Below are positions 1 through 64,000 of a stretch of 64,000 nucleotides of DNA, one piece after another. The translations under genes were made by a program, and so were the position numbers. Origin of the DNA: a virus (lineage: Duplodnaviria; Caudoviricetes); IMG/VR virus record IMGVR_UViG_3300025711_000239, positions 1-64,000 of that record; one strand, written 5' to 3'. Within the stretch, counting starts at the first letter, position 1, and each line of letters starts with the position of its first letter. The notes beneath the pieces were generated by a model. The model worked only from the letters and a program-made list of their open reading frames with translations. It was not told where the DNA came from and searched no databases.

Positions 1-483
1 ATGACAAAGAAAAAAGTTAACAAACCCGGTTCAGCCACTATTGCCCTCAATAAACGCGCACGTCATGAATACTTCATTGAAGAAGAGTTCGAGGCGGGTA
101 TGTCGTTGCAAGGATGGGAAGTCAAATCACTCCGTGCCGGTAAGGCTAACATCAGCGATAGCTACATTCTGTTGCGCGATGGTGAAGCTTACCTGTTCGG
201 CTCTACTTTCCAGCCGCTGGCGGTTGCTTCGACGCATGTGGTGTGTGATCCCACGCGAAGCCGCAAGCTGCTGCTGAAACAACGCGAACTCGATTCGCTG
301 TACGGTCGCGTCAACCGCGAAGGTTTTACCGTGGTTGCGCTGTCGATGTACTGGAAAAATGCCTGGGCCAAACTGAAAATCGGTGTGGCACGCGGTAAGA
401 AAGAGCACGACAAGCGTGACGACGTGAAAGAGCGCGAATGGAAGATGGACAAAGCGCGTATTATGAAGAATTCAAAGCGTTAA
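1..483 (+). CDS. smpB: SsrA-binding protein SmpB
   Basis: 160 aa with [16 protein letters not shown] and RKLLL motifs; directly upstream of tmRNA. Confidence 0.99.
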
Positions 484-527
484 GCGCTGGATTTTGGCGT
501 CGCTTGTCTGTAGTATTGAAATTTCTT

Positions 528-890
528 GGGGCTGATTCTGGACTCGACGGGATTGTGAAGCCTTAGGAGCATGCCGAGGGGCGGTTTGCCTCGTAAAAAG
601 CCGCAAAAAAATAGTCGCAAACGACGAAAACTACGCTTTAGCAGCTTAATAACCTGCTTTGAAGCCCTCTCTCCCTAGCTTCCGCTCTTAAGACGGGGAT
701 CAAGAGAGGTCAAACCCAAAAGAGATCGTGTGGATGCCTTGCCTGGGGTTGAAGCACTAAATCTAATCAGGCTAGTTTGTCAGTGGCGTGTCTGTCCGCA
801 GCTGGCCGGCGAATGTAAAGACTGACTAAGCATGTAGTGCCGACGGTGTAGTAATTTCGGACGCGGGTTCAACTCCCGCCAGCTCCACCA
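528..890 (+). ncRNA. ssrA: tmRNA
   Basis: GGGGCTGATTCTGG 5' end, tag ANDENYALAA at 617-649, 3' end CAGCTCCACCA. Confidence 0.99.
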
Positions 891-933
891 AAATCCTTCG
901 AAGATGATTCCAGAGTCATCCGTAGAAGTCCTG

Positions 934-968
934 AAAGCCCGCACGGCACAAGCCCTGCGGGCTTTTTT
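934..968 (+). terminator. Rho-independent terminator downstream of tmRNA
   Basis: AAAGCCCGCA...TGCGGGCTTTTTT hairpin with T-run. Confidence 0.75.
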
Positions 969-1010
969 GTGTCTGTAACCTTCCGAGACGATCCGCCTGA
1001 ATCCAGAGAT

Positions 1011-1065
1011 AATTGGTATACGAATTGGTATACGCTAGAATGTATGCCATTTACGTATACCAATT
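1011..1065. repeat. Integrase arm-type repeats
   Basis: AATTGGTATACG tandem at 1011 and 1023, inverted copy CGTATACCAATT at 1054-1065, just upstream of int. Confidence 0.7.
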
Positions 1066-1083
1066 CATGCAGGAAATACAGTC

Positions 1084-2304
1084 ATGGCAAGGACTACGCG
1101 CCCACTAACCAACACAGAAGTTCTACGCGCTAAAGCAGATGTTAAAGATATGACTCTGCATGATGGTGACGGCCTTTTTTTAGTAATCAAAACCAGTGGC
1201 AAAAAACTTTGGCGCTTTCGCTATCAACGTCCTTCCACGAAGCAACGGACAATGATCGGATTAGGGGCTTTCCCCGCCCTTTCGCTTGCCAATGCCCGCA
1301 GTTTGAGAGCGGACTATCTTGCAATGTTAGCCAATGGAATCGATCCGCAAGTTCAAGCTGAGGTTGCACAGGAGCAACACCAAGTTGCTTTGGATAGCAT
1401 TTTCTCAACCGTCGCTGCTAACTGGTTCCACCTTAAAAGCAAAAGCGTCACACCTGATTACGCGAAAGATATATGGCGTTCGTTAGAGAAAGATGTCTTC
1501 CCGACTGTAGGTGAGATACCCGTTCAAAAAATTAAGGCGAGAACTTTAGTTGATGCGCTTGAGCCAATTAAAGCTCGTGGGGCGTTAGAGACGGTTCGGC
1601 GATTGGTACAACGAATAAATGAAATAATGACTTACGCAGTCAATACAGGCCTGATTGATGCCAATCCAGCGTCAGGAATTGGCATGGCTTTTGAAAAGCC
1701 TAAAAAACAGCATATGCCTACATTACGTCCGGAAGAACTGCCAAAACTGATGCACTCATTAGTTATGTCGAATCTCTCTGTGACAACTCGTTGCCTGCTT
1801 GAATGGCAACTCCTAACTCTAGTACGTCCTTCTGAGGCCTCAGGAGCTAGGTGGTCTGAGATCAACCTTGATGCAAAACTTTGGACAATTCCGGAAGAGC
1901 GTATGAAGGCAAAGCGAGAACACATTATTCCTCTATCACCCCAAGCGATAGAGATTTTAGAAGTTATGAAGCCTATCAGTGGTAGCCGCGAGCATGTTTT
2001 TCCTAGCAGGAATGATCCTAAACTATCAATGAATAGCCAGACTGCTAATGCAGCTTTAAAACGAATTGGCTATGGGGGCAAGCTTGTTGCTCACGGATTA
2101 CGTTCCATAGCAAGCACAGCCCTAAACGAAAATGGCTTCAATGCAGATGTAATTGAAGCAGCATTAGCTCACTCAGATAAAAACGAAGTAAGACGCGCAT
2201 ATAACCGCTCTACTTATTTAGAAAAAAGGCGAGAGTTAATGAATTGGTGGGGCATTATTGTTCATCAATCTGCAGGTTATAAATATATATCTGGTCCAAC
2301 ATAA
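1084..2304 (+). CDS. P4-family tyrosine integrase
   Basis: DGDGL arm-binding N-terminus, RPSE, HGLR, ALAH and AYNR catalytic motifs; adjacent to tmRNA 3' end. Confidence 0.96.
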   Translation: MARTTRPLTNTEVLRAKADVKDMTLHDGDGLFLVIKTSGKKLWRFRYQRPSTKQRTMIGLGAFPALSLANARSLRADYLAMLANGIDPQVQAEVAQEQHQVALDSIFSTVAANWFHLKSKSVTPDYAKDIWRSLEKDVFPTVGEIPVQKIKARTLVDALEPIKARGALETVRRLVQRINEIMTYAVNTGLIDANPASGIGMAFEKPKKQHMPTLRPEELPKLMHSLVMSNLSVTTRCLLEWQLLTLVRPSEASGARWSEINLDAKLWTIPEERMKAKREHIIPLSPQAIEILEVMKPISGSREHVFPSRNDPKLSMNSQTANAALKRIGYGGKLVAHGLRSIASTALNENGFNADVIEAALAHSDKNEVRRAYNRSTYLEKRRELMNWWGIIVHQSAGYKYISGPT

Positions 2305-2495
2305 AATTTTTTTAGCAAGATTCTATAAAGTTAAGTGAGCCGAAGCCGATAACGTTCAAAATCAATAAGATTAAAAGTTAGGAAACTCGAGGCCAAGATA
2401 TATCGTGACTAATTTAATTTATTCAATACATTAATCTAAGAAATGATAAACCCTGGGATATTAAATTTTTTTATACATTATGGTTTCATCTATTC

Positions 2496-5400
2496 ATGGA
2501 TTTGAAAGGAACAGTTATGGCTATAGAAGATGAGAGCGCAGAATTTCCCGTAAAAGTTCTGGAAGCGGCAGAACGAGTTTTTAATATTTTGTGGAATAGC
2601 GATTCCAATCAAGATTTATGGCACTGGCTGATTTTAGTAGTCAGCGCTTTTATTATTTGCTCATCAGTCTTGATTTTATTAATTAAGTCTTTTGGAGGGT
2701 TATTTGAAAATATAGCCAGTTGTATTGAATCTTATAAATCAAGCGGCCTTCCATTATGGCAGAACAAATCAAACAAAACATCAATAAAAAAGAGAAAGCA
2801 ATTTTGCGCAGTTCTTGAGGCTGACTTATCTTATTTAGCAAAAGCAGAAAACTGGAACGATCAGTATTTCACCGATCTTGAGGCTGAGGTTGAAACTGAA
2901 GGAGGTTATTATGCCTCGGCTTTGGACAAATTACGTAACAAAAAATCTTTTGGTCTACGTAAAGAATCATCCCTAATTCGCGCTATAACTAAAAGTACTG
3001 AACGAGCAATGCAACTTGTAGGCGAACCTGGATCGGGTAAAAGTGTAGCTTTGAGGCATTTAGCAAAACAATTTGCAGAGCGTGGTAGAAAATCCAATGA
3101 TAAAAATGCAGTTGTTCCGCTTTATGTAAATTTGCGTGAAATTGAATTAGACAATAAAGAAGATGTAAATGCAGATAGCATTCGTGAGTTTATATTAGAT
3201 AATATCCGACGAGGAGATGCGGATACTTCAGCTTTTGTGAGAGATAACTGGCAAGATTACTGTTCGAGAGGCATATGGCTTTTTTTATTTGATTCATTCG
3301 ATGAAATACCAGCAGTACTCCATGCAGAAACTGGAAGTAATGTAATAAAAAAATACTCACAAGCTCTGAGGCAGTTTTTAGAAGGAATGGGAGAGTGTAA
3401 AGGCATCTTAGCATCTCGTGAATTTAAGGGCCCAGAAGCTTTACCTTGGAAAAAACTGCGTATTTTACCTTTGACTGGTGAAAAGCAAGATGAACTGATT
3501 CTTAATTCTTTTCTTAATGAAGAAAACATGAAAATGGTACGTCAACATCTTGCAAGCTCGCATAGTAGCATAGGTTCTACACCACTTTTTTTAACACTAT
3601 TGTGTCGCTATGTAAGGGATGAATATAAGCCACCAAATAATGATCATGATATATTATTCCAGCATATTGATAGGCTATCGCGCAGAGAGCCTGAATATTT
3701 ACTTCGTAAATATAATCTCAATCCTGCAGAGCTTGTGATAGGGGCTGAACGTCTCGCTAGGCTGTTTGCAGAAGACGACGACCTGAGTTTAGCCCCATCA
3801 TTAGATCAAATAAGGTCTAAACTACCAGTTACTGAAATACCTGGCGACTCTCTTGAGAATTTAATTTCTGCATTAGTTGATTCTAAAATTGGACGCGCAG
3901 ATGTACCAAATGCGTCAATTGGAGATCGACGTTTTGCTTTTGCACATCGTCGTTACCAAGAGGCACTATTTGTCCGCTATCTGACCACACATCCAGAAGC
4001 CATTTCGCCATCAATTCTTCTCACTGAAAATCGTTGGAGAGAATATACGGTAACACTTCTGCAAACACGCGAATATGAGGAATTTAGCCATCTCTTAAGC
4101 CACGCAAGTTTTATCCTTAGCCAATGTGCTAGTCAAAATAAGTTTAAATTGTGCGGGCAGCCACCTTTACCATCAAATCTAGGCTACTATGATTGGTCGG
4201 ATGAGACTGCTATACAACTTCTTAGTTTACTACAAGAAGGATTAGCGCATAGATTACAAGATATACCTTACTCATTAGCCTCTGCTGTATTAAACTTCTT
4301 AAAGCCTAGGTGGGAAAAAGGGGACTCTTTTGATCGTAATGAAGTTTTGCGCTTAGGCGGCCTTCTCCCACACGATATTTTAGTTAAATATCTCGTTGAG
4401 ACATTTAGTGATGGTACCAAGTCTGAACGGCTCCATGCGTTTAAACAAACAGCTTTCACACAGAGACTTCCAGAAAAAGAAAAAGCTGTAGTCTTAAGAA
4501 TGCTTTCAAATCAGATAATCATGGCTAAAGATAGAGCAGAATTACTATCTATTGAAGCATTAGCCGCTAGGCTGCCATCTGATATGGGCGCAAATGTTGT
4601 TGTTAATAGAAGTGTCCGTTTAAGACGTAATTTCGGGTTATTAAGGAAAATTGTACCTAACTTTCTCATGGTTGATCATCCATCCATTTTAATTTCTATT
4701 TTTGGCTCTATTTTTAACACGCCTAGTTTTGGACCTAAGGTTTTACTTAGGCACATTAAAGATAACTATCAGAACACAAAGCCAAAGTATGACTTTAGTT
4801 TCTTTTCTTTCCTAGTAGTGTTCACTTGGGCAGTCCTTGCGGCAAATTTGATAAAATACCAATCAAATATTATTTTATTTACATTTGTCATGCAGTCGAT
4901 ACTAATCACTTTTCTTATTTATTTATTTTTACCTTTTTCATTCCGCCACTATGGCAAAAAGGTAAAGGCTGTCGACGTTATAATCTGGCTTATATCTTTT
5001 GTTAAAACCAAAAAAATCATTAAAAGTTTTATCTTACTCTCTACATCTATGAGTTTATTTTTCGTTTTTAACTATATTCTAGGATATTCAACCATGTGGT
5101 TAGTGCATGAATACCTTCCAACTTACCTTGATAAATTTAATGTAATAACGTCCAATTCTTACATTCTGTCTGGTTCAATAATTACGATCAGCATTATGTA
5201 TATTGTTTTACTTGCAAAGATTTCAATTTACTCAAAAAGAAAAAAACACTTAAACAAGACATCTTTAGCTAGATTAAATCATGCTAAGCAACAAGAGGGT
5301 TCTGATATTGCTGTAATTTACTGCGCTGAGAATCGCGAAGAGTTAATATATTGGCTTGAATATGATAGTGACCTGATGAGTGACGTTCATTCAATTCGTA

Positions 5401-5585
5401 TTTTTTCATCATTTATTTTGAGCATCTTACGTGCTGAAAATTCAGAATGCGAATCTGACGTCTACTTAAACCCTAAATGCCTGAGCTTCAGAAAAACAAC
5501 AGAAAACTCGAAAAGAATTAAAATAAACAGCAACTACAGTTGGATACGGCAAAACTTAGAGGACCGATTAATTAAAGCTTCTTAG
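2496..5585 (+). CDS. NACHT/STAND NTPase with N- and C-terminal transmembrane segments, probable anti-phage protein
   Basis: Walker A GEPGSGKS, Walker B FLFDSFDE, TPLFL and FAFAHRRYQE motifs; hydrophobic stretches; AT-rich. Confidence 0.8.
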   Translation: MDLKGTVMAIEDESAEFPVKVLEAAERVFNILWNSDSNQDLWHWLILVVSAFIICSSVLILLIKSFGGLFENIASCIESYKSSGLPLWQNKSNKTSIKKRKQFCAVLEADLSYLAKAENWNDQYFTDLEAEVETEGGYYASALDKLRNKKSFGLRKESSLIRAITKSTERAMQLVGEPGSGKSVALRHLAKQFAERGRKSNDKNAVVPLYVNLREIELDNKEDVNADSIREFILDNIRRGDADTSAFVRDNWQDYCSRGIWLFLFDSFDEIPAVLHAETGSNVIKKYSQALRQFLEGMGECKGILASREFKGPEALPWKKLRILPLTGEKQDELILNSFLNEENMKMVRQHLASSHSSIGSTPLFLTLLCRYVRDEYKPPNNDHDILFQHIDRLSRREPEYLLRKYNLNPAELVIGAERLARLFAEDDDLSLAPSLDQIRSKLPVTEIPGDSLENLISALVDSKIGRADVPNASIGDRRFAFAHRRYQEALFVRYLTTHPEAISPSILLTENRWREYTVTLLQTREYEEFSHLLSHASFILSQCASQNKFKLCGQPPLPSNLGYYDWSDETAIQLLSLLQEGLAHRLQDIPYSLASAVLNFLKPRWEKGDSFDRNEVLRLGGLLPHDILVKYLVETFSDGTKSERLHAFKQTAFTQRLPEKEKAVVLRMLSNQIIMAKDRAELLSIEALAARLPSDMGANVVVNRSVRLRRNFGLLRKIVPNFLMVDHPSILISIFGSIFNTPSFGPKVLLRHIKDNYQNTKPKYDFSFFSFLVVFTWAVLAANLIKYQSNIILFTFVMQSILITFLIYLFLPFSFRHYGKKVKAVDVIIWLISFVKTKKIIKSFILLSTSMSLFFVFNYILGYSTMWLVHEYLPTYLDKFNVITSNSYILSGSIITISIMYIVLLAKISIYSKRKKHLNKTSLARLNHAKQQEGSDIAVIYCAENREELIYWLEYDSDLMSDVHSIRIFSSFILSILRAENSECESDVYLNPKCLSFRKTTENSKRIKINSNYSWIRQNLEDRLIKAS

Positions 5586-5595
5586 CGAGTTAATA

Positions 5596-5633
5596 AGGTC
5601 TCTGTCTTTTCATTTGACAAGCAGAGACCTTTT
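5596..5633 (+). terminator. Terminator after NACHT gene
   Basis: AAGGTCTCTG...CAGAGACCTTTT. Confidence 0.7.
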
Positions 5634-5794
5634 ATAAACACATCCGGAAGTTTAAAAATAACCCATCAATTTTACTTTTAAATAAAGACAGAAATGCAGG
5701 AGTTTAGTCACATACTGAGCATGTTAAGTGGTCAACTGAGTAGATTTTAAAGGTCCTCAATTAAAGGCTAGCTATAATTCAGCTATTGCGCGCG

Positions 5795-5813
5795 CTCGTA
5801 CCCCCGCCACGCC
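5795..5813 (-). other. P2/186/P4-type cos-like site
   Basis: Minus strand GGCGTGGCGGGGGTACGAG resembles the recalled 186 cos GGCGTGGCGGGGAAAGCAT; position matches P4 layout. Confidence 0.6.
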
Positions 5814-6016
5814 TGCCCGCTTGATGTAGCAGTTTTCATGCGGCTGCATGAGTCCCTTCAGGCCGCGCCACTGCTGGCCTCAATAGCATAAACTCAGCTG
5901 CATTTATTCATGCGCTTTCATGCAGCATAGGCATGCACCCATGCGCTTCAGGCTGGCCAGAGAAAAGGGATGTAAAAAAACCGGCACGATGGCCGGTCAG
6001 GAATTGCTGATGAAGC

Positions 6017-6289
6017 TCAACCGGGGGCGTTCTGGCGGTTCGAAAGTCTGCTGGCCGATCCATAACGGTTTAGCGTCTGCCGTTGTGGCGGTGATTCTTT
6101 CTCAGGGACTTCTTCAGCTACCTTCTGCGGCTTCATGATAATGGTGTCCAGGATCTCCAGCGTTGTGAACGTGCAGGAACAGTCGATATTACGACACTGA
6201 TACCACGTCTTTTTTAACGTACCTGTCTGATATTCGCTGGTACGCGTGTGTGCGGTCATGCTGCATTCAGGGCATTTCATTGCCATCAC
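6017..6289 (-). CDS. Ogr/Delta-like zinc-finger late activator
   Basis: CPEC...AHTRTS...YQCRNIDCSCTF. Confidence 0.9.
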   Translation of the reverse strand: MMAMKCPECSMTAHTRTSEYQTGTLKKTWYQCRNIDCSCTFTTLEILDTIIMKPQKVAEEVPEKESPPQRQTLNRYGSASRLSNRQNAPG

Positions 6290-6536
6290 GTTTTATCCTT
6301 CTGTTTAACGCCAGTCACCGTCCAGGCCGGAGTTAACGGTTTATTAAAGCCGTTATCGTTAGCTTTCTTCGAAGAGTGAGAGCCATTAGCGGCTCCGGTG
6401 AATGCATTGTGTCGTTGCTGGCACAGTCCAGCTATGGGATGGCGTTGTGTGATGGCCCAGACAAAATGACCTTCTTCTGGCTGGCGGCAAGGTGACATAT
6501 TGGGTCCCTGTTCAACTTTTAAATTTATATATATCC

Positions 6537-6637
6537 TTCACCATTCTTCACCTCAATAAAAAAGAGAGTAAATACAGTATATTAAAGGGTGAATGATTAA
6601 TGGTTATCCCTTCACCCAGTGTTCACCATGCTTCACC
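6537..6637. repeat. P4-like replication origin iterons
   Basis: TTCACC at 6537, 6547, 6611, 6622, 6632 and inverted GGTGAA at 6588 in AT-rich DNA; P4 type I iteron is TGTTCACC. Confidence 0.7.
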
Positions 6638-6915
6638 CAACTTTTTATGCAGATAAACCTTTTCGAGTGTTTATTTCGATTGTTTTAATGAAAATTAATC
6701 ATTAAAAACGATTTGCATAATTCATCTCAGCACTATTGGTCTATATTGCCCTATATTTACCTGTGCAAAAAACAGGCGGCTAATTTTTGCGCATTTGTAC
6801 CAGCTGCAGCACCCTTTCGCCTTGTTGCTTTGGCAGTAAATATGCTGAGAATAAAGAGCTACCCGACTTCGGACGTATCTGTCCGTATCACCACGGACTC
6901 AAAAAGAGGTAGCTC

Positions 6916-7182
6916 ATGCACACCGTATTATCCGCAAACTCCTCCGCTCCTGCGGCCCCGGCTTTACCCGTAAACCCGGCGCTGAATGACCGCTTCCTGC
7001 GGCTGCCGGAAGTCATGCACGTCTGCGGCCTGTCCCGCTCCACCATTTACGACCTTATCAGCCGCAACGCCTTCCCGGCGCAGGTGTCGCTTGGCGGCAA
7101 GAACGTGGCATGGCTCGCCAGTGAAATCAGCGTCTGGATGAGCGATCGCATTGCAGCACGCGGTCAGGAGCGTACCGCATGA
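6916..7182 (+). CDS. alpA: AlpA/Vis family regulator or excisionase
   Basis: RFLRLPEV...GLSRSTIY...FP...LGGKNVAW. Confidence 0.93.
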   Translation: MHTVLSANSSAPAAPALPVNPALNDRFLRLPEVMHVCGLSRSTIYDLISRNAFPAQVSLGGKNVAWLASEISVWMSDRIAARGQERTA

Positions 7183-7400
7183 GGTTTTTGAACCATGCCG
7201 GTAAATCAAGCCAACCCTCTGTCGCGCTCGCAATCCCGCTTGTGCATATGGGTGGCGCCGGGATGGGTAAACCGCCACAGCCGCAGCGCTTTCTCGCAAT
7301 GAAGCCATCCTTCAGCATGCAAAGTGCAGCATCCCGTCCTCCGGTATCCGGACTGTTTCCCGTGGCGACATTCATCCCGCCAGCTGCTGAGGTTGCCTGA
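7179..7400 (+). CDS. Small hypothetical protein
   Basis: Start and stop overlap alpA and ash; no motif. Confidence 0.4.
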
Positions 7401-7939
7401 TGTCATTTTTAACTGCTGCTTCCGGCTTGCGCGCCGGGGCCATTCCCTGGTACAGTAATTCCGCTGTCGCAAAATCGGCAGCCGGGATTGGCGTCCTGAA
7501 TATAACGTTGGCGACACCAGACGCGCCTTGCGTCTTTTTTTGTGTCTGTGCCCTGATGCACCCATTTTCCGGGCGACGGTTCTGTATCCGTTGTACCTTC
7601 CGCGTAATGGTGGCTCAGGCGGGGGCTTCTCACGAAGCGCCGGTTTCCAATGTTGCCGGTTACGCCAACCCCGTCTGGGCTACCACCAGTGAAATTGGCG
7701 TTTCCGGTGGTAGCTGTACGCTACTAACATTGGAGACTGCCATCATGGCTACGGTCCTTAATTCCCCATACCCTCAGTTTGTTTTCGTCTTTGCCGCCGT
7801 CCGCCGCTGCGAGCGCCAGCAGCATATTCACATGCTCCGCACCGTTGCCGCCGATGAGCGCGCCGCCCGCCTTTCGCTTTCCCGTGACTACGTGCTGTCC
7901 TTTGCCGCCCGCCTGCCGGTCCGGGAGGTGCGCGCATGA
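7400..7939 (+). CDS. Ash/Icd-like protein
   Basis: [10 protein letters not shown] and [12 protein letters not shown]...[10 protein letters not shown] motifs of P4-like immunity regions. Confidence 0.8.
7608..7688 (+). ncRNA. c4/CI-like immunity antisense RNA
   Basis: TGGTGGCTCAGGCGGGG...CCCCGTCTGGGCTACCACCA long stem containing GCCAA; complementary TTGGCG sites near 7487 and 7695. Confidence 0.6.
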
Positions 7940-8160
7940 CTCACGCCACGATTTCTCACGCCGACCTCGTACGCCTTGAACACCTGCGTAACGCCGGGCG
8001 CTTTGTCAGCGATATGACGGCCTTTCAGGAGTGCCACGAACTCCCGCAGCCCGCTCAGCGCGAACAGCTGGCATCGCTGGTCTTTCTCATCACCGAGCAG
8101 CTGGATGAAGTGGTGACGCGCTGCCAGAACAACTGGATGAACGCGGAGGATGAATCATGA
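7936..8160 (+). CDS. P4-like hypothetical protein
   Basis: ATGA-coupled within the alpA-primase operon. Confidence 0.7.
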
Positions 8161-8480
8161 AAGACCGCACCCTTTCGCCTGAACTGCGCGCCGCGCTTTC
8201 ACGCCGCGCCGTCGCCTGCGCGTGGCTGACAATCTGCCATGAACAGCAGCGCTACCCCGGCCTGACGCTGACGCGCCTTGAGCACTTTATCGAAACCGAG
8301 CTGGAGGGCTTTTACCTGCGCCAGCACGGACGCCTGCGCGGTCAGGAAATTGCCTGCGCGCTGCTGGACGACCTGCTTTCCACCGGGCCGCTGAAGTCGG
8401 CCCCGCGCCTGAGCTTTCTCGGCCAGGTGATGATGGATGAACTCTGCGGGCGCATGACAGACGCGCCGGTGCTGCACTGA
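8157..8480 (+). CDS. DUF5375-like protein
   Basis: [12 protein letters not shown]...[11 protein letters not shown]; usual position before P4 primase. Confidence 0.75.
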
Positions 8481-8494
8481 GGGAGAACAGAACG

Positions 8495-10819
8495 ATGAAA
8501 ATGACCGTATCAGAAGCGGCCACCGCTGCGCGGGGCCACTGGCCCCGCATTCTGCCCGCGCTGGGCGTGAAGGTAATCAAAAACCGCCACATGCCGTGCC
8601 CGGTCTGTCAGGGAACGGACCGCTTTCGCTTCGACGATAAGGACGGGCGCGGCACGTGGATTTGTAATCAGTGCGGTGCCGGTGACGGCATGGACCTGGT
8701 GAAAAAGGCGCTCAGCATTACGTTCAGAGAGGCCGCCGTGCGCGTAAACGAACTGACCGGCAACCTGCCGCCGGTAGCGGCAGGCAACAGCACGGCAGCC
8801 GGTCCCGAAACGGACGAGGCATCCCGCGCCGCAGCGGCTGCACTGGCGCAGCAGCTGGTCAGCACGGCAAAGGAAGCGGCGGGCAACGCCTATCTGTCCC
8901 GGAAGGGGCTGCCAGAGCAGGCGTGCCTTACACTTTCAAAGGCGCATAAGGTGGCGTTAACGACCTACCGCACCGGCGATGTGGTTGTGCCCCTGCACGA
9001 CATGAGCGGCCAGCTGGTTAACGTGCAGCTCATCAATGCCAGCGGAGAGAAGCGCACGCTCAAGGGCGGCCAGGTGAAAGGCGCCTGCCACGTTCTCAGC
9101 AGCGCTAAGCCGGCAAAGCGCATCTGGCTCGCAGAGGGCTACGCGACCGGCCTGACGGTGCACAACCTGACCGGTGATGAGGTGTGGGTTGCGCTCTCAT
9201 CGGGCAACCTCCTTTCTCTGGCTGGCCTTGCCCGTGAAAACCACGCCACGCTGCAGCTGATGATTGCCGCCGACCGCGACCTTAACGGCAACGGTCAGGA
9301 TAAGGCGAAGAAGGCCGCTGATGTCAGTAAGGCCGTCGTCGCGCTGCCACCCGTGTTCGGCGACTGGAACGACGCCTTTGTGCAGCACGGCGACGTCCCG
9401 ACGAAGCAGGCGCTTGCTGAGGCCGCCGCGCCCGCCACCGCCAGCCCGTTTGACGTGATGAGCGAAGCGGAGTTTTCGGCCATGAGCGCCAGCGAAAAGG
9501 CGGAGCGCGTTGCTGAGCATTACCGCAATGCGCTGGCGGTGGATGCCAGCGGCGAAATCCTGTCACGCTACAGGGCGGGCGCGTGGAAGGTCATTTCGGG
9601 GAAGCAGTTTGAGCGCGACGTGGCGAAGCTGTTCCAGCGGCTGCGCGCGCCGTTCTCGGCGGGCAAAATTTCAGGCGTGGTGGATACGCTGAAGCTGATG
9701 CTGCCGCAGCAGTCCGACCCGGCGCGCCGCCTGATAGGCTTTCGCAACGGCGTACTGGACACCCGTACCGGCAGCTTCAGCCCGCACAGCAAACGCTTCT
9801 GGCTGCGCACGGTCAGCGAGGTGGACTTTACCCCGCCGGTTAAGGGCGAGACGCTGGCAACCCACGCGCCGCACTTCTGGCAGTGGCTGGACCGCGCCGC
9901 CGGACGAGACGCGGCAAAGCGCGATATTATTCTCGCCGCGCTGTTTATGGTGCTGGCGAATCGCTACGACTGGCAGCTGTTTCTGGAGGTCACGGGTCCC
10001 GGCGGCAGCGGCAAAAGCATCATGGCCGAAATCGCCACCATGCTGGCCGGAACGGACAACACCACCTCCGCGACCATCGAGACGCTGGAGTCATCGCGCG
10101 AGCGCGCGGCGGTGATTGGCTTCTCGCTGATAATTCTGCCCGACCAGGAGAAGTGGAGCGGCGACGGTGCGGGCATCAAGGCGATTACCGGCGGCGACGC
10201 GGTATCCGTGGACCCGAAGTACCGCGATGCCTACTCAACGCACATTCCGGCGGTGATTCTGGCGGTAAACAACAATCCGATGCGCTTCACCGACCGCAGC
10301 GGCGGCGTATCGCGCCGCCGGGTCATCCTGCACTTCCCGGAAATCATCCCGGCAAACGAGCGCGACCCGCAGCTGAAGGAAAAAATCAGCGGCGAGCTGG
10401 CCGTCATCGTGCGCCAGCTGATGCAGCAGTTCAGCCAGCCGCAGGACGCAAGGGCGTTGCTTCAGTCGCAGCAGAACTCCGATGAGGCGATGCGCATCAA
10501 GCGCGACGCGGATCCGATGGTGGACTTCTGCGGCTACCTGTTCACCACGCCGGAGCCTACTTCGCTTTACATGGGGAACGCCAGCATCAGGCCCTTACAG
10601 CCAAGACGCTATCTTTACCATGCCTATCTGGCTTATATGGAGGCGAACGGTTACAGGAATCCACTCAGCATGAAGATGTTCAGTCTGTCGCTGGAGAGCA
10701 TTATGCGTGAGTACGGGCGTCATTATCTGAAGCGGCGCACGAAGCTGGGGATGCAGACCAATCTCGATCTGACTGAGGAAAGCAGTTCTGACTGGCTGCC
10801 CAAGTGTGATGCCACCTGA
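8495..10819 (+). CDS. P4 alpha-type primase/helicase
   Basis: CPVC/CNQC zinc finger, Toprim EGYATG, SF3 helicase GPGGSGKS. Confidence 0.96.
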   Translation: MKMTVSEAATAARGHWPRILPALGVKVIKNRHMPCPVCQGTDRFRFDDKDGRGTWICNQCGAGDGMDLVKKALSITFREAAVRVNELTGNLPPVAAGNSTAAGPETDEASRAAAAALAQQLVSTAKEAAGNAYLSRKGLPEQACLTLSKAHKVALTTYRTGDVVVPLHDMSGQLVNVQLINASGEKRTLKGGQVKGACHVLSSAKPAKRIWLAEGYATGLTVHNLTGDEVWVALSSGNLLSLAGLARENHATLQLMIAADRDLNGNGQDKAKKAADVSKAVVALPPVFGDWNDAFVQHGDVPTKQALAEAAAPATASPFDVMSEAEFSAMSASEKAERVAEHYRNALAVDASGEILSRYRAGAWKVISGKQFERDVAKLFQRLRAPFSAGKISGVVDTLKLMLPQQSDPARRLIGFRNGVLDTRTGSFSPHSKRFWLRTVSEVDFTPPVKGETLATHAPHFWQWLDRAAGRDAAKRDIILAALFMVLANRYDWQLFLEVTGPGGSGKSIMAEIATMLAGTDNTTSATIETLESSRERAAVIGFSLIILPDQEKWSGDGAGIKAITGGDAVSVDPKYRDAYSTHIPAVILAVNNNPMRFTDRSGGVSRRRVILHFPEIIPANERDPQLKEKISGELAVIVRQLMQQFSQPQDARALLQSQQNSDEAMRIKRDADPMVDFCGYLFTTPEPTSLYMGNASIRPLQPRRYLYHAYLAYMEANGYRNPLSMKMFSLSLESIMREYGRHYLKRRTKLGMQTNLDLTEESSSDWLPKCDAT

Positions 10820-10836
10820 AATTCATAATATTTAGA

Positions 10837-10858
10837 ACCGGCGAAAGCCGGTTTTTTG
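10837..10858 (+). terminator. Terminator after primase
   Basis: AACCGGCGAAAGCCGGTTTTTT. Confidence 0.8.
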
Positions 10859-10968
10859 CGCTCGTTAAAGGCGCTAAATTCATCCAGCTCCATATAAAAA
10901 ATACATTCTCTGATATGTAAGAGAATTTCGCTTGCCACATTTGAAATGAGTCGAGTCCGCTATGAGCG

Positions 10969-11125
10969 CAGGCTGTGTAAAACTGTTTTGGTCGCTTAAT
11001 CTGCGTAAAACAGGGTTGAAAGCAGCGCTCATAAGTAAAATTTGGCTCAGCTAACCTGTCGATTAATTCCAGATTTTGCGTAGATGCACGCACTTCAGTA
11101 TGAGTCAGAGTTTTCACACAGCCTG
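10969..11125. mobile_element. 157-bp MITE inserted in a palindromic site
   Basis: Terminal inverted repeats CAGGCTGTGT(G)AAAACT; 4-bp duplication AGCG on both sides; too short for a transposase. Confidence 0.75.
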
Positions 11126-11223
11126 AGCGAGGAGCGGACGCTAAAATGATGGCGACCGGGAAGTTCTGCCACATTAGACATAACACCCCGGCCACGTACG
11201 GAACGCGCGCAGCCTTAGAGCGG

Positions 11224-11624
11224 CTAGGGCAGTGCGTTCTGGTAGAGGTCCCAGCGATTGCCGTAGATGTCCTCGAATACAACCACCATCCCATACTCCT
11301 CCTGCCGCGGCTCCTGGCAGAAGTGGACGCCCTTTTCCTTCATGGCGTTGTAGTCGCGCCAGAAGTCGTTGGTCTGCAGGAACAGGAATACCCGCCCGCC
11401 GCACTGGTTCCCGATAAAACTCTCCTGCCGCTCGTTTGAGGCGCGAGCCAGGAGGAGATTACAGTCGCTTTCCGGGTTCGGTGTCACCACAACCCAGCGT
11501 TTGCCAGGCTCGGCGTGTCCTCAACCAAGGTAAAGCCCAGCTTGTCGGTGTAGTACTCGATCGCGCGGTCGTAGTCGTCGACCACTATCGCCACGTATCC
11601 CATGCATCGCTTTTGCGTTCTCAT
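11224..11624 (-). pseudogene. VOC/glyoxalase family protein, frameshifted
   Basis: MRTQKR..VAIVVDDYDRAIEYYTDKLGF, a 1-bp shift near 11510, then ...VVVFEDIYGNRWDL. Confidence 0.85.
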
Positions 11625-11854
11625 TTCTGCTCCGTCAGGTTTCAGGCACAACAGCCCGGACACCCTCTTTTAACATATAAGTGCCTGACCGCCCCCCCCC
11701 TGAGAGGCCCTCAGCGCGATTCTGGCGCTAACGAAGCGTTTCCGTCACTTTTTTCCGGCCAGAATCCTGAAAAACGGCCATGAAGATTACGGTGCATCTG
11801 AATTATTGTGCGGTAAGATTTACTCTCCACCGATTAGTGCTCGCAGATGCTGGA

Positions 11855-11921
11855 AACGTCCGCTTCAAATGGCACGAAGCGGACGCTAGCAAAAGGTTTG
11901 CTATGAGCGAAAACCGGAAGC
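11855..11921. repeat. Two adjacent palindromic sites
   Basis: CGTCCGCTTC-aaatggcac-GAAGCGGACG, then degenerate GTTTGCTATGAGCGAAAACCGGAAG. Confidence 0.75.
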
Positions 11922-12082
11922 AACAAAAAATGCATTTGCCGTTTCCGGTAGTTTATTGTATTTTTTAGTCGGCTTTATTCGTATGCCCGCGAAAGCAAGT
12001 TACGGATTCACTATCTCACTTTAATTTGTGAGAGGGGAATCTGCACTTGCGCAATTCTGCCTCTCACCCCACGGAGGCAAGC

Positions 12083-12301
12083 ATGTCTAATAATAATCTC
12101 TCAGTTCCAGCTACCCGTAAAATCAAAGGAAAAGCGCTTACACGTATCGATCAAGAACAAAAAACGATCAATTCAGGCCCATTAGGCCCAGAACGCCTTA
12201 TCATCAATATCGCACTTGATTTCATGGAAAAATATCCTGGTATGTCTTGGGAGCAGGCTTTAGTTGCCGCCATGGGCTACTGTGATCGCACTCATAGCTA
12301 A
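12083..12301 (+). CDS. Small hypothetical protein (72 aa)
   Basis: GGAGG SD before ATG; 14 nt upstream of next gene. Confidence 0.65.
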   Translation: MSNNNLSVPATRKIKGKALTRIDQEQKTINSGPLGPERLIINIALDFMEKYPGMSWEQALVAAMGYCDRTHS

Positions 12302-12315
12302 TAGTGAGGCAGATA

Positions 12316-13356
12316 ATGGCGAAACCAAACATTACGAAGATCTTTCATAATGGGCATGCATATGAGCTTGAGTATGGTGGATGGTTAAATCATAGATATG
12401 GCGAGGCTAGCAAAGCTTTAACTGAAGTATATTCAAACGATATTCATCTCAACAATACTACTATTGGTGAATATAAAGCCGCGAAAAGTGATGAATATGA
12501 GGGAGTTAAAGATAAACGTGATATGACGTTTATGAAATACCTTAGGCAATCCTTTAAGACTGAATTTGATATGGAGTGGGATGAGACAATCAAGGGAATA
12601 AAAAAAGCTATTAACGATAGCTGCATCCCTTATCTAATTCGTCAAAAAGCAGATGCATCAGTTGAAGAAAAATCTACAGCTATTTACCTAGCTGCTGCAA
12701 ACGGTCATGTTGCTTCAACCTATTTCATTGCCACGGCTATGAGTGATGGGGATGATGAGAATTGCTTATATTGGTTAACTTTAGCTCATAAGCGGGGTCA
12801 CATTGGTGCTGCATATGATATGGCAGCTTATTTCTATCGAATAGGAAACACCTTAGATGCCCTAAGGTGTTTAATCGTCTCAGCTGATGGTGGCTGCGAT
12901 TTTGCGTATTTAACTCTATTTAACATCGAATTGTTGAAAAGCATGCTGACTATTCAAGATAGCTCAAAGTTAGATGCTATGTTGAATGAGCTGGTTGATG
13001 GATCGCACAGTTCGAGTGCTCGATACTTCAAAGCTGTACGGCTTTTGGCGGGAGATACACCAACAGAGGGTGTGGCTCTTATGAAAACTTTTCGTCAAAC
13101 GCCAAAGAAAAAGCCTGCTGATAAAGACATTGATGATGTATATCGGAACCAAATGGCTTTTACTGAAGAGTTCTTGCATACGGTGCTTAGTGATATTAGT
13201 TCTCGAAAGCCCCCTTTAGTATCACTAATGGAATGTTCGCTTAAGTTTTCAGACCCTCGCCGAGCAGAAGAGGGGAAGTCATTTGCGTTAAGTTTTGAGG
13301 ATTATAGAGAGTCATTAGAAATGTTCAAAAAATATAAAACAAATGAAAGTGCATGA
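12316..13356 (+). CDS. SEL1-like repeat protein
   Basis: LAAANGHVAS, WLTLAHKRGHIGAAY and SADGG repeats. Confidence 0.7.
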   Translation: MAKPNITKIFHNGHAYELEYGGWLNHRYGEASKALTEVYSNDIHLNNTTIGEYKAAKSDEYEGVKDKRDMTFMKYLRQSFKTEFDMEWDETIKGIKKAINDSCIPYLIRQKADASVEEKSTAIYLAAANGHVASTYFIATAMSDGDDENCLYWLTLAHKRGHIGAAYDMAAYFYRIGNTLDALRCLIVSADGGCDFAYLTLFNIELLKSMLTIQDSSKLDAMLNELVDGSHSSSARYFKAVRLLAGDTPTEGVALMKTFRQTPKKKPADKDIDDVYRNQMAFTEEFLHTVLSDISSRKPPLVSLMECSLKFSDPRRAEEGKSFALSFEDYRESLEMFKKYKTNESA

Positions 13357-13439
13357 AAATAGGTAAGCAATCGATTCTTTTACGATTAGTACGGAGATCC
13401 AAACGGTTCACTCTGGTGCAAGCCGCTTTATGACGCTCT

Positions 13440-13521
13440 CTGTAGTAAATCCGAGTTCTTCGTTTCATGGCAACGTCCCCCTTGATTAAGGATAGCGTTG
13501 CATCGACCCATTGAACTCACA
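13440..13521 (-). mobile_element. IS30-family left-end stub
   Basis: Near-identical to 19073-19153, including the transposase start ATGAAACGAAGAACTCGG. Confidence 0.7.
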
Positions 13522-13703
13522 CCGAGGAGCGGACGTTCGCAACTTGAATAATCGTATGGCTAACTTTGAGGTGTCTTAATCAACGGGGAACTGGTCAAGT
13601 GAGGAGGGAAAGGAACATTTTCGCGAAGTGAATTCTGCCTGCGGTTTGTTAGGCGCAGGCGGAATCTTATGTAATATTTTAACTTTTTGCAGTTGTTAAT
13701 CAC

Positions 13704-15239
13704 TCAGCTATATATGAATTTTAATGTTCTTTTTACATAGCTTTTAGCTTGTTCTATATCGTTGGAAACCTCCCCCCCATGATGTTGAGCATTTCCAAAA
13801 TCTTTGAGGTTGTATAATTCTTCAATATGCTTTTTCATTGAAAAATAATTTTTATTTTCGTCGCTTTCATTAATTATATCGAGCATTGCACCAAGCATAA
13901 TTTCATTATTAAAGTCAGTGGGGAAGCGGGTTTTCAAATAATCTTCCAATACTATGCGCATAGCCGGTAAAACCTCATGCAATTTATCATTGCATTCTCC
14001 TGATACAAAGGAATGTAATAATTTAATTCTTGCAACATAACTACTTTCAACAACCTTTTCATTCCATAATGAAATGCTACTAGTGTTATTATCGAAATTT
14101 TTACTTATGCTGTATTGCTGTGCAGAAGATAGCGATTTATCAGTCTTCATGAGATGTAAGAATTTTGCATCATGAGATAATATAAAAATCTGGCGTGTTT
14201 TTTTCTTTAATTCTTTTATTATTTCTTTTGTTGCATGTCTTCTGGATTCATCAAAGCTTGACATGGGGTCATCGAATACAACTATTGTTTTTTTAATGTT
14301 TTTAGAAGCGTCAAGTTTTGATAGGAAGAAAGCTAAAGAAATTGCTCTCTTATCTGCATCGCTCAGCAACGTATCAAAGTACGGCAGCCCATGTTGAATT
14401 GTATTGGATGCAAAAATGTCCACTTCAAAGTCATTCATGCCTATTGAATATTTTAATCTTTTGGAAAGATCACTTGAGAAATTTGATGATCCTAACTTCA
14501 TAACTTTGAAGTTAGTACCGAATTTACTGAGGTAGTAATTTATGCTGGCTTGATGTAATGTCAATTCATCATCGATAATGCTAATTAACTTTTCTTTTTT
14601 AATTCTTATGGATTCAATTAATGATTTTTTCTTGTTAAGAAGTTTTTTTGATTCTTCAAGAATTTCATTCTGATCCTTATTTTTCACGATAGAAGCTAAA
14701 TCATCTGGGTCTGATAATAGAAACATACTCTTAGTTTTTCCTGGGGACAAAGATAAATGAGAAATACATTCCGATAGTTTTTTATTTACTCCGCTTAGTG
14801 AGAGGTCGATTACTTCCAGTTCTTTAAAGACTTCTTTTCCTTCTTCATTTGCAAAAAGAAGTGAGAATAAACGCTCTCTTTGCTCTTTAAATATAGCATT
14901 ACCTGAGTAAACATTGTCATTGATAAAGGATGAGTCATAAACGGCCAGGCTCAGATCATTTAAATCCCAGCCTTTCTTATGATTAAATTTGAGAGTTTTT
15001 CCATTTTCTAACTCCAAGATGACTTGTGGCTCGGATTTTGATGATGGCAATCTTGCGTGTTTCATTATGAACCGAGGGCTGTTTCCTTCTAAAGATTTAA
15101 AAATAGATGCTAAGGTTGATTTTCCACCTCCATTATCACTATAAATCAAGTTGATGTCAGAAAATATTGGGAACTTAGAAGGTGTAGAGAAGTTAGCAAA
15201 CCTTCCAATATCTTTTATATATTTTATACTCTTTATCAT
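13704..15239 (-). CDS. ABC-type ATPase (AAA_13/RloC-like) with possible C-terminal HEPN-like domain
   Basis: Walker A NGGGKST, signature LSDADK, Walker B VVFDDPMSSFD, H-loop LSHD; C-terminal MRIVLE...NAQHH. Confidence 0.8.
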   Translation of the reverse strand: MIKSIKYIKDIGRFANFSTPSKFPIFSDINLIYSDNGGGKSTLASIFKSLEGNSPRFIMKHARLPSSKSEPQVILELENGKTLKFNHKKGWDLNDLSLAVYDSSFINDNVYSGNAIFKEQRERLFSLLFANEEGKEVFKELEVIDLSLSGVNKKLSECISHLSLSPGKTKSMFLLSDPDDLASIVKNKDQNEILEESKKLLNKKKSLIESIRIKKEKLISIIDDELTLHQASINYYLSKFGTNFKVMKLGSSNFSSDLSKRLKYSIGMNDFEVDIFASNTIQHGLPYFDTLLSDADKRAISLAFFLSKLDASKNIKKTIVVFDDPMSSFDESRRHATKEIIKELKKKTRQIFILSHDAKFLHLMKTDKSLSSAQQYSISKNFDNNTSSISLWNEKVVESSYVARIKLLHSFVSGECNDKLHEVLPAMRIVLEDYLKTRFPTDFNNEIMLGAMLDIINESDENKNYFSMKKHIEELYNLKDFGNAQHHGGEVSNDIEQAKSYVKRTLKFIYS

Positions 15240-15640
15240 ACTTCCTCCGTAGGAACTCAATGTAGAAAAATAAAGTTTAATTAAGTGACATCATATAGAA
15301 ACACTAATCATATATCTATTTGACGCATATATAATTCACTAAAAAAATGTCGTAGATATTAATATAACACTTTAAGGCAACTTTACAGCACATGTAAAGT
15401 TGAAACTTCCGGAAAAATAGATGAATTGAGCAGAAATTAAAACAGTATATGTTGAGTTTTGGTTTTATATGAAAAATTTTATAGTAATTAAGAAGACAAC
15501 CTCCTGATTGCTAAAAGCGCCGGTTCGACCGGAGAACTGCTGACAGCTCTTACCCAGTTACGCAAGTCCCTTAGATATTAAGCTTATTTTATCCATCAGG
15601 GATGAAACTGTCACCAATCATGCTGAATGCAAAATATTTG

Positions 15641-15670
15641 AACGGCAGTTACTGACACAGAGCTGCTGTT
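15641..15670. repeat. Palindromic site downstream of small recombinase
   Basis: AACGGCAGT-tactgacacaga-GCTGCTGTT, geometry like the 11855 site. Confidence 0.55.
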
Positions 15671-15684
15671 ACAGCCCTCACAAA

Positions 15685-16284
15685 TTAAACTTCAATAGAT
15701 CCAGATATCTCCATGGCATCATCCACTTCAATACCGAGATAACGGACTGTACTTTCGAGTTTTTTGTGACCTAACAATAGCTGGATCACTCGAAGATTCT
15801 TCGTTTTTTTATAGATCAGATATGGCTTGGTTTTCGCGTAGAATACGTACTTTACAGGGTCTCGTCGAGACCCTGCTCATCAATCCATCCATGAAAATTA
15901 CGGTTATATTGCCTAGTTGAGATATGCCGTGAAGAACCGACGCGGGACTGGAACAGATAGTCGCTACTACGTAGATGAGCCATTTTTATCCACGCTGCTA
16001 CAGCCTCTCTGGTTCCCTTAGTCAGTTCAAACTGAACGGGCTTCCCGTTTTTTGCAGCAGCACTGTCGCTCTGCCCTAAACAGAGTGCCCATAGGCCACA
16101 TCAGAAACTTTTAACTTAACCAGATCACAGGCCCGAAGTTAACTGTCCAGAGCCATGTTAAACAGAGCTAAATCGCGCACTTTTCCTTCCAGCTTAAGTC
16201 TGATACGGAATCCCCAGATATGAGAGATTTGAAGAGGCCGTTTCTGGCCTAAGATACGGCACTTGTTCCAAGGGATGTTGTCAT
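15685..16284 (-). pseudogene. Small (~200 aa) tyrosine recombinase, decayed
   Basis: Manual translation: PWNK..GQKRPL...RDLALFNMALDS*LRACDL...NLRVIQLLLGHKKLESTVRYLGIEVDDA; several stops and frameshifts; absent from the ORF track. Confidence 0.88.
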
Positions 16285-16322
16285 GCTCTATTTCCTTTGG
16301 GTTAGGAGATGTGATTATGGTT

Positions 16323-16349
16323 GTCCCATATGAGCGAGAAGCAGATAAT
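16323..16349. repeat. Palindromic site upstream of small recombinase
   Basis: GTCCCATATGAGCGAGAAGCAGATA versus consensus GTCCGCTATGAGCGAGGAGCGGACG. Confidence 0.65.
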
Positions 16350-16409
16350 GGAGTGCTTATAAAAGTTTAATACTTGTCTCAGTCCGAGATTTTGGTAAGT
16401 ATTGATTCA

Positions 16410-17087
16410 CTATAGTTTTCCGCCAGCATAAAGGGAGGCCCATATAGCAGCACCAGCAAAGATAAGAACTAAAAATCTCTCAACCGTTTTGATAACTTTA
16501 TGTCTATATGTTGACTTGAATCTAAAGTCATTAAAAATAAGGTATTGCCTATAAATATAATTACTCATGTTGGAAGCAGAATGCTGTGAAGTGGATGTAC
16601 AATACCTAAAATATACAGAAAAATGTTTTTTTATGTGTTTGGGTGTTATTTGCGATGGGTTTTGATACTTGCCTATTATTATTTCAGTTTCATTGATTTT
16701 CCCAGCATTAGATTGATATGGCGCAACAAACACAAGAACATCACCGGATGGTCCCTGCGAATACCATAATTGAGCATTCCTTTCGAACGCAACTTCTAAG
16801 CTTTCGTTGTCTGGGGATGTTATGTTAAACCCCAAGAATCTGAGCCCAGTAAAAACATGAGTCGAATTAATATGTTGTGAACTAATAAGATTAGATGATT
16901 TGATTGGTTCATCATCTTTTGATCTGCTAATGTAAAGGCTCCCAAAGATATCGGTACTATGAGAGTCAGCATTTAAAATTTCAAACTCCCTTTGAATTCT
17001 ATCGTCCATAAACCTCCAATTTATGCGTTTAAAATATGCATTTAAACTATCTCTTCTTATTCTCTCTGCAGCGGACTTTAATTTCAA
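16410..17087 (-). CDS. Hypothetical protein with C-terminal TM helix
   Basis: 225 aa AT-rich ORF ending FLVLIFAGAAIWASLYAGG. Confidence 0.7.
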   Translation of the reverse strand: MKLKSAAERIRRDSLNAYFKRINWRFMDDRIQREFEILNADSHSTDIFGSLYISRSKDDEPIKSSNLISSQHINSTHVFTGLRFLGFNITSPDNESLEVAFERNAQLWYSQGPSGDVLVFVAPYQSNAGKINETEIIIGKYQNPSQITPKHIKKHFSVYFRYCTSTSQHSASNMSNYIYRQYLIFNDFRFKSTYRHKVIKTVERFLVLIFAGAAIWASLYAGGKL

Positions 17088-17306
17088 TGTAAATCCTTAA
17101 ATATAAAAATAGTTCATCATATATTCATGGGTAAACTAGGAAGTTGTTATGCTGATGAGCATAACTGGCAATAAAATCAAAAAAGTTCCAAGCATACTAC
17201 ATCAACAAACATCGATGCGCTCACATTCAGTATGAGAAACTTAGTTACGTCTGCTAACCTGCTCCCCCTTAAACTAATGCAGCATGATGTTAGGAACTTC
17301 CGCTTT

Positions 17307-18543
17307 TGACCCTGACCCCGAATATGATCCAGACATAATCAGGAATAACCGGCTTCAGGTTGGTTGCTTATTCTGGCAACCGGCAGATTTTTCGGCAAAT
17401 TCGGATGGGGTCATCCAGCCCAGCGCAGAATGGGGACGACTCTGGTTATAGTGTATTCGCCAGGCTTCGATTTTGCACCGGGCATCCTCCATCAACATAA
17501 ACCAGTTCTCGTTCAGGCATTCCTGCCGCAGCCTGCCGTTGAATGATTCCACCGTGGCGTTATCCGTGGGCGTACCCGGTCGCGAAAAGTCAATCCGGAT
17601 ATCATGTTCGTATAACCATTTATCCAGCATTTTTCCCGCAAATTCAGAACCATTATCAGTTTTCAGTAGCTGTGGCAGCGGTCGCCTCAGCGCTATGTTA
17701 TTCAGCATCTCAGCCACTTCTGAGGACCGCAGGTTCTGGCCCATGCAGATCCCCAGACATTCGCGCGTGTAGAGATCGATTACCGTCAGCAGGCGAAGCC
17801 GGCGACCGTCAAACAACGCATCGGAGACAAAATCCATCCCCCATACATGATTGGGATACAACCCCTGCGGCTGGGGCTGCCGTTTCAGCGCAGATTTAAT
17901 ACGGCGGGGGCGCTTTAGCCGCAGCGATAATCCCTGCTCGCGGTAAAGCCGGTAAATGCGCTTGTGATTATCGCGCCAGCCTTCCCGTTTCAGCATGACG
18001 TGGACCCTGCGGTAGCAGTAGTGGACGCGGGTTTCGGTTATCTCCCTGATGCGCAGCCGCAGCGCGCTGTCGTCTGCCGCAACGGAGCGGTAGCGGAACG
18101 AACTGCGGCTGACCTGCAGCGCAAAGCAGACCTGTCTCTCACTGGCACCGTAGCGGGTCTGTTAGTCCCTGACCCACTCGCGCAGGCGTGCCAGCGTCAG
18201 CTCTTTTTTGCCAGCACGTCCTGCAGCGTGGCCTTGTCGAGGCTCAGATCGGCAACCAGCCTCTTCAGGCGAAGGTTTTCCTCCTCGAGCTGCCGCATAT
18301 GTTTCAGTTCTGAAGGCGAAATCCCACTGTACTTTTTGCGCCAAGTGTAGAACGTGGCGTCGGAGATGCTCAGCTTGCGGCAGACTTCCGGTACGGGCGT
18401 ACCCAGCTCAGCCTGCTTCAGGGCAAAGACAATCTGCTCTTCGTTAAATCGTGACTTTTTCATCGGCACAACCTCCGCTCAGGGGAGTGAATATCATGCC
18501 GGAATTCTGTTTCTGAATGGAGCAGGATTTCGTGTCAGGGTCA
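17307..18543 (-). mobile_element. IS3-family insertion sequence, probably inactive
   Basis: Inverted repeats TGACCCTGAC; orfA 18197-18463, A6G shift site, DDE orfB (WGMDF, DNGSEF, VESFNGRLR) with premature stop at 18162. Confidence 0.92.
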
Positions 18544-19153
18544 TTTTTTTAATGCACCCCGGGTTTGTATAAAAAGCGTTTTATATATCGTTTCGTGTGG
18601 CACATGCATTTCCTGATTATCCGGATAACAGCGTTTCAGCCAACCGGCGATTTGTTCCGGCGACCAGTCCTGATGCATCTTCTCTGCGATGATTCTACAC
18701 TTTGGGTCTTTCAATTAGCTTGCAAGGTTTTAGTCTCAGAGCATTTTCCCACGCAGCAGTATCCGCTTTTGATGCACGGTATTGATTTGCACCAGCGTGC
18801 CTCTTTATTTCCCGGCTAATCGTTGAGGGGGCTCTCGATAGTTTGTTTGCGATCGCCCTGATGCTGATTTTGCTACCAGCGCTCTGGATATTTCCTCTCT
18901 TTCATCAAGTGAAAGCGCTAACGGATGCCGCTTTCGGACAGGGGGCGGTATCCACCAGTCTGGTGGATAGTGGGCATAATAGAAGAATGATATCTGTCGA
19001 ACATTCTGGCGATATCATGCAGGGAATCACCTTGCTTATATCTGTCCCAGATAATCGCCTTCTGCTCTGGCGTGTAGTTAATCCGAGTTCTTCGTTTCAT
19101 GGCAACGCCCCCCTTGATTAAGGATAGCGTTGCATCGACCCGTTGAACTCACA
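18544..19153 (-). pseudogene. Truncated IS30-family element
   Basis: MKRRTRINYT...IARMF N-terminus and HETIYKTLFIQTRGALK fragment cut at the IS3 end; terminus TGTGAGTTCAA. Confidence 0.8.
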
Positions 19154-19398
19154 ACGAAAAGCAGACATTCTTTTCAGGATAACTCTCACTCCTCTTTTGA
19201 CTTATAGGATGTCAGTTATTTCGGCTATTTGTAGTTCAATGCAGTTGATTGAGTAAGGAATAGATCTGACTCGTTATGCAGGCCCTAGTACCAAAGCTTA
19301 AACCTGTAGACAAATTGCACAACCAGAATGTATAACGAATTGGGATTATTCTTATTTGCTGGCTGGTATCTGGCACCCTACCCACGGCTCTCACCTGG

Positions 19399-20349
19399 AT
19401 GACAAATATGGAAATTGAGAAAAACACGATTGATGATGTTATGCGTGCTGTGTTTGAAAATATCCTGTCAGATGGTGTTCCTGTTGAAACAACGCGGGGT
19501 CCGACAAAAGAGATTCTGGGTACACACATCATTTTGAGCAATCCGATTTGCCGGATTAGCAGAACAGAATCCAGAGGTAAAATATTCACCTGTCTGGGTG
19601 AGTTGATGTGGTACCTATCAGGCAGTGACGAGGTTGAATCTATTCGCTATTACATCTCAAAATACCAGGATTCTGCAGAAAGTGATGGCACAATTAATGG
19701 CGCTTACGGACCTCGTCTCTTTGGTACCAAGAATGAAATTAACCAGATTGAGAATGTCATCCGGCTTTTAAAAAAACGCAACACATCTAGGCGAGCAGCC
19801 ATACAGCTTTTTGACGCAAACGATATAGCCCATCCCTTCGTTGAAGTCCCCTGTACTGTCGGGCTCCAGTTTGCGATTAGGAATGATTCCCTCGATATGT
19901 TCACATTCATGCGCTCTAACGATGCGCGAGCAGGACTGGTTCACGACATATTTGCATTCACGATGCTTCAGGAAATGATTGCAAAAACCCTCGGTTTAAA
20001 TTTGGGCGTTTATCGCCATTATGCGGCAAGTCTGCACATCTATACCGAGGATATTCCCCTCATCGAAGCTGCGCTTAAAGAGGGTTATGCGCCATCTGCA
20101 CCAGTTATGGTGGCAATGCCCACAGAGGATATAAATCACTACTTATGCATCATTGTTGATGCAGAGAAACGCATCCGAGAGGGCGACATTCCAGACATTG
20201 ATACGCTAAGCCTGAGTGAATACTGGAAAGATGTCCTTCGTATGCTGGCGATATTCAGATGCAAAAAAGACAAGGACTTGCCAGCTGCTCGGTCCATTGC
20301 CGGGAAATTGCAAAATCAGTCATACAAAATTTATCTTGAGTGGTTGTGA
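19399..20349 (+). CDS. Thymidylate-synthase-fold nucleotide-modifying enzyme
   Basis: GELMWYLSG, GAYGPR, VPCT catalytic Cys, MRSND, SLHIY. Confidence 0.88.
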   Translation: MTNMEIEKNTIDDVMRAVFENILSDGVPVETTRGPTKEILGTHIILSNPICRISRTESRGKIFTCLGELMWYLSGSDEVESIRYYISKYQDSAESDGTINGAYGPRLFGTKNEINQIENVIRLLKKRNTSRRAAIQLFDANDIAHPFVEVPCTVGLQFAIRNDSLDMFTFMRSNDARAGLVHDIFAFTMLQEMIAKTLGLNLGVYRHYAASLHIYTEDIPLIEAALKEGYAPSAPVMVAMPTEDINHYLCIIVDAEKRIREGDIPDIDTLSLSEYWKDVLRMLAIFRCKKDKDLPAARSIAGKLQNQSYKIYLEWL

Positions 20350-20357
20350 GGGAGAAA

Positions 20358-21296
20358 ATGAAACGACAGGATCTAATTGATGAAATTTCAGAGCAGCTCG
20401 AATCGTTCAGTACACACGAAATCCCGCTCAGGGGATTAGATACCCCCGACAAAATCACAACGCTCGCCGCACAGATACTCGACAGCAAGCGTCGTATTGA
20501 GTACGTCGGAGCCATTGGTAGAAATAAGATATCCCCGCTTCGGGGAAATCCCCACAGCGATATTTTTGATCCGCTACGAGCTGCATGGTTGCATGTTTAT
20601 GAAGGGAATGTAGATGAGGCGTGCTGGCTTATTTTCCTGTCCACCCACTTTGGCAAACATCTCAAATATGGTTGGCAATTGTGCGCCGACATTTATGGTG
20701 GACTCGGTGGCGATGTATGGACTTGGGAGAAAGTGGTTGCGGAAGTGGACACCTTTCACGCCTGGTATGAGGGCTGCTATCGCCAGATGCTGGCAGACGG
20801 TCAGAAAAGAAGGTTTGGGAACCATAGAAAGTACGAATCCCTCAAACCGGACAGCAAGCGCCCCCTTCCACGCGTTATCAGCTCATACGTAGCGTGGGTA
20901 GGAAACGTAGGTAGTCACGAAGCGCGATTTGCTGAAGCCAAAGCCGCATCTAGTAGTCAGGAAGAGTACTTTGATATTCTTTACCGAAGCATGAGGGCTG
21001 TTTTGTCATTTGGGCGGGCTGGAAGGTTCGACTTTCTGACAATGCTCATCAAGTTCTGCATTATTGATGCCAAGCCGGGAACGCTGTATCTGAACGGGGC
21101 AACAGGACCTCTGGATGGCGCAAACCTTCTATTTTACGGTGAAGCGAGAAATGCGGCCAATTATAAGGTATTAGACGATCTTCTGGCGAGGCTCAGCGCC
21201 TTCATGGACATGGGACTGCTTGAAATGCAAATTCTTGAGGATGCTCTTTGCAACTGGCAGAAATCACCCTCTCGCCACGTTTACTTTGGCGGATGA
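20358..21296 (+). CDS. aGPT-Pplase clade 3 (HhH glycosylase-fold) protein
   Basis: WLIFLSTHFG, FGNHRKYES, FGRAGRFDFL, GATGP, EDALCNWQK motifs recalled for this family; next to TS-like gene. Confidence 0.72.
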   Translation: MKRQDLIDEISEQLESFSTHEIPLRGLDTPDKITTLAAQILDSKRRIEYVGAIGRNKISPLRGNPHSDIFDPLRAAWLHVYEGNVDEACWLIFLSTHFGKHLKYGWQLCADIYGGLGGDVWTWEKVVAEVDTFHAWYEGCYRQMLADGQKRRFGNHRKYESLKPDSKRPLPRVISSYVAWVGNVGSHEARFAEAKAASSSQEEYFDILYRSMRAVLSFGRAGRFDFLTMLIKFCIIDAKPGTLYLNGATGPLDGANLLFYGEARNAANYKVLDDLLARLSAFMDMGLLEMQILEDALCNWQKSPSRHVYFGG

Positions 21297-21298
21297 TT

Positions 21299-22381
21299 TC
21301 AGGACAGATCTTCACGGTTATATTTGACTTTGAATTTGGCAAAATGATCAAAGGGAATTTTTTGGGCGTGCTGTAACTGCCCCAGCACTATCCCTTTTGA
21401 TACACCAATTTTCCGAGCAAATTTAATAATATTTTTCCAATTTCGCCCACTCAGCTTGTCAAACTCTGCACGGTATGCTGGGGGAATCAGGACGTTGCTG
21501 GAAAACTCGTTTGCTTCCTGTTCTTCTTTTTCAGAAAGGCCACTCATTCCTTCTATGCGGTGCTGTTCACAGTTGTGCAGAACCAGATGGCCAATCTCAT
21601 GGAACAACGTAAACCAAAAATGATCGTCTCTGAGATACCGAAAACTCATTATTAGTGTCGCTTTGCCAGACTCAAAAAAACAGGTAGCGCCGCTTGCTGG
21701 ACAACCTGTTGGCGTTGGCAGGATCACAAGCGCTACACCAGCGTCAGCGAGTATGCTGCGTATCGCAGGAAGAAATACTTTGGGATCAGCTTCAAGAGAA
21801 TGTTTTCTTAAAGCTTCTAGGCTGCCTTTAAGTATTTCCTTATCCCATGCATAAGTTCTCTGTTTTCGCGAAATATATTCAGCTTTCTTGAGCCAAGTTA
21901 TTACGGCCATTTCTTCCGTTCTGAAAGCTTCAGATTTTCTGAAAGCTATAGCAGTCTGTTTACTTTTATAATAATCAAACCATTCAGGTACAGATGAAAC
22001 GCCGAAAAAACTCAGGCAATACTCTACTTTTTTATTACCACTCAGGCCCTTCGGGATCCAACCCAGTTTACTCATATCTGACGTAGGCAGAGACTGAACC
22101 CATTCATTATTTTGGCGAATGATGGCATCTTTATGTTGGCGATATTTATTTTCACGACTGAGCCAGAAAGTCGTGCTGACATTGAAGAGAGATTCAAGTT
22201 TGTTGGCAATCTTCTCAGTGAGAATAAGCTCACCAGAAATCAACTCACGACTTTTAATCATGGAAAGGCCAACTCTTTTACTGAGCTCTTCTTCGTTGAA
22301 ACCAAGTTCATCCATGAGGTCTATTATGGTATCTCCGGGGGCTGACACCCAATCCGTGTTAAATCCGTTATCAGAAACCAT
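21299..22381 (-). CDS. HigA-like HTH fused to ImmA/IrrE metallopeptidase
   Basis: PGDTI HTH N-terminus; FWFTLFHEIGH zinc motif; EQEAN. Confidence 0.9.
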   Translation of the reverse strand: MVSDNGFNTDWVSAPGDTIIDLMDELGFNEEELSKRVGLSMIKSRELISGELILTEKIANKLESLFNVSTTFWLSRENKYRQHKDAIIRQNNEWVQSLPTSDMSKLGWIPKGLSGNKKVEYCLSFFGVSSVPEWFDYYKSKQTAIAFRKSEAFRTEEMAVITWLKKAEYISRKQRTYAWDKEILKGSLEALRKHSLEADPKVFLPAIRSILADAGVALVILPTPTGCPASGATCFFESGKATLIMSFRYLRDDHFWFTLFHEIGHLVLHNCEQHRIEGMSGLSEKEEQEANEFSSNVLIPPAYRAEFDKLSGRNWKNIIKFARKIGVSKGIVLGQLQHAQKIPFDHFAKFKVKYNREDLS

Positions 22382-22706
22382 AATCTTCGCCTATATGAAC
22401 CAATTTCAACCGAGTTACCCGACCCCAATCAAGTGAATTGTCTGCCTGACGGGGTGGTTTGAGATGACCATTTACAAAGTACATCTTAACGCCTTCGCTA
22501 AGGTTAATTGTAACGTAATCGCATCCATTTTCGCATAAAAACTCTGTTTTAAGAAAACTTGGAAGCTCAGCTATCGATGCTGAAGACCAGATATCAGCAC
22601 ACCGCACGCGCAGTTTTGCAGCTACGGCATCACCGAACAAATTTATCCCTGCTTCTTTAAACTCAACTGAATCTCTGAGTTCGGAACTGTCACAAAAAAT
22701 CTGCAA
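22371..22706 (-). CDS. HigB/RelE-like partner protein
   Basis: Overlaps the antitoxin start; probable TTG start at 22706; DWGRVTRLKL C-terminus. Confidence 0.6.
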   Translation of the reverse strand: MQIFCDSSELRDSVEFKEAGINLFGDAVAAKLRVRCADIWSSASIAELPSFLKTEFLCENGCDYVTINLSEGVKMYFVNGHLKPPRQADNSLDWGRVTRLKLVHIGEDYGF

Positions 22707-23071
22707 TGGGTTACCAACGCTGAGCGATTTATCAGAGAATATTATATTGTAATGTATAAAAAATCCACGGTTTAACGGGCAGGTACATGAGGATGTCAAT
22801 GAAATTTCAATAATTACGCTCACCGCTTAATTGAAACTGTCATCTAGGAACAGTGAACAAAGCTTATAACTAAAATCTCCACATTTTTCCGCTGTAGCTC
22901 TCTGGTCCTACCCACGAAATGCGAACTCACTTTGTTGCGGCCAATATTGATCTTCATTCGGCATTCTATTCTTTATCATCCATTTGGAACGCACCATGAC
23001 TAGTAAGCAGCGCATAAAGTACTAAGGGTACCTGACCAACTCTCCGTTGATTCACTCATAACGCTGTTAGC

Positions 23072-23100
23072 AATGTCCGCTTTTCGCTCAAAGCAGACTG
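23072..23100 (-). repeat. Palindromic site, inverted orientation
   Basis: Reverse complement CAGTCTGCTTTGAGCGAAAAGCGGACATT. Confidence 0.75.
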
Positions 23101-23175
23101 TCAGATTTAATGATGTGCAGCCAGTGAAAACCGTCAGCTCAAGTCTGAGCTGACGCATATTATGAACCAGTAAAA

Positions 23176-24552
23176 TTAGTTCGTTGCCTGCGCGCTGACA
23201 GACTCGAAAATGGCAAAGCTTAACCCCTTCCCTTCACCAAATTCCTCCTCAATTTCTCCTGATACAGCCGTTAGCACATCATTCAGCGTCAGCTCACCGC
23301 CGCCGAACATATCCCCCAACGCCTGCTGCTGGTGTAACAGCTCGTCATTGATCTTTTGCCCCATCTTTTTAAACGCGGCCCCGATACGTTTTGCGCTGCG
23401 GTTGTTTGCCACGATAAACAGCGCCAGCGCTTCGGCCTCTTTGCTGGATTCTTCAAATAATCCCTGCTGCGCCAGCACTTCCTGTATGGCCTGTCCGCTG
23501 TCTTTAGCCTGGCGCACAAGCTTAATAGCATCCTGCAGCGCGGCGATTGCCTGCTGGTCGAGACCATCAACCGACTGCACGCCGTCCACCAGCCCGGTGA
23601 CGGCCTGCCGGTGAACGTCTCCGGATAGCATCTGCATCTGTGCAAACTCGCTTGCCGCCGTGTTGAGCGCCGTCAGGATGTTACGCATTTCTGGATCGGG
23701 CTCTTCGGATACCAGCTTAACCAGGCGTTCGTCTTTGTAGGCGCGGGCAAAGATCGCATTCTGCATGCGGTCAATCAGCTGCTTCGTCGGGCGCCCGTCT
23801 TCGGTTAGCAGCCCTGCCGTCGCAGTGTCGCCAATCTCTTTCATGAACGCCCGAATAAAGCCGTCATTTGAGCGCGCCAGAAGGTTGCCGTCGTCGGACG
23901 GATTGAAGATGGCCATCAGACTCTCGTCGAGCATTTCAGCATCAACAAAAGCCTTTTCACTCGCGGCCATTTCCTGCAAATCCGAAAGGTTGGAGTCTTT
24001 CGCAAACTGCGCACGATCAACATCAGTAATACGCTCACGCACCAGTACCGGCATATCCATCTGCGCGATATCGGATGCCTTCAGGCCATAGTCTTTAGCG
24101 TGGTCAATCAGGTATTGGCGATACTCGTCGGCCTGCCCCTGCTCATAGGCACGAGTGATCCCCATCGAACGGCCATTGCCTGACTCAACCACATTATCAG
24201 CGCCCACAATTGGCGCGCCGTGGCTGCTCATGCCTGAATCTGTCAGCTTTGCTGGTCGAAGGTTGCCCGCGATTTTGGATACCTGCACTTTGCTGGTCAG
24301 ACGGGTGCGGTCGCGTGGCTGTAGTTCAGCCGGGAAAAGTGGGTTTATGGTACCGTCGAGGTTGTTAGAAATAATCAGGTGGCGCGCATCCACCACCTTA
24401 AACGCGGTCTTCACTTCCTGCCCTTTACCAGTGACAACGTATGACGATCGCCCCGTCATGGTCTGCGCTTTACGCAGTGAGCCCACCAGCCCAATCAGGG
24501 CAAATATGCTGCCAGCGTCGCTCAGCAGATTTCGTAATTTCTCGTTAAGCAT
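23176..24552 (-). CDS. ddrB: DdrB-like ParB-fold protein, short form
   Basis: ELQPRDR, GAPIV, VESGNGR motifs; follows darA-ddrA. Confidence 0.75.
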   Translation of the reverse strand: MLNEKLRNLLSDAGSIFALIGLVGSLRKAQTMTGRSSYVVTGKGQEVKTAFKVVDARHLIISNNLDGTINPLFPAELQPRDRTRLTSKVQVSKIAGNLRPAKLTDSGMSSHGAPIVGADNVVESGNGRSMGITRAYEQGQADEYRQYLIDHAKDYGLKASDIAQMDMPVLVRERITDVDRAQFAKDSNLSDLQEMAASEKAFVDAEMLDESLMAIFNPSDDGNLLARSNDGFIRAFMKEIGDTATAGLLTEDGRPTKQLIDRMQNAIFARAYKDERLVKLVSEEPDPEMRNILTALNTAASEFAQMQMLSGDVHRQAVTGLVDGVQSVDGLDQQAIAALQDAIKLVRQAKDSGQAIQEVLAQQGLFEESSKEAEALALFIVANNRSAKRIGAAFKKMGQKINDELLHQQQALGDMFGGGELTLNDVLTAVSGEIEEEFGEGKGLSFAIFESVSAQATN

Positions 24553-24597
24553 TTTGATCCCAGGAATAAAAAAACCCCGCCGAAACGGGGTTGATGT

Positions 24598-24993
24598 TTA
24601 AGCAGAGAGGCCACTGGCGGCTATCCAGCTGGCGGTCTGTTTTCTCGCGTCGTCGAGCTCCAGATAAACGCCGATGTAGTCACCAACGCGGCGCAGCGTC
24701 TCAACAAAATCAAGCTGCGCCTGGCTGGTAAACTTACTGGCCAGAAAGTCAGTAACCACTTCGGGAACGGGCTGATCTTCCTTCACGGGTTCCAGCTCTG
24801 GCTCAGTTACCGGCGCGGGTGCCGGTTCGCTGGTGGGGGGTACTGGCGCAGCGCCATACCCCAGTTGGAGCATGATTGCCTCCATCTGGTCATTGAGATC
24901 CAGAAGGTCCAGCCCCTTAACGGTCGGGGCTTTGATAATCAGCTCGTCCAACTGGTCCGCTAAATCTAGCTTTTGCAGTGCGGTTAAGGTCAT
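24598..24993 (-). CDS. ddrA: DdrA-like protein
   Basis: LDLADQLDEL...QLGYG; directly after darA. Confidence 0.7.
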   Translation of the reverse strand: MTLTALQKLDLADQLDELIIKAPTVKGLDLLDLNDQMEAIMLQLGYGAAPVPPTSEPAPAPVTEPELEPVKEDQPVPEVVTDFLASKFTSQAQLDFVETLRRVGDYIGVYLELDDARKQTASWIAASGLSA

Positions 24994-27215
24994 GCGGCCA
25001 CCCCGTTACGCTGCACGGCCACCAGCAGATTGCTAAGGTGCTGCACAGCGTAATTGACCAGCGATTCGTTTTCATCGAATAAACCCGCGGCCGTCAGTGC
25101 GGCAATAGCCTCACGGACCTGGTTGCGGCCAGCACGGATCACGTCCATATCGTCGGTATCGAGCGAGGTCAGCCCCTGAAGGTAATCAATCGCCTTCTGT
25201 GCTTCCGTGTCTGCTTCCGGCACTGGCTCCGGCTGCGGTTCTGATTGTGGCTCTGGCTGCGGGGCTGGCTCTGGCTCAGAGGTGCTTAGTTCCTCCACCA
25301 GCGGAATACGCTTGCCGGTGATCATCGCGGCTTCTACAGCCTTCAGATACTCAGGGATTTGATTAGCTTCCACATAGTCCGCCGCCTGCTTCATCTGCTC
25401 ACTGCCATAACCCAGCGCTTCGGCCCAGGCATTTACTAGGTCAGACGCCCAGCCTACGAGATCGCCCAGGCGTTTCGCCGCCATCCAGAACGGGTCTGTA
25501 TTTTCACGATCGTCAGTCACGTCAGTCACGTCAGTCACGTCAGTCTCTTCCTGCTTTGGTTCACCTGCTGCCAGGGTCTGCAATCTGGCGTTAATGGCCT
25601 GATTGAAATAGACCAGGTCTTCACCTTCGGGATAGGCCACGCCAGTCAGGTTTTTACGGGCAACCATGCGCACCTGTTTTGCGTAAGTGTCCGGGTCTTC
25701 TGTGGACATTTCCAGATACTGCGCGGCGTAATCGCTCATCTTGTCGGCCACGGTTACGACCAGCGCATCGAGATCTGCATGCGTCGGGATTAGCTTCAGC
25801 TCAAAGTCAGCAATCTCTTTGTCAGTAAGCGGACGGTCGTAGGAAATGATGCCGTTACGCGCAACGCCGCTATATGGCTGGCCTTCTGCTGGCTGGTCGG
25901 CAACGGAGGCATATTCAGGCGGTACCGCGCCGATACCCACTGGCCGGTTTACCAGCGCATAACGCCAGACGGCTGCGGGTTTAACAGGATCGGGTTGTGG
26001 CTCTGGCTCTGGCTCTGGTTCTGGTTGCGGCGCCGGTTCAGGCTGTGGCGTCGGTTCAGGTTGCGGCTCCTGCGTCGATACTGGCTCAGCACTGACACGG
26101 TATTTATCCGCCGCGCCGGTGCGGTAGGCCTTCAGCAGTTTGGTAGCCGCTTTACCCATATCCGCGCCTTGGCTGGATTTGGACGGCATTTCAAACGTGG
26201 TCCCGTCCGCTTTGGTGATGATCACCTTGCCTTCAAGCTCGCCGTCCTGGTCATAGCTGTGATAGCGGACCGTCGCGGCGTTGCTCAGCGTCGCCTGTCC
26301 GTCTATGTTCAGGCGCGCTTTAACCTGGATAGTGCGATCGCTGAAAGTGTCCGTGCTTTCAGGCTCACTGGCTTTCGCCTGCTGCAGTGCCGCCAGCTGG
26401 CCGGTAAGGTCGGCATTAATCTGGCGCTGGGCTGCGACTTTGCCGCGCAGCATCTGCTCATTGTCCTGCTGCGTCTGCACGCGTGCGGTCTGTGTGTCCA
26501 CCACTTCCAGTAGTGCCGATTGCTGCTCTGCCAGCTTGTCAGTTTCCGCCTGGGTAGTTTCCACTTCGGCGCGCAGCTTAGCCTGGGCGTCCTTCTGCTT
26601 TGTGAATTTGCCACTGTTCTTCTCAATCAGGTTTGAAAGCGCCTGCGTGACCTGCTGCAGCGACACATCCCGTCCGCCAATCGGGGCCACGATGTGCGTC
26701 ACGTCGCGCTTGTTGATCAGGAACTGGAACGCCACCAGCGTATCCTGATTGCGGATCTTACCGTTGTCAGCAGTTGGAGAGTGGAACACCAGCGACACGC
26801 TTTGCCCGTCTGATAACGGGATTAGCGCACTCATAACCGGTATGCTGGCCACACGGCGCACTTTGCCAATCACCGCGCCGCCCACAGTTTTTTGCCCGGT
26901 AGTATCCGCGCCTGCATCGTCCGTACCGGCGCTGATATTGGTTCCATTCAGGCCACGGTTTAAGGCCTTCACGAAGGCGCGCATGGTCTGCGCCAGACGC
27001 ATGCGCTCGGTGCTGATCGCCTCAAACATCGCACCCGGCACCAGGCTTTCATTTCCCAGGTAGGTGTGATCGATATCGTCGATAGTGGCGCTTTCCAGCA
27101 TCATATCCGCGCTGCTGCCGGTCATCAGGCCGTCGTAAACCGCCTGCGCCAGCATTGCGCCCGGTGTGTGGCTTCGCAGGTCCAGCACCATGCGGTTGCT
27201 TAAAATCTCATTCAT
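24990..27215 (-). CDS. darA: Defence against restriction DarA
   Basis: LSDGQSVSLVFHSP, DVTHIVAP, YALVNRP..GAVP; Pro/Glu linkers. Confidence 0.85.
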   Translation of the reverse strand: MNEILSNRMVLDLRSHTPGAMLAQAVYDGLMTGSSADMMLESATIDDIDHTYLGNESLVPGAMFEAISTERMRLAQTMRAFVKALNRGLNGTNISAGTDDAGADTTGQKTVGGAVIGKVRRVASIPVMSALIPLSDGQSVSLVFHSPTADNGKIRNQDTLVAFQFLINKRDVTHIVAPIGGRDVSLQQVTQALSNLIEKNSGKFTKQKDAQAKLRAEVETTQAETDKLAEQQSALLEVVDTQTARVQTQQDNEQMLRGKVAAQRQINADLTGQLAALQQAKASEPESTDTFSDRTIQVKARLNIDGQATLSNAATVRYHSYDQDGELEGKVIITKADGTTFEMPSKSSQGADMGKAATKLLKAYRTGAADKYRVSAEPVSTQEPQPEPTPQPEPAPQPEPEPEPEPQPDPVKPAAVWRYALVNRPVGIGAVPPEYASVADQPAEGQPYSGVARNGIISYDRPLTDKEIADFELKLIPTHADLDALVVTVADKMSDYAAQYLEMSTEDPDTYAKQVRMVARKNLTGVAYPEGEDLVYFNQAINARLQTLAAGEPKQEETDVTDVTDVTDDRENTDPFWMAAKRLGDLVGWASDLVNAWAEALGYGSEQMKQAADYVEANQIPEYLKAVEAAMITGKRIPLVEELSTSEPEPAPQPEPQSEPQPEPVPEADTEAQKAIDYLQGLTSLDTDDMDVIRAGRNQVREAIAALTAAGLFDENESLVNYAVQHLSNLLVAVQRNGVAA

Positions 27216-27832
27216 TCTGCTGCCTCTTCCAGTTGGGCGATTTGCTCTTTCAGCTGGCGGGTGATCGCCTGCTCCTGATTAAGCTCGGTCTGTAAGCTGT
27301 CCGCGTTTTTCTGTGCCGCATCGGCATCCCGCGTCAGCTGCTCTGCCTTCGCCTGGGTTTCCGCGATCCCCGCTTTGTAGGCGTCACACTGCTGGCGCAC
27401 TTCGGCCAGCAGCTGCACCGATGATTTCACGCCGCGTTTTGGTTGCGGTGAGTCATCCTTGCTGGCGGCGGCGCGTGCCATCTTGCGTGCCAGCGCCTTC
27501 TGAAATGCCGTTGAGCCTTTCTTAAACAGCGCGGCCAGCTGGCGTCCGAGATCGGGGATCGTGGTGACGTGGGTAAACGGCACGTTTTTGCCGTTCAGCT
27601 TCAGACCGGAAATGTCGCCGCTGTCGTTGACCTGCACGGTCATGACCTGCCCATCCATACCGGTGAGACTGAAGGTTTTAGTGGGTACACCATCCTTTTT
27701 CCGGGCTGCGCCGGAGGCGGTGATTTTGGCCACCTCAAAGCCGCTGATGGCGATCGCCTTTTTCAGCTTAGCCAGCCCTTTTTCGTTGAGCTCGTCAAAG
27801 CTAAGCAGGACGTAGGTCTTAGGATTCGACAT
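27212..27832 (-). CDS. hdf: Hdf (DarA N-terminal homologue)
   Basis: FDELNEKGL...KKDGV; between lydB and darA. Confidence 0.78.
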   Translation of the reverse strand: MSNPKTYVLLSFDELNEKGLAKLKKAIAISGFEVAKITASGAARKKDGVPTKTFSLTGMDGQVMTVQVNDSGDISGLKLNGKNVPFTHVTTIPDLGRQLAALFKKGSTAFQKALARKMARAAASKDDSPQPKRGVKSSVQLLAEVRQQCDAYKAGIAETQAKAEQLTRDADAAQKNADSLQTELNQEQAITRQLKEQIAQLEEAAE

Positions 27833-28274
27833 GGTATTCCCCCTGCTCTGACTTACTAAGCTGGTAAGTTCGGGTGACGGTATCCTGCAGCGGGAAAATA
27901 CGGTAAAGGGGATTAAGACGGCTGTTACCGTGAGTGACACGGACTGTCAGATACCATTCACCCGGCTCCAGATAACGCGTATCGATCAGTAGAAACTCTT
28001 CACTCACGCCTTTTGGCGAAAGGTCCAGCGTGCGCTGTTTGCCGGAGATAACCACTGTCGGATCGTTACTGTCGCGCAGCCAGTACTCAATTTTTGCCCC
28101 CGCCAGTTTGCCCGCGCAGGCAATGTTAAAGCGGACCGGGAATGCCAGGGCGTTGTCACGTACCACCGCTACACCGCAACTCAGTAATGCCACTTTTTTA
28201 CGGGCAATTGCGCAGCGATCAAATACCATCGCCGCCGCCATCGCTGTAATAAACAGATTCTGGTAATCAATCAT
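27819..28274 (-). CDS. lydB: LydB antiholin-like protein
   Basis: Synteny; NPLYRIFP motif. Confidence 0.7.
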   Translation of the reverse strand: MIDYQNLFITAMAAAMVFDRCAIARKKVALLSCGVAVVRDNALAFPVRFNIACAGKLAGAKIEYWLRDSNDPTVVISGKQRTLDLSPKGVSEEFLLIDTRYLEPGEWYLTVRVTHGNSRLNPLYRIFPLQDTVTRTYQLSKSEQGEYHVES

Positions 28275-28588
28275 TGGCCGGAGCCTCCTTTTGACCCAAA
28301 TACGCCGTTTATTGCCGCAATGAGTCGTTCTTTAAATACAGTTGAGAGTTCACGCCAGTTGTTGCTTGCAACTAACACGGCGAGGTAAATCACGATTTCG
28401 TCCAGTCCTTGCTGTCGCGCAAAAAAATAAGCCGTCAGTCCGGTAATCAGCGCCAGCACCAGCTCGGTGGTGAAATTGAATACGTTTGGTTTGATCCGGT
28501 ATTCGCGCACTCCCAGCAGGAATACGCCTGTGCCGCTTAGCAAAGACAGGAGAAGCGAAACCGCGAGCATTTTTTCTACGTCGGTCAC
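28271..28588 (-). CDS. lydA: LydA holin
   Basis: 105 aa, three hydrophobic segments, VASNN; synteny. Confidence 0.78.
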   Translation of the reverse strand: MTDVEKMLAVSLLLSLLSGTGVFLLGVREYRIKPNVFNFTTELVLALITGLTAYFFARQQGLDEIVIYLAVLVASNNWRELSTVFKERLIAAINGVFGSKGGSGQ

Positions 28589-28623
28589 ATACCCCCCTTA
28601 GCACCTGGTAATCAGGTGGCGTG

Positions 28624-28644
28624 AGAGTACGGAGTCTGTAATTT
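28624..28644 (-). promoter_or_regulatory. Putative late promoter, lysis/dar operon
   Basis: AAATTACAGACTCCG-TACTCT, one of five aligned copies. Confidence 0.65.
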
Positions 28645-28712
28645 AGAGAGGTAACGAAAAACAGCGCCCGGAGGCGCTGTTTAGAGTGGGATACGGTTAT
28701 TTAGCCGCGTTT

Positions 28713-29252
28713 TTAATGGTCAGAGACGGGCGAAGGTACGGCTGGCCAGATGAGGGATTCAGTGGAGGACAGATCCATTGCCTTGAGCGCTTTTACATAG
28801 GCATTCCACTTCTTCAGAGAAGTACGGTCTTCATCACTGATTTCATCCAGTAACAGATCGTTTTGCCATTCATTCATAGTTTGCCGGGCCTCTGCGATTC
28901 GCTTATCACGCTCCGCCTCTGCCTGGTCTATCAATTCACGCGAACTATATACACGCGGAACAACAACCCCATCTACAAGTGACCATTTTCCTGACACATC
29001 AGCCTCTGCAGGTACATTTTCAGGGTTTAATTCAGTAACACTTAAATTAACCGGCCAAATCATAGATGCGTCTTTTTCGATGAAGCGAACAATGCCTTTA
29101 TCATCATAAGCAACTTTAATGGTTTCTTCGGAAAATTTATTGAGATGATAATACCAATCAAGACCATCTTCGGTGTGCAGGAAATAAGCACCTGGAACAA
29201 TCAGGTCACGATATTCATTCTCATATGATGTTAAATTTTTGAGAGTTAGCAT
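28713..29252 (-). CDS. Tail fibre assembly chaperone
   Basis: EDGLDWY...LKKWNAYVKAL...IWPAVP. Confidence 0.9.
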   Translation of the reverse strand: MLTLKNLTSYENEYRDLIVPGAYFLHTEDGLDWYYHLNKFSEETIKVAYDDKGIVRFIEKDASMIWPVNLSVTELNPENVPAEADVSGKWSLVDGVVVPRVYSSRELIDQAEAERDKRIAEARQTMNEWQNDLLLDEISDEDRTSLKKWNAYVKALKAMDLSSTESLIWPAVPSPVSDH

Positions 29253-29253
29253 T

Positions 29254-32200
29254 TTATAGTTGTCCTATTGTGAACCAGTTACCAGCTACGGCTTTTTGAA
29301 TAGCGCGGTAAAAAATAGTGTCACCACCAGGTGACGAACCTTCGGTATACCATCCTGTAAATACGCACCCCCCAGGAGCCTTGAATGTCCCATTGAGTAT
29401 TCCTCCGCCCTCCCCAGCAAGACGTATATCCTGTACTGCATCACCTGAACCACGCTGAACAAAATTGCCTGAGACCCAGTTGCTCAAGTATCCGCCCCAG
29501 CACGCGCCATAAACATTGCCGTCACCTTGAACAAATGAGCTCCCATTACCGGTGTATACACGATCTCCGCTTACAATATTGCCACCAACATTGAGTTGCT
29601 GATTGAAGTAGCAATTGCCACCGATAGCAACGTCGTGACCCATATCGACCCTGCCGGTTCTAGCGTTAAAATAAAGAGGCCTGAGATTATTCCATGTCCC
29701 CATCGGATCATTTTGGTTCGTTGCCATGAAATAGAAGTTGGTACCATCGAAACGCTGAAAAACACCAAATCCTCCGCTAATGATTCGATAAGTATCCGGA
29801 GTGCCCGAGGCTATCGGCTTATCAAAATAAACGCGTAAACCCGGACCATCCAAACTTAAATAGCGACCATTATTGGAATAAAAGTCAAGCACTCCATCAG
29901 ACGGGCAAATTAAACCTGTATCGGAATCACCAATGTTAATTGATGCTGCAGAACCTGCAAAAGAACTTGTTCCGAAACTACCAATGCTTATATGGGTTGA
30001 TGCATAAAATGGCCCCGTAACATAAGCGCCATCGCTAAAATGAGCATCTTTATCGACATACAGAGAACTTTTTAAATTTGCCACGCCCAGCAAATTAATG
30101 TTGGCAGCGTCGATATTTAAGGCTGCCTGACCATTAGTTTTGGCGGTAGTCGCATCAACGATTATGCGAGCGTCGTAATCGTTTGTAGCAGTAGTCGATG
30201 AGTTGAAGTCGATATATGGTCTTGATGCCATAATACTCAACGAGGATTTTAAGTAGGCATCACCATATACAGTCAGCGGACCTTTAACATCAGCTCCCCC
30301 ATTGACTGATAAAGCCACTGAACTGGCAGGAATGTTTGTATCCATTCCACCAATTAACGTCTGGCCACGCAGGTAGTTTGGCGCTGTGCCCTGCATAAAC
30401 AGGTTCCAGCGGCTCACCCCGTCTCGCGCCGACTGACGCCCTTCAAAGGCATAGGCTGTAGCAATACTGGTACTGGCTTTATCGTAAGAGCGGAACGACG
30501 TCATGAGTGTTACCGACGCGTTGGCGTTCACAACACTACTGTTACCCCAAAATTCTACCCAGTCAGGCGTAGTTTGAACGGTGATGCCATCACCTACTGA
30601 CATTTCAACGCCGAAACCAACCCCGCGTGTCGTGGCATCTGCACCAATATTTGCGTAAGCCATCGCAGCAATTTGCGACGCCCCGGACAAATTGCCTTTA
30701 CCGGGTGAGTTATTTCCCAGTGTCAGCATACGGGCTGGGTTGTTATTGCCGTTTCCTAATGAGAGCAGCCCTTTATCACTGAACTGGGCCACGTCCTGTT
30801 TCCACGTTACACCATTATCCCGGCCATCCACGTCAAGACGCAGACTGCTGCCGTTACCTCTCCAGCGGAAGCCCGTTGAATCAGCATCACGGTCTATGAA
30901 GGTGACAGTAGGCGCAAAGCTGTTAACCGTAATACCCTGAGTGCCATCATTGCTGCTGCCCGTGACCACCAGCGCGGCAGCAGTCAGATCACCGACTGCA
31001 GTTGCACCCTTCGCCAGCACGTTTAATGGACCGGTAACGTCCGCACCGCCGCTAACCGCAAGGTTGCCGCCGACAATGGCGTTATTGCGGAGCTTCATTG
31101 TCGAAACGTTGGTCTCACCCGTGCCATCACCAGACAGCGTGAACCACGTATTCGGAATCGAGTTACCCCATGTAATGGTATCGGTATTGTCCGTAGACTG
31201 GCCCATATACCAGTGCAGAGAGTTATCCGCCTTTCGCCCGCGCAGATAATAGGCTTTGTCTTTGGTTTTAGCCTTTAGCTGCAGCGCAACCGAGTCTGCG
31301 GTAAAAAGTCCCGCGCCGTCAGACGTCAGGCCACCGCCACCTGTAATAGCCAGCCCGCCAGCACCCTGCAGCGTTGCTAAGCCGTCTCCACTGTTGAGGG
31401 CAAGGCGAGCCGCAATCACACCTGTTGATGTACGCGCATCAATCGTAATTTTACCGCCGCCGTGCGTCATGTTCGTGGTGGTTATGCCACCGAGAATTCT
31501 GCCACTCCAGGCATCACCGCTCACTGCTGCCACACGGCCAACAATCTGCATGATGTCTGTTTCGTATGCCGGAGGTTTGTCATCCAGCTGATCGGTCCGC
31601 AAAAAAGTCATCGACGGTACAGACGGCTCAGAGCGGATCACACCAATACGATATCCAGCGCTGATTTGAGAACCGACGTCCAGATTTTTTGAGACCGTCA
31701 GCTTTGGCGTGTTGATATTGGTCAGCTTACTTGTGCTGGTAATATCGTCGTTATCGCCTGCCTTTGCCGCGCCCAGCTTAATCAGGTCCGCCAGCGTCAT
31801 GCTGGCGCTGTCCATCACCTTCCGCCAGCCGTTTTTATCCGCGCCGTCTGATAGCCCGGACCACGCCCAATCGCCTGAAACTTTACCGGCTAAACGCAGA
31901 TACATCACGCCACCCTGCGCCACCAGCAGCTGAAGAAGTGCAGCGTCGGCATCATATTTCCGGCGCATGTTGAATAGCTGGCCACGCAGTGTTTGCGTGG
32001 TTTTGCCAAGATCAATCGGGCCATCATTGAAAGTACCGCTCAGTGTCCAGAAGGCATTCTGCTCAGTCACAGACACGTCAGCCAGTGAGGTAATTTTGCT
32101 ATCCAGGACCAGCGACGGCGCGCCAACACCAAACGCGCCCACGGCCATTAGCGCCCCCGGCGTCATATCCATAGGGTTAGTCTGCTGGTCTGCTGTTGCG

Positions 32201-32991
32201 GCAGTACCGAGGCCGAGGTGGTCACGGGCCTCCGCCACATCCGGCACATCCGCCAGATTTTTACTGGCTACCAGCTGCTTCTCATTGACCAGCTGATCCA
32301 GCTCGATGTTTTTACGGAACATCGCTTTGTCGTGAATATCCGAGCCGTTGTTAGCGATAACCATGTTGTTATCGATCAGCTCTTTAAGGATTTTTAGCCC
32401 CTTCAGGTTGGCCGCAATCAGCTCGTCGTCACTGGTGTAGATGGAATCCAGCGTGATCCCTACCTGCCGGTTAATACGGTAGTTGGTGACGATCATCGCC
32501 TGCGTAACCTGCGTGGTGCCGGTTGGCACAAGCACGCGGCAGAGCTCCAGCTGGTTCGGTTCCAGCGCTACAGAGATATCCTGCGCAAAGACGCGTGCGG
32601 CCTCAACTATGGAGGTGATATCTACCTGGTCAGTCTTAACACCCAGCTTGTAGTTTGCTTCCAGCACAATACGGGTAGTTTTGCCCGCCACGACCGGCAG
32701 TGTCAGATCGGCCAGGTGCTGCACGGTAATCTGGTGTGCGTTCACGTCGATTGAGGCCGCGCCCTGCCAACCTTCCGCCCCTTTTGAGGTAACAACAATA
32801 TTCAGCCCGGAACCAGCGACCGGCGAGAAGCCCAGGTAGAAGCCCGATCGCACAATGCCTTTCAGCTTTCGGTTTAATGCGGAACTGGTGTAAGTCTCCA
32901 GGTACTGCATATCCGCCGACAGCGGCGCGGTGCCATACGCCTTACCCGCCATAACGCCAATATCGGTAATTTCATTACTGCTCATGTGCAT
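29254..32991 (-). CDS. Tail fibre protein (P1 S-like N-terminus)
   Basis: ADMQYLETYTSSALNRKL N-terminus; LGLGTAA and IGDSDTG fibre motifs. Confidence 0.9.
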   Translation of the reverse strand: MHMSSNEITDIGVMAGKAYGTAPLSADMQYLETYTSSALNRKLKGIVRSGFYLGFSPVAGSGLNIVVTSKGAEGWQGAASIDVNAHQITVQHLADLTLPVVAGKTTRIVLEANYKLGVKTDQVDITSIVEAARVFAQDISVALEPNQLELCRVLVPTGTTQVTQAMIVTNYRINRQVGITLDSIYTSDDELIAANLKGLKILKELIDNNMVIANNGSDIHDKAMFRKNIELDQLVNEKQLVASKNLADVPDVAEARDHLGLGTAATADQQTNPMDMTPGALMAVGAFGVGAPSLVLDSKITSLADVSVTEQNAFWTLSGTFNDGPIDLGKTTQTLRGQLFNMRRKYDADAALLQLLVAQGGVMYLRLAGKVSGDWAWSGLSDGADKNGWRKVMDSASMTLADLIKLGAAKAGDNDDITSTSKLTNINTPKLTVSKNLDVGSQISAGYRIGVIRSEPSVPSMTFLRTDQLDDKPPAYETDIMQIVGRVAAVSGDAWSGRILGGITTTNMTHGGGKITIDARTSTGVIAARLALNSGDGLATLQGAGGLAITGGGGLTSDGAGLFTADSVALQLKAKTKDKAYYLRGRKADNSLHWYMGQSTDNTDTITWGNSIPNTWFTLSGDGTGETNVSTMKLRNNAIVGGNLAVSGGADVTGPLNVLAKGATAVGDLTAAALVVTGSSNDGTQGITVNSFAPTVTFIDRDADSTGFRWRGNGSSLRLDVDGRDNGVTWKQDVAQFSDKGLLSLGNGNNNPARMLTLGNNSPGKGNLSGASQIAAMAYANIGADATTRGVGFGVEMSVGDGITVQTTPDWVEFWGNSSVVNANASVTLMTSFRSYDKASTSIATAYAFEGRQSARDGVSRWNLFMQGTAPNYLRGQTLIGGMDTNIPASSVALSVNGGADVKGPLTVYGDAYLKSSLSIMASRPYIDFNSSTTATNDYDARIIVDATTAKTNGQAALNIDAANINLLGVANLKSSLYVDKDAHFSDGAYVTGPFYASTHISIGSFGTSSFAGSAASINIGDSDTGLICPSDGVLDFYSNNGRYLSLDGPGLRVYFDKPIASGTPDTYRIISGGFGVFQRFDGTNFYFMATNQNDPMGTWNNLRPLYFNARTGRVDMGHDVAIGGNCYFNQQLNVGGNIVSGDRVYTGNGSSFVQGDGNVYGACWGGYLSNWVSGNFVQRGSGDAVQDIRLAGEGGGILNGTFKAPGGCVFTGWYTEGSSPGGDTIFYRAIQKAVAGNWFTIGQL

Positions 32992-33434
32992 TACGCCGTT
33001 TTCTGTTCAATGGTGACGATAAGGCGGTAGGCCTTACCACGGAATACGGAGTCCTGCTGCAGACACAGCACGGCAAACGCGTTACCGTCGCCATCCACCA
33101 GCGTCAGCGTGTTGAGGTCATAGGCTTTGCCTTCCGGCAATAAGGCATCATCCAGCTGGATAGTGATCGAGATATCCGCGCCGGTACTTGTGAGCACCAA
33201 AGGTGTTTCAGTGAACTTGCCTTCAAGATTGGCATTGCTGAACGTTGAGGGAATGTCCGCGATATTCCAGCCGCCAGCGGCGTTACTGGTGACGAGCGCT
33301 GACTTGCCCCAGTAGGCTTTGACCATCTGGAAGCGGCTACCCTGCCCGATGGAGGATTCAGCGCGACGGATGTAGTAGTAATCAAGCAGCTTCGCTTTAA
33401 ATAGCTTGCTGCTGACAGAGATAGTATCAGCCAT
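32991..33434 (-). CDS. P1 gpR-like tail protein
   Basis: LLDYYYIRRAESSIG; precedes the fibre gene. Confidence 0.75.
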   Translation of the reverse strand: MADTISVSSKLFKAKLLDYYYIRRAESSIGQGSRFQMVKAYWGKSALVTSNAAGGWNIADIPSTFSNANLEGKFTETPLVLTSTGADISITIQLDDALLPEGKAYDLNTLTLVDGDGNAFAVLCLQQDSVFRGKAYRLIVTIEQKTA

Positions 33435-33463
33435 AAAAAAGCCTCTCAGAGTTAAGAGGCCAG

Positions 33464-33484
33464 AGGGTAAAGAGTTCGTAAAAT
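33464..33484 (-). promoter_or_regulatory. Putative late promoter, tail fibre operon
   Basis: ATTTTACGAACTCTT-TACCCT. Confidence 0.5.
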
Positions 33485-33495
33485 CCGATGGTCAA

Positions 33496-34587
33496 CTACG
33501 CGACAAATTGCTCATAAAAAAGCGTGGTGATCTTGCTGGTACCGCTGCCGTCATCGGGTAGCGCCAGAATAAACTCCGGCGTCCCATCAATGGGAAAAGC
33601 CAATGTCACGCTACTGCCGTCCGTGCTGGTGGCTGTGATGCCCTGGCTATCGCCCTTCTGGATACCAATGTACTGTACGCCACCATCAGTAAATAACCGT
33701 GCACGGCCATCGCTGTCAGCACTGGCAATATAAATGGGTGCAGGCGCGGTGTCCGGCCTGCTGCGATAGTCATTCCACCAGGCGTCTGCGGCAAACATAT
33801 CGTAGCGTTCGCATCGCTTTACCTGCTGCACCGGCACTGCGGGAATATCGTATCCATGCTGTGTGGCCATGTGCAGATTTTTGATCTCCGACTGGAGATC
33901 GGAGTAAGACATTTTGGCCTGATAGTCGATTCCGGCACTAATAAGCGTGATGTTTTCAGCATCGGCTGACATTTCAAACGAGATAAAGAGCGCTACACCG
34001 TCAAATACGATGTGAAGCGGCAGAAGCGGCGCTATGATACGGTCAAATTGCGTTAGTAGCTTCTGAACTGCTTCACCCTGCTCCAGATAACCGTAACGCT
34101 CATAAAGCTCATTCAGAGCTACTGAGATTTGCGCCCGCGACGTCAGAAAGAACTCGCCATACTTCGCCTCTGCAATCGGCAGGCCTTCTTTCGTGGTGAA
34201 GAAGGTGCCATAAGGTGCCAGCTCCTGATCTATCGGCGCATACAGCTCCTGCCAAGTGACTGGCAGATTATCGAACTCGCGCCAGAACGTTGACGTGATC
34301 GGCTTATCAGTACCTTTAAAATGCACTTCGTCCAGACGCTGCGCCAGCAGCACGGGTCTGCTGGTATCTGTAGTCTCTGCCACAATGAAAAAGCGTCCAT
34401 ATTCGCTCATGCGTAGCGTCAGATCGTCCTTGTTCATTGTGTAGTAACTTTTGCGGTTAGTAATGCGATCCAGTATCGGCTCTACCGCATCTTCGAAAAT
34501 GCTCTGGAGAGTATTAGCAAACCCTGACCAAAGCTCAGAACCCTGTTTTTCTTTGGTCAGCCGGTCTTTTACCCAGTTTTTGATCAT
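33496..34587 (-). CDS. P1 gp16-like baseplate protein
   Basis: Synteny bplA-16-R-S. Confidence 0.72.
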   Translation of the reverse strand: MIKNWVKDRLTKEKQGSELWSGFANTLQSIFEDAVEPILDRITNRKSYYTMNKDDLTLRMSEYGRFFIVAETTDTSRPVLLAQRLDEVHFKGTDKPITSTFWREFDNLPVTWQELYAPIDQELAPYGTFFTTKEGLPIAEAKYGEFFLTSRAQISVALNELYERYGYLEQGEAVQKLLTQFDRIIAPLLPLHIVFDGVALFISFEMSADAENITLISAGIDYQAKMSYSDLQSEIKNLHMATQHGYDIPAVPVQQVKRCERYDMFAADAWWNDYRSRPDTAPAPIYIASADSDGRARLFTDGGVQYIGIQKGDSQGITATSTDGSSVTLAFPIDGTPEFILALPDDGSGTSKITTLFYEQFVA

Positions 34588-34596
34588 GGCCGTGCC

Positions 34597-36030
34597 TTAC
34601 AGGTAGTTAATATCAAACGTGGAGTTAGCCACATCGAGATAAATAAAATCGTTCAATTGAAGGGCCGTTTTCATGTCATGCGTGGTCAGCTCATACGAGA
34701 TAAACAGGTTTAGCTCTTCAATGACACGCCACAGGTCTTTAACCTGCACTTGTGAGAAGTGTTTACCGGCCTCAACGTCATTCTGATCGCTGTCGCCAAA
34801 CGTGGTTGCGTCACGTCCAAATCGTGTCTGTAACGCTTCCTGCACAGCTTTACGTGCGTCAGAAATAATGACGTTCTTTTTCGCCAATGCGTTCAATGAG
34901 ATCGTGAATGGTTCTTCCTGCGTGGGAACGTATCGGAATTTTTTGTTAATCTCATTAGGGATGGCCGTGATAGCCGTCATGATCATGGTTTCAAGTTCAG
35001 CTTGTGTGTATCCAGGCTTATGCCCGCAAAAGAAGATTGTATTGATGTTGCTCAGCAGCTTAACGCCGGTTGAAATCTCCTGCTCCTGCTCACCCCAGGC
35101 ACTGATCCACGACATACCCGGTACAGCTCGATTCAGGAAGTATTTATAATCACCGCCCCATACTACCTGCTCGTCATACGCCACGTAGTACTGCGCCCGG
35201 TTGCGCGTTTCCTCCGTACTTTCAAAGCCACTGCCACCCGTGATTGGCGTCATGGTCACAACTTCAATCTTGCTATTCATATCGGCAATATTGCCCGCTG
35301 GCGTCAGCTTCTGGCCTTGTGTCAGCGTGGTATCGCCCCGGCTGCACCACACATCCAGATCGACTTTACTTCCGGTTTTCGGCATCTTGCCAATCGCGCC
35401 GTCACCAAAGCGTACGCCCAACTGCTCAGACGGCTTGTAGACCAACACGTAATGCTGGCTTGAGCCACGGGATAGACGAAACAACGGGTTATTCTTCCAC
35501 AGCGTTTTGTTCTCGTTTTCCGTCACGTAAACGTCCATTGAAACTGTTTCCTCCGTAATATCACGCGGCAGCATTACCGTATAAAACGGCGCTTCAGCGT
35601 CGATTGCGGAGGACACGTTAACGTGCTCCATCTGGCGGACGTCGTTCACCACGACGCTATGGCCAGCAGGGATAATCACCACATCGGTTGTGACATAGGG
35701 CAGCTGTGCGTTCGACAGGAACTCCGCGTAGATTGGCAGCTGAATGACTTCATTCGTTTTGTTGGTGATCTTCACACTGCCCCATGACGGCGTGATTAAG
35801 TGACCGAGATAATTACGGTCTTCGGCTGCGGCCAGAATGCTTGAGCGCTTCGTCGCCGTTGAGATAAAACCCTCCGTCAGACCGCGCTCAGCGGTAGTCT
35901 GTGCGGCGTAGATGATCTGCGCGCCAAACACGGCCATCATCTGAATGAACTGGCTGTTGGTAAATTTTTTCCACCAGCTGTTCGCCTGTAGTTGTCCGTT
36001 AAATTTTTCCAGAAGCTCCTGAATACTCAC
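34597..36030 (-). CDS. bplA: Baseplate wedge protein
   Basis: FISTATKRSSI, VRFGDGAIG, AWGE motifs; 477 aa. Confidence 0.85.
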   Translation of the reverse strand: MSIQELLEKFNGQLQANSWWKKFTNSQFIQMMAVFGAQIIYAAQTTAERGLTEGFISTATKRSSILAAAEDRNYLGHLITPSWGSVKITNKTNEVIQLPIYAEFLSNAQLPYVTTDVVIIPAGHSVVVNDVRQMEHVNVSSAIDAEAPFYTVMLPRDITEETVSMDVYVTENENKTLWKNNPLFRLSRGSSQHYVLVYKPSEQLGVRFGDGAIGKMPKTGSKVDLDVWCSRGDTTLTQGQKLTPAGNIADMNSKIEVVTMTPITGGSGFESTEETRNRAQYYVAYDEQVVWGGDYKYFLNRAVPGMSWISAWGEQEQEISTGVKLLSNINTIFFCGHKPGYTQAELETMIMTAITAIPNEINKKFRYVPTQEEPFTISLNALAKKNVIISDARKAVQEALQTRFGRDATTFGDSDQNDVEAGKHFSQVQVKDLWRVIEELNLFISYELTTHDMKTALQLNDFIYLDVANSTFDINYL

Positions 36031-36042
36031 AATTTACCCCGA

Positions 36043-36402
36043 TTAACTTTTGTTCATGGACACGGCCAGCGGGCCGTAAGATGTAATGAATGTAATTTGC
36101 CAGGTATCGACATTTTGCGGCGCGCAGCGGATAGCACGCAGACCCAGCCCAGGCAGATCGATACGCAGCTTGCGGATCAGCGCGGCCTCAATGGCAACTT
36201 CGGTTAAGTGGCCGGTTTCAGAGCCTACCGGCTCATGCTTGAAGTCCTGCATGGTGTTCCCCCATCCCGGCAGGCCATAAACGCTTCCCTGCGGCGTTCT
36301 TAGCCATTCTTCCAGCCGGGCAAGCCAGGCATCAGATTCCCCGCTCTTTACCACTACGCCGCCCTGATCCACGCGCATGAGGCAGTCAATTTCGTTTTGC
36401 AT
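36043..36402 (-). CDS. pmgA: Baseplate protein PmgA-like
   Basis: EWLRTPQGSVYG..WGN; synteny. Confidence 0.72.
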   Translation of the reverse strand: MQNEIDCLMRVDQGGVVVKSGESDAWLARLEEWLRTPQGSVYGLPGWGNTMQDFKHEPVGSETGHLTEVAIEAALIRKLRIDLPGLGLRAIRCAPQNVDTWQITFITSYGPLAVSMNKS

Positions 36403-36405
36403 GTG

Positions 36406-39400
36406 TTAGTCCTGCAGTAGGTCGTTGAGCGCCGGATCACTGATGCTCAGGGTTGATGATGTGCGGGGTGCCGGTTGCGCCGTGTTAACCACTTTGTCCG
36501 GCGCGGTGTCGCTTTTTTTCTTCGTGACGCCCAGCAGTGCTTCCAGCTGGGTGCGCATACCTTTCAGCTCCTTGAGCATGTCCTGATCGTGATTGCTAGT
36601 ATCGCCACTCATCATCGGGCGCATGCCGCTGCGCGGAAGATCGGTCACGTTCTGGATCTGTGCCGGGTGATTCAGAAGCGGCTGCTGTGCAGGCCTTGTC
36701 TGCGCCGCACTGCCGCCGTTCAGATAGGATTTACCGGCGCTGGCCAGCGTCTCTGTTCCGCTGTCGAGCCAGCCACCAGCTTTGCTTGTAAGCGGAGAAA
36801 TGGCGCGCAGAATGCCCGGATCAGAAATGCCTGCTTGGTCCAGCACGCTGCTTACCATGTCGTTGCCGCTGAAGCCCCCAAGAGTCTGACTAAAGGTGTC
36901 GCTGATAGCGGGCATGATCGAGGCGCTGACGGCGTTTACCCCGTCTTTTGCACCGCCCAGCATGCGATCAAACAGCCCGTTGCCTTCAGCCGGTGTGGCT
37001 GGTGTTTGGGTGCTGGCCACAGTGATCGGCGTTTCAGACGTAGCAGAACCGGGACGGGCGCGTACGCTGCCGGTTGAGACGTGGGATGTGACGGCAGGAC
37101 GTGAACGGCTGGCTATCTGGTCCGGTGACAGTGCGGCCAGCTGGAGACCAGCAGGGAGTGATTCGCCAGCAGGCAGGGACAGGCCGCTGGTGGGACGTTT
37201 ACGGGACATACCGGCCACACCCAGTGATTCAGTTGCGCCCTGCACTTTCCCATCAGCCCACTCATTAAGCGCTTTGACCTGGCTCCATGCGCCAGCGCCG
37301 GCGTGTTTGATTTTCTCTACTGCGCCGCTGGCTGGCTTGTTCTTGTCGGCTTCCTTTGCTGCAGCAACCTGCGAGACCGTGGGCGCTGTTGGGGCGACTG
37401 CTGGCACTGCTACTGCGGGTGCTGTCACAGGTGCGGAAATTGGTGCCAGTGCGGCGGCGGGTGCCACCGCGCCCGCTGTCAGTTTCACCTTTTCGCCAGC
37501 AGAATAAAGCGAGTCTGCTGCAATAGGTGCCTGCCCCTGCTTCGCACGAGCTTCATTCACAGATTTCAGGGATTCATCGCTAAATTTCCCGCCGACCCAT
37601 TTACCATTTTCATTGTGACCAATGGCGTTCATCATGAAATCGTTCGTGACCTGCGGATTACCGCCCTCGATGGTGGCAATACCGCGCATCATCTGCGTCA
37701 TGACTTTGGGATCTTTGAGGTCCAGCTGCTGATCGCCACGCACGCCCAGCTTTTTCGAGAGCGAATCCACATACTGTGACGTATTGTTTTCACTCTCCGG
37801 CGCATACAGCTTGATAATGTCCTGTACGGTATTCAGCTTTTGGTATCCGGCAGCTTTAGAGGTGCCTTCTGAATAGCTGGTCAGCTGATTCGCCAGCGCT
37901 CTGAATCCTTCCTCCGGCGTGTTAAATTTGGCAAATCGCGCTTCACCTTTACCGTTTTTGGCCTCCAGGCTTGCGCCCTCCTGCCCCACATAGTTCAGAT
38001 TGCCAAAATTGTTGTTACGGAATGATCGAACCTTCGCATTTGCGCCACCCACATTGAGATCAGCGCCAATGCTGTTCTGCGCCACGTCGGCATAATCAGC
38101 AGTGCTTTTGCCCTGCGTACCTACGCCGTCCTCGCCCCACTCGCCACCCTGCAGCTGTGAACCCAGGCGGTTAATTGCCGTGACGGTTTTGGTAGTGCCA
38201 TCAGTGATCGCTTTCGTCTGCTCAGCGCTGGTACCGGTCAGCTTGTCATAGACGCCCGACGCGCTGGTTGAGAAGGCGCTGAACATGTCACCTACCTTGC
38301 TTAGCCCCGTATCCAGTCCCTTAGCTATATCGCCGGTATCAAACGTGAGTGATTTCGCAACCCCGTTCATACCCAGCGCAGAAGCGCCGGACGCCAGCAG
38401 GCCGGATGCACCAGATACCAGCCCGCCCATATTCAGCACGTTGGCGGCTGTGTACTCGCTCTTCTGCTTGCCGCTGACGGTATCGCCTCCTTTAAGACCA
38501 AAGGCTCTCTGCTGGCCGTCTGTGTCGTTGTACCCTTCGTATGCGTCCATGCCCGCGCCGATAACGGTCCCGACCAATGGGATCGCTTTAAGCGCAGTTT
38601 TACCAGCGACTTTACCTGCAACCTTCAGCCCGCCCTTTTCCGTTGTTTTCTCAGCTGCAGTCTGAGTAGCTTTCTCGCCAGCTTTAGACAGTTCTTCTCC
38701 AGTCACACCTCCAGCGGCAATAGTTGCACCGGCAGCAGCAGTTGTGGCCGCTGCACCGGCGACCGTTGCCGCCTTTTTGCCGCCTTTCAGCACTTCCATT
38801 GCCTTTGCCAATAGGCCTTTCTTTTTCGGCTTTGGCTTGGGGTTAGAGGCATCCGGCTTGCCTTTACCGTCCGGCAGCAGATCTCCGGCTATATCAGCCA
38901 CATCAGCAGCAGCTGACAGAGGTCCGCGTTTACGGCCGCGGCGTTTTCGCCTACCCGGAATCAGCGAGTCCATCAGCCCGCCAGCGCCTTTGCTGGACGT
39001 ATGAGACAGCTTTTTAACTTCCTCGCGCACGTCGTCCAGGGCATCCACAATGCGATCGTCATTGGCGGCGATAACTTTGGTTTGTTCCTGCGTGACCTGG
39101 ATAGCCTTAGCCTGTTGAGCGTTTTTAAAACCGTCTGCGGATTTTGGCTTACCGATTGCTGGTGGCGTTCTGGCTTCGGTAGTTACAGGTGGATGAATTA
39201 ATGGAGGCTCCATTTTCAGCGCAGCGTTGCCTTCCGTTTTACCCTGCATGAAGTTTTTTAGCGTAACGACGTTCTTACCAACTTCGGCAGAAATGTCATA
39301 CATGCCTTTACCCATCATCCAGAGCGGACCACCGGCAGCCGTGCCAGCAATGTCTGCGCCTGAAGACATACTATCGCTGTTCGTTTCAGTGGCAGATTCC

Positions 39401-40077
39401 AGCATGCTCCCCAGTGAACGGAAAAATCCCTGCTGCTGTTTTTGCTCAGCGCGACGCGCATTTTTTTCCTGAGTTGCAGCTGACGCAGCGGCAGAATCTG
39501 TACGTGCTTTAAAGCGACCTCCAGCATCACGACCAAGTGTTTTTCCCTCTGCCGTTCGGCTATCAGAGTCCACTTCTGAATCAGCTTTCGACTGACGAAC
39601 AGAACGTACATTTCTGACACTTGAAACGCCACCAGAAACACTAAAATTGATTTTTCCATTACCTTTCAAAGGTAATTTTTCTTCATTTACTATCCCTTTA
39701 GACTGCCTCCAGGCATCTAAAGACACAGAATTTTTATTTTTATTTCCTTTAGAAGGTGATTTATCAGCATTTGAACGTGTTTTTTTTACGTTTGAAAAGT
39801 CTTTATTTTCTGTAGGTAAATTTATTTCACTTTCTGTCTTATTTTTGTCTCTTGAAGCGTCAATTTTATGATCGATTTGTTCTTTTCTTCCTTCAACTCC
39901 TCTCCGAGAAAGGGATCGTGTAACACGCATCCCTGTAGTCTCTTGGCGGTTATTCGAAGGTTGAGAAGGGAGTAATTTTGATATTTCCTGACGTATAAGA
40001 GCCATTTCCTTTAGTTGGTCATGGCTGGCATGCTCAATTGCGTCAATAATCTGGTTTAATTCCTGGAAATTCTTCAT
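36406..40077 (-). CDS. sit: Tape-measure-like protein with lytic domain (Sit)
   Basis: 1223 aa, Ala/Gly-rich; RNNNFGNL...YAPESENNT lytic-domain motif. Confidence 0.82.
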   Translation of the reverse strand: MKNFQELNQIIDAIEHASHDQLKEMALIRQEISKLLPSQPSNNRQETTGMRVTRSLSRRGVEGRKEQIDHKIDASRDKNKTESEINLPTENKDFSNVKKTRSNADKSPSKGNKNKNSVSLDAWRQSKGIVNEEKLPLKGNGKINFSVSGGVSSVRNVRSVRQSKADSEVDSDSRTAEGKTLGRDAGGRFKARTDSAAASAATQEKNARRAEQKQQQGFFRSLGSMLESATETNSDSMSSGADIAGTAAGGPLWMMGKGMYDISAEVGKNVVTLKNFMQGKTEGNAALKMEPPLIHPPVTTEARTPPAIGKPKSADGFKNAQQAKAIQVTQEQTKVIAANDDRIVDALDDVREEVKKLSHTSSKGAGGLMDSLIPGRRKRRGRKRGPLSAAADVADIAGDLLPDGKGKPDASNPKPKPKKKGLLAKAMEVLKGGKKAATVAGAAATTAAAGATIAAGGVTGEELSKAGEKATQTAAEKTTEKGGLKVAGKVAGKTALKAIPLVGTVIGAGMDAYEGYNDTDGQQRAFGLKGGDTVSGKQKSEYTAANVLNMGGLVSGASGLLASGASALGMNGVAKSLTFDTGDIAKGLDTGLSKVGDMFSAFSTSASGVYDKLTGTSAEQTKAITDGTTKTVTAINRLGSQLQGGEWGEDGVGTQGKSTADYADVAQNSIGADLNVGGANAKVRSFRNNNFGNLNYVGQEGASLEAKNGKGEARFAKFNTPEEGFRALANQLTSYSEGTSKAAGYQKLNTVQDIIKLYAPESENNTSQYVDSLSKKLGVRGDQQLDLKDPKVMTQMMRGIATIEGGNPQVTNDFMMNAIGHNENGKWVGGKFSDESLKSVNEARAKQGQAPIAADSLYSAGEKVKLTAGAVAPAAALAPISAPVTAPAVAVPAVAPTAPTVSQVAAAKEADKNKPASGAVEKIKHAGAGAWSQVKALNEWADGKVQGATESLGVAGMSRKRPTSGLSLPAGESLPAGLQLAALSPDQIASRSRPAVTSHVSTGSVRARPGSATSETPITVASTQTPATPAEGNGLFDRMLGGAKDGVNAVSASIMPAISDTFSQTLGGFSGNDMVSSVLDQAGISDPGILRAISPLTSKAGGWLDSGTETLASAGKSYLNGGSAAQTRPAQQPLLNHPAQIQNVTDLPRSGMRPMMSGDTSNHDQDMLKELKGMRTQLEALLGVTKKKSDTAPDKVVNTAQPAPRTSSTLSISDPALNDLLQD

Positions 40078-40241
40078 TCAGATCCGCTTCTGCTTCTTCT
40101 CAACTGCTCTGTGAGCGTGTTGTTCATCTGAATAGCGCGCCATAAAGGTAGTGCGTCAACGTCGCCTACGGGTTGGCGGGCTGTCAGCGTCAGGTTGTCA
40201 ATGATGGTTAGCCATCCACTGAGGGGAAAATCGTGGAACAA
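40074..40241 (-). CDS. Unannotated small ORF or frameshift extension between pmgB and sit
   Basis: Open frame ...WLTIIDNLTLTARQPVGDVDALPLWRAIQMN... whose TGA overlaps the sit ATG. Confidence 0.55.
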   Translation of the reverse strand: MFHDFPLSGWLTIIDNLTLTARQPVGDVDALPLWRAIQMNNTLTEQLRRSRSGSE

Positions 40242-41016
40242 AAAATCCAGAGCGAAATGGGATAAACAGTTGAGTCGTGTTCATCTGCATGCCCTCCTTT
40301 TCGCAGGCGCATGGCGGGAGCAGGAGACGAACCTCACCCTGTGTGATTTGCATCAGCAGGCCGTGCCGGAGGTTGCGCTGCATCAGTTGAATGTGAGCCA
40401 CCAGCGGAGCGAACTCGAGATCGGGAGTCATGCTTTTCAGTATGTCGAAGCGGCGATTTGCGGCCTCTTCAAAGTCTTCCGGATCGTCATCTAATGAGGT
40501 ACAAAGCGCGAACTCCGCGATGCGCATGCGCATAATGGCGGCTTCATAATCCGGCGCGTCGGCATCCGGCAGACCGGCGCGCATACGCTCCAGCATTTCC
40601 TGCCCGCGACCGGTCAGCGGCTTGAGCGTCCACTCAGTCGGCACGCCATTGACCGGGACATTCACACGCTCATAGGGCGCAATGGTCAGCAGCTCAACGG
40701 TCTCCGCCAACTCGCTTAGATCAAAGTCATAGGTGTGAAGCTCCTGGCAGTGCTCACAGCTGTAGTGAAACGCTTCCAGGTTATCAGCGCGGCTGTTAAT
40801 CATGATCCACCACAGCGCAGTACGTCGTTCCTGTGCGGTCCAGTCGCGGCTATCATCAATCGGGCCTTCCTGCAGTGCATTCAGGTATTCCGTAACGCGC
40901 CGCTCGTCGCCGAGCACGTCGGGAGAGCAGTACTTTAGTGCGTCTTCGATCACGGGCTGACGGAAGATGATTTCAGTAGCAGGGCGCGACGCCAGCGGCA
41001 GTGGAGGAATGATCAC
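40198..41016 (-). CDS. pmgB: PmgB-like morphogenetic protein
   Basis: Synteny; CEHC motif. Confidence 0.65.
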   Translation of the reverse strand: MIIPPLPLASRPATEIIFRQPVIEDALKYCSPDVLGDERRVTEYLNALQEGPIDDSRDWTAQERRTALWWIMINSRADNLEAFHYSCEHCQELHTYDFDLSELAETVELLTIAPYERVNVPVNGVPTEWTLKPLTGRGQEMLERMRAGLPDADAPDYEAAIMRMRIAEFALCTSLDDDPEDFEEAANRRFDILKSMTPDLEFAPLVAHIQLMQRNLRHGLLMQITQGEVRLLLPPCACEKEGMQMNTTQLFIPFRSGFFVPRFSPQWMANHH

Positions 41017-41027
41017 TGTGTTGTCCT

Positions 41028-41750
41028 TCAGAATTTAATGAGGTTTGATGCGGATGATTGAACCTGGTTTGTAATTCCCCCGGTTACTCCTTTCAGCAAT
41101 CCGTTTGCGAGACTTCCCGCGCTGGTGTACTTCACAAACGTCACCGGAATGGTGGCAAACTCGCCTACGGCATCACGGGCGCGGGAGATCTCACCGATAG
41201 TGGTGATAAAGCCTTTCATTTCCTCTTCAAGCGTGGCGCGCCCGTCCTGTGAGACGCGGTAGATCCGGATGTTAAGGAGGTAGGCTGGCGGCAGATTAAA
41301 GGTGCCGTCTCCGTTATGGATCCGCGCACGGCGCTCCTTAAACTTCTGTAGAAGTTCGCCATCCTCGTTATCACGAACGGTCATCGAGACCGAGCCCGCT
41401 GTAACGTGAGTGGGCTTCACAAACTCGTTACCGCCAATCAGCTTGCTTTCAGTCTCAACATTGCCCGTGCTGTAGGTGATATCTTTCACGTACATGTCCA
41501 CGCGGGAGAAGCCATCTATCTCAATGTTCCACTGCCAGCCCTGCGCGTAACGGATGCGCATAGCCATTTCCAGTATTGTTTTTGCGTTGGCCAGCTCTGG
41601 CGGCAGACCGGCATACGATGCGCCGGCGCCGCCGCTCATGCTGGCGGAGGCGCGGGATAGGATGTTGGAGATCAGATTGCTTCCGGCCTGTTTGGCCGTG
41701 CTGGTGGCAAAGCCTTTGATGTTGCCAGCCAGACCGTTAAAAAAGCTCAT
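41028..41750 (-). CDS. tub: Tub-like tail protein
   Basis: AQGWQW, KDITY; synteny. Confidence 0.65.
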   Translation of the reverse strand: MSFFNGLAGNIKGFATSTAKQAGSNLISNILSRASASMSGGAGASYAGLPPELANAKTILEMAMRIRYAQGWQWNIEIDGFSRVDMYVKDITYSTGNVETESKLIGGNEFVKPTHVTAGSVSMTVRDNEDGELLQKFKERRARIHNGDGTFNLPPAYLLNIRIYRVSQDGRATLEEEMKGFITTIGEISRARDAVGEFATIPVTFVKYTSAGSLANGLLKGVTGGITNQVQSSASNLIKF

Positions 41751-41759
41751 AGCGCCCCC

Positions 41760-42311
41760 TTACCAGGTGCTCATTGCGGGAATGATTGCCCGGCTTGTGG
41801 AGATCTGCATTTCCAGATCGGTTTTACGCTGGTGGAGCGTGGCCTCGTCCGGCAGAAAGGATGCGTCAAACTTCCCGGCGATGTGCAAACGGCGCAGGCG
41901 CTCTACGTTCGGGATAGCAATCAGCACTTCCAGGTAGTCTTCAAGCAGCCCGGTAATGTCTGCAGGTAACTGCGTTTTTTCGTAATCGCAGTCGCGGATA
42001 TTGCGAAAGTAGAGCAGGGTAAACGGCCATTTCTCGCGGCCAGTCAGCTCAAGCTCAATGGTTGAATCGTAGGGATCGGCATACACCAGCGCGCCATTGA
42101 AGTCATTCACGTTTACCAGAGACAGGTAATCAGACGGAAAAGGGAGGCTTGCGCCCCCCGTTTTCTCAATGCGTTTACGGCCTGGTACACCTGCCCGATC
42201 CTGATAAACGCCGAGAGCCTGGCGGAGAAGGCTGGTTAACAGCGCTTCTTCATCCACCAGCAGCGTCGTGAAGCGCGCTTTCACGGCCTCAAGCAGTTCG
42301 ACCGGCGTCAT
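41760..42311 (-). CDS. pmgC: PmgC-like head-tail connector
   Basis: LLRQALGVYQDRAG; synteny. Confidence 0.65.
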   Translation of the reverse strand: MTPVELLEAVKARFTTLLVDEEALLTSLLRQALGVYQDRAGVPGRKRIEKTGGASLPFPSDYLSLVNVNDFNGALVYADPYDSTIELELTGREKWPFTLLYFRNIRDCDYEKTQLPADITGLLEDYLEVLIAIPNVERLRRLHIAGKFDASFLPDEATLHQRKTDLEMQISTSRAIIPAMSTW

Positions 42312-42313
42312 GA

Positions 42314-42805
42314 TTATTCAGCCCAGTTGTAAACAACGCGCAGCGGCATCTTCACAGCTGCAGTAGTGTCTTCAGAGCCAAAATCCACGGCATCTGAATA
42401 CACCTTACAATGCAGGTAACTACGGGTCAGGCCAGCGCTGTCACCGCCGTTAGACTCTGCTGCAGCAGCAAACGTGAGATCCACATATTCCTTGTTAAGC
42501 ACCATCTTGCGGACCGCTGCAAACACGTCGCCTTTGATGGTTTCAACACAGGTCATCTGGAACTCGCCAGAGTTCTTAATAGAACCATGCTGATTAAACT
42601 TCATGCCACCTGGTGCCACGTCTTCAACGTCCTCACGGGCCATTTCCGGCAGCTGCGTGGTACGGATCAGAATAGAGAGGTTTGGGTAGCCTTTAACGGT
42701 CATCCAGTACTCAGAGCCGATAAGTTTTTCACCCGCGGCAAGGTTCTGGTTAAAGCGCTTTTTCAGAAAAGCCGTGTCGGCTTTCGTGTTGGAAAATCCG
42801 GACAT
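42314..42805 (-). CDS. bplB: BplB-like tail tube protein
   Basis: AAGEKLIGSEY...REDVED..PGG; synteny. Confidence 0.7.
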   Translation of the reverse strand: MSGFSNTKADTAFLKKRFNQNLAAGEKLIGSEYWMTVKGYPNLSILIRTTQLPEMAREDVEDVAPGGMKFNQHGSIKNSGEFQMTCVETIKGDVFAAVRKMVLNKEYVDLTFAAAAESNGGDSAGLTRSYLHCKVYSDAVDFGSEDTTAAVKMPLRVVYNWAE

Positions 42806-42815
42806 TATTTGTTCC

Positions 42816-43406
42816 TCAGATAAACATATATGGAATATCAGACTGGTTCTGGACGCTCAGGCCGGAGCACTGAAGCGTGACGGTGTTGTGTGTGTAATGC
42901 CCGTCCGCAGTGCGTGGCGCGTCCAACTGGTAGCCGACGCTTCGGATCACCACGTCCATCAGCTTCAGGCGACGGCCAACGTCCATAATCACGGGGAGAG
43001 GACGGCGGCCACCCGGCAGCGCGGCGTTCAGTTCAGGTGAGGCCATCTGCTGCAGGGTCATGATCGCGTCCATCACTTCCACCTTTGCGTTCATCGTGGC
43101 CATCAGGTCTACAACGATGCTGAACTCAGGCGGCTGCTGGCCTTCCCAGATAAGCAGGGAGTTGAAGTCCGACTTTGATGTACTGCCGCTCACCGCCTGT
43201 ACGCCGCCCGCCAGCTTGCCGCCAGCAGCACTCACTGCACCGGCGACGCCGCCCAGTGAGTCGTTGGCAAACGGGGATTCCCACATGGATTCAATGCTGG
43301 CTGTAGAGCCTTCCCCGATGTAGCCCACAACCATCGACGTTTCTGACGTGATATAGACTTTCAGGAAGGGGCTGACTCCATCCGGCATGATTGCACCGCA
43401 GATCAT
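42816..43406 (-). CDS. pmgG: PmgG-like tail protein
   Basis: DGVSPFLKV, WESPF, PGGRRP; synteny. Confidence 0.65.
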   Translation of the reverse strand: MICGAIMPDGVSPFLKVYITSETSMVVGYIGEGSTASIESMWESPFANDSLGGVAGAVSAAGGKLAGGVQAVSGSTSKSDFNSLLIWEGQQPPEFSIVVDLMATMNAKVEVMDAIMTLQQMASPELNAALPGGRRPLPVIMDVGRRLKLMDVVIRSVGYQLDAPRTADGHYTHNTVTLQCSGLSVQNQSDIPYMFI

Positions 43407-43449
43407 CGCGCTATCCTCATTGCAGCCGGGAATACCCGGCTGCTATCCC

Positions 43450-44160
43450 TTACAGGCCGCGCTTCTTACGCAGTTTCATCGACTTTTTACGGTGCGCATT
43501 TGCCATTGAGCTATGCGCCTTCGTGCGGGCCTTTTTCAGCGCCTGTTTCTGGAGCGACGTCATGCGGCGCTTCTTCGGACGCTTGCGGATCAGCGTAACT
43601 ACGCCGTCGCGCACGGCTTTGAAGGTCGCTGATTCCAGCATGGCTTCGCCGCCTTCACCGCCAGCCACGGTGTAATCTGCGATCGCTTCGTCATCGTCTG
43701 CCAGGCCGGAAAGCGCCTCGAAAACGCTCTCAGCGGCGCTGTCGTCGTCGTCGTCGATCATGCTGGTGACGTCATCTTGATCTGCACCCAGGGCAACGGC
43801 GGCGTTCGCCAGCTGGCCCAGCGCGTCGTTGAATGCGTCTACCTGCTCATCATCCAGATCGTCGTCGTCAGACAGTGAATCCAGACCGGCCAGCACCAGT
43901 GCCAGCGCTTCAAAGCTGTCAGAATCGGCTTCGCCATCGGCCACCCAGCCCGCAAGCAGGGAAGCGGCTACTGAGCGGGTATCTTCGCCAGCGCGACGTT
44001 CTACAGCCTCAAACATCGCCACAATGCGCGCCGATGCAGCGTTGCCTAAACCCGCACTTTCCAGCATGGAATCTTTTACGGCTGGCTCTCCAGCCGGAGC
44101 TGGTGCTTCGAATGCCGCACCCAGCAGACCATGCGCGTTGTGATTAAAAATGTTGTTCAT
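43450..44160 (-). CDS. P1 gp21-like protein
   Basis: Acidic body, MLES repeats, basic KKARTKAH tail; follows sheath gene. Confidence 0.65.
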   Translation of the reverse strand: MNNIFNHNAHGLLGAAFEAPAPAGEPAVKDSMLESAGLGNAASARIVAMFEAVERRAGEDTRSVAASLLAGWVADGEADSDSFEALALVLAGLDSLSDDDDLDDEQVDAFNDALGQLANAAVALGADQDDVTSMIDDDDDSAAESVFEALSGLADDDEAIADYTVAGGEGGEAMLESATFKAVRDGVVTLIRKRPKKRRMTSLQKQALKKARTKAHSSMANAHRKKSMKLRKKRGL

Positions 44161-44171
44161 AATTTCCTCTA

Positions 44172-45749
44172 TTAACGGAACAGCGTTGGCTTGCCGACGA
44201 TGCGGCGTGAAGAGCCGGTAGGGCAGACAGACCAGGATGCTTCCCACAGGTCGATATCTTTCTGCACGACGGAGACAACGAATGGCTGGGTGCCTTGCGT
44301 GACGTCACGCGGCTTAACCAGTGCTTCAGCGGCAACAAAGCGCTCCAGCAGGTCGGTTAAGCCGTCAGTCAGGCCTTTGAAGGTAATACCGTCCGGTTCA
44401 TGCTTCAGCGCTTCTGCCACGTCATAAAAACCGCGTGCGATCGCGTTCATCAGCGAACTGATGTGCTGCAGGCGCAGGTAGTTGTTTTTGGCGAACGTGG
44501 TCAGGGAGTCGTCGATATACATGTTCCCGGCTTTGTCGAGGCTGACCGGGTTGATGCGCGCAGTGACAAATGCTTCGCGGTCGATCTCATCCAGGTTCGG
44601 GATAGGCTTGATGTTTTGACGGTTGATGATTGCGCGTGACACGCCAGCCGGTGAGTAATGCCAGCCGCCGACGTCGGAGACCAACGCCACACCTTTAGCT
44701 TTCGCCACAAACGCATCACAGGAGATACCCCAGTTAACGTTGGTGCCGGTGAATGCGTCGCGGGCGGTATACGGCCAGTAGTAGCGTGCTGGCTGGTGGG
44801 AACCGCCGAGACCGTGGCTCAGCGCTTCGGCCATTGCTGCTGCCGACAACTGCGCGCCATGCACGTCATAAAACATGTCGGTACGGGTGTCTTCAGCCAG
44901 CTTGACCAGCGCCGCGATCACGGTCGGGTCATAGCAGCCCAGCGACAGCACCGCCGTCCAGGTGAACATGGATTTACGCAGGACAGTCAGGGCTTTGGTG
45001 TAGTCCGCCGTGGCAATAGCTGACAGGTCGCCATCAGTGCCGCCGCTAAACTGCATATCTTCGAAGCCTTCGGTGATCTGCTGCATCTGGGTTTCAACGT
45101 CATCCGCTACAAGAGCGCGCAGGCGAGTCGAGCCATTTTCCAATGCGGTTGGCAGGAAGGCAGGCGATCCCATGTCGCTGGTGGCGTTGGTATTGAATGA
45201 AATCTGGTGAGATTCCAGCACTGACTCACCACCAGCTGCGTCAATTTCTTTCAGCGTCAGGATGTAGAAGCCCGGTGCCGTTGTGTCTGCTTCCATGCTC
45301 AGGGTGCGATTAGCTGAAGCGTCGCCATCCTCGATGTAAATCATCGCCGCAGCGCCTGCCGCCAGAGCCGGATCGGCTGACGGAGCAAAGTTGCTGGCCA
45401 CAACGCTCAGCTGCTGCATGGTTTTGTCAGCCATCAGAGACAGGGCAGGGATCTTCATACCCGGTGCAGCCACGCGAACAAGATAGCCATCACCGCCGTT
45501 AACGGCAGTCGCTACATGGCGCAGTGGTTCAAATGCAGCGCCGCTGCGCGGATGAATTGCTGCACCCAGCACTGACTCATAGTTATCAGCGGTTACGCGC
45601 AGGACAGCGCCGATTTTGCCGCGGCGGGCAATGACCAGACCGGCAAAGACGGACGCGCCGCCAGATGCAACGGAAGTCGTCGCATCAGCGTTGACTTCCT
45701 GCACCGCAATGCCGGACGCCTGGCCCACAGAAAAACGAATCTTATTCAT
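44172..45749 (-). CDS. Tail sheath protein (gp22-like)
   Basis: 525 aa; WHYSPAG, RINPV sheath motifs. Confidence 0.85.
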   Translation of the reverse strand: MNKIRFSVGQASGIAVQEVNADATTSVASGGASVFAGLVIARRGKIGAVLRVTADNYESVLGAAIHPRSGAAFEPLRHVATAVNGGDGYLVRVAAPGMKIPALSLMADKTMQQLSVVASNFAPSADPALAAGAAAMIYIEDGDASANRTLSMEADTTAPGFYILTLKEIDAAGGESVLESHQISFNTNATSDMGSPAFLPTALENGSTRLRALVADDVETQMQQITEGFEDMQFSGGTDGDLSAIATADYTKALTVLRKSMFTWTAVLSLGCYDPTVIAALVKLAEDTRTDMFYDVHGAQLSAAAMAEALSHGLGGSHQPARYYWPYTARDAFTGTNVNWGISCDAFVAKAKGVALVSDVGGWHYSPAGVSRAIINRQNIKPIPNLDEIDREAFVTARINPVSLDKAGNMYIDDSLTTFAKNNYLRLQHISSLMNAIARGFYDVAEALKHEPDGITFKGLTDGLTDLLERFVAAEALVKPRDVTQGTQPFVVSVVQKDIDLWEASWSVCPTGSSRRIVGKPTLFR

Positions 45750-45795
45750 GTGAAATGTCCATGAAATGCCCCCTTAACGGAGGCGTTAAGGGGGA

Positions 45796-47541
45796 TTAGC
45801 TGCCGGTACCGGTGCCGGTTGCCGCTGCTTCAGGTGCGGTTTCGCCTTCGATCTTCTTACCAGTCAGCATGCTGTAAGCGCCGACTTTGGTATTGGTCAG
45901 GGTCAGCTTGGCGAAGTAGTTTTCACCATTGCGCGGGTGCAGCTCGTTCAGAGAAGAACCCCAAAGCGTGGTGCGGTTGACCAGCGACGGGTTGGTTTCG
46001 TGGACATACGGAATGGCTGGAACAGCGTCACCAGCGATCAGACCTGCGTCACCGATGGAATCACCGCGGCCGTAGAAAAGAATGTCTTCTTTACCCAGCG
46101 CCACGCCGTCTAACACGAACTGATCGCAGATAGCAGTAGGGACTTCGAAGATCTGGTAGATACCGAACAGGGTACCGATACGCTGGATGTACGGTGACTG
46201 CACAAAGTTAGGGTCAGCCTGGAATACGTTAGCAGGCAGGCTCTTCAGGAAGTTTGCCGCCTCACCACCAGCAAAACCGCCACGGATACCGGCTTTACGG
46301 GTACGGTTCACCATGTCGGTGCTCAGCTGGGTGACAGCATGTTTCATCAGGCCTACCCACGATTCGTAGGTCTGGCCTTCCGGCAATGCCACGTCGAACT
46401 CACGGCCATAGACAGCATGGAATGCCATCGTGCGCAGACGCATCATGTCCTGCTCATGACTCAGCCAGTTACGCATAGCAGTGAACTGGGTTGAGGACAG
46501 ATTGATACCAAACTCACGGCTCAGATCGGACGCGGCCATAACAGTGTGCTCAGATGCGATCACGAACTGTGACGGCTTAACGGTGAACTCACGCATGGAC
46601 TGGTTAATAACCGGGATCAGGCTTGGTGATTTCTCAACGTTGATCTCAACCTGTGCCGCCAGCTCAGTACCTTTAGCCGGTGCATCTGTGAAGGTGACAG
46701 CGATGGTGCCTTTCTCGTAATCGACCTTACAGGTAGCCGCAAACGCGTTGCCTTTAACGTCTTTATCGGAGAAATACAGGTTGCCGTCGCCGTCATCAAC
46801 TTTGCCCGGACGACGGTTGATCAGCAGTTTGGCGCGGCCAGCACGGATCGGCATATCAGCGCCTTCAACCGCTTTAATTGAGAAAGTGAAGGTTTTCTTG
46901 GTGCCATCCGGCTGCATTGCGGCAGGGAACGGATACAGGCGCTTCATCTGTGAGTACACAGCTGCAGACTGCATGTGCATTTCGTCGCCCTGCTCAAAAG
47001 AGCCGAACTTAGTACCGGCGACGTTCAGGAGCTCGTAAATCTTCGCTTCATCGCGCTCACACGGAACAAAGGTACACGCATCACTGGTGGCTGCGCCCAG
47101 CACCGCAGGCAGGATCAGCGCGGCAAACTGCGCCTGACGCATCACGCCATCAGAAGTACGCATGTCAGCTGCGACAGACTCAAACATCGCCTTGCCGTTG
47201 CCTTCATGCTTTTCAAGGGCTGATTCGATCATCAGGTTTTCCAGCGCACGGCTGGCGTTCGCCAGCTGGTCAGCTGGTGGGTAGTGACCATGACGCTCTT
47301 TATACTCGATCATGCTCGACGCCCAGGCGGTGCCAACAATACGGCAGAACTCAGGGTTAACGCCTTCAAACATCGGGTCACGGCCTGCTGCTGCGCCAAT
47401 GTTTACAGACATTTCGCCACGGTCAGAAATCATTGCGCCAGAAGCATTGCGCTGTGCATCAACGGTAAAAGCCATGACACGCGAGGCGCGGGTCATGATG
47501 TCCTGCTCACGCATACGTGCAGGGGTAATATCTTTGCTCAC
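45796..47541 (-). CDS. Major capsid protein (gp23-like)
   Basis: 581 aa; NRTTLWGS...HPRNG C-terminus; first gene of late operon. Confidence 0.8.
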   Translation of the reverse strand: MSKDITPARMREQDIMTRASRVMAFTVDAQRNASGAMISDRGEMSVNIGAAAGRDPMFEGVNPEFCRIVGTAWASSMIEYKERHGHYPPADQLANASRALENLMIESALEKHEGNGKAMFESVAADMRTSDGVMRQAQFAALILPAVLGAATSDACTFVPCERDEAKIYELLNVAGTKFGSFEQGDEMHMQSAAVYSQMKRLYPFPAAMQPDGTKKTFTFSIKAVEGADMPIRAGRAKLLINRRPGKVDDGDGNLYFSDKDVKGNAFAATCKVDYEKGTIAVTFTDAPAKGTELAAQVEINVEKSPSLIPVINQSMREFTVKPSQFVIASEHTVMAASDLSREFGINLSSTQFTAMRNWLSHEQDMMRLRTMAFHAVYGREFDVALPEGQTYESWVGLMKHAVTQLSTDMVNRTRKAGIRGGFAGGEAANFLKSLPANVFQADPNFVQSPYIQRIGTLFGIYQIFEVPTAICDQFVLDGVALGKEDILFYGRGDSIGDAGLIAGDAVPAIPYVHETNPSLVNRTTLWGSSLNELHPRNGENYFAKLTLTNTKVGAYSMLTGKKIEGETAPEAAATGTGTGS

Positions 47542-47592
47542 AATTCAGCCCTTTTTTCAGGGCGCGGCTGCGAGGGAATCTTTGACGAGGCA

Positions 47593-47613
47593 AATTTATG
47601 CGGTTTGTACTTT
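47593..47613 (-). promoter_or_regulatory. Putative late promoter, capsid operon
   Basis: AAAGTACAAACCGCA-TAAATT. Confidence 0.65.
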
Positions 47614-47710
47614 GCGATGTGAGAGAGGCAAGAAAAGATTTTAAATTCTAAGGATAAATTTTATTTTTTGATGTACCTTTCCGGCATGTAATTGACCACT
47701 GGTAAACCTC

Positions 47711-48133
47711 ATGTCTTATAAGCTCTATTTTCAGTACGCCAACGGCACCAAATCGCACACCTTATCGACCGGAAGCCAGCGCGACGCCCGTCTCCATCTG
47801 GACTATCTGCTCAGCGAGAAAGAGCCACGTTCGCTGGCTAAGCAGATCGTCATCATGTACGGCGCTGAAATCATCATGGAGGCATGCCCCACGTTAGAGA
47901 ACGACGCTATCCGGGGTATGGCGCGCTGGCGCAGGGCAGGCAATACGCAGCAGATGCACAACCCGGTAACAGCGTCCATTTACATGCCATTAGCGGCGCG
48001 TGAATTTCTGGTTAATCAGGGTGACGGTTCCCTGGCGGCGGGTATGCGTAAAATTATGCTGGAGATAGGCGGGCCGGAAGTGGCAGCGGGCTACATGATA
48101 GAAAATCAGGCCGGAGAAGTCGCTGAGGCATAA
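47711..48133 (+). CDS. Hypothetical protein
   Basis: 140 aa ORF followed by a bidirectional terminator at 48137-48162. Confidence 0.7.
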   Translation: MSYKLYFQYANGTKSHTLSTGSQRDARLHLDYLLSEKEPRSLAKQIVIMYGAEIIMEACPTLENDAIRGMARWRRAGNTQQMHNPVTASIYMPLAAREFLVNQGDGSLAAGMRKIMLEIGGPEVAAGYMIENQAGEVAEA

Positions 48134-48160
48134 AGTAAAACCGCCCAAATGGGCGGTTTT

Positions 48161-48463
48161 TTATAGCGTCTGATTATGGTCTGAAATTAGGCTGTTTCGC
48201 CGGTTGCATTCATCGACTATTGTCAGGATCCCCGCCACATAAGCAGGCAGCTGATCGGTGAATCCGGGTATGTTTTCATCCACCTGGCACGGCTGGTAGG
48301 CCTGTGCTTTTTGAGGCGGCACTTCCACCAGCTTTGTGACCGTCACGACTTCGGGTGTTAACTGCACGGGCTTTGTCCCGGAGCATGCGAATAACGCTGG
48401 CAGGCAAAGCAGTATGATTAACACCGGCAAGCAGTATCGCACGGTTGATCTCATCAATTTCAT
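48161..48463 (-). CDS. Outer-membrane spanin lipoprotein
   Basis: Lipobox LFAC; overlaps the 3' part of the i-spanin in another frame. Confidence 0.75.
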   Translation of the reverse strand: MKLMRSTVRYCLPVLIILLCLPALFACSGTKPVQLTPEVVTVTKLVEVPPQKAQAYQPCQVDENIPGFTDQLPAYVAGILTIVDECNRRNSLISDHNQTL

Positions 48464-48800
48464 TCTGACTATCCTCTTTAAGTTTCTCTAATTCCTGCTC
48501 CAGCTCGGCCTGCTTCTGCACGTATTCCTGGCGGTCCTTTTCCCGCTTAGCCAGTGTCTGCTGCAGCGTGGCCAGCTGCGCCTGCTGATCGGAAAGCGCG
48601 GTTTTCAGCGTGCTGTTATTGCCGGTTAGCGTTTTGTTATTGGTGATTAGCGTGGTGTTGGCTGATTCCAGCTCCGCGACGTGCGCAAAGTGATCCGTAA
48701 CGGTCACGTACCCTTTATGGCCCAGCATCAGTAGAGCCGCGCAGAGCGCTACCGCGACAGCACGTTTCAGCCAGCCGGTGAGGGTGATTTCACTGAACAT
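48276..48800 (-). CDS. Inner-membrane spanin
   Basis: N-terminal TM helix, long coiled coil, LPASVIRML. Confidence 0.75.
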   Translation of the reverse strand: MFSEITLTGWLKRAVAVALCAALLMLGHKGYVTVTDHFAHVAELESANTTLITNNKTLTGNNSTLKTALSDQQAQLATLQQTLAKREKDRQEYVQKQAELEQELEKLKEDSQNEIDEINRAILLAGVNHTALPASVIRMLRDKARAVNTRSRDGHKAGGSAASKSTGLPAVPGG

Positions 48801-48855
48801 GATTATTCCTGTGTAAGCGCAGCCATGACGGCTGCGTGCATGAGAGTGAGGGCAA

Positions 48856-49140
48856 TCAATTCACCTGGAATCCGGCATCGCCTGTTGCGACTGTTGATCC
48901 GCATGAAACCTGATCGTCAACGCACACAATGCCTTTGCCATTGATGGTGAACCACGGACGGCCAGATACCGCCTTGCCGTTGTGGGTGCTTTTACCGTCT
49001 GTGTGGTCCTTAAACAGCTTACCGTCCACCAGCACGGCCTTACCGTTGATGGTTAGCCCCGCGTCAGCCTCTGCAGTCTGTCGCGGAGGGAAGGCACCGT
49101 GTCCGGAGCAAACGGAATCCAGCGTACCGGCAGCAGGCAT
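48856..49140 (-). CDS. PAAR-like spike tip protein
   Basis: CSGHGAFPP, TINGK repeats, CGS. Confidence 0.85.
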   Translation of the reverse strand: MPAAGTLDSVCSGHGAFPPRQTAEADAGLTINGKAVLVDGKLFKDHTDGKSTHNGKAVSGRPWFTINGKGIVCVDDQVSCGSTVATGDAGFQVN

Positions 49141-49177
49141 CAGGCCACCCCGGCGCCGGAGCGCGCCTTACTGGTCA

Positions 49178-49756
49178 TCACGACTCCATCAGTTCATAGA
49201 AGTCATCAGGGATATCACTGAATGTCACGAACAAGGCCAGCCAGACGGCGCGGCTTGCATCAGTGATAAAGCGCGACAGCTTGACGGTACTCAGTACCTT
49301 TTCAACCCACTTGGCCTGCGTCTGCTGATCTGCCGGAGACATTTCGCTCCAGGCGTCAGTAGACATATCGCGTCCCAAATTAAGCGCGTAGATCGCAGAC
49401 CACATTACCGGCATAAGCTCGATGGTTGCTGGCTCGTCGGACAGTGAATCTTTCATGTCCATATAGAACTCAGTCGCTGCCTGGCAGATGTAGGCAGGGA
49501 TCAGCATGTAGCGATGTTCCGGACGCATGGCCATCATGCGCACGCGGGTATCCTCCGCCGTGGCGTTCGCCATCGTCTGCTCAATCATTGAGTTACGAGT
49601 GGTGCGCTGTGAGGGGGTGAGACGCCAGTATGGCGTTTCAATCAGCGTCCGCGTTTCACGCGAGTAGTTGTACTCATACTGAAACTGCGGATCTTCGCGC
49701 AACGCCATGTTCAGGTTGTGGAATAGTTCAAAATGCGTGGGCTTACGGTTGCTCAT
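49178..49756 (-). CDS. Hypothetical late protein
   Basis: 192 aa ORF heading the PAAR/spanin operon. Confidence 0.7.
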   Translation of the reverse strand: MSNRKPTHFELFHNLNMALREDPQFQYEYNYSRETRTLIETPYWRLTPSQRTTRNSMIEQTMANATAEDTRVRMMAMRPEHRYMLIPAYICQAATEFYMDMKDSLSDEPATIELMPVMWSAIYALNLGRDMSTDAWSEMSPADQQTQAKWVEKVLSTVKLSRFITDASRAVWLALFVTFSDIPDDFYELMES

Positions 49757-49786
49757 AATCCATCCGATCTGGTTAAACGAGCGAGG

Positions 49787-49807
49787 AGAATAGAGGGTTT
49801 GTAATTT
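49787..49807 (-). promoter_or_regulatory. Putative late promoter
   Basis: AAATTACAAACCCTC-TATTCT. Confidence 0.65.
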
Positions 49808-49949
49808 AGAAGGGTGAGCTGCAGCATTTGCATTAGATTTTAAAGTATAAAATTTTCATAAAAATAACTTTAAGTTTTCGCCACTTTTCCCGTATAGTCT
49901 GGCTTCACGGCAGGTTGCGCCATCACTTATTGAAGAAAAGGAATGCGAA

Positions 49950-50357
49950 ATGAATGATGTTTACGGACGAATGATCACCGATGCTAATTTGCCTATTCAG
50001 AAAACCGTACTGGCATCTTCTGAAAGAACGGGCGTGCAGCTACTGGACTGCGGAGAAGACTGCCAGGGGCGCTATGAAGTGATCGCAGGAAATGTGCTGG
50101 TGGCCTGCACAGATGATTACGCGAGAGCGAGAGACTACTATTTCAAAGAAACCAGCCGTGTGAGTGCTGAATGTCAGACTGCTTACAACGTAAGAGCCAG
50201 AGAAGCAAAGGCGGCAGGGCTTATTGGCTATCTTTTCCGTGAGTATGCCTGTGAGCACATCACGATGGATCAGGCGCTGCAGTTGCTAAAAACACCGCGA
50301 GGCATTCCGGCAGAATCACTACCAGCCTTCTGGGATACCGGGATGAAGCTAACCTAA
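49950..50357 (+). CDS. Hypothetical protein
   Basis: 135 aa ORF with AAGGA SD. Confidence 0.65.
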   Translation: MNDVYGRMITDANLPIQKTVLASSERTGVQLLDCGEDCQGRYEVIAGNVLVACTDDYARARDYYFKETSRVSAECQTAYNVRAREAKAAGLIGYLFREYACEHITMDQALQLLKTPRGIPAESLPAFWDTGMKLT

Positions 50358-50494
50358 GATTTGGCGGTTTCTTGACTCATTTACATGGTCCGGAAGTCCT
50401 TTATAGTGCCAAAGGAAGTTGATGTATGAGAGTCATGCACGTATATAATTGCGTTAGAATGACTTAACGTTTTAAGGATGAAAGGTAAAGCACC

Positions 50495-50815
50495 ATGACA
50501 GTTAATGAATCAGAGTTATTGAAGTCCGGTTTTACTGATGCTGATTTGAAAATAATCAAAAATAATATTGAAAGCTATGGTGGAACGCTGGACGAAGCAG
50601 TAGTGGAGTTAAGCAACAGATTTAGAGTCCTGTTATGGATCGTTTCAGCCTTCACGCTAGTATTTGTATTTCTTCTTTGTTTCTCGACTAAACCATACAT
50701 TTTAGGGGGAGGCTTATCTCTGCTGTTCTGTGCAGTCATTGTGACGTTTATTCAACCGCCAGTTCTGGCCTGGAAATCATGGCGCTACTGGCGGTCGAAA
50801 AAAGGCTTAGCGTGA
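50495..50815 (+). CDS. Small inner-membrane protein
   Basis: Two TM helices, basic C-terminus; convergent with and overlapping the next gene. Confidence 0.75.
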   Translation: MTVNESELLKSGFTDADLKIIKNNIESYGGTLDEAVVELSNRFRVLLWIVSAFTLVFVFLLCFSTKPYILGGGLSLLFCAVIVTFIQPPVLAWKSWRYWRSKKGLA

Positions 50816-51637
50816 TTGATCACTTACGCTGAGTAAATCGAATGTCACCTTAGCCGTTACACCCCATCCGATTATTTTCATGGTCAGCTTTGGACGGCTC
50901 ATGGTGTCAATCTTACGGAAGTAATCGCGGGGCATCCATTTGAAAAGCCGCCATGCGGCAGGCTTTCTCGCCAGCCCCCAAACGCTGTAAACACTGGCTG
51001 AGAGTGTTAGCGTATTGTAGAAAGCCAGTCCTGACTCTGGTTTAAATCCCATGTATTTTGCAGCCTGCATTGCACCATCGGCAATAATTCCTTCTGTTTG
51101 TACGTCAGACAGGTTGGTAATAAATTCTTTGGTCACGCCATTAGCCCCGTCAACAACGAGAACGGCACCAGCCAGTATGCCAACAGGTGTCATTGTCGCG
51201 ATCATCAAAGCACCGCCGACAACAGAAAAACTTGAAAGCGCGACATGAACAGCGGAAATCATGTAACCCACAATTTTGTTGTTTTCGCGAACAAACTCCA
51301 CTTTGGCATAGAGTTGTGCTGCCTTTGTGAGCAGTAATCTTCCTTGCTCTTCAAGGTTTTCTGTTTCAGATCTAAGCTGTTTAACGCACTCCAGACATTC
51401 TTCATCAGATTTTGCTTGTCGGGCGGCGGCAAACTGCTTATCAACAACCGATTTTATTTCCTGGACAAACTGCATCCGGGTAAGACCATCGTTAAGATGT
51501 AAGGCTGACAGCCTGTTAGCTGTATTGATCAGCTTTCTGGCTTCAAGGTTGACCATTGTTTCAGCCCAGGCTTTATTCCTTCCACCTGAGCGCATCATTT
51601 CAAGCAAGACTGCGTCCATTTTTATCTCCCTGTACAT
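50807..51637 (-). CDS. DUF4225-like protein
   Basis: Helical N-terminus, hydrophobic hairpin, AAKYMGF and AWRLF motifs. Confidence 0.7.
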   Translation of the reverse strand: MYREIKMDAVLLEMMRSGGRNKAWAETMVNLEARKLINTANRLSALHLNDGLTRMQFVQEIKSVVDKQFAAARQAKSDEECLECVKQLRSETENLEEQGRLLLTKAAQLYAKVEFVRENNKIVGYMISAVHVALSSFSVVGGALMIATMTPVGILAGAVLVVDGANGVTKEFITNLSDVQTEGIIADGAMQAAKYMGFKPESGLAFYNTLTLSASVYSVWGLARKPAAWRLFKWMPRDYFRKIDTMSRPKLTMKIIGWGVTAKVTFDLLSVSDQSR

Positions 51638-51796
51638 TACATCATCAATAATACTCGCTGATTACTGGCTGTAAACAGTGGCAGACCGTTCCATTGATCA
51701 TCAATGACACTCCAATAAAAATTGGCATCAAAAATACGTGCTCTGCTGATAGTCCAGCAAAGACAAAAAACCCGCATAAAGCGGGTTTCGTTCGTT

Positions 51797-54514
51797 TTAG
51801 AGAGCGGCAATTATGTCGTTGACCGTTTTGCGCGTCTCACTTTTGCAGGATACAGATCGGCGTGTGGCCAATGGGGTGATCCTGAAACCATTGCTGATAT
51901 ACAGGTACAGAATGGCAGGCGCGCTGCTGTTTGTGATTACCACCTTCGCCCCACGGTCCCGCGCTGCAACCAGACACTCCACCAGCCGCACCTGATCCGC
52001 GAACGTGAAAGAGGTGCCGCTGTAGGCCGTAAACCCGGCTTCGTCCGGCAGAGGCTCATACGGCGGGTCACAAAACACTACGTCACCTTCACCCGCCTGC
52101 GCGATCACATCCTCAAATCCGGCACACATGAACGTCATTTCTTTCTGCATGCCGGTGAAGTGCGCCAGTTCATCCATCGGGAAGTAGTTCGCTTCACCCT
52201 TTTTATTCCAGCCCACGTTAAACAGGCCTTTTTGATTGTACCGGCACAAACCGTTGTAGCTGGTGCGCATTAGCGCGAGGAAAAGCGCTGCGTGGCGTAC
52301 AGCGTGTGCCTCGCGCCCGTTAAACTCGGTCCGGATTGCATCATGTGCCTTACCGGATATGCAGCCTCGCTCCAGCTGGTAGGCCGTCTTAATTACGGCA
52401 TCAGGATTGCCCTGCAACTGATTGAACAGGTTAATCAGGTCCGGGTTAACATCACCCAACAGGTTGCGCTTAAAGCCTGCGTTGATAAAGACCGTACCGC
52501 TGCCGACGAAGGGCTCAATGAGACGGTCGCCAGCAGGAAGCATTGCCAGCACTTCATCCAGTACAGAGTATTTACCGCCCGCCCATTTCAGGAATGAACG
52601 GGGGTATTTGTCGTCTGCAATCTTGCGCGCCGGCGCACGCTTTTTCTTTGCGGCAGGCGGAGCGGGGAGGGCAGCTGGCTGAGTCTCAATTTCGCCAGTC
52701 ACCAACATGATTTGATTAGCAATACGATTGCCAATCCAGCGCATGACCGGCACGGGCATAGAGTTACCGATCGCTTTATAGCGCGGACCATCAGCCGCCA
52801 GCCGGTGCGCCTCTTCTTCCGGCATATCAGGGTGCATCAGGCGGAGGTATGCCAGTTCATCAGCGGCAAGTATATTGCGCTTCTTTTCCGGGATCAGGGT
52901 CCAGCCATCCGGGAAGCCCTGCAGACGCTCACACTCCTTTGGAGTAAGACGGCGAACTTCGCAGTGACTGACTACAGACGGGAAGCCCTGGCCGGGTTTA
53001 CCTCCACCAGCTGACAGTGCGCCGGTGATCTGGCCATCACCATTGAATAACCGGAGCTCGCCACGGGTGTTTTCAGCAAACGCAGCATGCTCTACGCAGC
53101 GGGCCACGCAGGGAGCTGCGTCACCTTTGCCCGTTTCCCCGGATTCAGCGCTAAGCGCATGGCAAACATCAGCCATGTTGCCGCGGCCATTACGCGCTAT
53201 GCGAGTCTGGAAGCCGTAAGCCACTGCTGGTGGCGCGCCAGCATTAGCATGGCTTTCAGCATGCCCGCCTGCCCGTAAAGTTGGAGATATGCCCTCTACC
53301 GCATCCTGCCCGTAGTCTTTGGAAGAGAACGCCAATATGACATTCTCCTGCCCTTGATTGCATCCGATGGTATGAGCCAAGTTATTTAGTAGGTTTGGAT
53401 CCTGTGTGCCGTGAATAACGCGCACTGCAATACTTTCATGGTCAGCGCCAGATTTAGCCCTTAATGCTGAAATCCCTTCAGCAAATGAGCCATGTCCATT
53501 AGAAGAGAAAGCCACGACAGGCGTACCACGCCCAGTACCATCTTCTGACGCATCATGACCTTCTGCTGTAAGGGTGTGGCTTACCTCGCCAGTAGCGCTC
53601 TGCACTGCAAACGTCTCTACGTCAAAATCATTGCGCTGGCCTTTTGCGGTCAGGCACGCGGCTACGTTAAGCGCACCTGAGCAGTTACCGCCGCCAAATG
53701 CTGAAATTAAGTGACCGGCTGCGGCGTGGGAGAAGTCAGGACCACCGACTCCAGAGCCGTTAGCAGTAAGGGGGGCAACTGCCTGCCCCGTTTCTCTGCG
53801 CGGCGGAGAATCCCGGCGCACGCCGTCGAACTCAAGAAGTACTTCTGCGGGATCAACGTCGTTTCGAGCACTTGAGACAACGAACACACGGCGGCGGCGT
53901 TGGGCCACTCCGAAGTATTGGGCATCGAGCAGTCGCCAGGCGAGTTTGCGCTGTCGTCCAATAACACAACCAGACTTTGGCCACTTCGCCACATGCTTGC
54001 CGTCGCTTTTTTTCCATCGCCAGCCAGGGCCGTTTTTCCCTTGCTCAGGTCGTGGGCCTGGTTCAAACGCTTCATCTTCTCCAGCCATTCCGGCAAGGAA
54101 GTATCCAAAGGCGTTGTCGTCGGTGCTGAGGCTTCCCGGCACGTTTTCCCACAGGTGGACGGCTGGTGGTTCGCCGTTTGAGACTCGTTTTTCATCAATG
54201 GCATTCGCTAAATCTACATAGGCAAGGGTGAGTTGACCGCGAGGGTCGTCAAGGCTTTTACGGAGTCCGGCGATAGAGAACGCCTGGCACGGGGTGCCGC
54301 CAACCATCACAGCGGGGGCAAGGATAGAGCCAGCGCGAACGCCAGCGGCAATTTTGGTCATGTCGCCCAGGTTAGGGACGTCGGGATAGTGGTGTGCCAG
54401 CACGGCCGCGGGAAACTTTTCAATCTCCGCGAACCATGCCGCTTTCCATCCCAGCCCGTCCCACGCCACGCTGGCCGCTTCAATGCCGGAGCAAACGGAA
54501 CCATAGGTGATCAT
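51797..54514 (-). CDS. dmt: Fused C5-cytosine and Dam-like adenine methyltransferase (Dmt)
   Basis: CSGIEA, GGTPCQ, WENVPG, QRRRR, GNSM; then KWAGGK, EPFVGSG, DPPY. Confidence 0.93.
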   Translation of the reverse strand: MITYGSVCSGIEAASVAWDGLGWKAAWFAEIEKFPAAVLAHHYPDVPNLGDMTKIAAGVRAGSILAPAVMVGGTPCQAFSIAGLRKSLDDPRGQLTLAYVDLANAIDEKRVSNGEPPAVHLWENVPGSLSTDDNAFGYFLAGMAGEDEAFEPGPRPEQGKNGPGWRWKKSDGKHVAKWPKSGCVIGRQRKLAWRLLDAQYFGVAQRRRRVFVVSSARNDVDPAEVLLEFDGVRRDSPPRRETGQAVAPLTANGSGVGGPDFSHAAAGHLISAFGGGNCSGALNVAACLTAKGQRNDFDVETFAVQSATGEVSHTLTAEGHDASEDGTGRGTPVVAFSSNGHGSFAEGISALRAKSGADHESIAVRVIHGTQDPNLLNNLAHTIGCNQGQENVILAFSSKDYGQDAVEGISPTLRAGGHAESHANAGAPPAVAYGFQTRIARNGRGNMADVCHALSAESGETGKGDAAPCVARCVEHAAFAENTRGELRLFNGDGQITGALSAGGGKPGQGFPSVVSHCEVRRLTPKECERLQGFPDGWTLIPEKKRNILAADELAYLRLMHPDMPEEEAHRLAADGPRYKAIGNSMPVPVMRWIGNRIANQIMLVTGEIETQPAALPAPPAAKKKRAPARKIADDKYPRSFLKWAGGKYSVLDEVLAMLPAGDRLIEPFVGSGTVFINAGFKRNLLGDVNPDLINLFNQLQGNPDAVIKTAYQLERGCISGKAHDAIRTEFNGREAHAVRHAALFLALMRTSYNGLCRYNQKGLFNVGWNKKGEANYFPMDELAHFTGMQKEMTFMCAGFEDVIAQAGEGDVVFCDPPYEPLPDEAGFTAYSGTSFTFADQVRLVECLVAARDRGAKVVITNSSAPAILYLYISNGFRITPLATRRSVSCKSETRKTVNDIIAAL

Positions 54515-55419
54515 CGCTTCGCCTCGCCGCCCAGCGCTTCCACCAGCCCGGAGAAGAAGCTGGAAAACTCAGACGTAAAGAGCAGAAAATCAGCCAGCAT
54601 GCGTGCGCGCTGATCCTCGCGGTCGATATCATCATTCTGCTGGGTGAGCATGTCAGCGTACTTAATGCCCTTAATGCTCAGGTCATCGGATACGCGGCAG
54701 AAAATGCGCTCCTGCCAGTCCAGGCTAAGCTGCGTGACCAGCTTTCCGGCCTCGATGTGTGTACGCATTTCGTCGCTCAGCAAATCCTGTTTTTTGCAGC
54801 GGATTTTGCCGCCATCTTCCAGTATTGCCGCCAGCTCAGCCTCGTCGCCCAGCGCAAAACCGGCAGGTAGTTCTGCGGCGCGCAGCCATTCAGTCAGCGT
54901 CAGCTCAATAGGATTAGCGGCCATCATTGGAATAACCGGCAGTGAGCCGATGGTTTTGCGCAGTAGCGCCAGCATGTCTTCAGCAGATTTAGCGCTGGCT
55001 GCGTCAACGTAAATACGGCTGTTAACGCTGTCGATCCAGATGTACGACTCAGAGCGCCGTGAAAAAGCACGCGGCAGAAGCACACACAGCGCCTCGTCTC
55101 TCAGGCTGACTCTTTCACTGCGGCGCACCTTGCGCGCCTGCTCACGCTCAATTTTCTCCACTTTCTCGGCAACGTAATCATTGAGCGTTGCGACTGGCAT
55201 GATTTTGGTTTCATGCTGACAGCACAGCAGGTACTGACCGTTCTCAGCCAGTAACATGCTGTCAGACGTCACATTGATCCAGCCTGATTTAGCCATGTCT
55301 TGCGCAGCACAGGGAGAAAACGCCATAGTCTGCAGCTGCTGCTCCAGTTCCTCCGCATCGAGCGGAATGTCCCGGTTCAGGCTGTAGACCATGACGTTTT
55401 TAAAGAAGGGGGATTTCAT
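54511..55419 (-). CDS. rdgC: RdgC homologue (HrdC)
   Basis: FKNVMVY, LLPRAF, LLRKTIGSLP, GKLVTQL motifs. Confidence 0.93.
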   Translation of the reverse strand: MKSPFFKNVMVYSLNRDIPLDAEELEQQLQTMAFSPCAAQDMAKSGWINVTSDSMLLAENGQYLLCCQHETKIMPVATLNDYVAEKVEKIEREQARKVRRSERVSLRDEALCVLLPRAFSRRSESYIWIDSVNSRIYVDAASAKSAEDMLALLRKTIGSLPVIPMMAANPIELTLTEWLRAAELPAGFALGDEAELAAILEDGGKIRCKKQDLLSDEMRTHIEAGKLVTQLSLDWQERIFCRVSDDLSIKGIKYADMLTQQNDDIDREDQRARMLADFLLFTSEFSSFFSGLVEALGGEAKR

Positions 55420-55483
55420 TCAGAAATGTCTCAACTAAAAGAGTTAATACATTCTAAATAAATTTTTATATTTAAGATAACCA

Positions 55484-56092
55484 TTACTGACTAAACTCGA
55501 ATTGCGCCGCGGTTGCGCTGAACGCTCCGCCAGACTGGAACACGATTTTCCCGCCTATCTTAATAGTCAGATTGCCGCCGACGTCGATTACCAGATTGCC
55601 CGGTCCCAGCAGGTAAATATCCCCGCCCTCATTCATCCCGATCCGCGAACCGCTGGCCGTATTGGCAATCTCATACCCGCCACCAGCAGACCGGATCTCC
55701 AATAGGTTATTGCGGTGCGACACAAAATCCGTAGTCGGATTCAGGGAAGGACGCGCTGGCGCATCGTCCACAGCTGGCGGCTCATACCCGCCACCCTGTC
55801 CGGAGGCTTCAGGCGCGACGCTTGGCACGCCGCCCGGTGCAGACTGCGCCGCGCCGGTGATTAGCGGGCGCCGGGTATCCGGATTGCCGCGGCCGTCTTT
55901 GTAAGGGAACTCCACCCATACCTGATCGCCAACGATACAGGGTATAAACGTGTTGCCGATCGGAAGCTGATATTCAGCCCAGGGCAGGGTATCCGCGTCC
56001 ACATCAGCCCACTGCGGAGTAAGGCGGATCTGCGCCCGCATATGGCCCAACGGGTCTTTAGTCGCCGTGATAATGGCACGCTGCTTACTCAC
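55484..56092 (-). CDS. Baseplate spike gp5-like protein
   Basis: LPWAEY, GDQVWVEFP OB-fold motifs. Confidence 0.82.
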   Translation of the reverse strand: MSKQRAIITATKDPLGHMRAQIRLTPQWADVDADTLPWAEYQLPIGNTFIPCIVGDQVWVEFPYKDGRGNPDTRRPLITGAAQSAPGGVPSVAPEASGQGGGYEPPAVDDAPARPSLNPTTDFVSHRNNLLEIRSAGGGYEIANTASGSRIGMNEGGDIYLLGPGNLVIDVGGNLTIKIGGKIVFQSGGAFSATAAQFEFSQ

Positions 56093-57078
56093 TGATTGGG
56101 TACTCCTAAAATCATGCGCGTGGTGTAGCCAATCCGATCCTCATGGTGAATGACCGCAATGGCGATAAAGTTTTTGGGTAACGTTTCGTCTACTTGGTTT
56201 TCCGCGTCATAGCGGTGGATCTGCACGCCAATAACCATGCCTGCGGTGACGTCCGCGTTGCCGCTGACCTCAATATCCAGTTTGGGAACGATCACCCGCG
56301 CCATGTTTGTCAGCGTTGCCACGTCGGCGTCAGAAATGTATTTGACCGGCTTCGTCTTATCGCCCACGGCTACGTAGCCCTCTGTCATGGAATAGCCGAC
56401 ATACTGATAGTCCCGGCTGCTGGTGGCGGCGGCATCCTGATTGATGTTGCTCAGCTTGCTGATCGTGTAAGCCGCCTGGGGGTTGTTAGCCTCATAGACA
56501 AATGCTGCCTTTGTGCCGATTAGCTTTGCCATGTCCTTCATGCAGAACTTACCGCGGGCGCACCACACCAGCGCGCCATGATCGTCAGCTATCTGGCGCA
56601 GCACGCTGGACGGTTTCTCACCCATATTCAGGTGATAGGTCATCGCTTTGCGGAAGGCATCAGCCTCAATCGTCATTTTGCCAGCGAACTCTGCCATGAC
56701 GTCACCCGGCTGGCGGTCGGCATACAGTCGCACGCGAGCAGACGGGGTTTTGAGACGCTTCAAATCCGCTGACACGGCGATGATCCGCACCACGTCACCG
56801 CTGGCGGGCGCGGACGTCACGAAAAACGTCTCTGTGTACGCGCCGCGCTGCCCGGTCGGGTCGCCCAGCTCTGCCACCAGCTCAGCGCCATACCGGGCGC
56901 CCATTTCGTCCACCAGCTTTCCGGCTGGATCGTGCGTCTCCAGTACCAGCAGCGGCGCAGTCAGCGACGTTTTCTCGATGTAAATCACGGACGTTATCCA
57001 GCTGCGCGGCATTTCCGCGCCATTAAGCAGGACCGACTGCAGGAAGTACTGCATAGGCTTGTTTTGCTGATCAGCCAT
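56089..57078 (-). CDS. Baseplate hub gp6-like protein
   Basis: Synteny 26-25-7-24-6-5. Confidence 0.7.
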   Translation of the reverse strand: MADQQNKPMQYFLQSVLLNGAEMPRSWITSVIYIEKTSLTAPLLVLETHDPAGKLVDEMGARYGAELVAELGDPTGQRGAYTETFFVTSAPASGDVVRIIAVSADLKRLKTPSARVRLYADRQPGDVMAEFAGKMTIEADAFRKAMTYHLNMGEKPSSVLRQIADDHGALVWCARGKFCMKDMAKLIGTKAAFVYEANNPQAAYTISKLSNINQDAAATSSRDYQYVGYSMTEGYVAVGDKTKPVKYISDADVATLTNMARVIVPKLDIEVSGNADVTAGMVIGVQIHRYDAENQVDETLPKNFIAIAVIHHEDRIGYTTRMILGVPNQ

Positions 57079-57848
57079 CAGTTGCCTCCCGGTGCCAGCT
57101 GGGTGTCATAGCGGACGCTCCGGGCATCAACTTCATGCGCGGTCAGCACATCCACCATGACAATCAGCGACGCCTGGCAGGCGTAAATCCGATCCTGGGT
57201 GAACGGCGGCGACATATCGCTGAACATGATGGTTTTGGCGTCCTGAATGCTGCAGTTGATCTCAACGGGCCAGTGGACCAGCTTTTCCTGCGCCGTGAAG
57301 TTAGTGGTGAGCCGGGAGCGGAAGTTAGCGGCCAGCGTGTTGCACATCAGTGACAGCGTATCTTTGTCACTGGCAATCAGCGTGATGGAGTAATTGAGCG
57401 AGGCCTGTGTAGCCTCAATCTGGGCCAGCGGCATATCGCCTTGTGACGGGTCGGTAAACTGGCCCAGGTTGCGGTCTATCTCCTGGTCGTTGTTGTCATA
57501 GGTGATATCAAACCCGCGAGACAGGTTGATCAGCGGCAGGGCGTCACGGTTCAGGTCTGGCATGTCCGACGCCTTCACGCTGCGGCGTCCGGCGCCCGCC
57601 TGGCGCACGGCGCGCAGAAAATCCATGACGTCATCAAACTTGCCGACGAATACACGATCTTCCGGCTTTCGCGCCAGAAATGAGCTATAGCGCTGCTCAT
57701 GCTCCCGCGGCTTGGTTATGACGGCGCTGCTGAATACGTCATTCAGCGCCTTCGCTACGGCGGCGTCGGCGGCAGTAAAACCGGTACTCTCCACTTTTCC
57801 AGTGCGTGTAGTCACCCATTCACGGGTGCGGGAAAGCAGCTGATTCAT
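57078..57848 (-). CDS. gp24-like tail protein
   Basis: Synteny; LPLINLSR. Confidence 0.68.
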   Translation of the reverse strand: MNQLLSRTREWVTTRTGKVESTGFTAADAAVAKALNDVFSSAVITKPREHEQRYSSFLARKPEDRVFVGKFDDVMDFLRAVRQAGAGRRSVKASDMPDLNRDALPLINLSRGFDITYDNNDQEIDRNLGQFTDPSQGDMPLAQIEATQASLNYSITLIASDKDTLSLMCNTLAANFRSRLTTNFTAQEKLVHWPVEINCSIQDAKTIMFSDMSPPFTQDRIYACQASLIVMVDVLTAHEVDARSVRYDTQLAPGGN

Positions 57849-58630
57849 TCGATCCGTCCGTTGCTGGTGGTGTCAAAATTGCGGGCAGGAATGCAGTAGT
57901 AAAGCGATCCGACATTCTGCGTACCGAAGCCGTAAATGCGGTGAACGTACCACCAGCGGCGTACCAGGTTGCCGCTGGCCATCTCTTCGTTCCACTCAAG
58001 GATTGAGCCAACCGGCACACCTTCAGCGGCGATGCGCAGGATCAGTACGTCGTCAGTAAATCCATCCTGTTCGCCATCGGCATCGAGCACCTGGAAACTT
58101 TCGCGCTCGTCCGGACAATCCAGCACCGTGACAATGACCGGATCAGCATCCTCATAGCTCAGGTGACGCTGGTTATTGTTGAGCTCGGTAAACGACGGCT
58201 GTTCAAAGCCCGTTTCATCGTCCACCTCGCCAACGTCGCGCATGTCCGGCAGGTATAGCAGCGCCTGAAACGCGCTGTAATCGCTCTCAATCGCTTTAAT
58301 CCAGTCGCGGCGGACCATGTTGTTAAACGAGGCGTGGCCTTTGTAGCGCGGCTTTAGCGCCGTGCTCTGTTCGCGTGCCGCGAGCGTGTCCGGGAGCGGG
58401 GCGCTCAGCGGGTCATGATCCTCACTGCTATTGCTGTTAGCGTCATCAGGACCGCCAGCGGTATCGCCATCGGGTGACGAGGCGGCGGTCGGCGCGGCGG
58501 CGTCCAGATCGATAACAGCGCTGCTGCTATCCGGCGTATCGACGGCGGAAGAGGGTTGCTCTGTTTCACTGCTGGTGGCCTCGTTGATCGTCGGTGGATT
58601 GTCGGCCAAAAATTCGTCGTACCGTCCCAT
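57845..58630 (-). CDS. gp7-like protein
   Basis: LDCPDE, VGSILEW, WWYVH, YYCIP; synteny. Confidence 0.68.
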   Translation of the reverse strand: MGRYDEFLADNPPTINEATSSETEQPSSAVDTPDSSSAVIDLDAAAPTAASSPDGDTAGGPDDANSNSSEDHDPLSAPLPDTLAAREQSTALKPRYKGHASFNNMVRRDWIKAIESDYSAFQALLYLPDMRDVGEVDDETGFEQPSFTELNNNQRHLSYEDADPVIVTVLDCPDERESFQVLDADGEQDGFTDDVLILRIAAEGVPVGSILEWNEEMASGNLVRRWWYVHRIYGFGTQNVGSLYYCIPARNFDTTSNGRIE

Positions 58631-59847
58631 TACTGATTACCTGCTTTTGTCTGGTTTTTTGCGTATTCAATAAACATCTTCTCGGCTTGGGCGCGGGGCG
58701 TGCCGCTCAGCACCAGGGCGTCAATGAACGTCTGGCGCTGGATCTTCGCCTGGTCTGCCAGCTGCTGACGCAGAAGGGCGTTTTTGGCCTTTTCGTCCGC
58801 CAGTTCCGCCTGCTTCTTCGCGGCGCGGGTGCGCTGCGCTGCGGTCAGCTTCTTGGCACGGGTCAGCTGGCCGCGCAGTTTGTCGATCCGCCCGTCGTCG
58901 TTGTCCAGGCGCTTCGCAAGCGCGCCCATGCGCTTCTGATACTTCTCATGCTCACGCTTAACAGCGGCGACGTTCGTCTGCGAACTACGGTTGCGGTTGA
59001 ACTTCGCTTTGTCGGCGTCAGTGAAGTGCTCAGTGGTTTTGCGCGGGTCATCGCCATAGGCGTTGTTACTGGCGCTTTTATGCAATGCCTGGCCGATGCG
59101 CACCTGCCATGAGGCGGATTGCAGACGGGTGAAGGCGTGAATGACGTGCTTACAGGCGACGCCTTTCAGATTCGGGTTTTTCTCTTTGGGGTAGGCGTAC
59201 TCTTTTGGCGGGGCAAGCGCGAAATTGCCTGCTGTGGCGATGTAGCGATACCAGTACTGGTGACGGCCACAATCGCAATCAAAAGAGACGCGGCCAGCGC
59301 AGAGTCGCTTGGCAATTTTGGCTGCGCTGTCTTTGGCATCGGTGATTTCCTCTATCAGCTGATCCCACTCTTCAAAGCGGAATTTCACGCGGTGATGCTT
59401 ATCGAGCGAGGCGGCGGACGCCTCCACACTAACGGTCAGGACGTTATGTTTAAGCGTCGTGGGCGTGGCGCGCTTAATGCCACTTCCGTCATCTACCCGG
59501 TTGTTGGCGCGCTTAATGTCGATCTGCTGACTACCGGCCACCAGCTGCGCATACGTGATACCTGCCTGTGAAGAATTGAACTGCTGGCGGGCGCCGGCGC
59601 GATTTGCTTCGAACCCTTTCAGATCCTCTTTCGTGAAGAACGTGCCGGACTTCTTTTTGCCCAGGGCGATAATGTCGTCCAGCGCCTTGTTCTTCAGGGT
59701 CAGCGGGTTGAGCGTGCGCCGCGCTATGCGCCGGGATTTACGGCGGTCTTTATCAATCTGGTCAAAGACGCGGGAGAACTCTTTGGAGGAAAGCCCTGCC
59801 GTGTCGTAGCGCCCGGACCGTGTGCGGGCAAACGGAGTATCAGCCAC
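58630..59847 (-). CDS. gp25-like protein with SWIM-type zinc finger
   Basis: FDCDCGRHQYWYRY...ACKH. Confidence 0.72.
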   Translation of the reverse strand: MADTPFARTRSGRYDTAGLSSKEFSRVFDQIDKDRRKSRRIARRTLNPLTLKNKALDDIIALGKKKSGTFFTKEDLKGFEANRAGARQQFNSSQAGITYAQLVAGSQQIDIKRANNRVDDGSGIKRATPTTLKHNVLTVSVEASAASLDKHHRVKFRFEEWDQLIEEITDAKDSAAKIAKRLCAGRVSFDCDCGRHQYWYRYIATAGNFALAPPKEYAYPKEKNPNLKGVACKHVIHAFTRLQSASWQVRIGQALHKSASNNAYGDDPRKTTEHFTDADKAKFNRNRSSQTNVAAVKREHEKYQKRMGALAKRLDNDDGRIDKLRGQLTRAKKLTAAQRTRAAKKQAELADEKAKNALLRQQLADQAKIQRQTFIDALVLSGTPRAQAEKMFIEYAKNQTKAGNQ

Positions 59848-60172
59848 TGATTAGCTCCGGCTTGCCACCAGCAAAGTCGCGTATGCGCCCGCGCAGCCAC
59901 GCCATATCGGGCAGAGAAAGCGTCTGGCCTGCTGGCAGCGGCTCCATTTCTGACTCTATTCCGCATAACAGACGGAATACCCAGCGCAGATCGTCATTAC
60001 CTTCATAGGCGCGGTATGCCGCCAGGTCAGCGCGGAATATCTCGTCAAGACGGATGGTGTAGTCGCGGTTGTCTTCGTGGAATGAGGCGGATCGCTTGAT
60101 CACTTCCTGATGGAAGAGGCTGCGTAGCACCACGTCACTAATTGAGCGATCGTCAAGGCGGTTATAACTCAC
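59840..60172 (-). CDS. gp26-like baseplate protein
   Basis: RADLAAYRAY, LRWVF; synteny. Confidence 0.7.
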   Translation of the reverse strand: MSYNRLDDRSISDVVLRSLFHQEVIKRSASFHEDNRDYTIRLDEIFRADLAAYRAYEGNDDLRWVFRLLCGIESEMEPLPAGQTLSLPDMAWLRGRIRDFAGGKPELISG

Positions 60173-60822
60173 AGGATACGTTCCTCGTCACTGATTCGCT
60201 TGCCGGTCAGCGACTCCGGCACGGCTTCAGCGGCTTTGATTTTTTCATAGCCGATGATGCGTTTAAGCGTGTCCATAAGGGTCGGCTCCTGCTCTGCGGT
60301 CGCGGCGGTCATGGCATTGATGTAGTCCGCTGATGCCACGTTGTTGTAGCCCACAGCGAAGCAGCACAGAATGGTTAGTACCTGCTCCGGGCGTATCTCG
60401 CGCCAGTTGATCCGATAGACCTCTTCACCGCTGGCGTTGTATTCCACCTCAACGATGGAGTCTGGAATCTCAAATGCGCCCTTGTTCTCTGCTGGCAGCG
60501 CAATGTTGTCCTGCAGCAGGAGCTCGTTGTAACGCTCGATGCCAATGAGTACCGCTGCACGCCCGTCGCTTCCCCGCGTTTTTAGTGAGATATGGTTGCC
60601 GCCTACTTCGTTGGCCACTTTGCCGGTTGCTTCATCCACCAGCACCTTGAAGCCCTGTTTACGCAGTGCCTCAACGAAGGGGGCGAGTTTGGCCAGCTGC
60701 TTTCGCATGCCCTTTGGCAGCGTCTGCGGCTTTGACATAACGAGCGTGTGCTCTTCGTAAATGGCGGTGATCGCCATCGGCTGATTAGTGGAAAGACTGA
60801 TTACTGCGATTTTCTGTTTCAC
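60169..60822 (-). CDS. mat: Maturation control protein
   Basis: INW...VLTILCCFA..YNNVASADYI matches recalled P1 Mat; ref-mat order. Confidence 0.72.
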   Translation of the reverse strand: MKQKIAVISLSTNQPMAITAIYEEHTLVMSKPQTLPKGMRKQLAKLAPFVEALRKQGFKVLVDEATGKVANEVGGNHISLKTRGSDGRAAVLIGIERYNELLLQDNIALPAENKGAFEIPDSIVEVEYNASGEEVYRINWREIRPEQVLTILCCFAVGYNNVASADYINAMTAATAEQEPTLMDTLKRIIGYEKIKAAEAVPESLTGKRISDEERIL

Positions 60823-60951
60823 ATCTGTATCCCTGAAATGGCGAAAGGCCGCATATAGCGGCCTCTCTGGCTTTTAACGTTCCCAACCGCGCGTTGCAGA
60901 TTAGGTAAGTTGTCAAAAATTCCATCAGGGAACCGCTAACAGCTTAGGGTG

Positions 60952-60972
60952 ACTGTAAGCGGTTTGTACTTT
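60952..60972 (-). promoter_or_regulatory. Putative late promoter
   Basis: AAAGTACAAACCGCT-TACAGT. Confidence 0.65.
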
Positions 60973-61270
60973 GCAAAGTAGTGTCAACGAATTTTTTTGC
61001 TGGCTAACATTTATCCACCTGAAAAAAATTTTCAGTTTTTTTAAGCACCTTTTAATTAAAGGTTCCAAAAAAGACAAACTCGCATCAGCCTTGAATTGAA
61101 GGGCTTTTACATAGTTATTTTTTTATTAAAAATTAACTATTTTTTTAGCAAACTATCCTAAATATTAAGAAACACACAGCTTTCAAGTGGTTGATTAAAG
61201 ATTATTAAACGTTGAATATAAAAATGGTCAGAAGATATAGCTTTTAAACTTAACTCTACGAGGTTTTAAA

Positions 61271-62053
61271 ATGGCTGAACAACCGCAATTGGATGTTACT
61301 GCTTCCGCTCCGAACTGGGGTCCATCGTATAACTTTAATGCTGTGCAAGATCCTAATTCATTACCTGCTGGAGATCCAAAAGCGCGTACTGATTTAATTC
61401 GTGCATATTATGACGGTACAGCTACGGCTAAATGGCTGCAAGACTGCCTGAACTATCTCGATAAAGATATGAACGTAGTTAAGGCTTTACTATGCCGCGC
61501 TGCTTACGCCGACTATCAGGAAGCCCATGGAGGTGTTGGCTACTATGGCTCAATCAAAAATGCGCCTGCTGACTGGCCACCATCTAGCCAAAACATGTTG
61601 ACAGACAAAGCTTTTGCGCCGCTAGCCGCGCTTTATCACTATGCTTTTGGAGACGGCTCAGCTATGGCTGTCGATCTCGGTCAGTTGAGTTTTAACTTTG
61701 ATCGTAATAATTTACCTCCAATAAATAATATTTTGAGCGGCGTTCACACTGGCGAATTTAATATTAATCAAAGCATCGGTTATGACTTTGCCAATAGCGA
61801 TCGCTGGGCGTGGTCTTATTTGGGTCGGGTAAGTTTGACTTTGTCTGGAACACTTAAAGTTGATCCAGCTGGTAATTGGAACTTTGACGGTCGCGTTAAT
61901 GGTGTGTCAGATCGTTATGATGCAAACCCAGATGCGAAACGAGGACAAATTGGCGAGTTACTGACACAAATTTTGGCGCGAATTCCAAATCACACTGAAT
62001 ATGAAATTTTTATGCAGGGTGAGCATCGAATTCAAATTAGCGGTACCCGGTAA
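61271..62053 (+). CDS. Colicin M-like lipid II-degrading bacteriocin
   Basis: LGRVSL..SGTL...W.FDG.V...DRYDAN....RG..GELLT catalytic domain; TonB-box-like LDVTA. Confidence 0.9.
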   Translation: MAEQPQLDVTASAPNWGPSYNFNAVQDPNSLPAGDPKARTDLIRAYYDGTATAKWLQDCLNYLDKDMNVVKALLCRAAYADYQEAHGGVGYYGSIKNAPADWPPSSQNMLTDKAFAPLAALYHYAFGDGSAMAVDLGQLSFNFDRNNLPPINNILSGVHTGEFNINQSIGYDFANSDRWAWSYLGRVSLTLSGTLKVDPAGNWNFDGRVNGVSDRYDANPDAKRGQIGELLTQILARIPNHTEYEIFMQGEHRIQISGTR

Positions 62054-62060
62054 AATATCT

Positions 62061-62082
62061 AAAGGGGGCGTTTGCCCCCTTT
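62061..62082. terminator. Bidirectional terminator between toxin and immunity genes
   Basis: AAAGGGGGCGTTTGCCCCCTTT. Confidence 0.8.
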
Positions 62083-62083
62083 A

Positions 62084-62434
62084 TTAATTACCGTACTCAA
62101 TATCGGTTAGGTCAGAACATCGGGGCATGCCGGAGTAGGGGACGCCAGGCACTGCGCTAACAGTAAACGGTATCATTGCGATAGTAGGTCCTATCTGAAC
62201 ACCGCTCATATCCACACTCACATCCTTTCTAGCTAGATGATACTTCCCGAAAATACTGTTATCAGGACGCAATACATCCGCTATTACAGCATCAGCTGCT
62301 ATTGCCGGCTGAAGTGTTTTGCACGCTTCAGTGTCCGCCGCGATCTCATTTTTCATGTGTTGCTGAAGTGAAAAGTATCCGATCACCCCTATAGCAAAAA
62401 CTCCAATGGCAACTTTGCTAACCTTATTCATCAA
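62084..62434 (-). CDS. Colicin M immunity (Cmi/YebF-like) protein
   Basis: N-terminal TM anchor, CKTL, DNS, second Cys; convergent with toxin. Confidence 0.82.
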   Translation of the reverse strand: MMNKVSKVAIGVFAIGVIGYFSLQQHMKNEIAADTEACKTLQPAIAADAVIADVLRPDNSIFGKYHLARKDVSVDMSGVQIGPTIAMIPFTVSAVPGVPYSGMPRCSDLTDIEYGN

Positions 62435-62554
62435 ATATCCTATTCACTCAGATGTGAGAATGATAATCGTTTAATGATAATCTTACATGTATTTGATGTG
62501 GCAACCAACCCAAAGCTGGTGATTAATATTGCTGCTAACCATATCAATTATTAT

Positions 62555-63223
62555 TCAAACACACTCAGTATCCGCCAGTAAGTGTTCGATGCTTGCCATA
62601 GTGTAAGCCTTGATCATCAATTCTTTTTCCGTGCCGTTATGCCGGGAGAATTCTGCTTTACCGCCTGTAATGCCGTCTGCGTGTACCGGCACCAGCCAGT
62701 TGAACTCAGCCCGGATTGCTGCCGGTGCAGCGTGCTGGTGATGATTATCGCAAAGGGGGAGCTGTAAAAGGTGCGCGCCGGGTTTTGTGCGGCCCTCGAT
62801 GTGATGCAGGTTGATTACTGGGGATTCCTTTCCGTGTTGTAAGCAGGCAATGCATGGAAGTTTACCCAGTGCATCCATAACAACGCGCTCGACTGCAGTC
62901 GGTGCGCGCCCTTTAAGGCCTCTTCCGGACGCGCTGGCGCGTGTTTGCCGCTTCGCTGCAACTGGAGCTGGCTTTTTCTCTCTTAGGCGCTCAGAGGCGC
63001 TTACAGCGCGTTTTACTGCTTTAGCTTTTTGCTCTGCAATCCACTCCGGGGAATTACGCTTTTCAATCTGCCTGGCAAGCATCCTGTTACTGCTGGCTTT
63101 CTGCTTTGCGTACTGCTGCTGGCGAAACTCCGGGTCTGCCAGTTTTGCTGCATGTCTTTCGCGTTGGCGTTGCTGTACTTTTTCCTGCTTTTCCCGTGCG
63201 GCCTGAAAATCTGCGCTTTCCAT
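62555..63223 (-). CDS. ref: Ref family recombination enhancement nuclease
   Basis: GRAPT, CIAC, LHHIEGR, LPLC..HH. Confidence 0.88.
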   Translation of the reverse strand: MESADFQAAREKQEKVQQRQRERHAAKLADPEFRQQQYAKQKASSNRMLARQIEKRNSPEWIAEQKAKAVKRAVSASERLREKKPAPVAAKRQTRASASGRGLKGRAPTAVERVVMDALGKLPCIACLQHGKESPVINLHHIEGRTKPGAHLLQLPLCDNHHQHAAPAAIRAEFNWLVPVHADGITGGKAEFSRHNGTEKELMIKAYTMASIEHLLADTECV

Positions 63224-63333
63224 GATTTAACCAAATCTAAATTATTTTTTAGATTGTTGATCACCTTAAGGGATCTGTAAAGCGATATGAAATTGTCCAC
63301 TGGTTATGGCTTTTAGTTAATCAGCACTGCGGG

Positions 63334-63553
63334 TTATCCACTTATCCACTGGATAGATCATATAAATCGATCATATAGAGATCATAAATAGATCCTAATA
63401 GATCACCTTGCTTTCAACTTGATGAATTAAAAAGGAAAAAGTGGGTTTTACATTAGTCTATTCATGGTGGGAGTTAGTCTATTCATGTTGAATGTTAGTC
63501 TGTTCATGGTAATTGTTAGTTTATTCATGGTAGGGTGTTAGTCTATTCATGGT
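63334..63553 (+). repeat. P1 oriR-like plasmid origin
   Basis: Two tandem TTATCCAC DnaA-like boxes (63334, 63342), five GATC sites, five TTAGTCTATTCATGGT-type iterons at 63453, 63474, 63495, 63516, 63538. Confidence 0.9.
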
Positions 63554-63595
63554 GGCGGTCATAAATATTCACATTACTACGATCAGGCGATATCA

Positions 63596-64000
63596 ATGGA
63601 AAATGGTAATCAAATCAAGACAATAAACGATGCCTTGTCATTTGTTGGTGGTGAAGAAGGGAAGACTTATACACTGACACCAACGGCTAACAGAACCGTC
63701 CAGCCAATAGCATTGATGCGCTTGGGAGTCTTTGTCCCATCGGCCAAAAATAAGCCCATAGCCGGACGCGGAAACTCCAATATTGACGCTTCGGAAGACC
63801 TGCGCGAGCTCGAAATAGCTAAGGCAGAGGGCTACACCAACATTAACATTCGCGGCAGTCGCCTTGATATGAGTACAGACTTCAAGACGTGGATAGGTGC
63901 TATACGGGCGTTCTCTAAATATGGCGACCACTCCAATCGTATAGAGTTGCCTTTCACTGAATTTGCCAAACTGACGGGCATCGCTGTTGATGATATCAAC
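63596..64000 (+). CDS. repA: Plasmid replication initiator RepA (P1/FIB type), runs off the window
   Basis: Manual translation MENGNQIK...TVQPIALMRLGVFVP...AEGY; immediately after the iterons. Confidence 0.9.
   Translation, partial: MENGNQIKTINDALSFVGGEEGKTYTLTPTANRTVQPIALMRLGVFVPSAKNKPIAGRGNSNIDASEDLRELEIAKAEGYTNINIRGSRLDMSTDFKTWIGAIRAFSKYGDHSNRIELPFTEFAKLTGIAVDDIN

Follow-up and report, generated by a model that had tools for sequence, protein, structure and literature searches.

The window analysed was a 64,000-nucleotide stretch of an IMG/VR virus record (G000), in which the region between 10955 and 23098 contained short palindromic sites, accessory genes, mobile elements and the remains of a small tyrosine recombinase gene. 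The sites are 24 bp in length, with the arms GTCCGCT and AGCGGAC separated by 10 bases. Inverted arms of 7–9 bp (GTCCGCT plus 1–2 bases) flank an asymmetric 6-bp centre, which falls into two classes, A (GAGCGA) and B (TGGCAC). The features were assigned as follows, with the basis in brackets.

10955–10968, plus strand: left part (arm and spacer) of a class A site cut by a MITE (read from the sequence)
10969–11125, no strand: 157-bp MITE with terminal inverted repeats in the site centre, 4-bp AGCG duplicated (sequence and inverted repeat)
11126–11139, plus strand: duplicated AGCG and right part of the MITE-split class A site (sequence)
11224–11620, minus strand: cassette gene for a VOC/glyoxalase protein, with a probable frameshift (88-aa ORF matching Pfam Glyoxalase, E 7.9e-7)
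11858–11884, plus strand: class B site lengthened by 3 bases to 27 nt, opening a B–A junction doublet (sequence)
11896–11919, plus strand: degenerate class A site, 4 arm mismatches, second of the doublet (sequence)
12047–13356, plus strand: cassette of two genes (84 and 350 aa), without a family match (ORFs and profile searches)
13441–13521, minus strand: left-end fragment of an IS30-family element (95% identity to the intact pPAG02 element at its end)
13522–13534, plus strand: right half of a class A site, abutting the IS30 end (sequence)
13704–15260, minus strand: cassette gene encoding an ATPase (AAA_13) of candidate defence family PDC-S06 (Pfam AAA_13, 3e-27; PADLOC PDC-S06, 4.4e-47)
15644–15658, plus strand: degenerate class B left arm and spacer, fixed left border of the recombinase module (six-context alignment)
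15685–16284, minus strand: 200-aa tyrosine recombinase pseudogene (93.5% DNA identity to the pPAG02 gene)
16323–16346, plus strand: class A site with 4 arm mismatches, right border of the recombinase module (homology of six contexts stops just after it)
16410–17087, minus strand: cassette gene, 225 aa, no family match (ORF and profile searches)
17298–17306, plus strand: left half of a site, abutting an IS3-family element (sequence)
17307–18543, minus strand: IS3-family insertion sequence (93% identical to annotated IS3-family transposase genes; ORFs)
18544–19154, minus strand: remnant of an IS30-family element, a pseudogene covering the start of the transposase (90.6% identity to the element of pPAG02; translation)
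19155–19166, plus strand: right half of a class A site, abutting the IS30 end (sequence)
19399–22823, no strand: four-gene module of thymidylate-synthase-like, aGPT-Pplase3, ImmA/IrrE-like and 150-aa ORFs (Pfam)
23075–23098, minus strand: inverted class A site, 1 mismatch, module border (sequence)

When the MITE-split site was rejoined (10955–10968 with 11130–11139) a perfect class A site was obtained, identical to one in G022:C3. Contigs from three of four compared sequencing runs contained one additional G after position 11510 of the VOC gene. The 3 extra bases of the class B site at 11858–11884 were absent from one contig of run X15 (depth 46 of 86.9), and a contig of run X2 had a loose end at 11870, giving this site a different left neighbour. 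The half B site at 15644–15658 was discernible only through alignment to intact recombinase modules, while the class A site at 16323–16346 lies approximately 40 bp upstream of the recombinase start, and a contig of run X3 departs from the window at 16341. The IS30-end fragment at 13441–13521 forms a direct repeat with 19073–19170, and the half site at 19155–19166 is common to other contigs, which part ways at 19166/19167. The four-gene module is 98.6% identical to the P1-like plasmid NZ_CP134741 and is duplicated within the record, the second copy (G000 112634–116430) stopping within its copy of the 23075–23098 site at an IS30 insertion. Contigs from runs X15 and X2 part from the window copy of this site at 23094 and 23097. 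Nine window proteins were compared with anti-phage models, and strong E-values were obtained for two, the ATPase and the ImmA-like protein; the PADLOC PD-Lambda-2_B match within the four-gene module was 1.3e-29. One of the nine, from the P4 part, gave only a marginal match (E 7.7e-4).

The half sites derive from insertion of the IS30-family element, the MITE and the IS3-family element at or within sites. The intact pPAG02 copy of the IS30-family element scored 277.6 bits against NCBIfam transpos_IS30 (NF033563, cut-off 80), and the IS3-family element at 17307–18543 took the place of part of the IS30-family element. It is very unlikely that the IS30-family element makes or moves the sites, or that they are the ends of a hairpin-ended transposon, and not recombinase sites. 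In favour of this explanation, IS30 lies exactly at the site centre on pPAG02, at 13522 and 19155 of the window and at G000 116431, with additional contexts in other samples. Against it, the ends of the element (TGTGAGTTCAA...) are unrelated to the site arms and most arrays have no IS30 copy. The insertion sequence splits the sites, which are therefore its targets and not its products. The region between 10955 and 23098 is probably a decayed array of mobile gene cassettes, and the system is likely to be frozen here, with a recombinase pseudogene, one MITE-split site, at least two IS30-cut sites and further loss to IS3.

Within the window GTCCGCT occurred 19 times against 7.7 expected, a count reached in 0 of 100 shuffles, and GTCCGCT-N5-14-AGCGGAC occurred once against 0.01 expected. 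A literal pattern with an 8-base core, searched across the window with 2 mismatches, returned two unrelated matches (23133 and 45003) and none of the noted sites. The case for a motif above chance rests mainly on other genomes, since exact sites were found in 38 of 151 Erwiniaceae genomes as 1–17 clustered copies each, compared to 0–2 per genome for a reversed control pattern. Exact sites numbered 10 on plasmid pPAG02 (582,658 bp) and 2 on the P1-like plasmid (94,249 bp). Adding the spacer classes to the pattern gave matches in 5 of 251 genomes from the order, with 0 for the control in every one. No site between 10955 and 23098 falls within a long ORF, and the P4-like part yielded no convincing site; beyond the window, in the P1-like part of the record, sites lie at G000 78301 (degenerate) and 111036 (exact). 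The sites fulfil the geometry of a simple tyrosine-recombinase core site of the lox/FRT/dif type, in which a pair of inverted arms encloses a short, asymmetric spacer. The initial annotation had described an array of palindromes, and all ten of its places contained the described features, with corrections. Its intergenic placement and its tyrosine recombinase geometry also held, while its site length of approximately 28–30 bp did not. Its remark that no sites were noticed in the P4 core or P1-like intergenic regions held for the P4-like part, the P1-like sites lying beyond the window. Its description of the cassettes as defence-like held in part, given the two strong matches in nine.

Across 21 loci all 151 predicted sites were co-oriented within their own locus, and adjacent site pairs were in B-then-A order in 38 of 38 cases, 36–42 bp apart from start to start; the window doublet at 11858 and 11896, with 38 bp, fits this geometry. 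Single A or single B sites likewise mark cassette borders. The median cassette was 1,223 bp (n = 75), and in 76 cassettes the longest ORF was on the strand of the sites in 26 and opposite in 49, with one lacking an ORF. The cargo of the Pantoea megaplasmid arrays was mostly GNAT, VOC and DUF genes. The sites, their geometry and their position at cassette borders are shown. The palindromes are likely to be genuine recombination-type sites bordering accessory-gene cassettes, on comparative evidence only, with cleavage and recombination inferred.

An alternative is that the palindromes are structural or regulatory gene-end hairpins, terminator- or REP-like, shuffled by short-homology or illegitimate recombination with the recombinase as a passenger gene. 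The sites are intergenic and hairpin-forming, arrays without the recombinase exist, and any shared repeat would collect homology ends. This explanation is nevertheless unlikely, as the 1–17 copies per genome are clustered and do not number hundreds, no T run follows the hairpins, and the two asymmetric spacers are conserved with strict co-orientation. In addition, the arms are retained beside a recombinase homologue of only 63% identity, and the borders of the recombinase module are the sites themselves in six of six contexts. REP/BIME elements were separately rejected on abundance (0–17 exact, clustered copies per genome and not hundreds of spread ones).

The ends of homology between arrays were compared for five Pantoea agglomerans megaplasmid arrays, where 39 of 76 merged megablast ends were no more than 12 bp from a site, a zone that takes in 3.0% of positions. 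A separate tabulation of homology ends gave the same sites, and contigs from other samples had loose ends at the sites at 11870, 16341, 23094 and 23097. The remaining 37 of the 76 ends lay away from sites, many at IS3 edges or backbone gaps. Clustering of alignment ends at the sites is also expected because unrelated cassettes have only the sites in common, where short-homology recombination would gather too. In plasmid NZ_CP134741 two direct B sites enclose a 1,499-bp alpha/beta-hydrolase cassette; at this locus the record contains a single B site whose left part is that of the left copy and whose right part is that of the right copy. This one-cassette difference is likely to be a clean gain or loss that left a hybrid B site, which resolves the crossover only to positions 8–16.

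Site pairs sharing one flank gave a finer position. In 17 pairs that shared the left flank but not the right, positions 16–24 held 37 of the 42 differences within sites, and in 20 pairs with a shared right flank 44 of 54 were at positions 1–10 and none at 11–15. Segregation of the arms with their flanks is shown in both classes, and it therefore places the exchange in the central 6 bp (between positions 10 and 16). The pairs are related by descent and do not count as independent events.

The window copy of the recombinase contains three one-base deletions causing frameshifts and three in-frame stops, and the enzyme is therefore dead here. The intact homologue is a 200-aa protein consisting of the catalytic domain alone, with Pfam Phage_integrase (PF00589, 9.7e-18) as its only domain. 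When aligned to XerD it retains the catalytic R, HxxR, H and Y residues (LRG, HSMRR, LLGH and RYLG), fulfilling the catalytic-residue criterion of the superfamily, whereas the window copy is broken. Its best relative of solved structure was XerD, at only E 9e-4. The recombinase module extends from the half B site to just past the A site in six of six contexts with unrelated flanks, and has the same borders on an Escherichia coli IncFIB plasmid; it lacks the B right arm. In G435 a homologue of 63% identity is flanked upstream and downstream by the same arms, and near-consensus sites lie within approximately 3 kb of the gene in G086, G097, G105, G137 and G152. The gene occurs in 13 of 151 genomes, compared to 38 with exact sites, and five of its 13 carriers have no exact site. 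Some arrays have no such gene anywhere in the genome; G022, with 17 exact sites, contained no homologue at E ≤ 1e-20 and no small Phage_integrase match. Among 50,697 phage records only three contained a homologue, none close. The gene is physically linked to the sites in every context examined, while catalysis of the exchange is inferred.

The sites could instead be served by another host or helper enzyme, such as a different tyrosine recombinase, with the 200-aa protein a regulator or accessory factor. This would account for perfect sites persisting in a genome without the gene, and the protein has no separate N-terminal DNA-binding domain. It is unlikely, as no different recombinase gene recurs beside the arrays examined and the XerC and XerD models were far below cut-off for the 200-aa protein; moreover, the sites are not known to resemble dif. 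The proposal of a site-specific gene capture system was supported by comparison, with recombination itself inferred and the local enzyme dead. Gene gain and loss breakpoints mapped to the sites, and REP-like scatter with no link to the recombinase, an outcome named as refuting in the initial annotation, was not encountered.

The best explanation, likely although recombination is inferred from comparative evidence, is site-specific cassette exchange by the small tyrosine recombinase, decayed at this locus. In this model a cassette reads A – gene(s) – B, with all sites of an array pointing one way, so that neighbours join at a doublet in which 12–18 bp lie between a B site and the A site after it. 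Classes A and B should not recombine with each other; the 200-residue recombinase would exchange strands within the 6-bp centre, A with A or B with B, and this would excise, insert or swap cassettes among chromosomes, megaplasmids and phage-plasmids. The sites would then mark where single accessory genes move between Pantoea chromosomes, megaplasmids and phage-plasmids, a likely conclusion that again rests on inferred recombination. That this recombinase catalyses the exchange, and acts on double-stranded sites, is likewise inferred. Counting against the model are the dead local gene, the enzyme-less arrays, cassette genes not co-oriented with the sites, and the module without a B right arm.

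A variant retains the cassette system with folded single-stranded DNA as the substrate, as in integrons. The B–A doublet would be one long hairpin in which each arm of B pairs with the opposite arm of A (left with right, right with left), and the unlike spacers would form an unpaired bubble setting strand and polarity. As single-stranded DNA the perfect G022:C3 doublet does adopt this fold (-23.7 kcal/mol, z = -6.6; none of 200 shuffles did as well), and doublet order and spacing are fixed in all 38 cases. The variant is considered unlikely, as two other doublets form separate hairpins, borders are also marked by single A or single B sites, and the exchange lies in the centre of one 24-mer (B or A) and not at the outer end of the doublet.

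A bolder reading is that the A and B classes constitute a natural cassette-exchange device, with an A site at one end of every cassette and a B site at the other, served by a single small recombinase supplied in trans, a reading that is on balance slightly easier to doubt than to accept. If true, any two replicons bearing the slot (P2-like phage, P1-like phage-plasmid, megaplasmid or chromosomal island) would swap cargo through one A–A and one B–B crossover without remaining fused, and the recombinase would drive turnover of accessory and anti-phage 'hotspots' across Proteobacteria.

When compared with known systems, the arrays resemble integrons in their mostly single-gene cassettes of approximately 1 kb with GNAT, VOC, DUF and defence cargo, in a tyrosine recombinase gene beside a special, weaker site, in enzyme-less arrays (as with attC clusters lacking an integrase) and in IS elements that target the sites. 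They differ in their perfect arms, two spacer classes, exchange at the site centre and a recombinase gene itself within a site-bounded module. The attC sites of integrons are imperfect palindromes of about 55–140 bp with R and L boxes; attC was rejected for the present 24-bp sites with 7–9-bp arms and a 6-bp centre. The mismatch to attC stated in the initial annotation was upheld. Co-orientation of cassette genes behind a common promoter, an integron criterion, also failed (26 of 76 on the strand of the sites). An IntI-type integrase was not indicated, with no dedicated IntI model among the profile matches of the 200-aa protein; the sole match named for an integron integrase, NCBIfam NF040815 (XerA_Arch), scored 57.7 bits against a cut-off of 220.

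Xer/dif and the pdif modules of Acinetobacter plasmids are similar in having short two-arm sites, a 6-bp centre and small plasmid gene modules, but the present enzyme is element-encoded. The XerC/XerD type was rejected (TIGR02224, 47.7 against 335.15; TIGR02225, 31.7 against 329.6). Sites of pdif type alternate in orientation, a criterion failed by the present sites (151 of 151 co-oriented within a locus). By their defining features the system is neither an integron nor a pdif array. Small invertases of the FimB/FimE type share the length of approximately 200 aa and the catalytic domain alone, but the present protein scored only 28.6 and 21 bits on their models, where 222 and 221 are the cut-offs, and the present sites are direct and not inverted around a promoter.

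Heterospecific spacer variants of Cre/lox and FLP/FRT serve engineered cassette exchange. The present sites share with these the inverted arms around an asymmetric spacer, the flanking of a cassette by two spacer classes with the same arms, and a layout permitting a swap by two crossovers; they differ in being natural, in having arms of 7–9 bp compared to 13, and in an enzyme without an N-terminal domain.

The closest publication concerns inverted repeats bounding fun(Z) in P2-like coliphages (Nilsson, Karlsson and Haggard-Ljungquist, Mol Biol Evol 2004). In phage P2 (AF063097) a class B site with 1 mismatch follows gene G at 15335, and a degenerate class A site with 4 mismatches precedes FI at 17432 and is followed by CTGTCAGATTT, the same flank as at 23099 of the window. 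A text search of Rousset et al. 2022 (PMC9122126) found neither 'recombinase' nor 'inverted repeat'. In P2 the same sites enclose the fun(Z) slot, which lies between genes G and FI and is a known defence hotspot; here they are assembled in long arrays, carried by megaplasmids and a P1-like plasmid, and are tied to a specific recombinase family.

The palindromes between window positions 10953 and 23100, which the initial annotation had proposed to delimit an integron- or pdif-like cassette system with a small tyrosine recombinase, were confirmed as real. The repeated element was found to be 24 bp long, with the arms GTCCGCT and AGCGGAC 10 bases apart, and the 10 inner bases formed two classes according to their 6-base core, A (GAGCGA) and B (TGGCAC). 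The literal 8-base-core pattern of that annotation failed, recovering none of the sites that it had listed. The window contained 19 copies of GTCCGCT compared to 7.7 expected, and none of 100 shuffles reached 19.

The abundance of the sites was examined in other replicons and genomes. The Pantoea agglomerans megaplasmid pPAG02 contained 10 exact sites in 583 kb, which were clustered, the P1-like plasmid contained 2, and three genomes reached via the fetched loci contained 3–5 each. Exact sites were present in 38 of 151 Erwiniaceae genomes, at 1–17 per genome compared to 0–2 for the reversed control pattern; this set includes many tiny symbiont genomes. A pattern requiring the core matched 5 of 251 genomes of the order, with the control giving 0 throughout. 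The check on genome-wide scatter of the kind shown by REP elements therefore did not refute the proposal, as the sites are low-copy and clustered. The REP-like reading itself was ruled out by the low copy number.

The site geometry was measured in 21 fetched loci using a relaxed pattern, which allowed up to 3 mismatches in the arms and, except where these were nearly perfect, required a spacer within 1 of its class. Within each locus the predicted sites, 151 in total, all shared one orientation, adjacent pairs were B followed by A in 38 of 38 cases with starts 36–42 bp apart, and the median site-to-site interval was 1,223 bp (75 intervals of 250–3000 bp). The longest ORF was on the strand opposite to the sites in 49 cassettes and on the same strand in 26, with no ORF in 1. 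The loci had been picked for having sites and four are homologous to pPAG02, so they are not independent samples. Two intervals of exactly 751 bp were observed 3.6 kb apart in pPAG02 (420295–424654; positions 6296–7070 and 9881–10655 of the fetched locus L144), one bounded by an A and a B site and the other by two B sites, with a second copy of the pPAG02 recombinase gene between them.

The borders of gene gain and loss were then compared with the sites, a check that the initial annotation had put forward. The P1-like plasmid NZ_CP134741 carries an alpha/beta-hydrolase cassette of 1,499 bp flanked by two direct B sites. At the corresponding position the record has a single B site (111036), the left dinucleotide of which is that of the left copy and the right dinucleotide that of the right copy. 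Conserved backbone genes enclose the pPAG02 array, the content of which varies among P. agglomerans megaplasmids, and the tabulated alignment ends fall at sites. When five arrays were compared all-against-all, 39 of 76 merged ends had a predicted site no more than 12 bp away, compared to 3.0% of positions. Many of the other 37 ends were IS3 edges, one fell at the recombinase module's half B site and the remainder lay in the backbone.

The arms of individual sites stayed with their flanks. The VOC cassette retains GTCCGCTGC-TGGCAC and occurs with three distinct right arms, one for each of three right neighbours, and in another cassette the B site, linker and left arm of the A site are constant while the right arm of the A site varies with the neighbour. 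Across 174 sites, 17 pairs with only the left flank in common had 37 of 42 within-site differences at positions 16–24, and 20 pairs with only the right flank in common had 44 of 54 at positions 1–10 and none at positions 11–15. This segregation of arm with flank indicates that A and B sites alike act as points of exchange, the changeover falling within the central 6 bp. The compared pairs share ancestry, and a similar picture would be expected from short-homology recombination.

In the mechanism considered most likely, the sites would be double-stranded, lox-like core sites. Like spacers would recombine and unlike spacers would not; co-oriented sites would give excision and insertion, and flanking A and B sites would allow a cassette to be swapped by two crossovers. 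For perfect B-A doublets it remains possible that the substrate is instead a single-stranded, attC-like fold. The perfect doublet at 8925–9007 of L133, a locus from G022:C3 of genome G022, was predicted to fold as a single strand into a single long attC-like hairpin, in which the two spacers form an internal bubble. However, the exchange points fit this fold less well than they fit double-stranded core sites. The gene-capture interpretation of the initial annotation is supported by comparative evidence, in the absence of biochemical data. The four runs, contig sets of other samples, were available as contigs only and are thus uninformative on rare excision products; the parts they did not cover were excluded from the evidence.

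Compared with the pPAG02 gene, to which it is 93.5% identical, the recombinase gene of the window (approximately 15685–16284, minus strand) has lost single bases at 3 points and carries 3 in-frame stops. The intact protein is 200 residues long, has Phage_integrase as its sole domain, with the R, HxxR, H and Y residues present, and failed all of the Xer, integron-type and Fim-type models. A structure model was poor (mean pLDDT 50.9, 22 close sequences). The module borders were sharp in six contexts with unrelated flanks. At the start of the module, a left B-site arm with its spacer is joined to a terminator-like hairpin, and the module ends directly after an A site approximately 40 bp upstream of the recombinase start codon. 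The same module occurs with three further co-oriented sites in an E. coli IncFIB plasmid, and five further Erwiniaceae contexts have near-consensus sites within approximately 3 kb of the gene. In G435, a different gammaproteobacterium, a homologue of 63% identity is accompanied at the positions of the two module borders by half sites of the GTCCGCT type, which only inspection revealed. Beside distant homologues (loci L145–L152) no palindromes with perfect 7-base arms were found, save one unrelated pair, and inspection of four of them (L146, L149, L150 and L151) gave no convincing site. A predicted hairpin pairs the recombinase Shine-Dalgarno sequence with an upstream complement (minus strand, 6622–6680 of the pPAG02 locus L003; near 6960–7000 of locus L166), with an energy of −12.7 kcal/mol and z = −3.15, and this predicted fold suggests translational control.

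The family is broad and strongly conserved, with at least 120 homologues of 76–100% identity in many gammaproteobacterial genera. A sample of 400 Gammaproteobacteria yielded members in 14 at E ≤ 1e-30, including the unpublished G294 and G461, on which no other result depends. Members are carried by 372 of 72,556 plasmid records, the hosts ranging from Pantoea and Escherichia to Sinorhizobium and Vibrio, but among 50,697 phage records there were only 3, all distant homologues. Only 13 of the 151 Erwiniaceae genomes carry the gene, and G022, with 17 exact sites, gave neither the recombinase gene nor a small integrase-family match. Arrays without the gene could depend on an enzyme provided in trans or could be remnants, by analogy with integron attC sites clustered without an integrase. 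Three sets of adjacent, recombinase-in-trio-like integrase-family genes were observed on G022:C3 (near 30059–32399, 58002–60345 and 70187–72525), one of them directly beside a cassette array.

The window locus is considered a decayed example of this system. The only intact full palindrome in the range, at 11858, carries 3 extra bases and forms with 11896 a B-A doublet of the general geometry; the site at 23075 has one mismatch, and the others are degenerate or half sites, the half sites being due to MITE, IS30-family and IS3-family insertions. The copies at 10955 and 11139 belong to a single A site, into which a 157-bp MITE has inserted with duplication of 4 bp. The half sites at 13522 and 19155 adjoin the transposase-proximal end of an IS30-family element, and that at 17298 adjoins an IS3-family element which replaced part of that IS30 copy. 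The MITE (10969–11125) has terminal inverted repeats of approximately 13 bp, duplicated AGCG and is inserted in the site centre. The VOC gene is one G short at 11510 relative to contigs from three of the four runs, and is therefore probably frameshifted in the window.

The intact IS30-family element of pPAG02 is inserted precisely at the centre of a B site (GTCCGCTTATGG, the element, then CACAAACCGGAC), and a full copy at 116432–117688 of the record lies within the duplicate of the 23075 site. The half site at 19155–19166 is common to contigs of other samples, which diverge beyond it. These insertions and diverging contigs indicate that the element targets the site centre; palindromic hot spots are preferred by IS30. 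The element was observed at the exact centre of A and B sites alike in at least four contexts, with further loose ends in other samples:

L003 (pPAG02) 9641–10882, IS30-family context
Window 13441–13534, IS30-family context
Window 18544–19166, IS30-family context
Record 116419–117700, IS30-family context

The record, of which the window is the initial 64 kb, is 118,644 bp long and classed as a provirus. The close DNA matches of the window are P. agglomerans plasmids. The start of the window and its P4-like satellite contain:

528–890, tmRNA, at the start of the window
7463, isrK of the satellite
7603, C4 RNA of the satellite
8495–10819, primase of the satellite

Past 10857, contigs of two runs depart from the window, which makes this the probable end of the satellite; the tmRNA end was sought as a repeat marking its attR and none was found. 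Between the integrase and core genes of the satellite lies a gene for a 1029-residue product (2496–5585), which gave only a marginal PADLOC match (E 7.7e-4). From 19293 onward the record is 98–99% identical to the 94-kb NZ_CP134741. A four-gene thymidylate-synthase/aGPT/ImmA module (19293–23086) recurs at 112634–116430 of the record with 99% identity, the two copies flanking the entire P1-like plasmid, and inverted IS30-family copies (18544–19154 and 116432–117688) lie outside both. From this duplication and the outer inverted copies the plasmid looks integrated by a homologous crossover in a module common to plasmid and chromosome. An assembler path through the repeat is also possible; the module-IS30 arrangement is present in other samples too (contig joints 19154/19162 with 23078/23086). 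Within the module, at 21299–22823, the ImmA/IrrE-like protein matches PD-Lambda-2_B (1.3e-29) and an upstream, overlapping 150-residue ORF gave no match; the two may form a partial PD-Lambda-2-like defence unit.

The movement of accessory and anti-phage genes in and out of fixed hotspots, in phages, satellites and plasmids alike, lacks an explanation; the borders of such cargo are here resolved to within a few bases, and a candidate enzyme is put forward. Searches of titles and abstracts, without supplements, found no paper naming the enzyme or arrays, which is not proof of absence, and the passages searched of a hotspot paper (PMC9122126) named neither an enzyme nor a site. Narrower searches gave only unrelated entries, and wider searches, judged by title and abstract, returned papers on integrons and other known elements. 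In phage P2, fun(Z) is flanked by a B site, which follows gene G, and by a degenerate A site, which precedes FI, so the A and B sites are the repeats of the P2 hotspot, which were apparently described by Nilsson et al. (2004), judging by the title. If the proposed reading is true, a compact recombinase with two orthogonal sites might serve as a tool, and the system would be a second, mechanistically simpler route of gene-cassette capture besides integrons.

What the first reader, a model, noticed from the sequence alone, without database searches (positions are those of the whole stretch)
19399..21296. Base-modification pair with a cytosine-type specificity residue
Seen: RSNDARAGLVHD places Asp at the position of E. 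coli ThyA Asn177 (RSCDVFLGLPFN). Known: Asp there is the dCMP determinant in T4 dCMP hydroxymethylase, and aGPT-Pplase proteins hypermodify hydroxymethylpyrimidines in phage DNA. No kinase, MazG or nuclease is adjacent. Inference: a non-phage two-gene system making modified cytosine nucleotides, for self-marking or for poisoning phage replication. The families were predicted computationally; I know of no functional characterisation.
Basis: partly seen in the sequence, partly recalled or inferred. Interest (0 to 1): 0.75.

Follow-up and report, generated by a model that had tools for sequence, protein, structure and literature searches.

The report
Four-gene cytosine-modifying defence-like cassette
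The two flagged genes are real, but they are half of a widespread mobile four-gene cassette that joins a deoxycytidylate-hydroxymethylase-like enzyme and a phage-type DNA-base transferase to a toxin-antitoxin-like control pair, and it is probably an untested anti-phage system.

Summary
ORF 19399-20349 is a thymidylate-synthase-fold protein whose Asp183 aligns with ThyA Asn177. ORF 20340-21296 is a clade-3 aGPT-Pplase/ADDT protein.

The unit has four genes, not two. In 80 genome loci the transferase gene has the TS-like gene upstream in 75; the other 5 are cut by a contig end. A convergent XRE-HTH+M78 peptidase gene follows in 77, and a ~108-aa gene in 61.

Family-wide residues predict dCMP to 5-hydroxymethyl-dCMP. 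The transferase keeps the Glu/Cys dyad of phage PaMx11 gp46. No 5-hmdU DNA kinase is present.

The cassette lies on islands, plasmids and chromosomes, sometimes beside restriction genes. It occurs in 237 of 5426 complete E. coli genomes.

Here it is cargo tied to a P1-like phage-plasmid, and the record holds two copies.

Clade-2 relatives have been characterised biochemically. I found nothing in print on clade 3.

The scan found this cassette before on other DNA (e1-033078, e1-033655), and I reached the same reading independently.

The parts
19155..19169 (+). Left boundary 15-mer CGAAAAGCAGACATT. Homology to the same cassette in two other contexts starts at 19157.
   Evidence: The 15-mer occurs only twice in the window, as an inverted pair. 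L002 and L089 match the window only from 19157 on and have different upstream DNA.
19399..20349 (+). TS-fold enzyme, predicted dCMP 5-hydroxymethylase. Key residues: Cys152, Glu68, Arg131, Glu149, Arg172, Ser173, Asp175, Asp183.
   Evidence: PF00303 at E 1.4e-27. Nearest solved chain is MilA at E 7e-43 over residues 36-302. Residue conservation is. pN/pS is about 0.1 against L002.
20340..21296 (+). Clade-3 aGPT-Pplase / ADDT-family protein (likely start ATG 20358). Glu300-Asp301-x-x-Cys304 matches the catalytic Glu243-Thr244-x-x-Cys247 of PaMx11 gp46.
   Evidence: PF18746 at E 2.3e-94. Model pLDDT is 92.5. Best solved fold is 8z2m at Z 10.3. The motif alignment is from hhalign. E300 and D301 are kept in 78 of 78 sequences and C304 in 77 of 78.
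21299..22381 (-). XRE-HTH + M78 (ImmA/IrrE) metallopeptidase fusion, convergent with the enzyme pair. The HExxH motif is intact.
   Evidence: Peptidase_M78 at E 1.8e-8. PADLOC PD-Lambda-2_B at E 1.3e-29 over residues 15-341, and capP at E 1.7e-12. Present in 77 of 80 loci, always downstream and on the opposite strand. HExxH is kept in 70 of 70 sequences.
22371..22706 (-). Small ~111-aa protein with a TTG start (the open frame runs up to 22823). It overlaps the start of the peptidase gene by 11 nt and is weakly HigB/RelE-like.
   Evidence: Orthologue present in 61 of 80 loci and aligned. PF05015 reaches E 0.003 in 1 of 4 tested, below the cut-off. In the Atlas, 9 of 30 nearest clusters are RelE/ParE-named, at score 0.93. 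No PADLOC or PDB sequence match.
23072..23086 (-). Right boundary 15-mer CGAAAAGCGGACATT, inverted relative to the left one. The end of the repeated unit in this record.
   Evidence: the repeat between the two copies ends at 23086.

Best explanation
Window 19157-23086 is one copy of a mobile four-gene cassette. One operon encodes a thymidylate-synthase-fold enzyme and a clade-3 member of the phage amino-acid:DNA-transferase (aGPT-Pplase/ADDT) family.

Inferred from residues: the TS-fold enzyme converts dCMP to 5-hydroxymethyl-dCMP using methylene-tetrahydrofolate. The transferase keeps the Glu/Cys pair that, in the phage enzymes, attacks C6 of a C5-substituted pyrimidine flipped out of DNA and swaps the group on the C5 methylene.

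A convergent operon encodes a small HigB-like protein and an XRE-HTH+M78 peptidase fusion. This is the same architecture as components A and B of the validated abortive-infection system PD-lambda-2.

Proposed mechanism (inferred throughout): the control pair keeps the enzymes silent or inactive until infection or DNA damage. The enzymes then divert deoxycytidine nucleotides into 5-hydroxymethyl-C. They derivatise it further, without the kinase step that the phage thymidine pathways need, in replicating DNA or in the nucleotide pool. This blocks phage replication.

In this record the cassette is cargo tied to a P1-like phage-plasmid, so it would act as a prophage-borne defence or competition gene set.
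For: Shown:
- Gene linkage. TS-like lies directly upstream on the same strand in 75 of 80 loci, and the other 5 are cut by a contig end. XRE-M78 is present in 77 of 80 and the small gene in 61 of 80. In IMG/VR loci TS-like is present in 24 of 24 and XRE-M78 in 23 of 24.
- All four genes are under purifying selection, with pN/pS about 0.1 against L002.
- Specificity residues, as defined in PMC5175136 and PMC13326640. Asp at N177 means cytosine (72 of 73). Ser167 and Arg126' mean deoxyribose (73 of 73 each). Asp or Glu at L143 means a hydroxymethyl product (62 of 73; Glu149 here). Asp169 is retained, so this is not the D169N 5-hydroxy-dCMP type (73 of 73).
- Transferase. hhalign aligns MQVLEDALCNWQK with IQEVETILCKWKS of PaMx11 gp46, whose Glu243/Thr244/Cys247 form the active site. 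The motif is invariant. The best solved fold is 8z2m at Z 10.3.
- The XRE-M78 protein matches PD-Lambda-2_B at E 1.3e-29. In PD-lambda-2 the A component is HigB-like, B is an Xre-peptidase that is toxic alone, and A rescues it; the system gives Abi defence (PMC9519451).
- Context. Type I R-M plus an integrase in Kluyvera; a TraI relaxase in Enterobacter. GmrSD_N in Ca. Pantoea communis. In the three E. coli contexts opened: dGTPase, type I R-M and SIR2, or type I R-M, TIR and LeoA.
- Some relatives add a UDG-fold gene (28 of 80 loci; Foldseek E 4e-5 to family-4 UDG, UdgX and TDG). This points to action on DNA bases.
- DefensePredictor lists aGPT-Pplase among domains of predicted but unvalidated defence systems. 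It validated a thymidylate-synthase domain and a 5-hmU-kinase domain in defence (PMC13092281).
Against: - No experiment exists on any member, and no activity is shown.
- PADLOC has no model matching the TS-like protein, the transferase or the small protein.
- The small protein's HigB likeness is weak. It does not match PD-Lambda-2_A in 0 of 10.
- Of 20 flanking proteins from other genomes that I scanned with Pfam, only 3 are restriction-type and 4 are mobile-element proteins. Ten look like housekeeping genes and 3 have no family. The defence-island association is therefore partial.
- Without a dNMP kinase it is unclear how 5-hm-dCMP would reach DNA. T4 needs its own kinase (recalled).
- Without a kinase on the hydroxymethyl group, the leaving group for the transferase is unknown.
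- The window's own TS-like protein departs from the family consensus at four conserved active-site-region positions: Arg177 for Phe/Tyr, Val181 for Pro (69 of 73), and Val154-Gly155 for Cys-Thr. Its activity may differ.
Confidence: 0.55

Rival explanations
1. A DNA hypermodification pathway used by mobile elements to protect their own DNA (anti-restriction). The phage-plasmid, island or plasmid writes a modified cytosine into its DNA before transfer or packaging. The XRE-M78 switch couples expression to induction of the element.
For: Both enzyme families are known from phage DNA-modification pathways that block restriction (PMC8989533). In the P1-like element the cassette sits beside the ddrB/ddrA/darA antirestriction genes. 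ImmA/ImmR-type switches couple to element induction (recalled).
Against: The cassette lacks the dCTPase, dNMP kinase and base kinase that the complete replacement pathways use. It is rare in viral collections: 0 of 50,697 phage records and 24 loci in 2.9 million IMG/VR contigs. It is common in chromosomes: at least 192 relatives in the species-genome scan, and 237 of 5426 E. coli chromosomes with none of the 245 places on plasmids. In Ca. Pantoea communis it sits next to a GmrSD-family type IV gene.
Confidence: 0.17
2. The enzymes act only on the nucleotide pool. TS-like converts dCMP to 5-hm-dCMP, and the HhH-fold partner processes the mononucleotide (cleaves or transfers). This drains dC precursors or makes a small-molecule product, and DNA is never modified.
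For: The nearest solved relative of the TS-like enzyme is MilA, the first step of a nucleoside-antibiotic pathway in which an N-glycosidase then frees 5-hydroxymethylcytosine (abstract of PMC4081090 in the listing). The second and third best folds for the transferase are the queuosine-5'-monophosphate salvage enzyme DUF2419, at Z 8.6 and 8.0; its substrate is recalled, as the listing gives only the entry titles. A MazG-like gene, which could supply dCMP from dCTP, is adjacent in the enterobacterial subclade (5 of 80 loci). Pool depletion is a known defence strategy (recalled).
Against: The catalytic motif matches a DNA-acting transferase, not a glycosidase. A UDG-fold DNA glycosylase-like gene is inserted between the two enzymes in 28 of 80 loci. 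Z 8 is within the background range for helical models, as the tool's own note says.
Confidence: 0.15
3. A plasmid or island addiction (toxin-antitoxin) module in which the enzymes are the toxic part, with no role against phages.
For: The Xre-peptidase plus upstream small gene is a TA-like architecture, and PD-lambda-2 B is toxic when expressed alone. The cassette travels on plasmids, islands and a phage-plasmid.
Against: Many copies are chromosomal, next to housekeeping genes. TA-like systems of this architecture have tested positive for defence. Four intact enzymatic or regulatory genes under purifying selection across many phyla is a lot for simple addiction.
Confidence: 0.08

Closest known systems
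Phage thymidine hypermodification pathways (M6, ViI, PaMx11, PhiW-14): dUMP hydroxymethylase, then 5-hmdU DNA kinase, then clade-2 aGPT-Pplase (amino acid:DNA transferase). PMC8989533 and PMC11472151.
   Same: A TS-fold hydroxymethylase is paired with an aGPT-Pplase-superfamily protein. The fold is the same (8z2m, Z 10.3). The Q-x-x-E-[T/D]-x-L-C-x-W active-site motif is the same.
   Different: Predicted cytosine instead of uracil (Asp183). No 5-HMUDK kinase, PLP, radical-SAM or FAD partners. Bacterial rather than lytic-phage context. It has its own XRE-M78/small-protein control pair. The residue after the catalytic Glu is Asp in 78 of 78 clade-3 proteins but Thr in the two thymidine-pathway homologues I read.
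MilA CMP 5-hydroxymethylase (5b6d, 5jnh) and T4 gp42 dCMP hydroxymethylase
   Same: Best sequence match to a solved chain, at E 7e-43, including MilA's extra C-terminal helical domain. Asp at N177 and an acidic residue at L143, as in both enzymes.
   Different: It has Ser173 and Arg131, the deoxyribose signature, where MilA has Ala176 and Lys133. There is no MilB-type glycosidase and no T4-type dCTPase, kinase or glucosyltransferase.
PD-lambda-2 (Vassallo et al. 2022, PMC9519451), a three-gene TA-like abortive-infection system
   Same: A small upstream gene is followed by an overlapping Xre-HTH + peptidase fusion. The fusion matches the PADLOC PD-Lambda-2_B model at E 1.3e-29.
   Different: The small protein does not match PD-Lambda-2_A. 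Component C (P4-antitoxin-like) is absent. A convergent two-enzyme operon is conserved instead.
DefensePredictor systems (Science 2026, PMC13092281). These comprise validated systems with TS, dNMP-kinase, 5-hmdU-kinase and NMAD domain labels (called DS-4 'NTTI' in earlier scan notes), and a predicted, unvalidated system containing aGPT-Pplase.
   Same: Bacterial, defence-linked relatives of phage pyrimidine-modification enzymes. aGPT-Pplase is named as a predicted defence domain.
   Different: No kinase or NMAD here. I could not see the figures or supplementary tables, so I cannot say whether this very cassette is their predicted aGPT-Pplase system.
CapH/CapP and ImmR/ImmA repressor-protease switches
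   Same: An M78 peptidase with HExxH, and a PADLOC capP match at E 1.7e-12. It is linked to a conflict operon.
   Different: Here the HTH and the peptidase are one polypeptide, and the regulated genes lie convergent to it. Regulation is inferred, not shown.

Membership tests
Thymidylate synthase ThyA (dTMP synthase) | Matches the TS fold HMM and has the catalytic Cys146 | tested here: met
   PF00303 at 96.9 bits against a cut-off of 24.3. Cys152 is kept in 73 of 73.
Thymidylate synthase ThyA (dTMP synthase) | Asn177 (uracil), Leu143 (excludes water, giving a methyl product), and equivalog-level HMM scores | tested here: not met
   Asp183 and Glu149 occupy those positions. All seven NCBIfam ThyA equivalogs score far below their cut-offs; the best is 109 against 174.55.
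Cytosine-nucleotide C5-hydroxymethylases (T4 gp42 / MilA type) | Asp at N177, an acidic residue at L143, and Asp169 retained (not the D169N of 5-hydroxy-dCMP synthases) | tested here: met
   Asp183, Glu149 and Asp175. The family counts are 72 of 73, 62 of 73 and 73 of 73. The criteria come from PMC5175136 and PMC13326640.
Cytosine-nucleotide C5-hydroxymethylases (T4 gp42 / MilA type) | Deoxyribose signature Ser167/Arg126' versus ribose signature Ala/Lys | tested here: met
   Ser173 and Arg131, each kept in 73 of 73. This predicts dCMP rather than CMP.
Cytosine-nucleotide C5-hydroxymethylases (T4 gp42 / MilA type) | Measured formation of 5-hm-(d)CMP from methylene-THF | not testable with these tools
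   Needs an enzyme assay.
aGPT-Pplase clade 3 (Pfam PF18746) | Full-length match to the family HMM | tested here: met
   316.4 bits against a cut-off of 25, covering profile positions 2-278 of 279.
[quoted passage not shown] M6 gp51, ViI gp247, PaMx11 gp46) | Essential Cys with a neighbouring Glu in a C-terminal motif | tested here: met
   E300 and C304 align with E243 and C247 of gp46. Kept in 78 of 78 and 77 of 78.
[quoted passage not shown] M6 gp51, ViI gp247, PaMx11 gp46) | Works with a co-encoded 5-hmdU DNA kinase that phosphorylates the hydroxymethyl group | tested here: not met
   HMUDK_hel PF18723 is absent from the 118.6-kb record, though the control genomes did not ring either. No kinase-like family recurs among the neighbours of 80 loci.
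[quoted passage not shown] M6 gp51, ViI gp247, PaMx11 gp46) | Transfers an amino acid or polyamine onto C5-methylene of a pyrimidine in DNA | not testable with these tools
   Needs biochemistry.
PD-lambda-2 defence system | Component B: Xre-HTH fused to a C-terminal peptidase | tested here: met
   PDLC03982 at E 1.3e-29, covering residues 15-341 of 360.
PD-lambda-2 defence system | Components A (HigB-like) and C (P4-antitoxin-like), recognisable by their models | tested here: not met
   No PADLOC match for the small protein in 0 of 10 orthologues at E up to 1, nor for the 150-aa frame. No C-type match among the six window proteins scanned.
UDG superfamily (the extra gene of the five-gene variant; not present in this window) | UDG fold | tested here: met
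   Model pLDDT is 92.7. Foldseek gives 54 matches at E 0.001 or better, and the rows shown are family-4 UDG, UdgX, TDG and SMUG1. No Pfam or NCBIfam match.

The most novel reading that the evidence does not exclude
The cassette is a 'write-to-kill' immune system and the first cytosine-directed, kinase-independent member of the amino-acid:DNA-transferase family. On infection it feeds 5-hydroxymethyl-dC into replicating (phage) DNA. The clade-3 transferase, with Asp301 replacing the thymine-O4-side Thr, then displaces the hydroxyl directly and installs a bulky adduct or a covalent protein-DNA link. In the five-gene variants a UDG-fold enzyme converts this into strand damage.
Probability: 0.2. 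Interest if true: 0.85.

Novelty: new variant of a known kind. Interest (0 to 1): 0.62.

Why it matters
Phages are known to hypermodify their own bases to escape restriction. A bacterial cassette built from the same two enzyme families would turn that chemistry around. It is re-aimed at cytosine, has no kinase step, and is wired to a toxin-antitoxin-like switch.

It would add a new enzymatic reaction on 5-hydroxymethylcytosine, which is of interest for epigenetic sequencing tools. It would also add a new logic of immunity.

The cassette is common enough to matter and easy to test. It is in about 4% of complete E. coli genomes and in relatives from many phyla, and it measures only 3.9 kb with four genes.

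In this record the cassette also supplies 3.3 kb of identical sequence that links a P1-like phage-plasmid to another cassette array. This shows how such cargo can drive cointegration, or mis-assembly.

Tried and rejected
- Complex prediction on TS-like (A3) with the transferase (A1) gave no verdict. I draw nothing from it.
- Foldseek against PDB found nothing for the transferase model. VIA-align was needed.
- Profile searches of PDB sequences gave 0 hits for the transferase, only chance-level hits for the UDG-fold gene, and none of note for the small protein.
- PADLOC had no match for the TS-like protein, the transferase or the small protein.
- tblastn of the transferase against the 50,697 phage records found nothing at E 1e-5 or at E 10.
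None was at the cited places. A 15-mer half-site did better.
- I looked for a shared operator in the two promoter regions and found only 9-10-mers. Promoter-like and terminator-like counts were not above shuffles.
- I first read the two transferase matches in the record, 93,344 bp apart, as an assembly overlap of a circle. I rejected this because the copies differ at their ends and have different flanks.
- I tried to test whether cassette-positive E. coli lack McrBC. Result: 0 of 2 chromosomes had K-12 mcrBC, and a third was not searched because of a size limit. This is too few to mean anything.
- Secondary-metabolite (mildiomycin-like) reading: kept only as part of the nucleotide-pool rival, because no other biosynthetic genes recur.
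- Papers I could not read: Iyer et al. 2013, which defined aGPT-Pplase (the PMC id I recalled was not held), and Burroughs et al. 2015. They may describe clade 3 contexts.
- Supplementary tables of PMC13092281 are closed. They may list this cassette among predicted or tested units.
Full report
**1. The observation.**
The window has two same-strand ORFs at exactly the stated coordinates, 19399-20349 (316 aa) and 20340-21296 (318 aa).

The first matches Pfam Thymidylat_synt at E 1.4e-27. The second matches aGPT-Pplase3 at E 2.3e-94 and ADDT at E 7.7e-66.

The quoted motif is residues 172-183. HMMER alignments to solved chains place Asp183 opposite the Asp of MilA (5b6d/5jnh, E 7e-43, query residues 36-302) and opposite the Asn of a canonical ThyA (6auj).

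Relatives and the annotation of a near-identical plasmid start the second gene at the ATG at 20358.

**2. What the TS-like enzyme is predicted to do.**
I read passages of PMC5175136. They state that Asp at the N177 position goes with cytosine substrates and Asn with uracil. They also state that Ser/Arg (TS Ser167/Arg126') go with deoxyribose, whereas MilA's Ala176/Lys133 go with ribose.

Passages of PMC13326640 add two markers. An acidic residue at L143 goes with hydroxymethyl rather than methyl products. D169N marks the flavin-type 5-hydroxy-dCMP synthases.

The window protein has Asp183, Ser173, Arg131, Glu149 and Asp175, plus the catalytic Cys152 and Glu68. In an alignment of the window protein with 75 orthologous frames (73 ungapped at these columns) the counts are:
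- Asp183: 72
- Ser173: 73
- Arg131: 73
- acidic residue at position 149: 62
- Asp175: 73
- Cys152: 73

I dropped the near-identical L002 row.

The prediction is dCMP to 5-hydroxymethyl-dCMP. It is not a thymidylate synthase: all seven NCBIfam ThyA equivalogs fall far below their cut-offs.

One caution applies. The window protein itself departs from the family consensus at Arg177 (Phe/Tyr/Trp in 70 of 73), Val181 (Pro in 69) and Val154-Gly155 (Cys in 56, Thr in 54).

**3. What the second enzyme is.**
The family is large: 3259 proteins at E 0.001 or better among 5300 candidates.

A model built on 20 sequences has pLDDT 92.5. Foldseek found nothing in PDB. VIA-align ranked the following:
- PaMx11 gp46, the 5-phosphomethyl-dU glycinyltransferase (8z2m): Z 10.3, 225 aligned, rmsd 4.6.
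- The queuine salvage enzyme DUF2419: Z 8.6 and 8.0.
- HhH DNA glycosylases: Z 6-8.

BFVD gave phage amino acid:DNA transferases at E 3e-4 and weaker.

In gp46, Glu243 and Thr244 hold the metal at thymine O4, and Cys247 is the nucleophile (PMC11472151). Cys and Glu are essential in M6 gp51 and ViI gp247 (PMC8989533).

hhalign aligns MQVLEDALCNWQK of clade 3 with IQEVETILCKWKS of gp46 (local E 0.0075, low probability, but the motif is exact). Glu300 and Asp301 are kept in 78 of 78 and Cys304 in 77 of 78 clade-3 sequences.

The residue after Glu is Thr in gp46 and in an Ackermannviridae homologue (FETSGACW), but Asp in clade 3. I suggest, as inference from two thymidine-side examples only, that this mirrors the Asn-to-Asp switch of the partner enzyme.

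**4. The real unit has four genes.**
A pattern scan of one genome per species found 192 relatives. I examined the best 80 loci.
- The TS-like gene is directly upstream on the same strand in 75. In the other 5 the match lies within 500 bp of a contig end.
- Clustering all flanking ORFs showed a convergent ~363-aa gene in 77 loci, with a ~108-aa gene upstream of it in 61.
- In the window these are 21299-22381 and 22371-22706 (TTG start).

The larger protein is an M78 peptidase. It matches PADLOC PD-Lambda-2_B at E 1.3e-29 over nearly its whole length, and capP at E 1.7e-12. HExxH is kept in 70 of 70.

PD-lambda-2 is a validated abortive-infection system. Its A component is HigB-like. Its B component is an Xre-peptidase fusion that is toxic alone and rescued by A (PMC9519451).

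The small protein here is only weakly HigB-like:
- PF05015 at E 0.003 in 1 of 4 tested.
- 9 of 30 nearest Atlas clusters are RelE/ParE-named.
- 0 of 10 match PD-Lambda-2_A.
- No PDB sequence hit.

All four genes show pN/pS of about 0.1 between the window and L002.

Optional extra genes are:
- A ~266-aa gene between the two enzymes in 28 loci. It has no Pfam or NCBIfam match but a clear UDG fold.
- DUF4031 in 16 loci.
- A MazG-like gene in 5 loci.

No kinase recurs, and HMUDK_hel is absent from the record.

**5. Where the cassette lives.**
Flanks in other genomes include the following:
- Type I R-M plus a P4-type integrase (Kluyvera).
- A TraI relaxase (Enterobacter).
- A GPA replication protein and integrases.
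- A GmrSD_N gene (Ca. Pantoea communis).

Flanks also include housekeeping genes. Of the 20 flanking proteins scanned, 3 were restriction-type, 4 were mobile-element proteins, 10 were housekeeping-like and 3 had no family.

With a Citrobacter copy as query, 237 of 5426 complete E. coli genomes hold the cassette. All 245 places are chromosomal. The three contexts I opened are defence islands, and two of them are the same island.

IMG/VR holds 24 loci, all with the TS-like gene and 23 with XRE-M78.

**6. This record.**
From 19293 on, the window is collinear at about 98% with the 94-kb Pantoea agglomerans plasmid NZ_CP134741. That plasmid carries P1 genes: darB-like SNF2, portal, pro, ddrA, lpa, mat, ref, Dmt-like methylase and tail genes. 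Window 23176-24552 is ddrB-ParB. Window 1-19292 has no match to that plasmid.

The 118.6-kb record holds two cassette copies, at 19293-23086 and 112634-116430. They are identical from 19501 to 22824 and differ only at the ends:
- Copy 1 has the left end seen in L002 and L089 and the right end of the plasmid.
- Copy 2 has the reverse.

That is the pattern of one crossover inside the cassette between a phage-plasmid copy and a resident copy. Equally, it could be an assembler's path through a 3.3-kb repeat. I cannot tell which.

L002 and L089 share only the cassette with the window, from 19157 on, and each has different upstream DNA. A 15-mer occurs just twice in the window, inverted, at 19155-19169 and 23072-23086. 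The cassette is therefore a discrete mobile unit of about 3.9 kb.

**7. Mechanism, and what is inferred.**
Shown here:
- the gene set and its conservation;
- the catalytic and specificity residues;
- the folds;
- the contexts.

Inferred:
- that the control pair gates the enzymes;
- that 5-hm-dCMP is made;
- that the transferase acts on 5-hm-cytosine without prior phosphorylation;
- that the outcome is protection from phage.

Open problems are how 5-hm-dCMP would be phosphorylated to the triphosphate, and what the leaving group and the nucleophile are. The rivals (self-protection of mobile DNA, action on the nucleotide pool only, plain addiction) are scored in their own sections.

**8. Novelty.**
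I found nothing in print on clade 3. The searches were 'aGPT-Pplase' (10 papers), 'putrescinyl thymine pyrophosphorylase' (1 paper), 'Pplase3/PF18746' (0 papers) and AADT + hypermodification + defense (3 papers).

DefensePredictor names aGPT-Pplase among predicted, unvalidated defence domains. I could not see its figures or tables.

After I had derived the four-gene unit, a look-up of earlier scan notes showed that the same cassette had been reported from other genomes, with the same reading.

Noticed in passing
G000 19293-23086 and 112634-116430 (window copy: 19293-23086): The record carries two copies of the cassette. They are identical over 19501-22824 and have reciprocally swapped end types. 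This is the signature of a single crossover that would integrate the P1-like phage-plasmid into a resident cassette array, or of an assembly path through the repeat.
   Followed up: partly
window 19155-19169 (+) and 23072-23086 (-); L089 about 8780-8815: The cassette is bounded by an inverted 15-mer. In L089 the left junction shows a fuller palindromic site, GTCCGCTTT-GTGCCA-AAAGAGGAC. Three different left contexts share one boundary.
   Followed up: partly
L012:1391-2188 and 27 other loci (not in the window): An unannotated ~266-aa family with a UDG fold sits between the two enzyme genes in 28 of 80 loci. Its motifs are GLNPS and HNxQSSFGV. It has no Pfam or NCBIfam model.
   Followed up: yes
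L043:5867-6184 and 15 other loci: A DUF4031 (PF13223) gene of about 100 aa lies in or beside the cassette in 16 of 80 loci, mostly just upstream of the TS-like gene (11 of the 16). Its function is unknown.
   Followed up: partly
L087:15474-15737, L088:15499-15765, L118:15474-15737, and loci L004-L008: An 88-aa MazG-like gene sits divergently next to the small gene in the enterobacterial subclade only (5 of 80 loci). It could supply dCMP from dCTP.
   Followed up: partly
window 13704-15260 (-): A 518-aa AAA_13/SMC-like ATPase matches the PADLOC candidate system PDC-S06 at E 4e-47. It lies in the same non-P1 cargo stretch.
   Followed up: no
window 19858-19945 (TS-like residues 154-181): The window's TS-like protein, and its identical second copy, carries Arg177, Val181 and Val154-Gly155 where the family and canonical ThyA have Phe/Tyr, Pro and Cys-Thr. 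The gene still shows purifying selection.
   Followed up: partly
window 17355-18469 and 18544-19169: IS3-family orfA/orfB frames and an IS30-type end lie directly left of the cassette. An inverted copy of 18544-19169 follows cassette copy 2 at G000 116416-117069.
   Followed up: no
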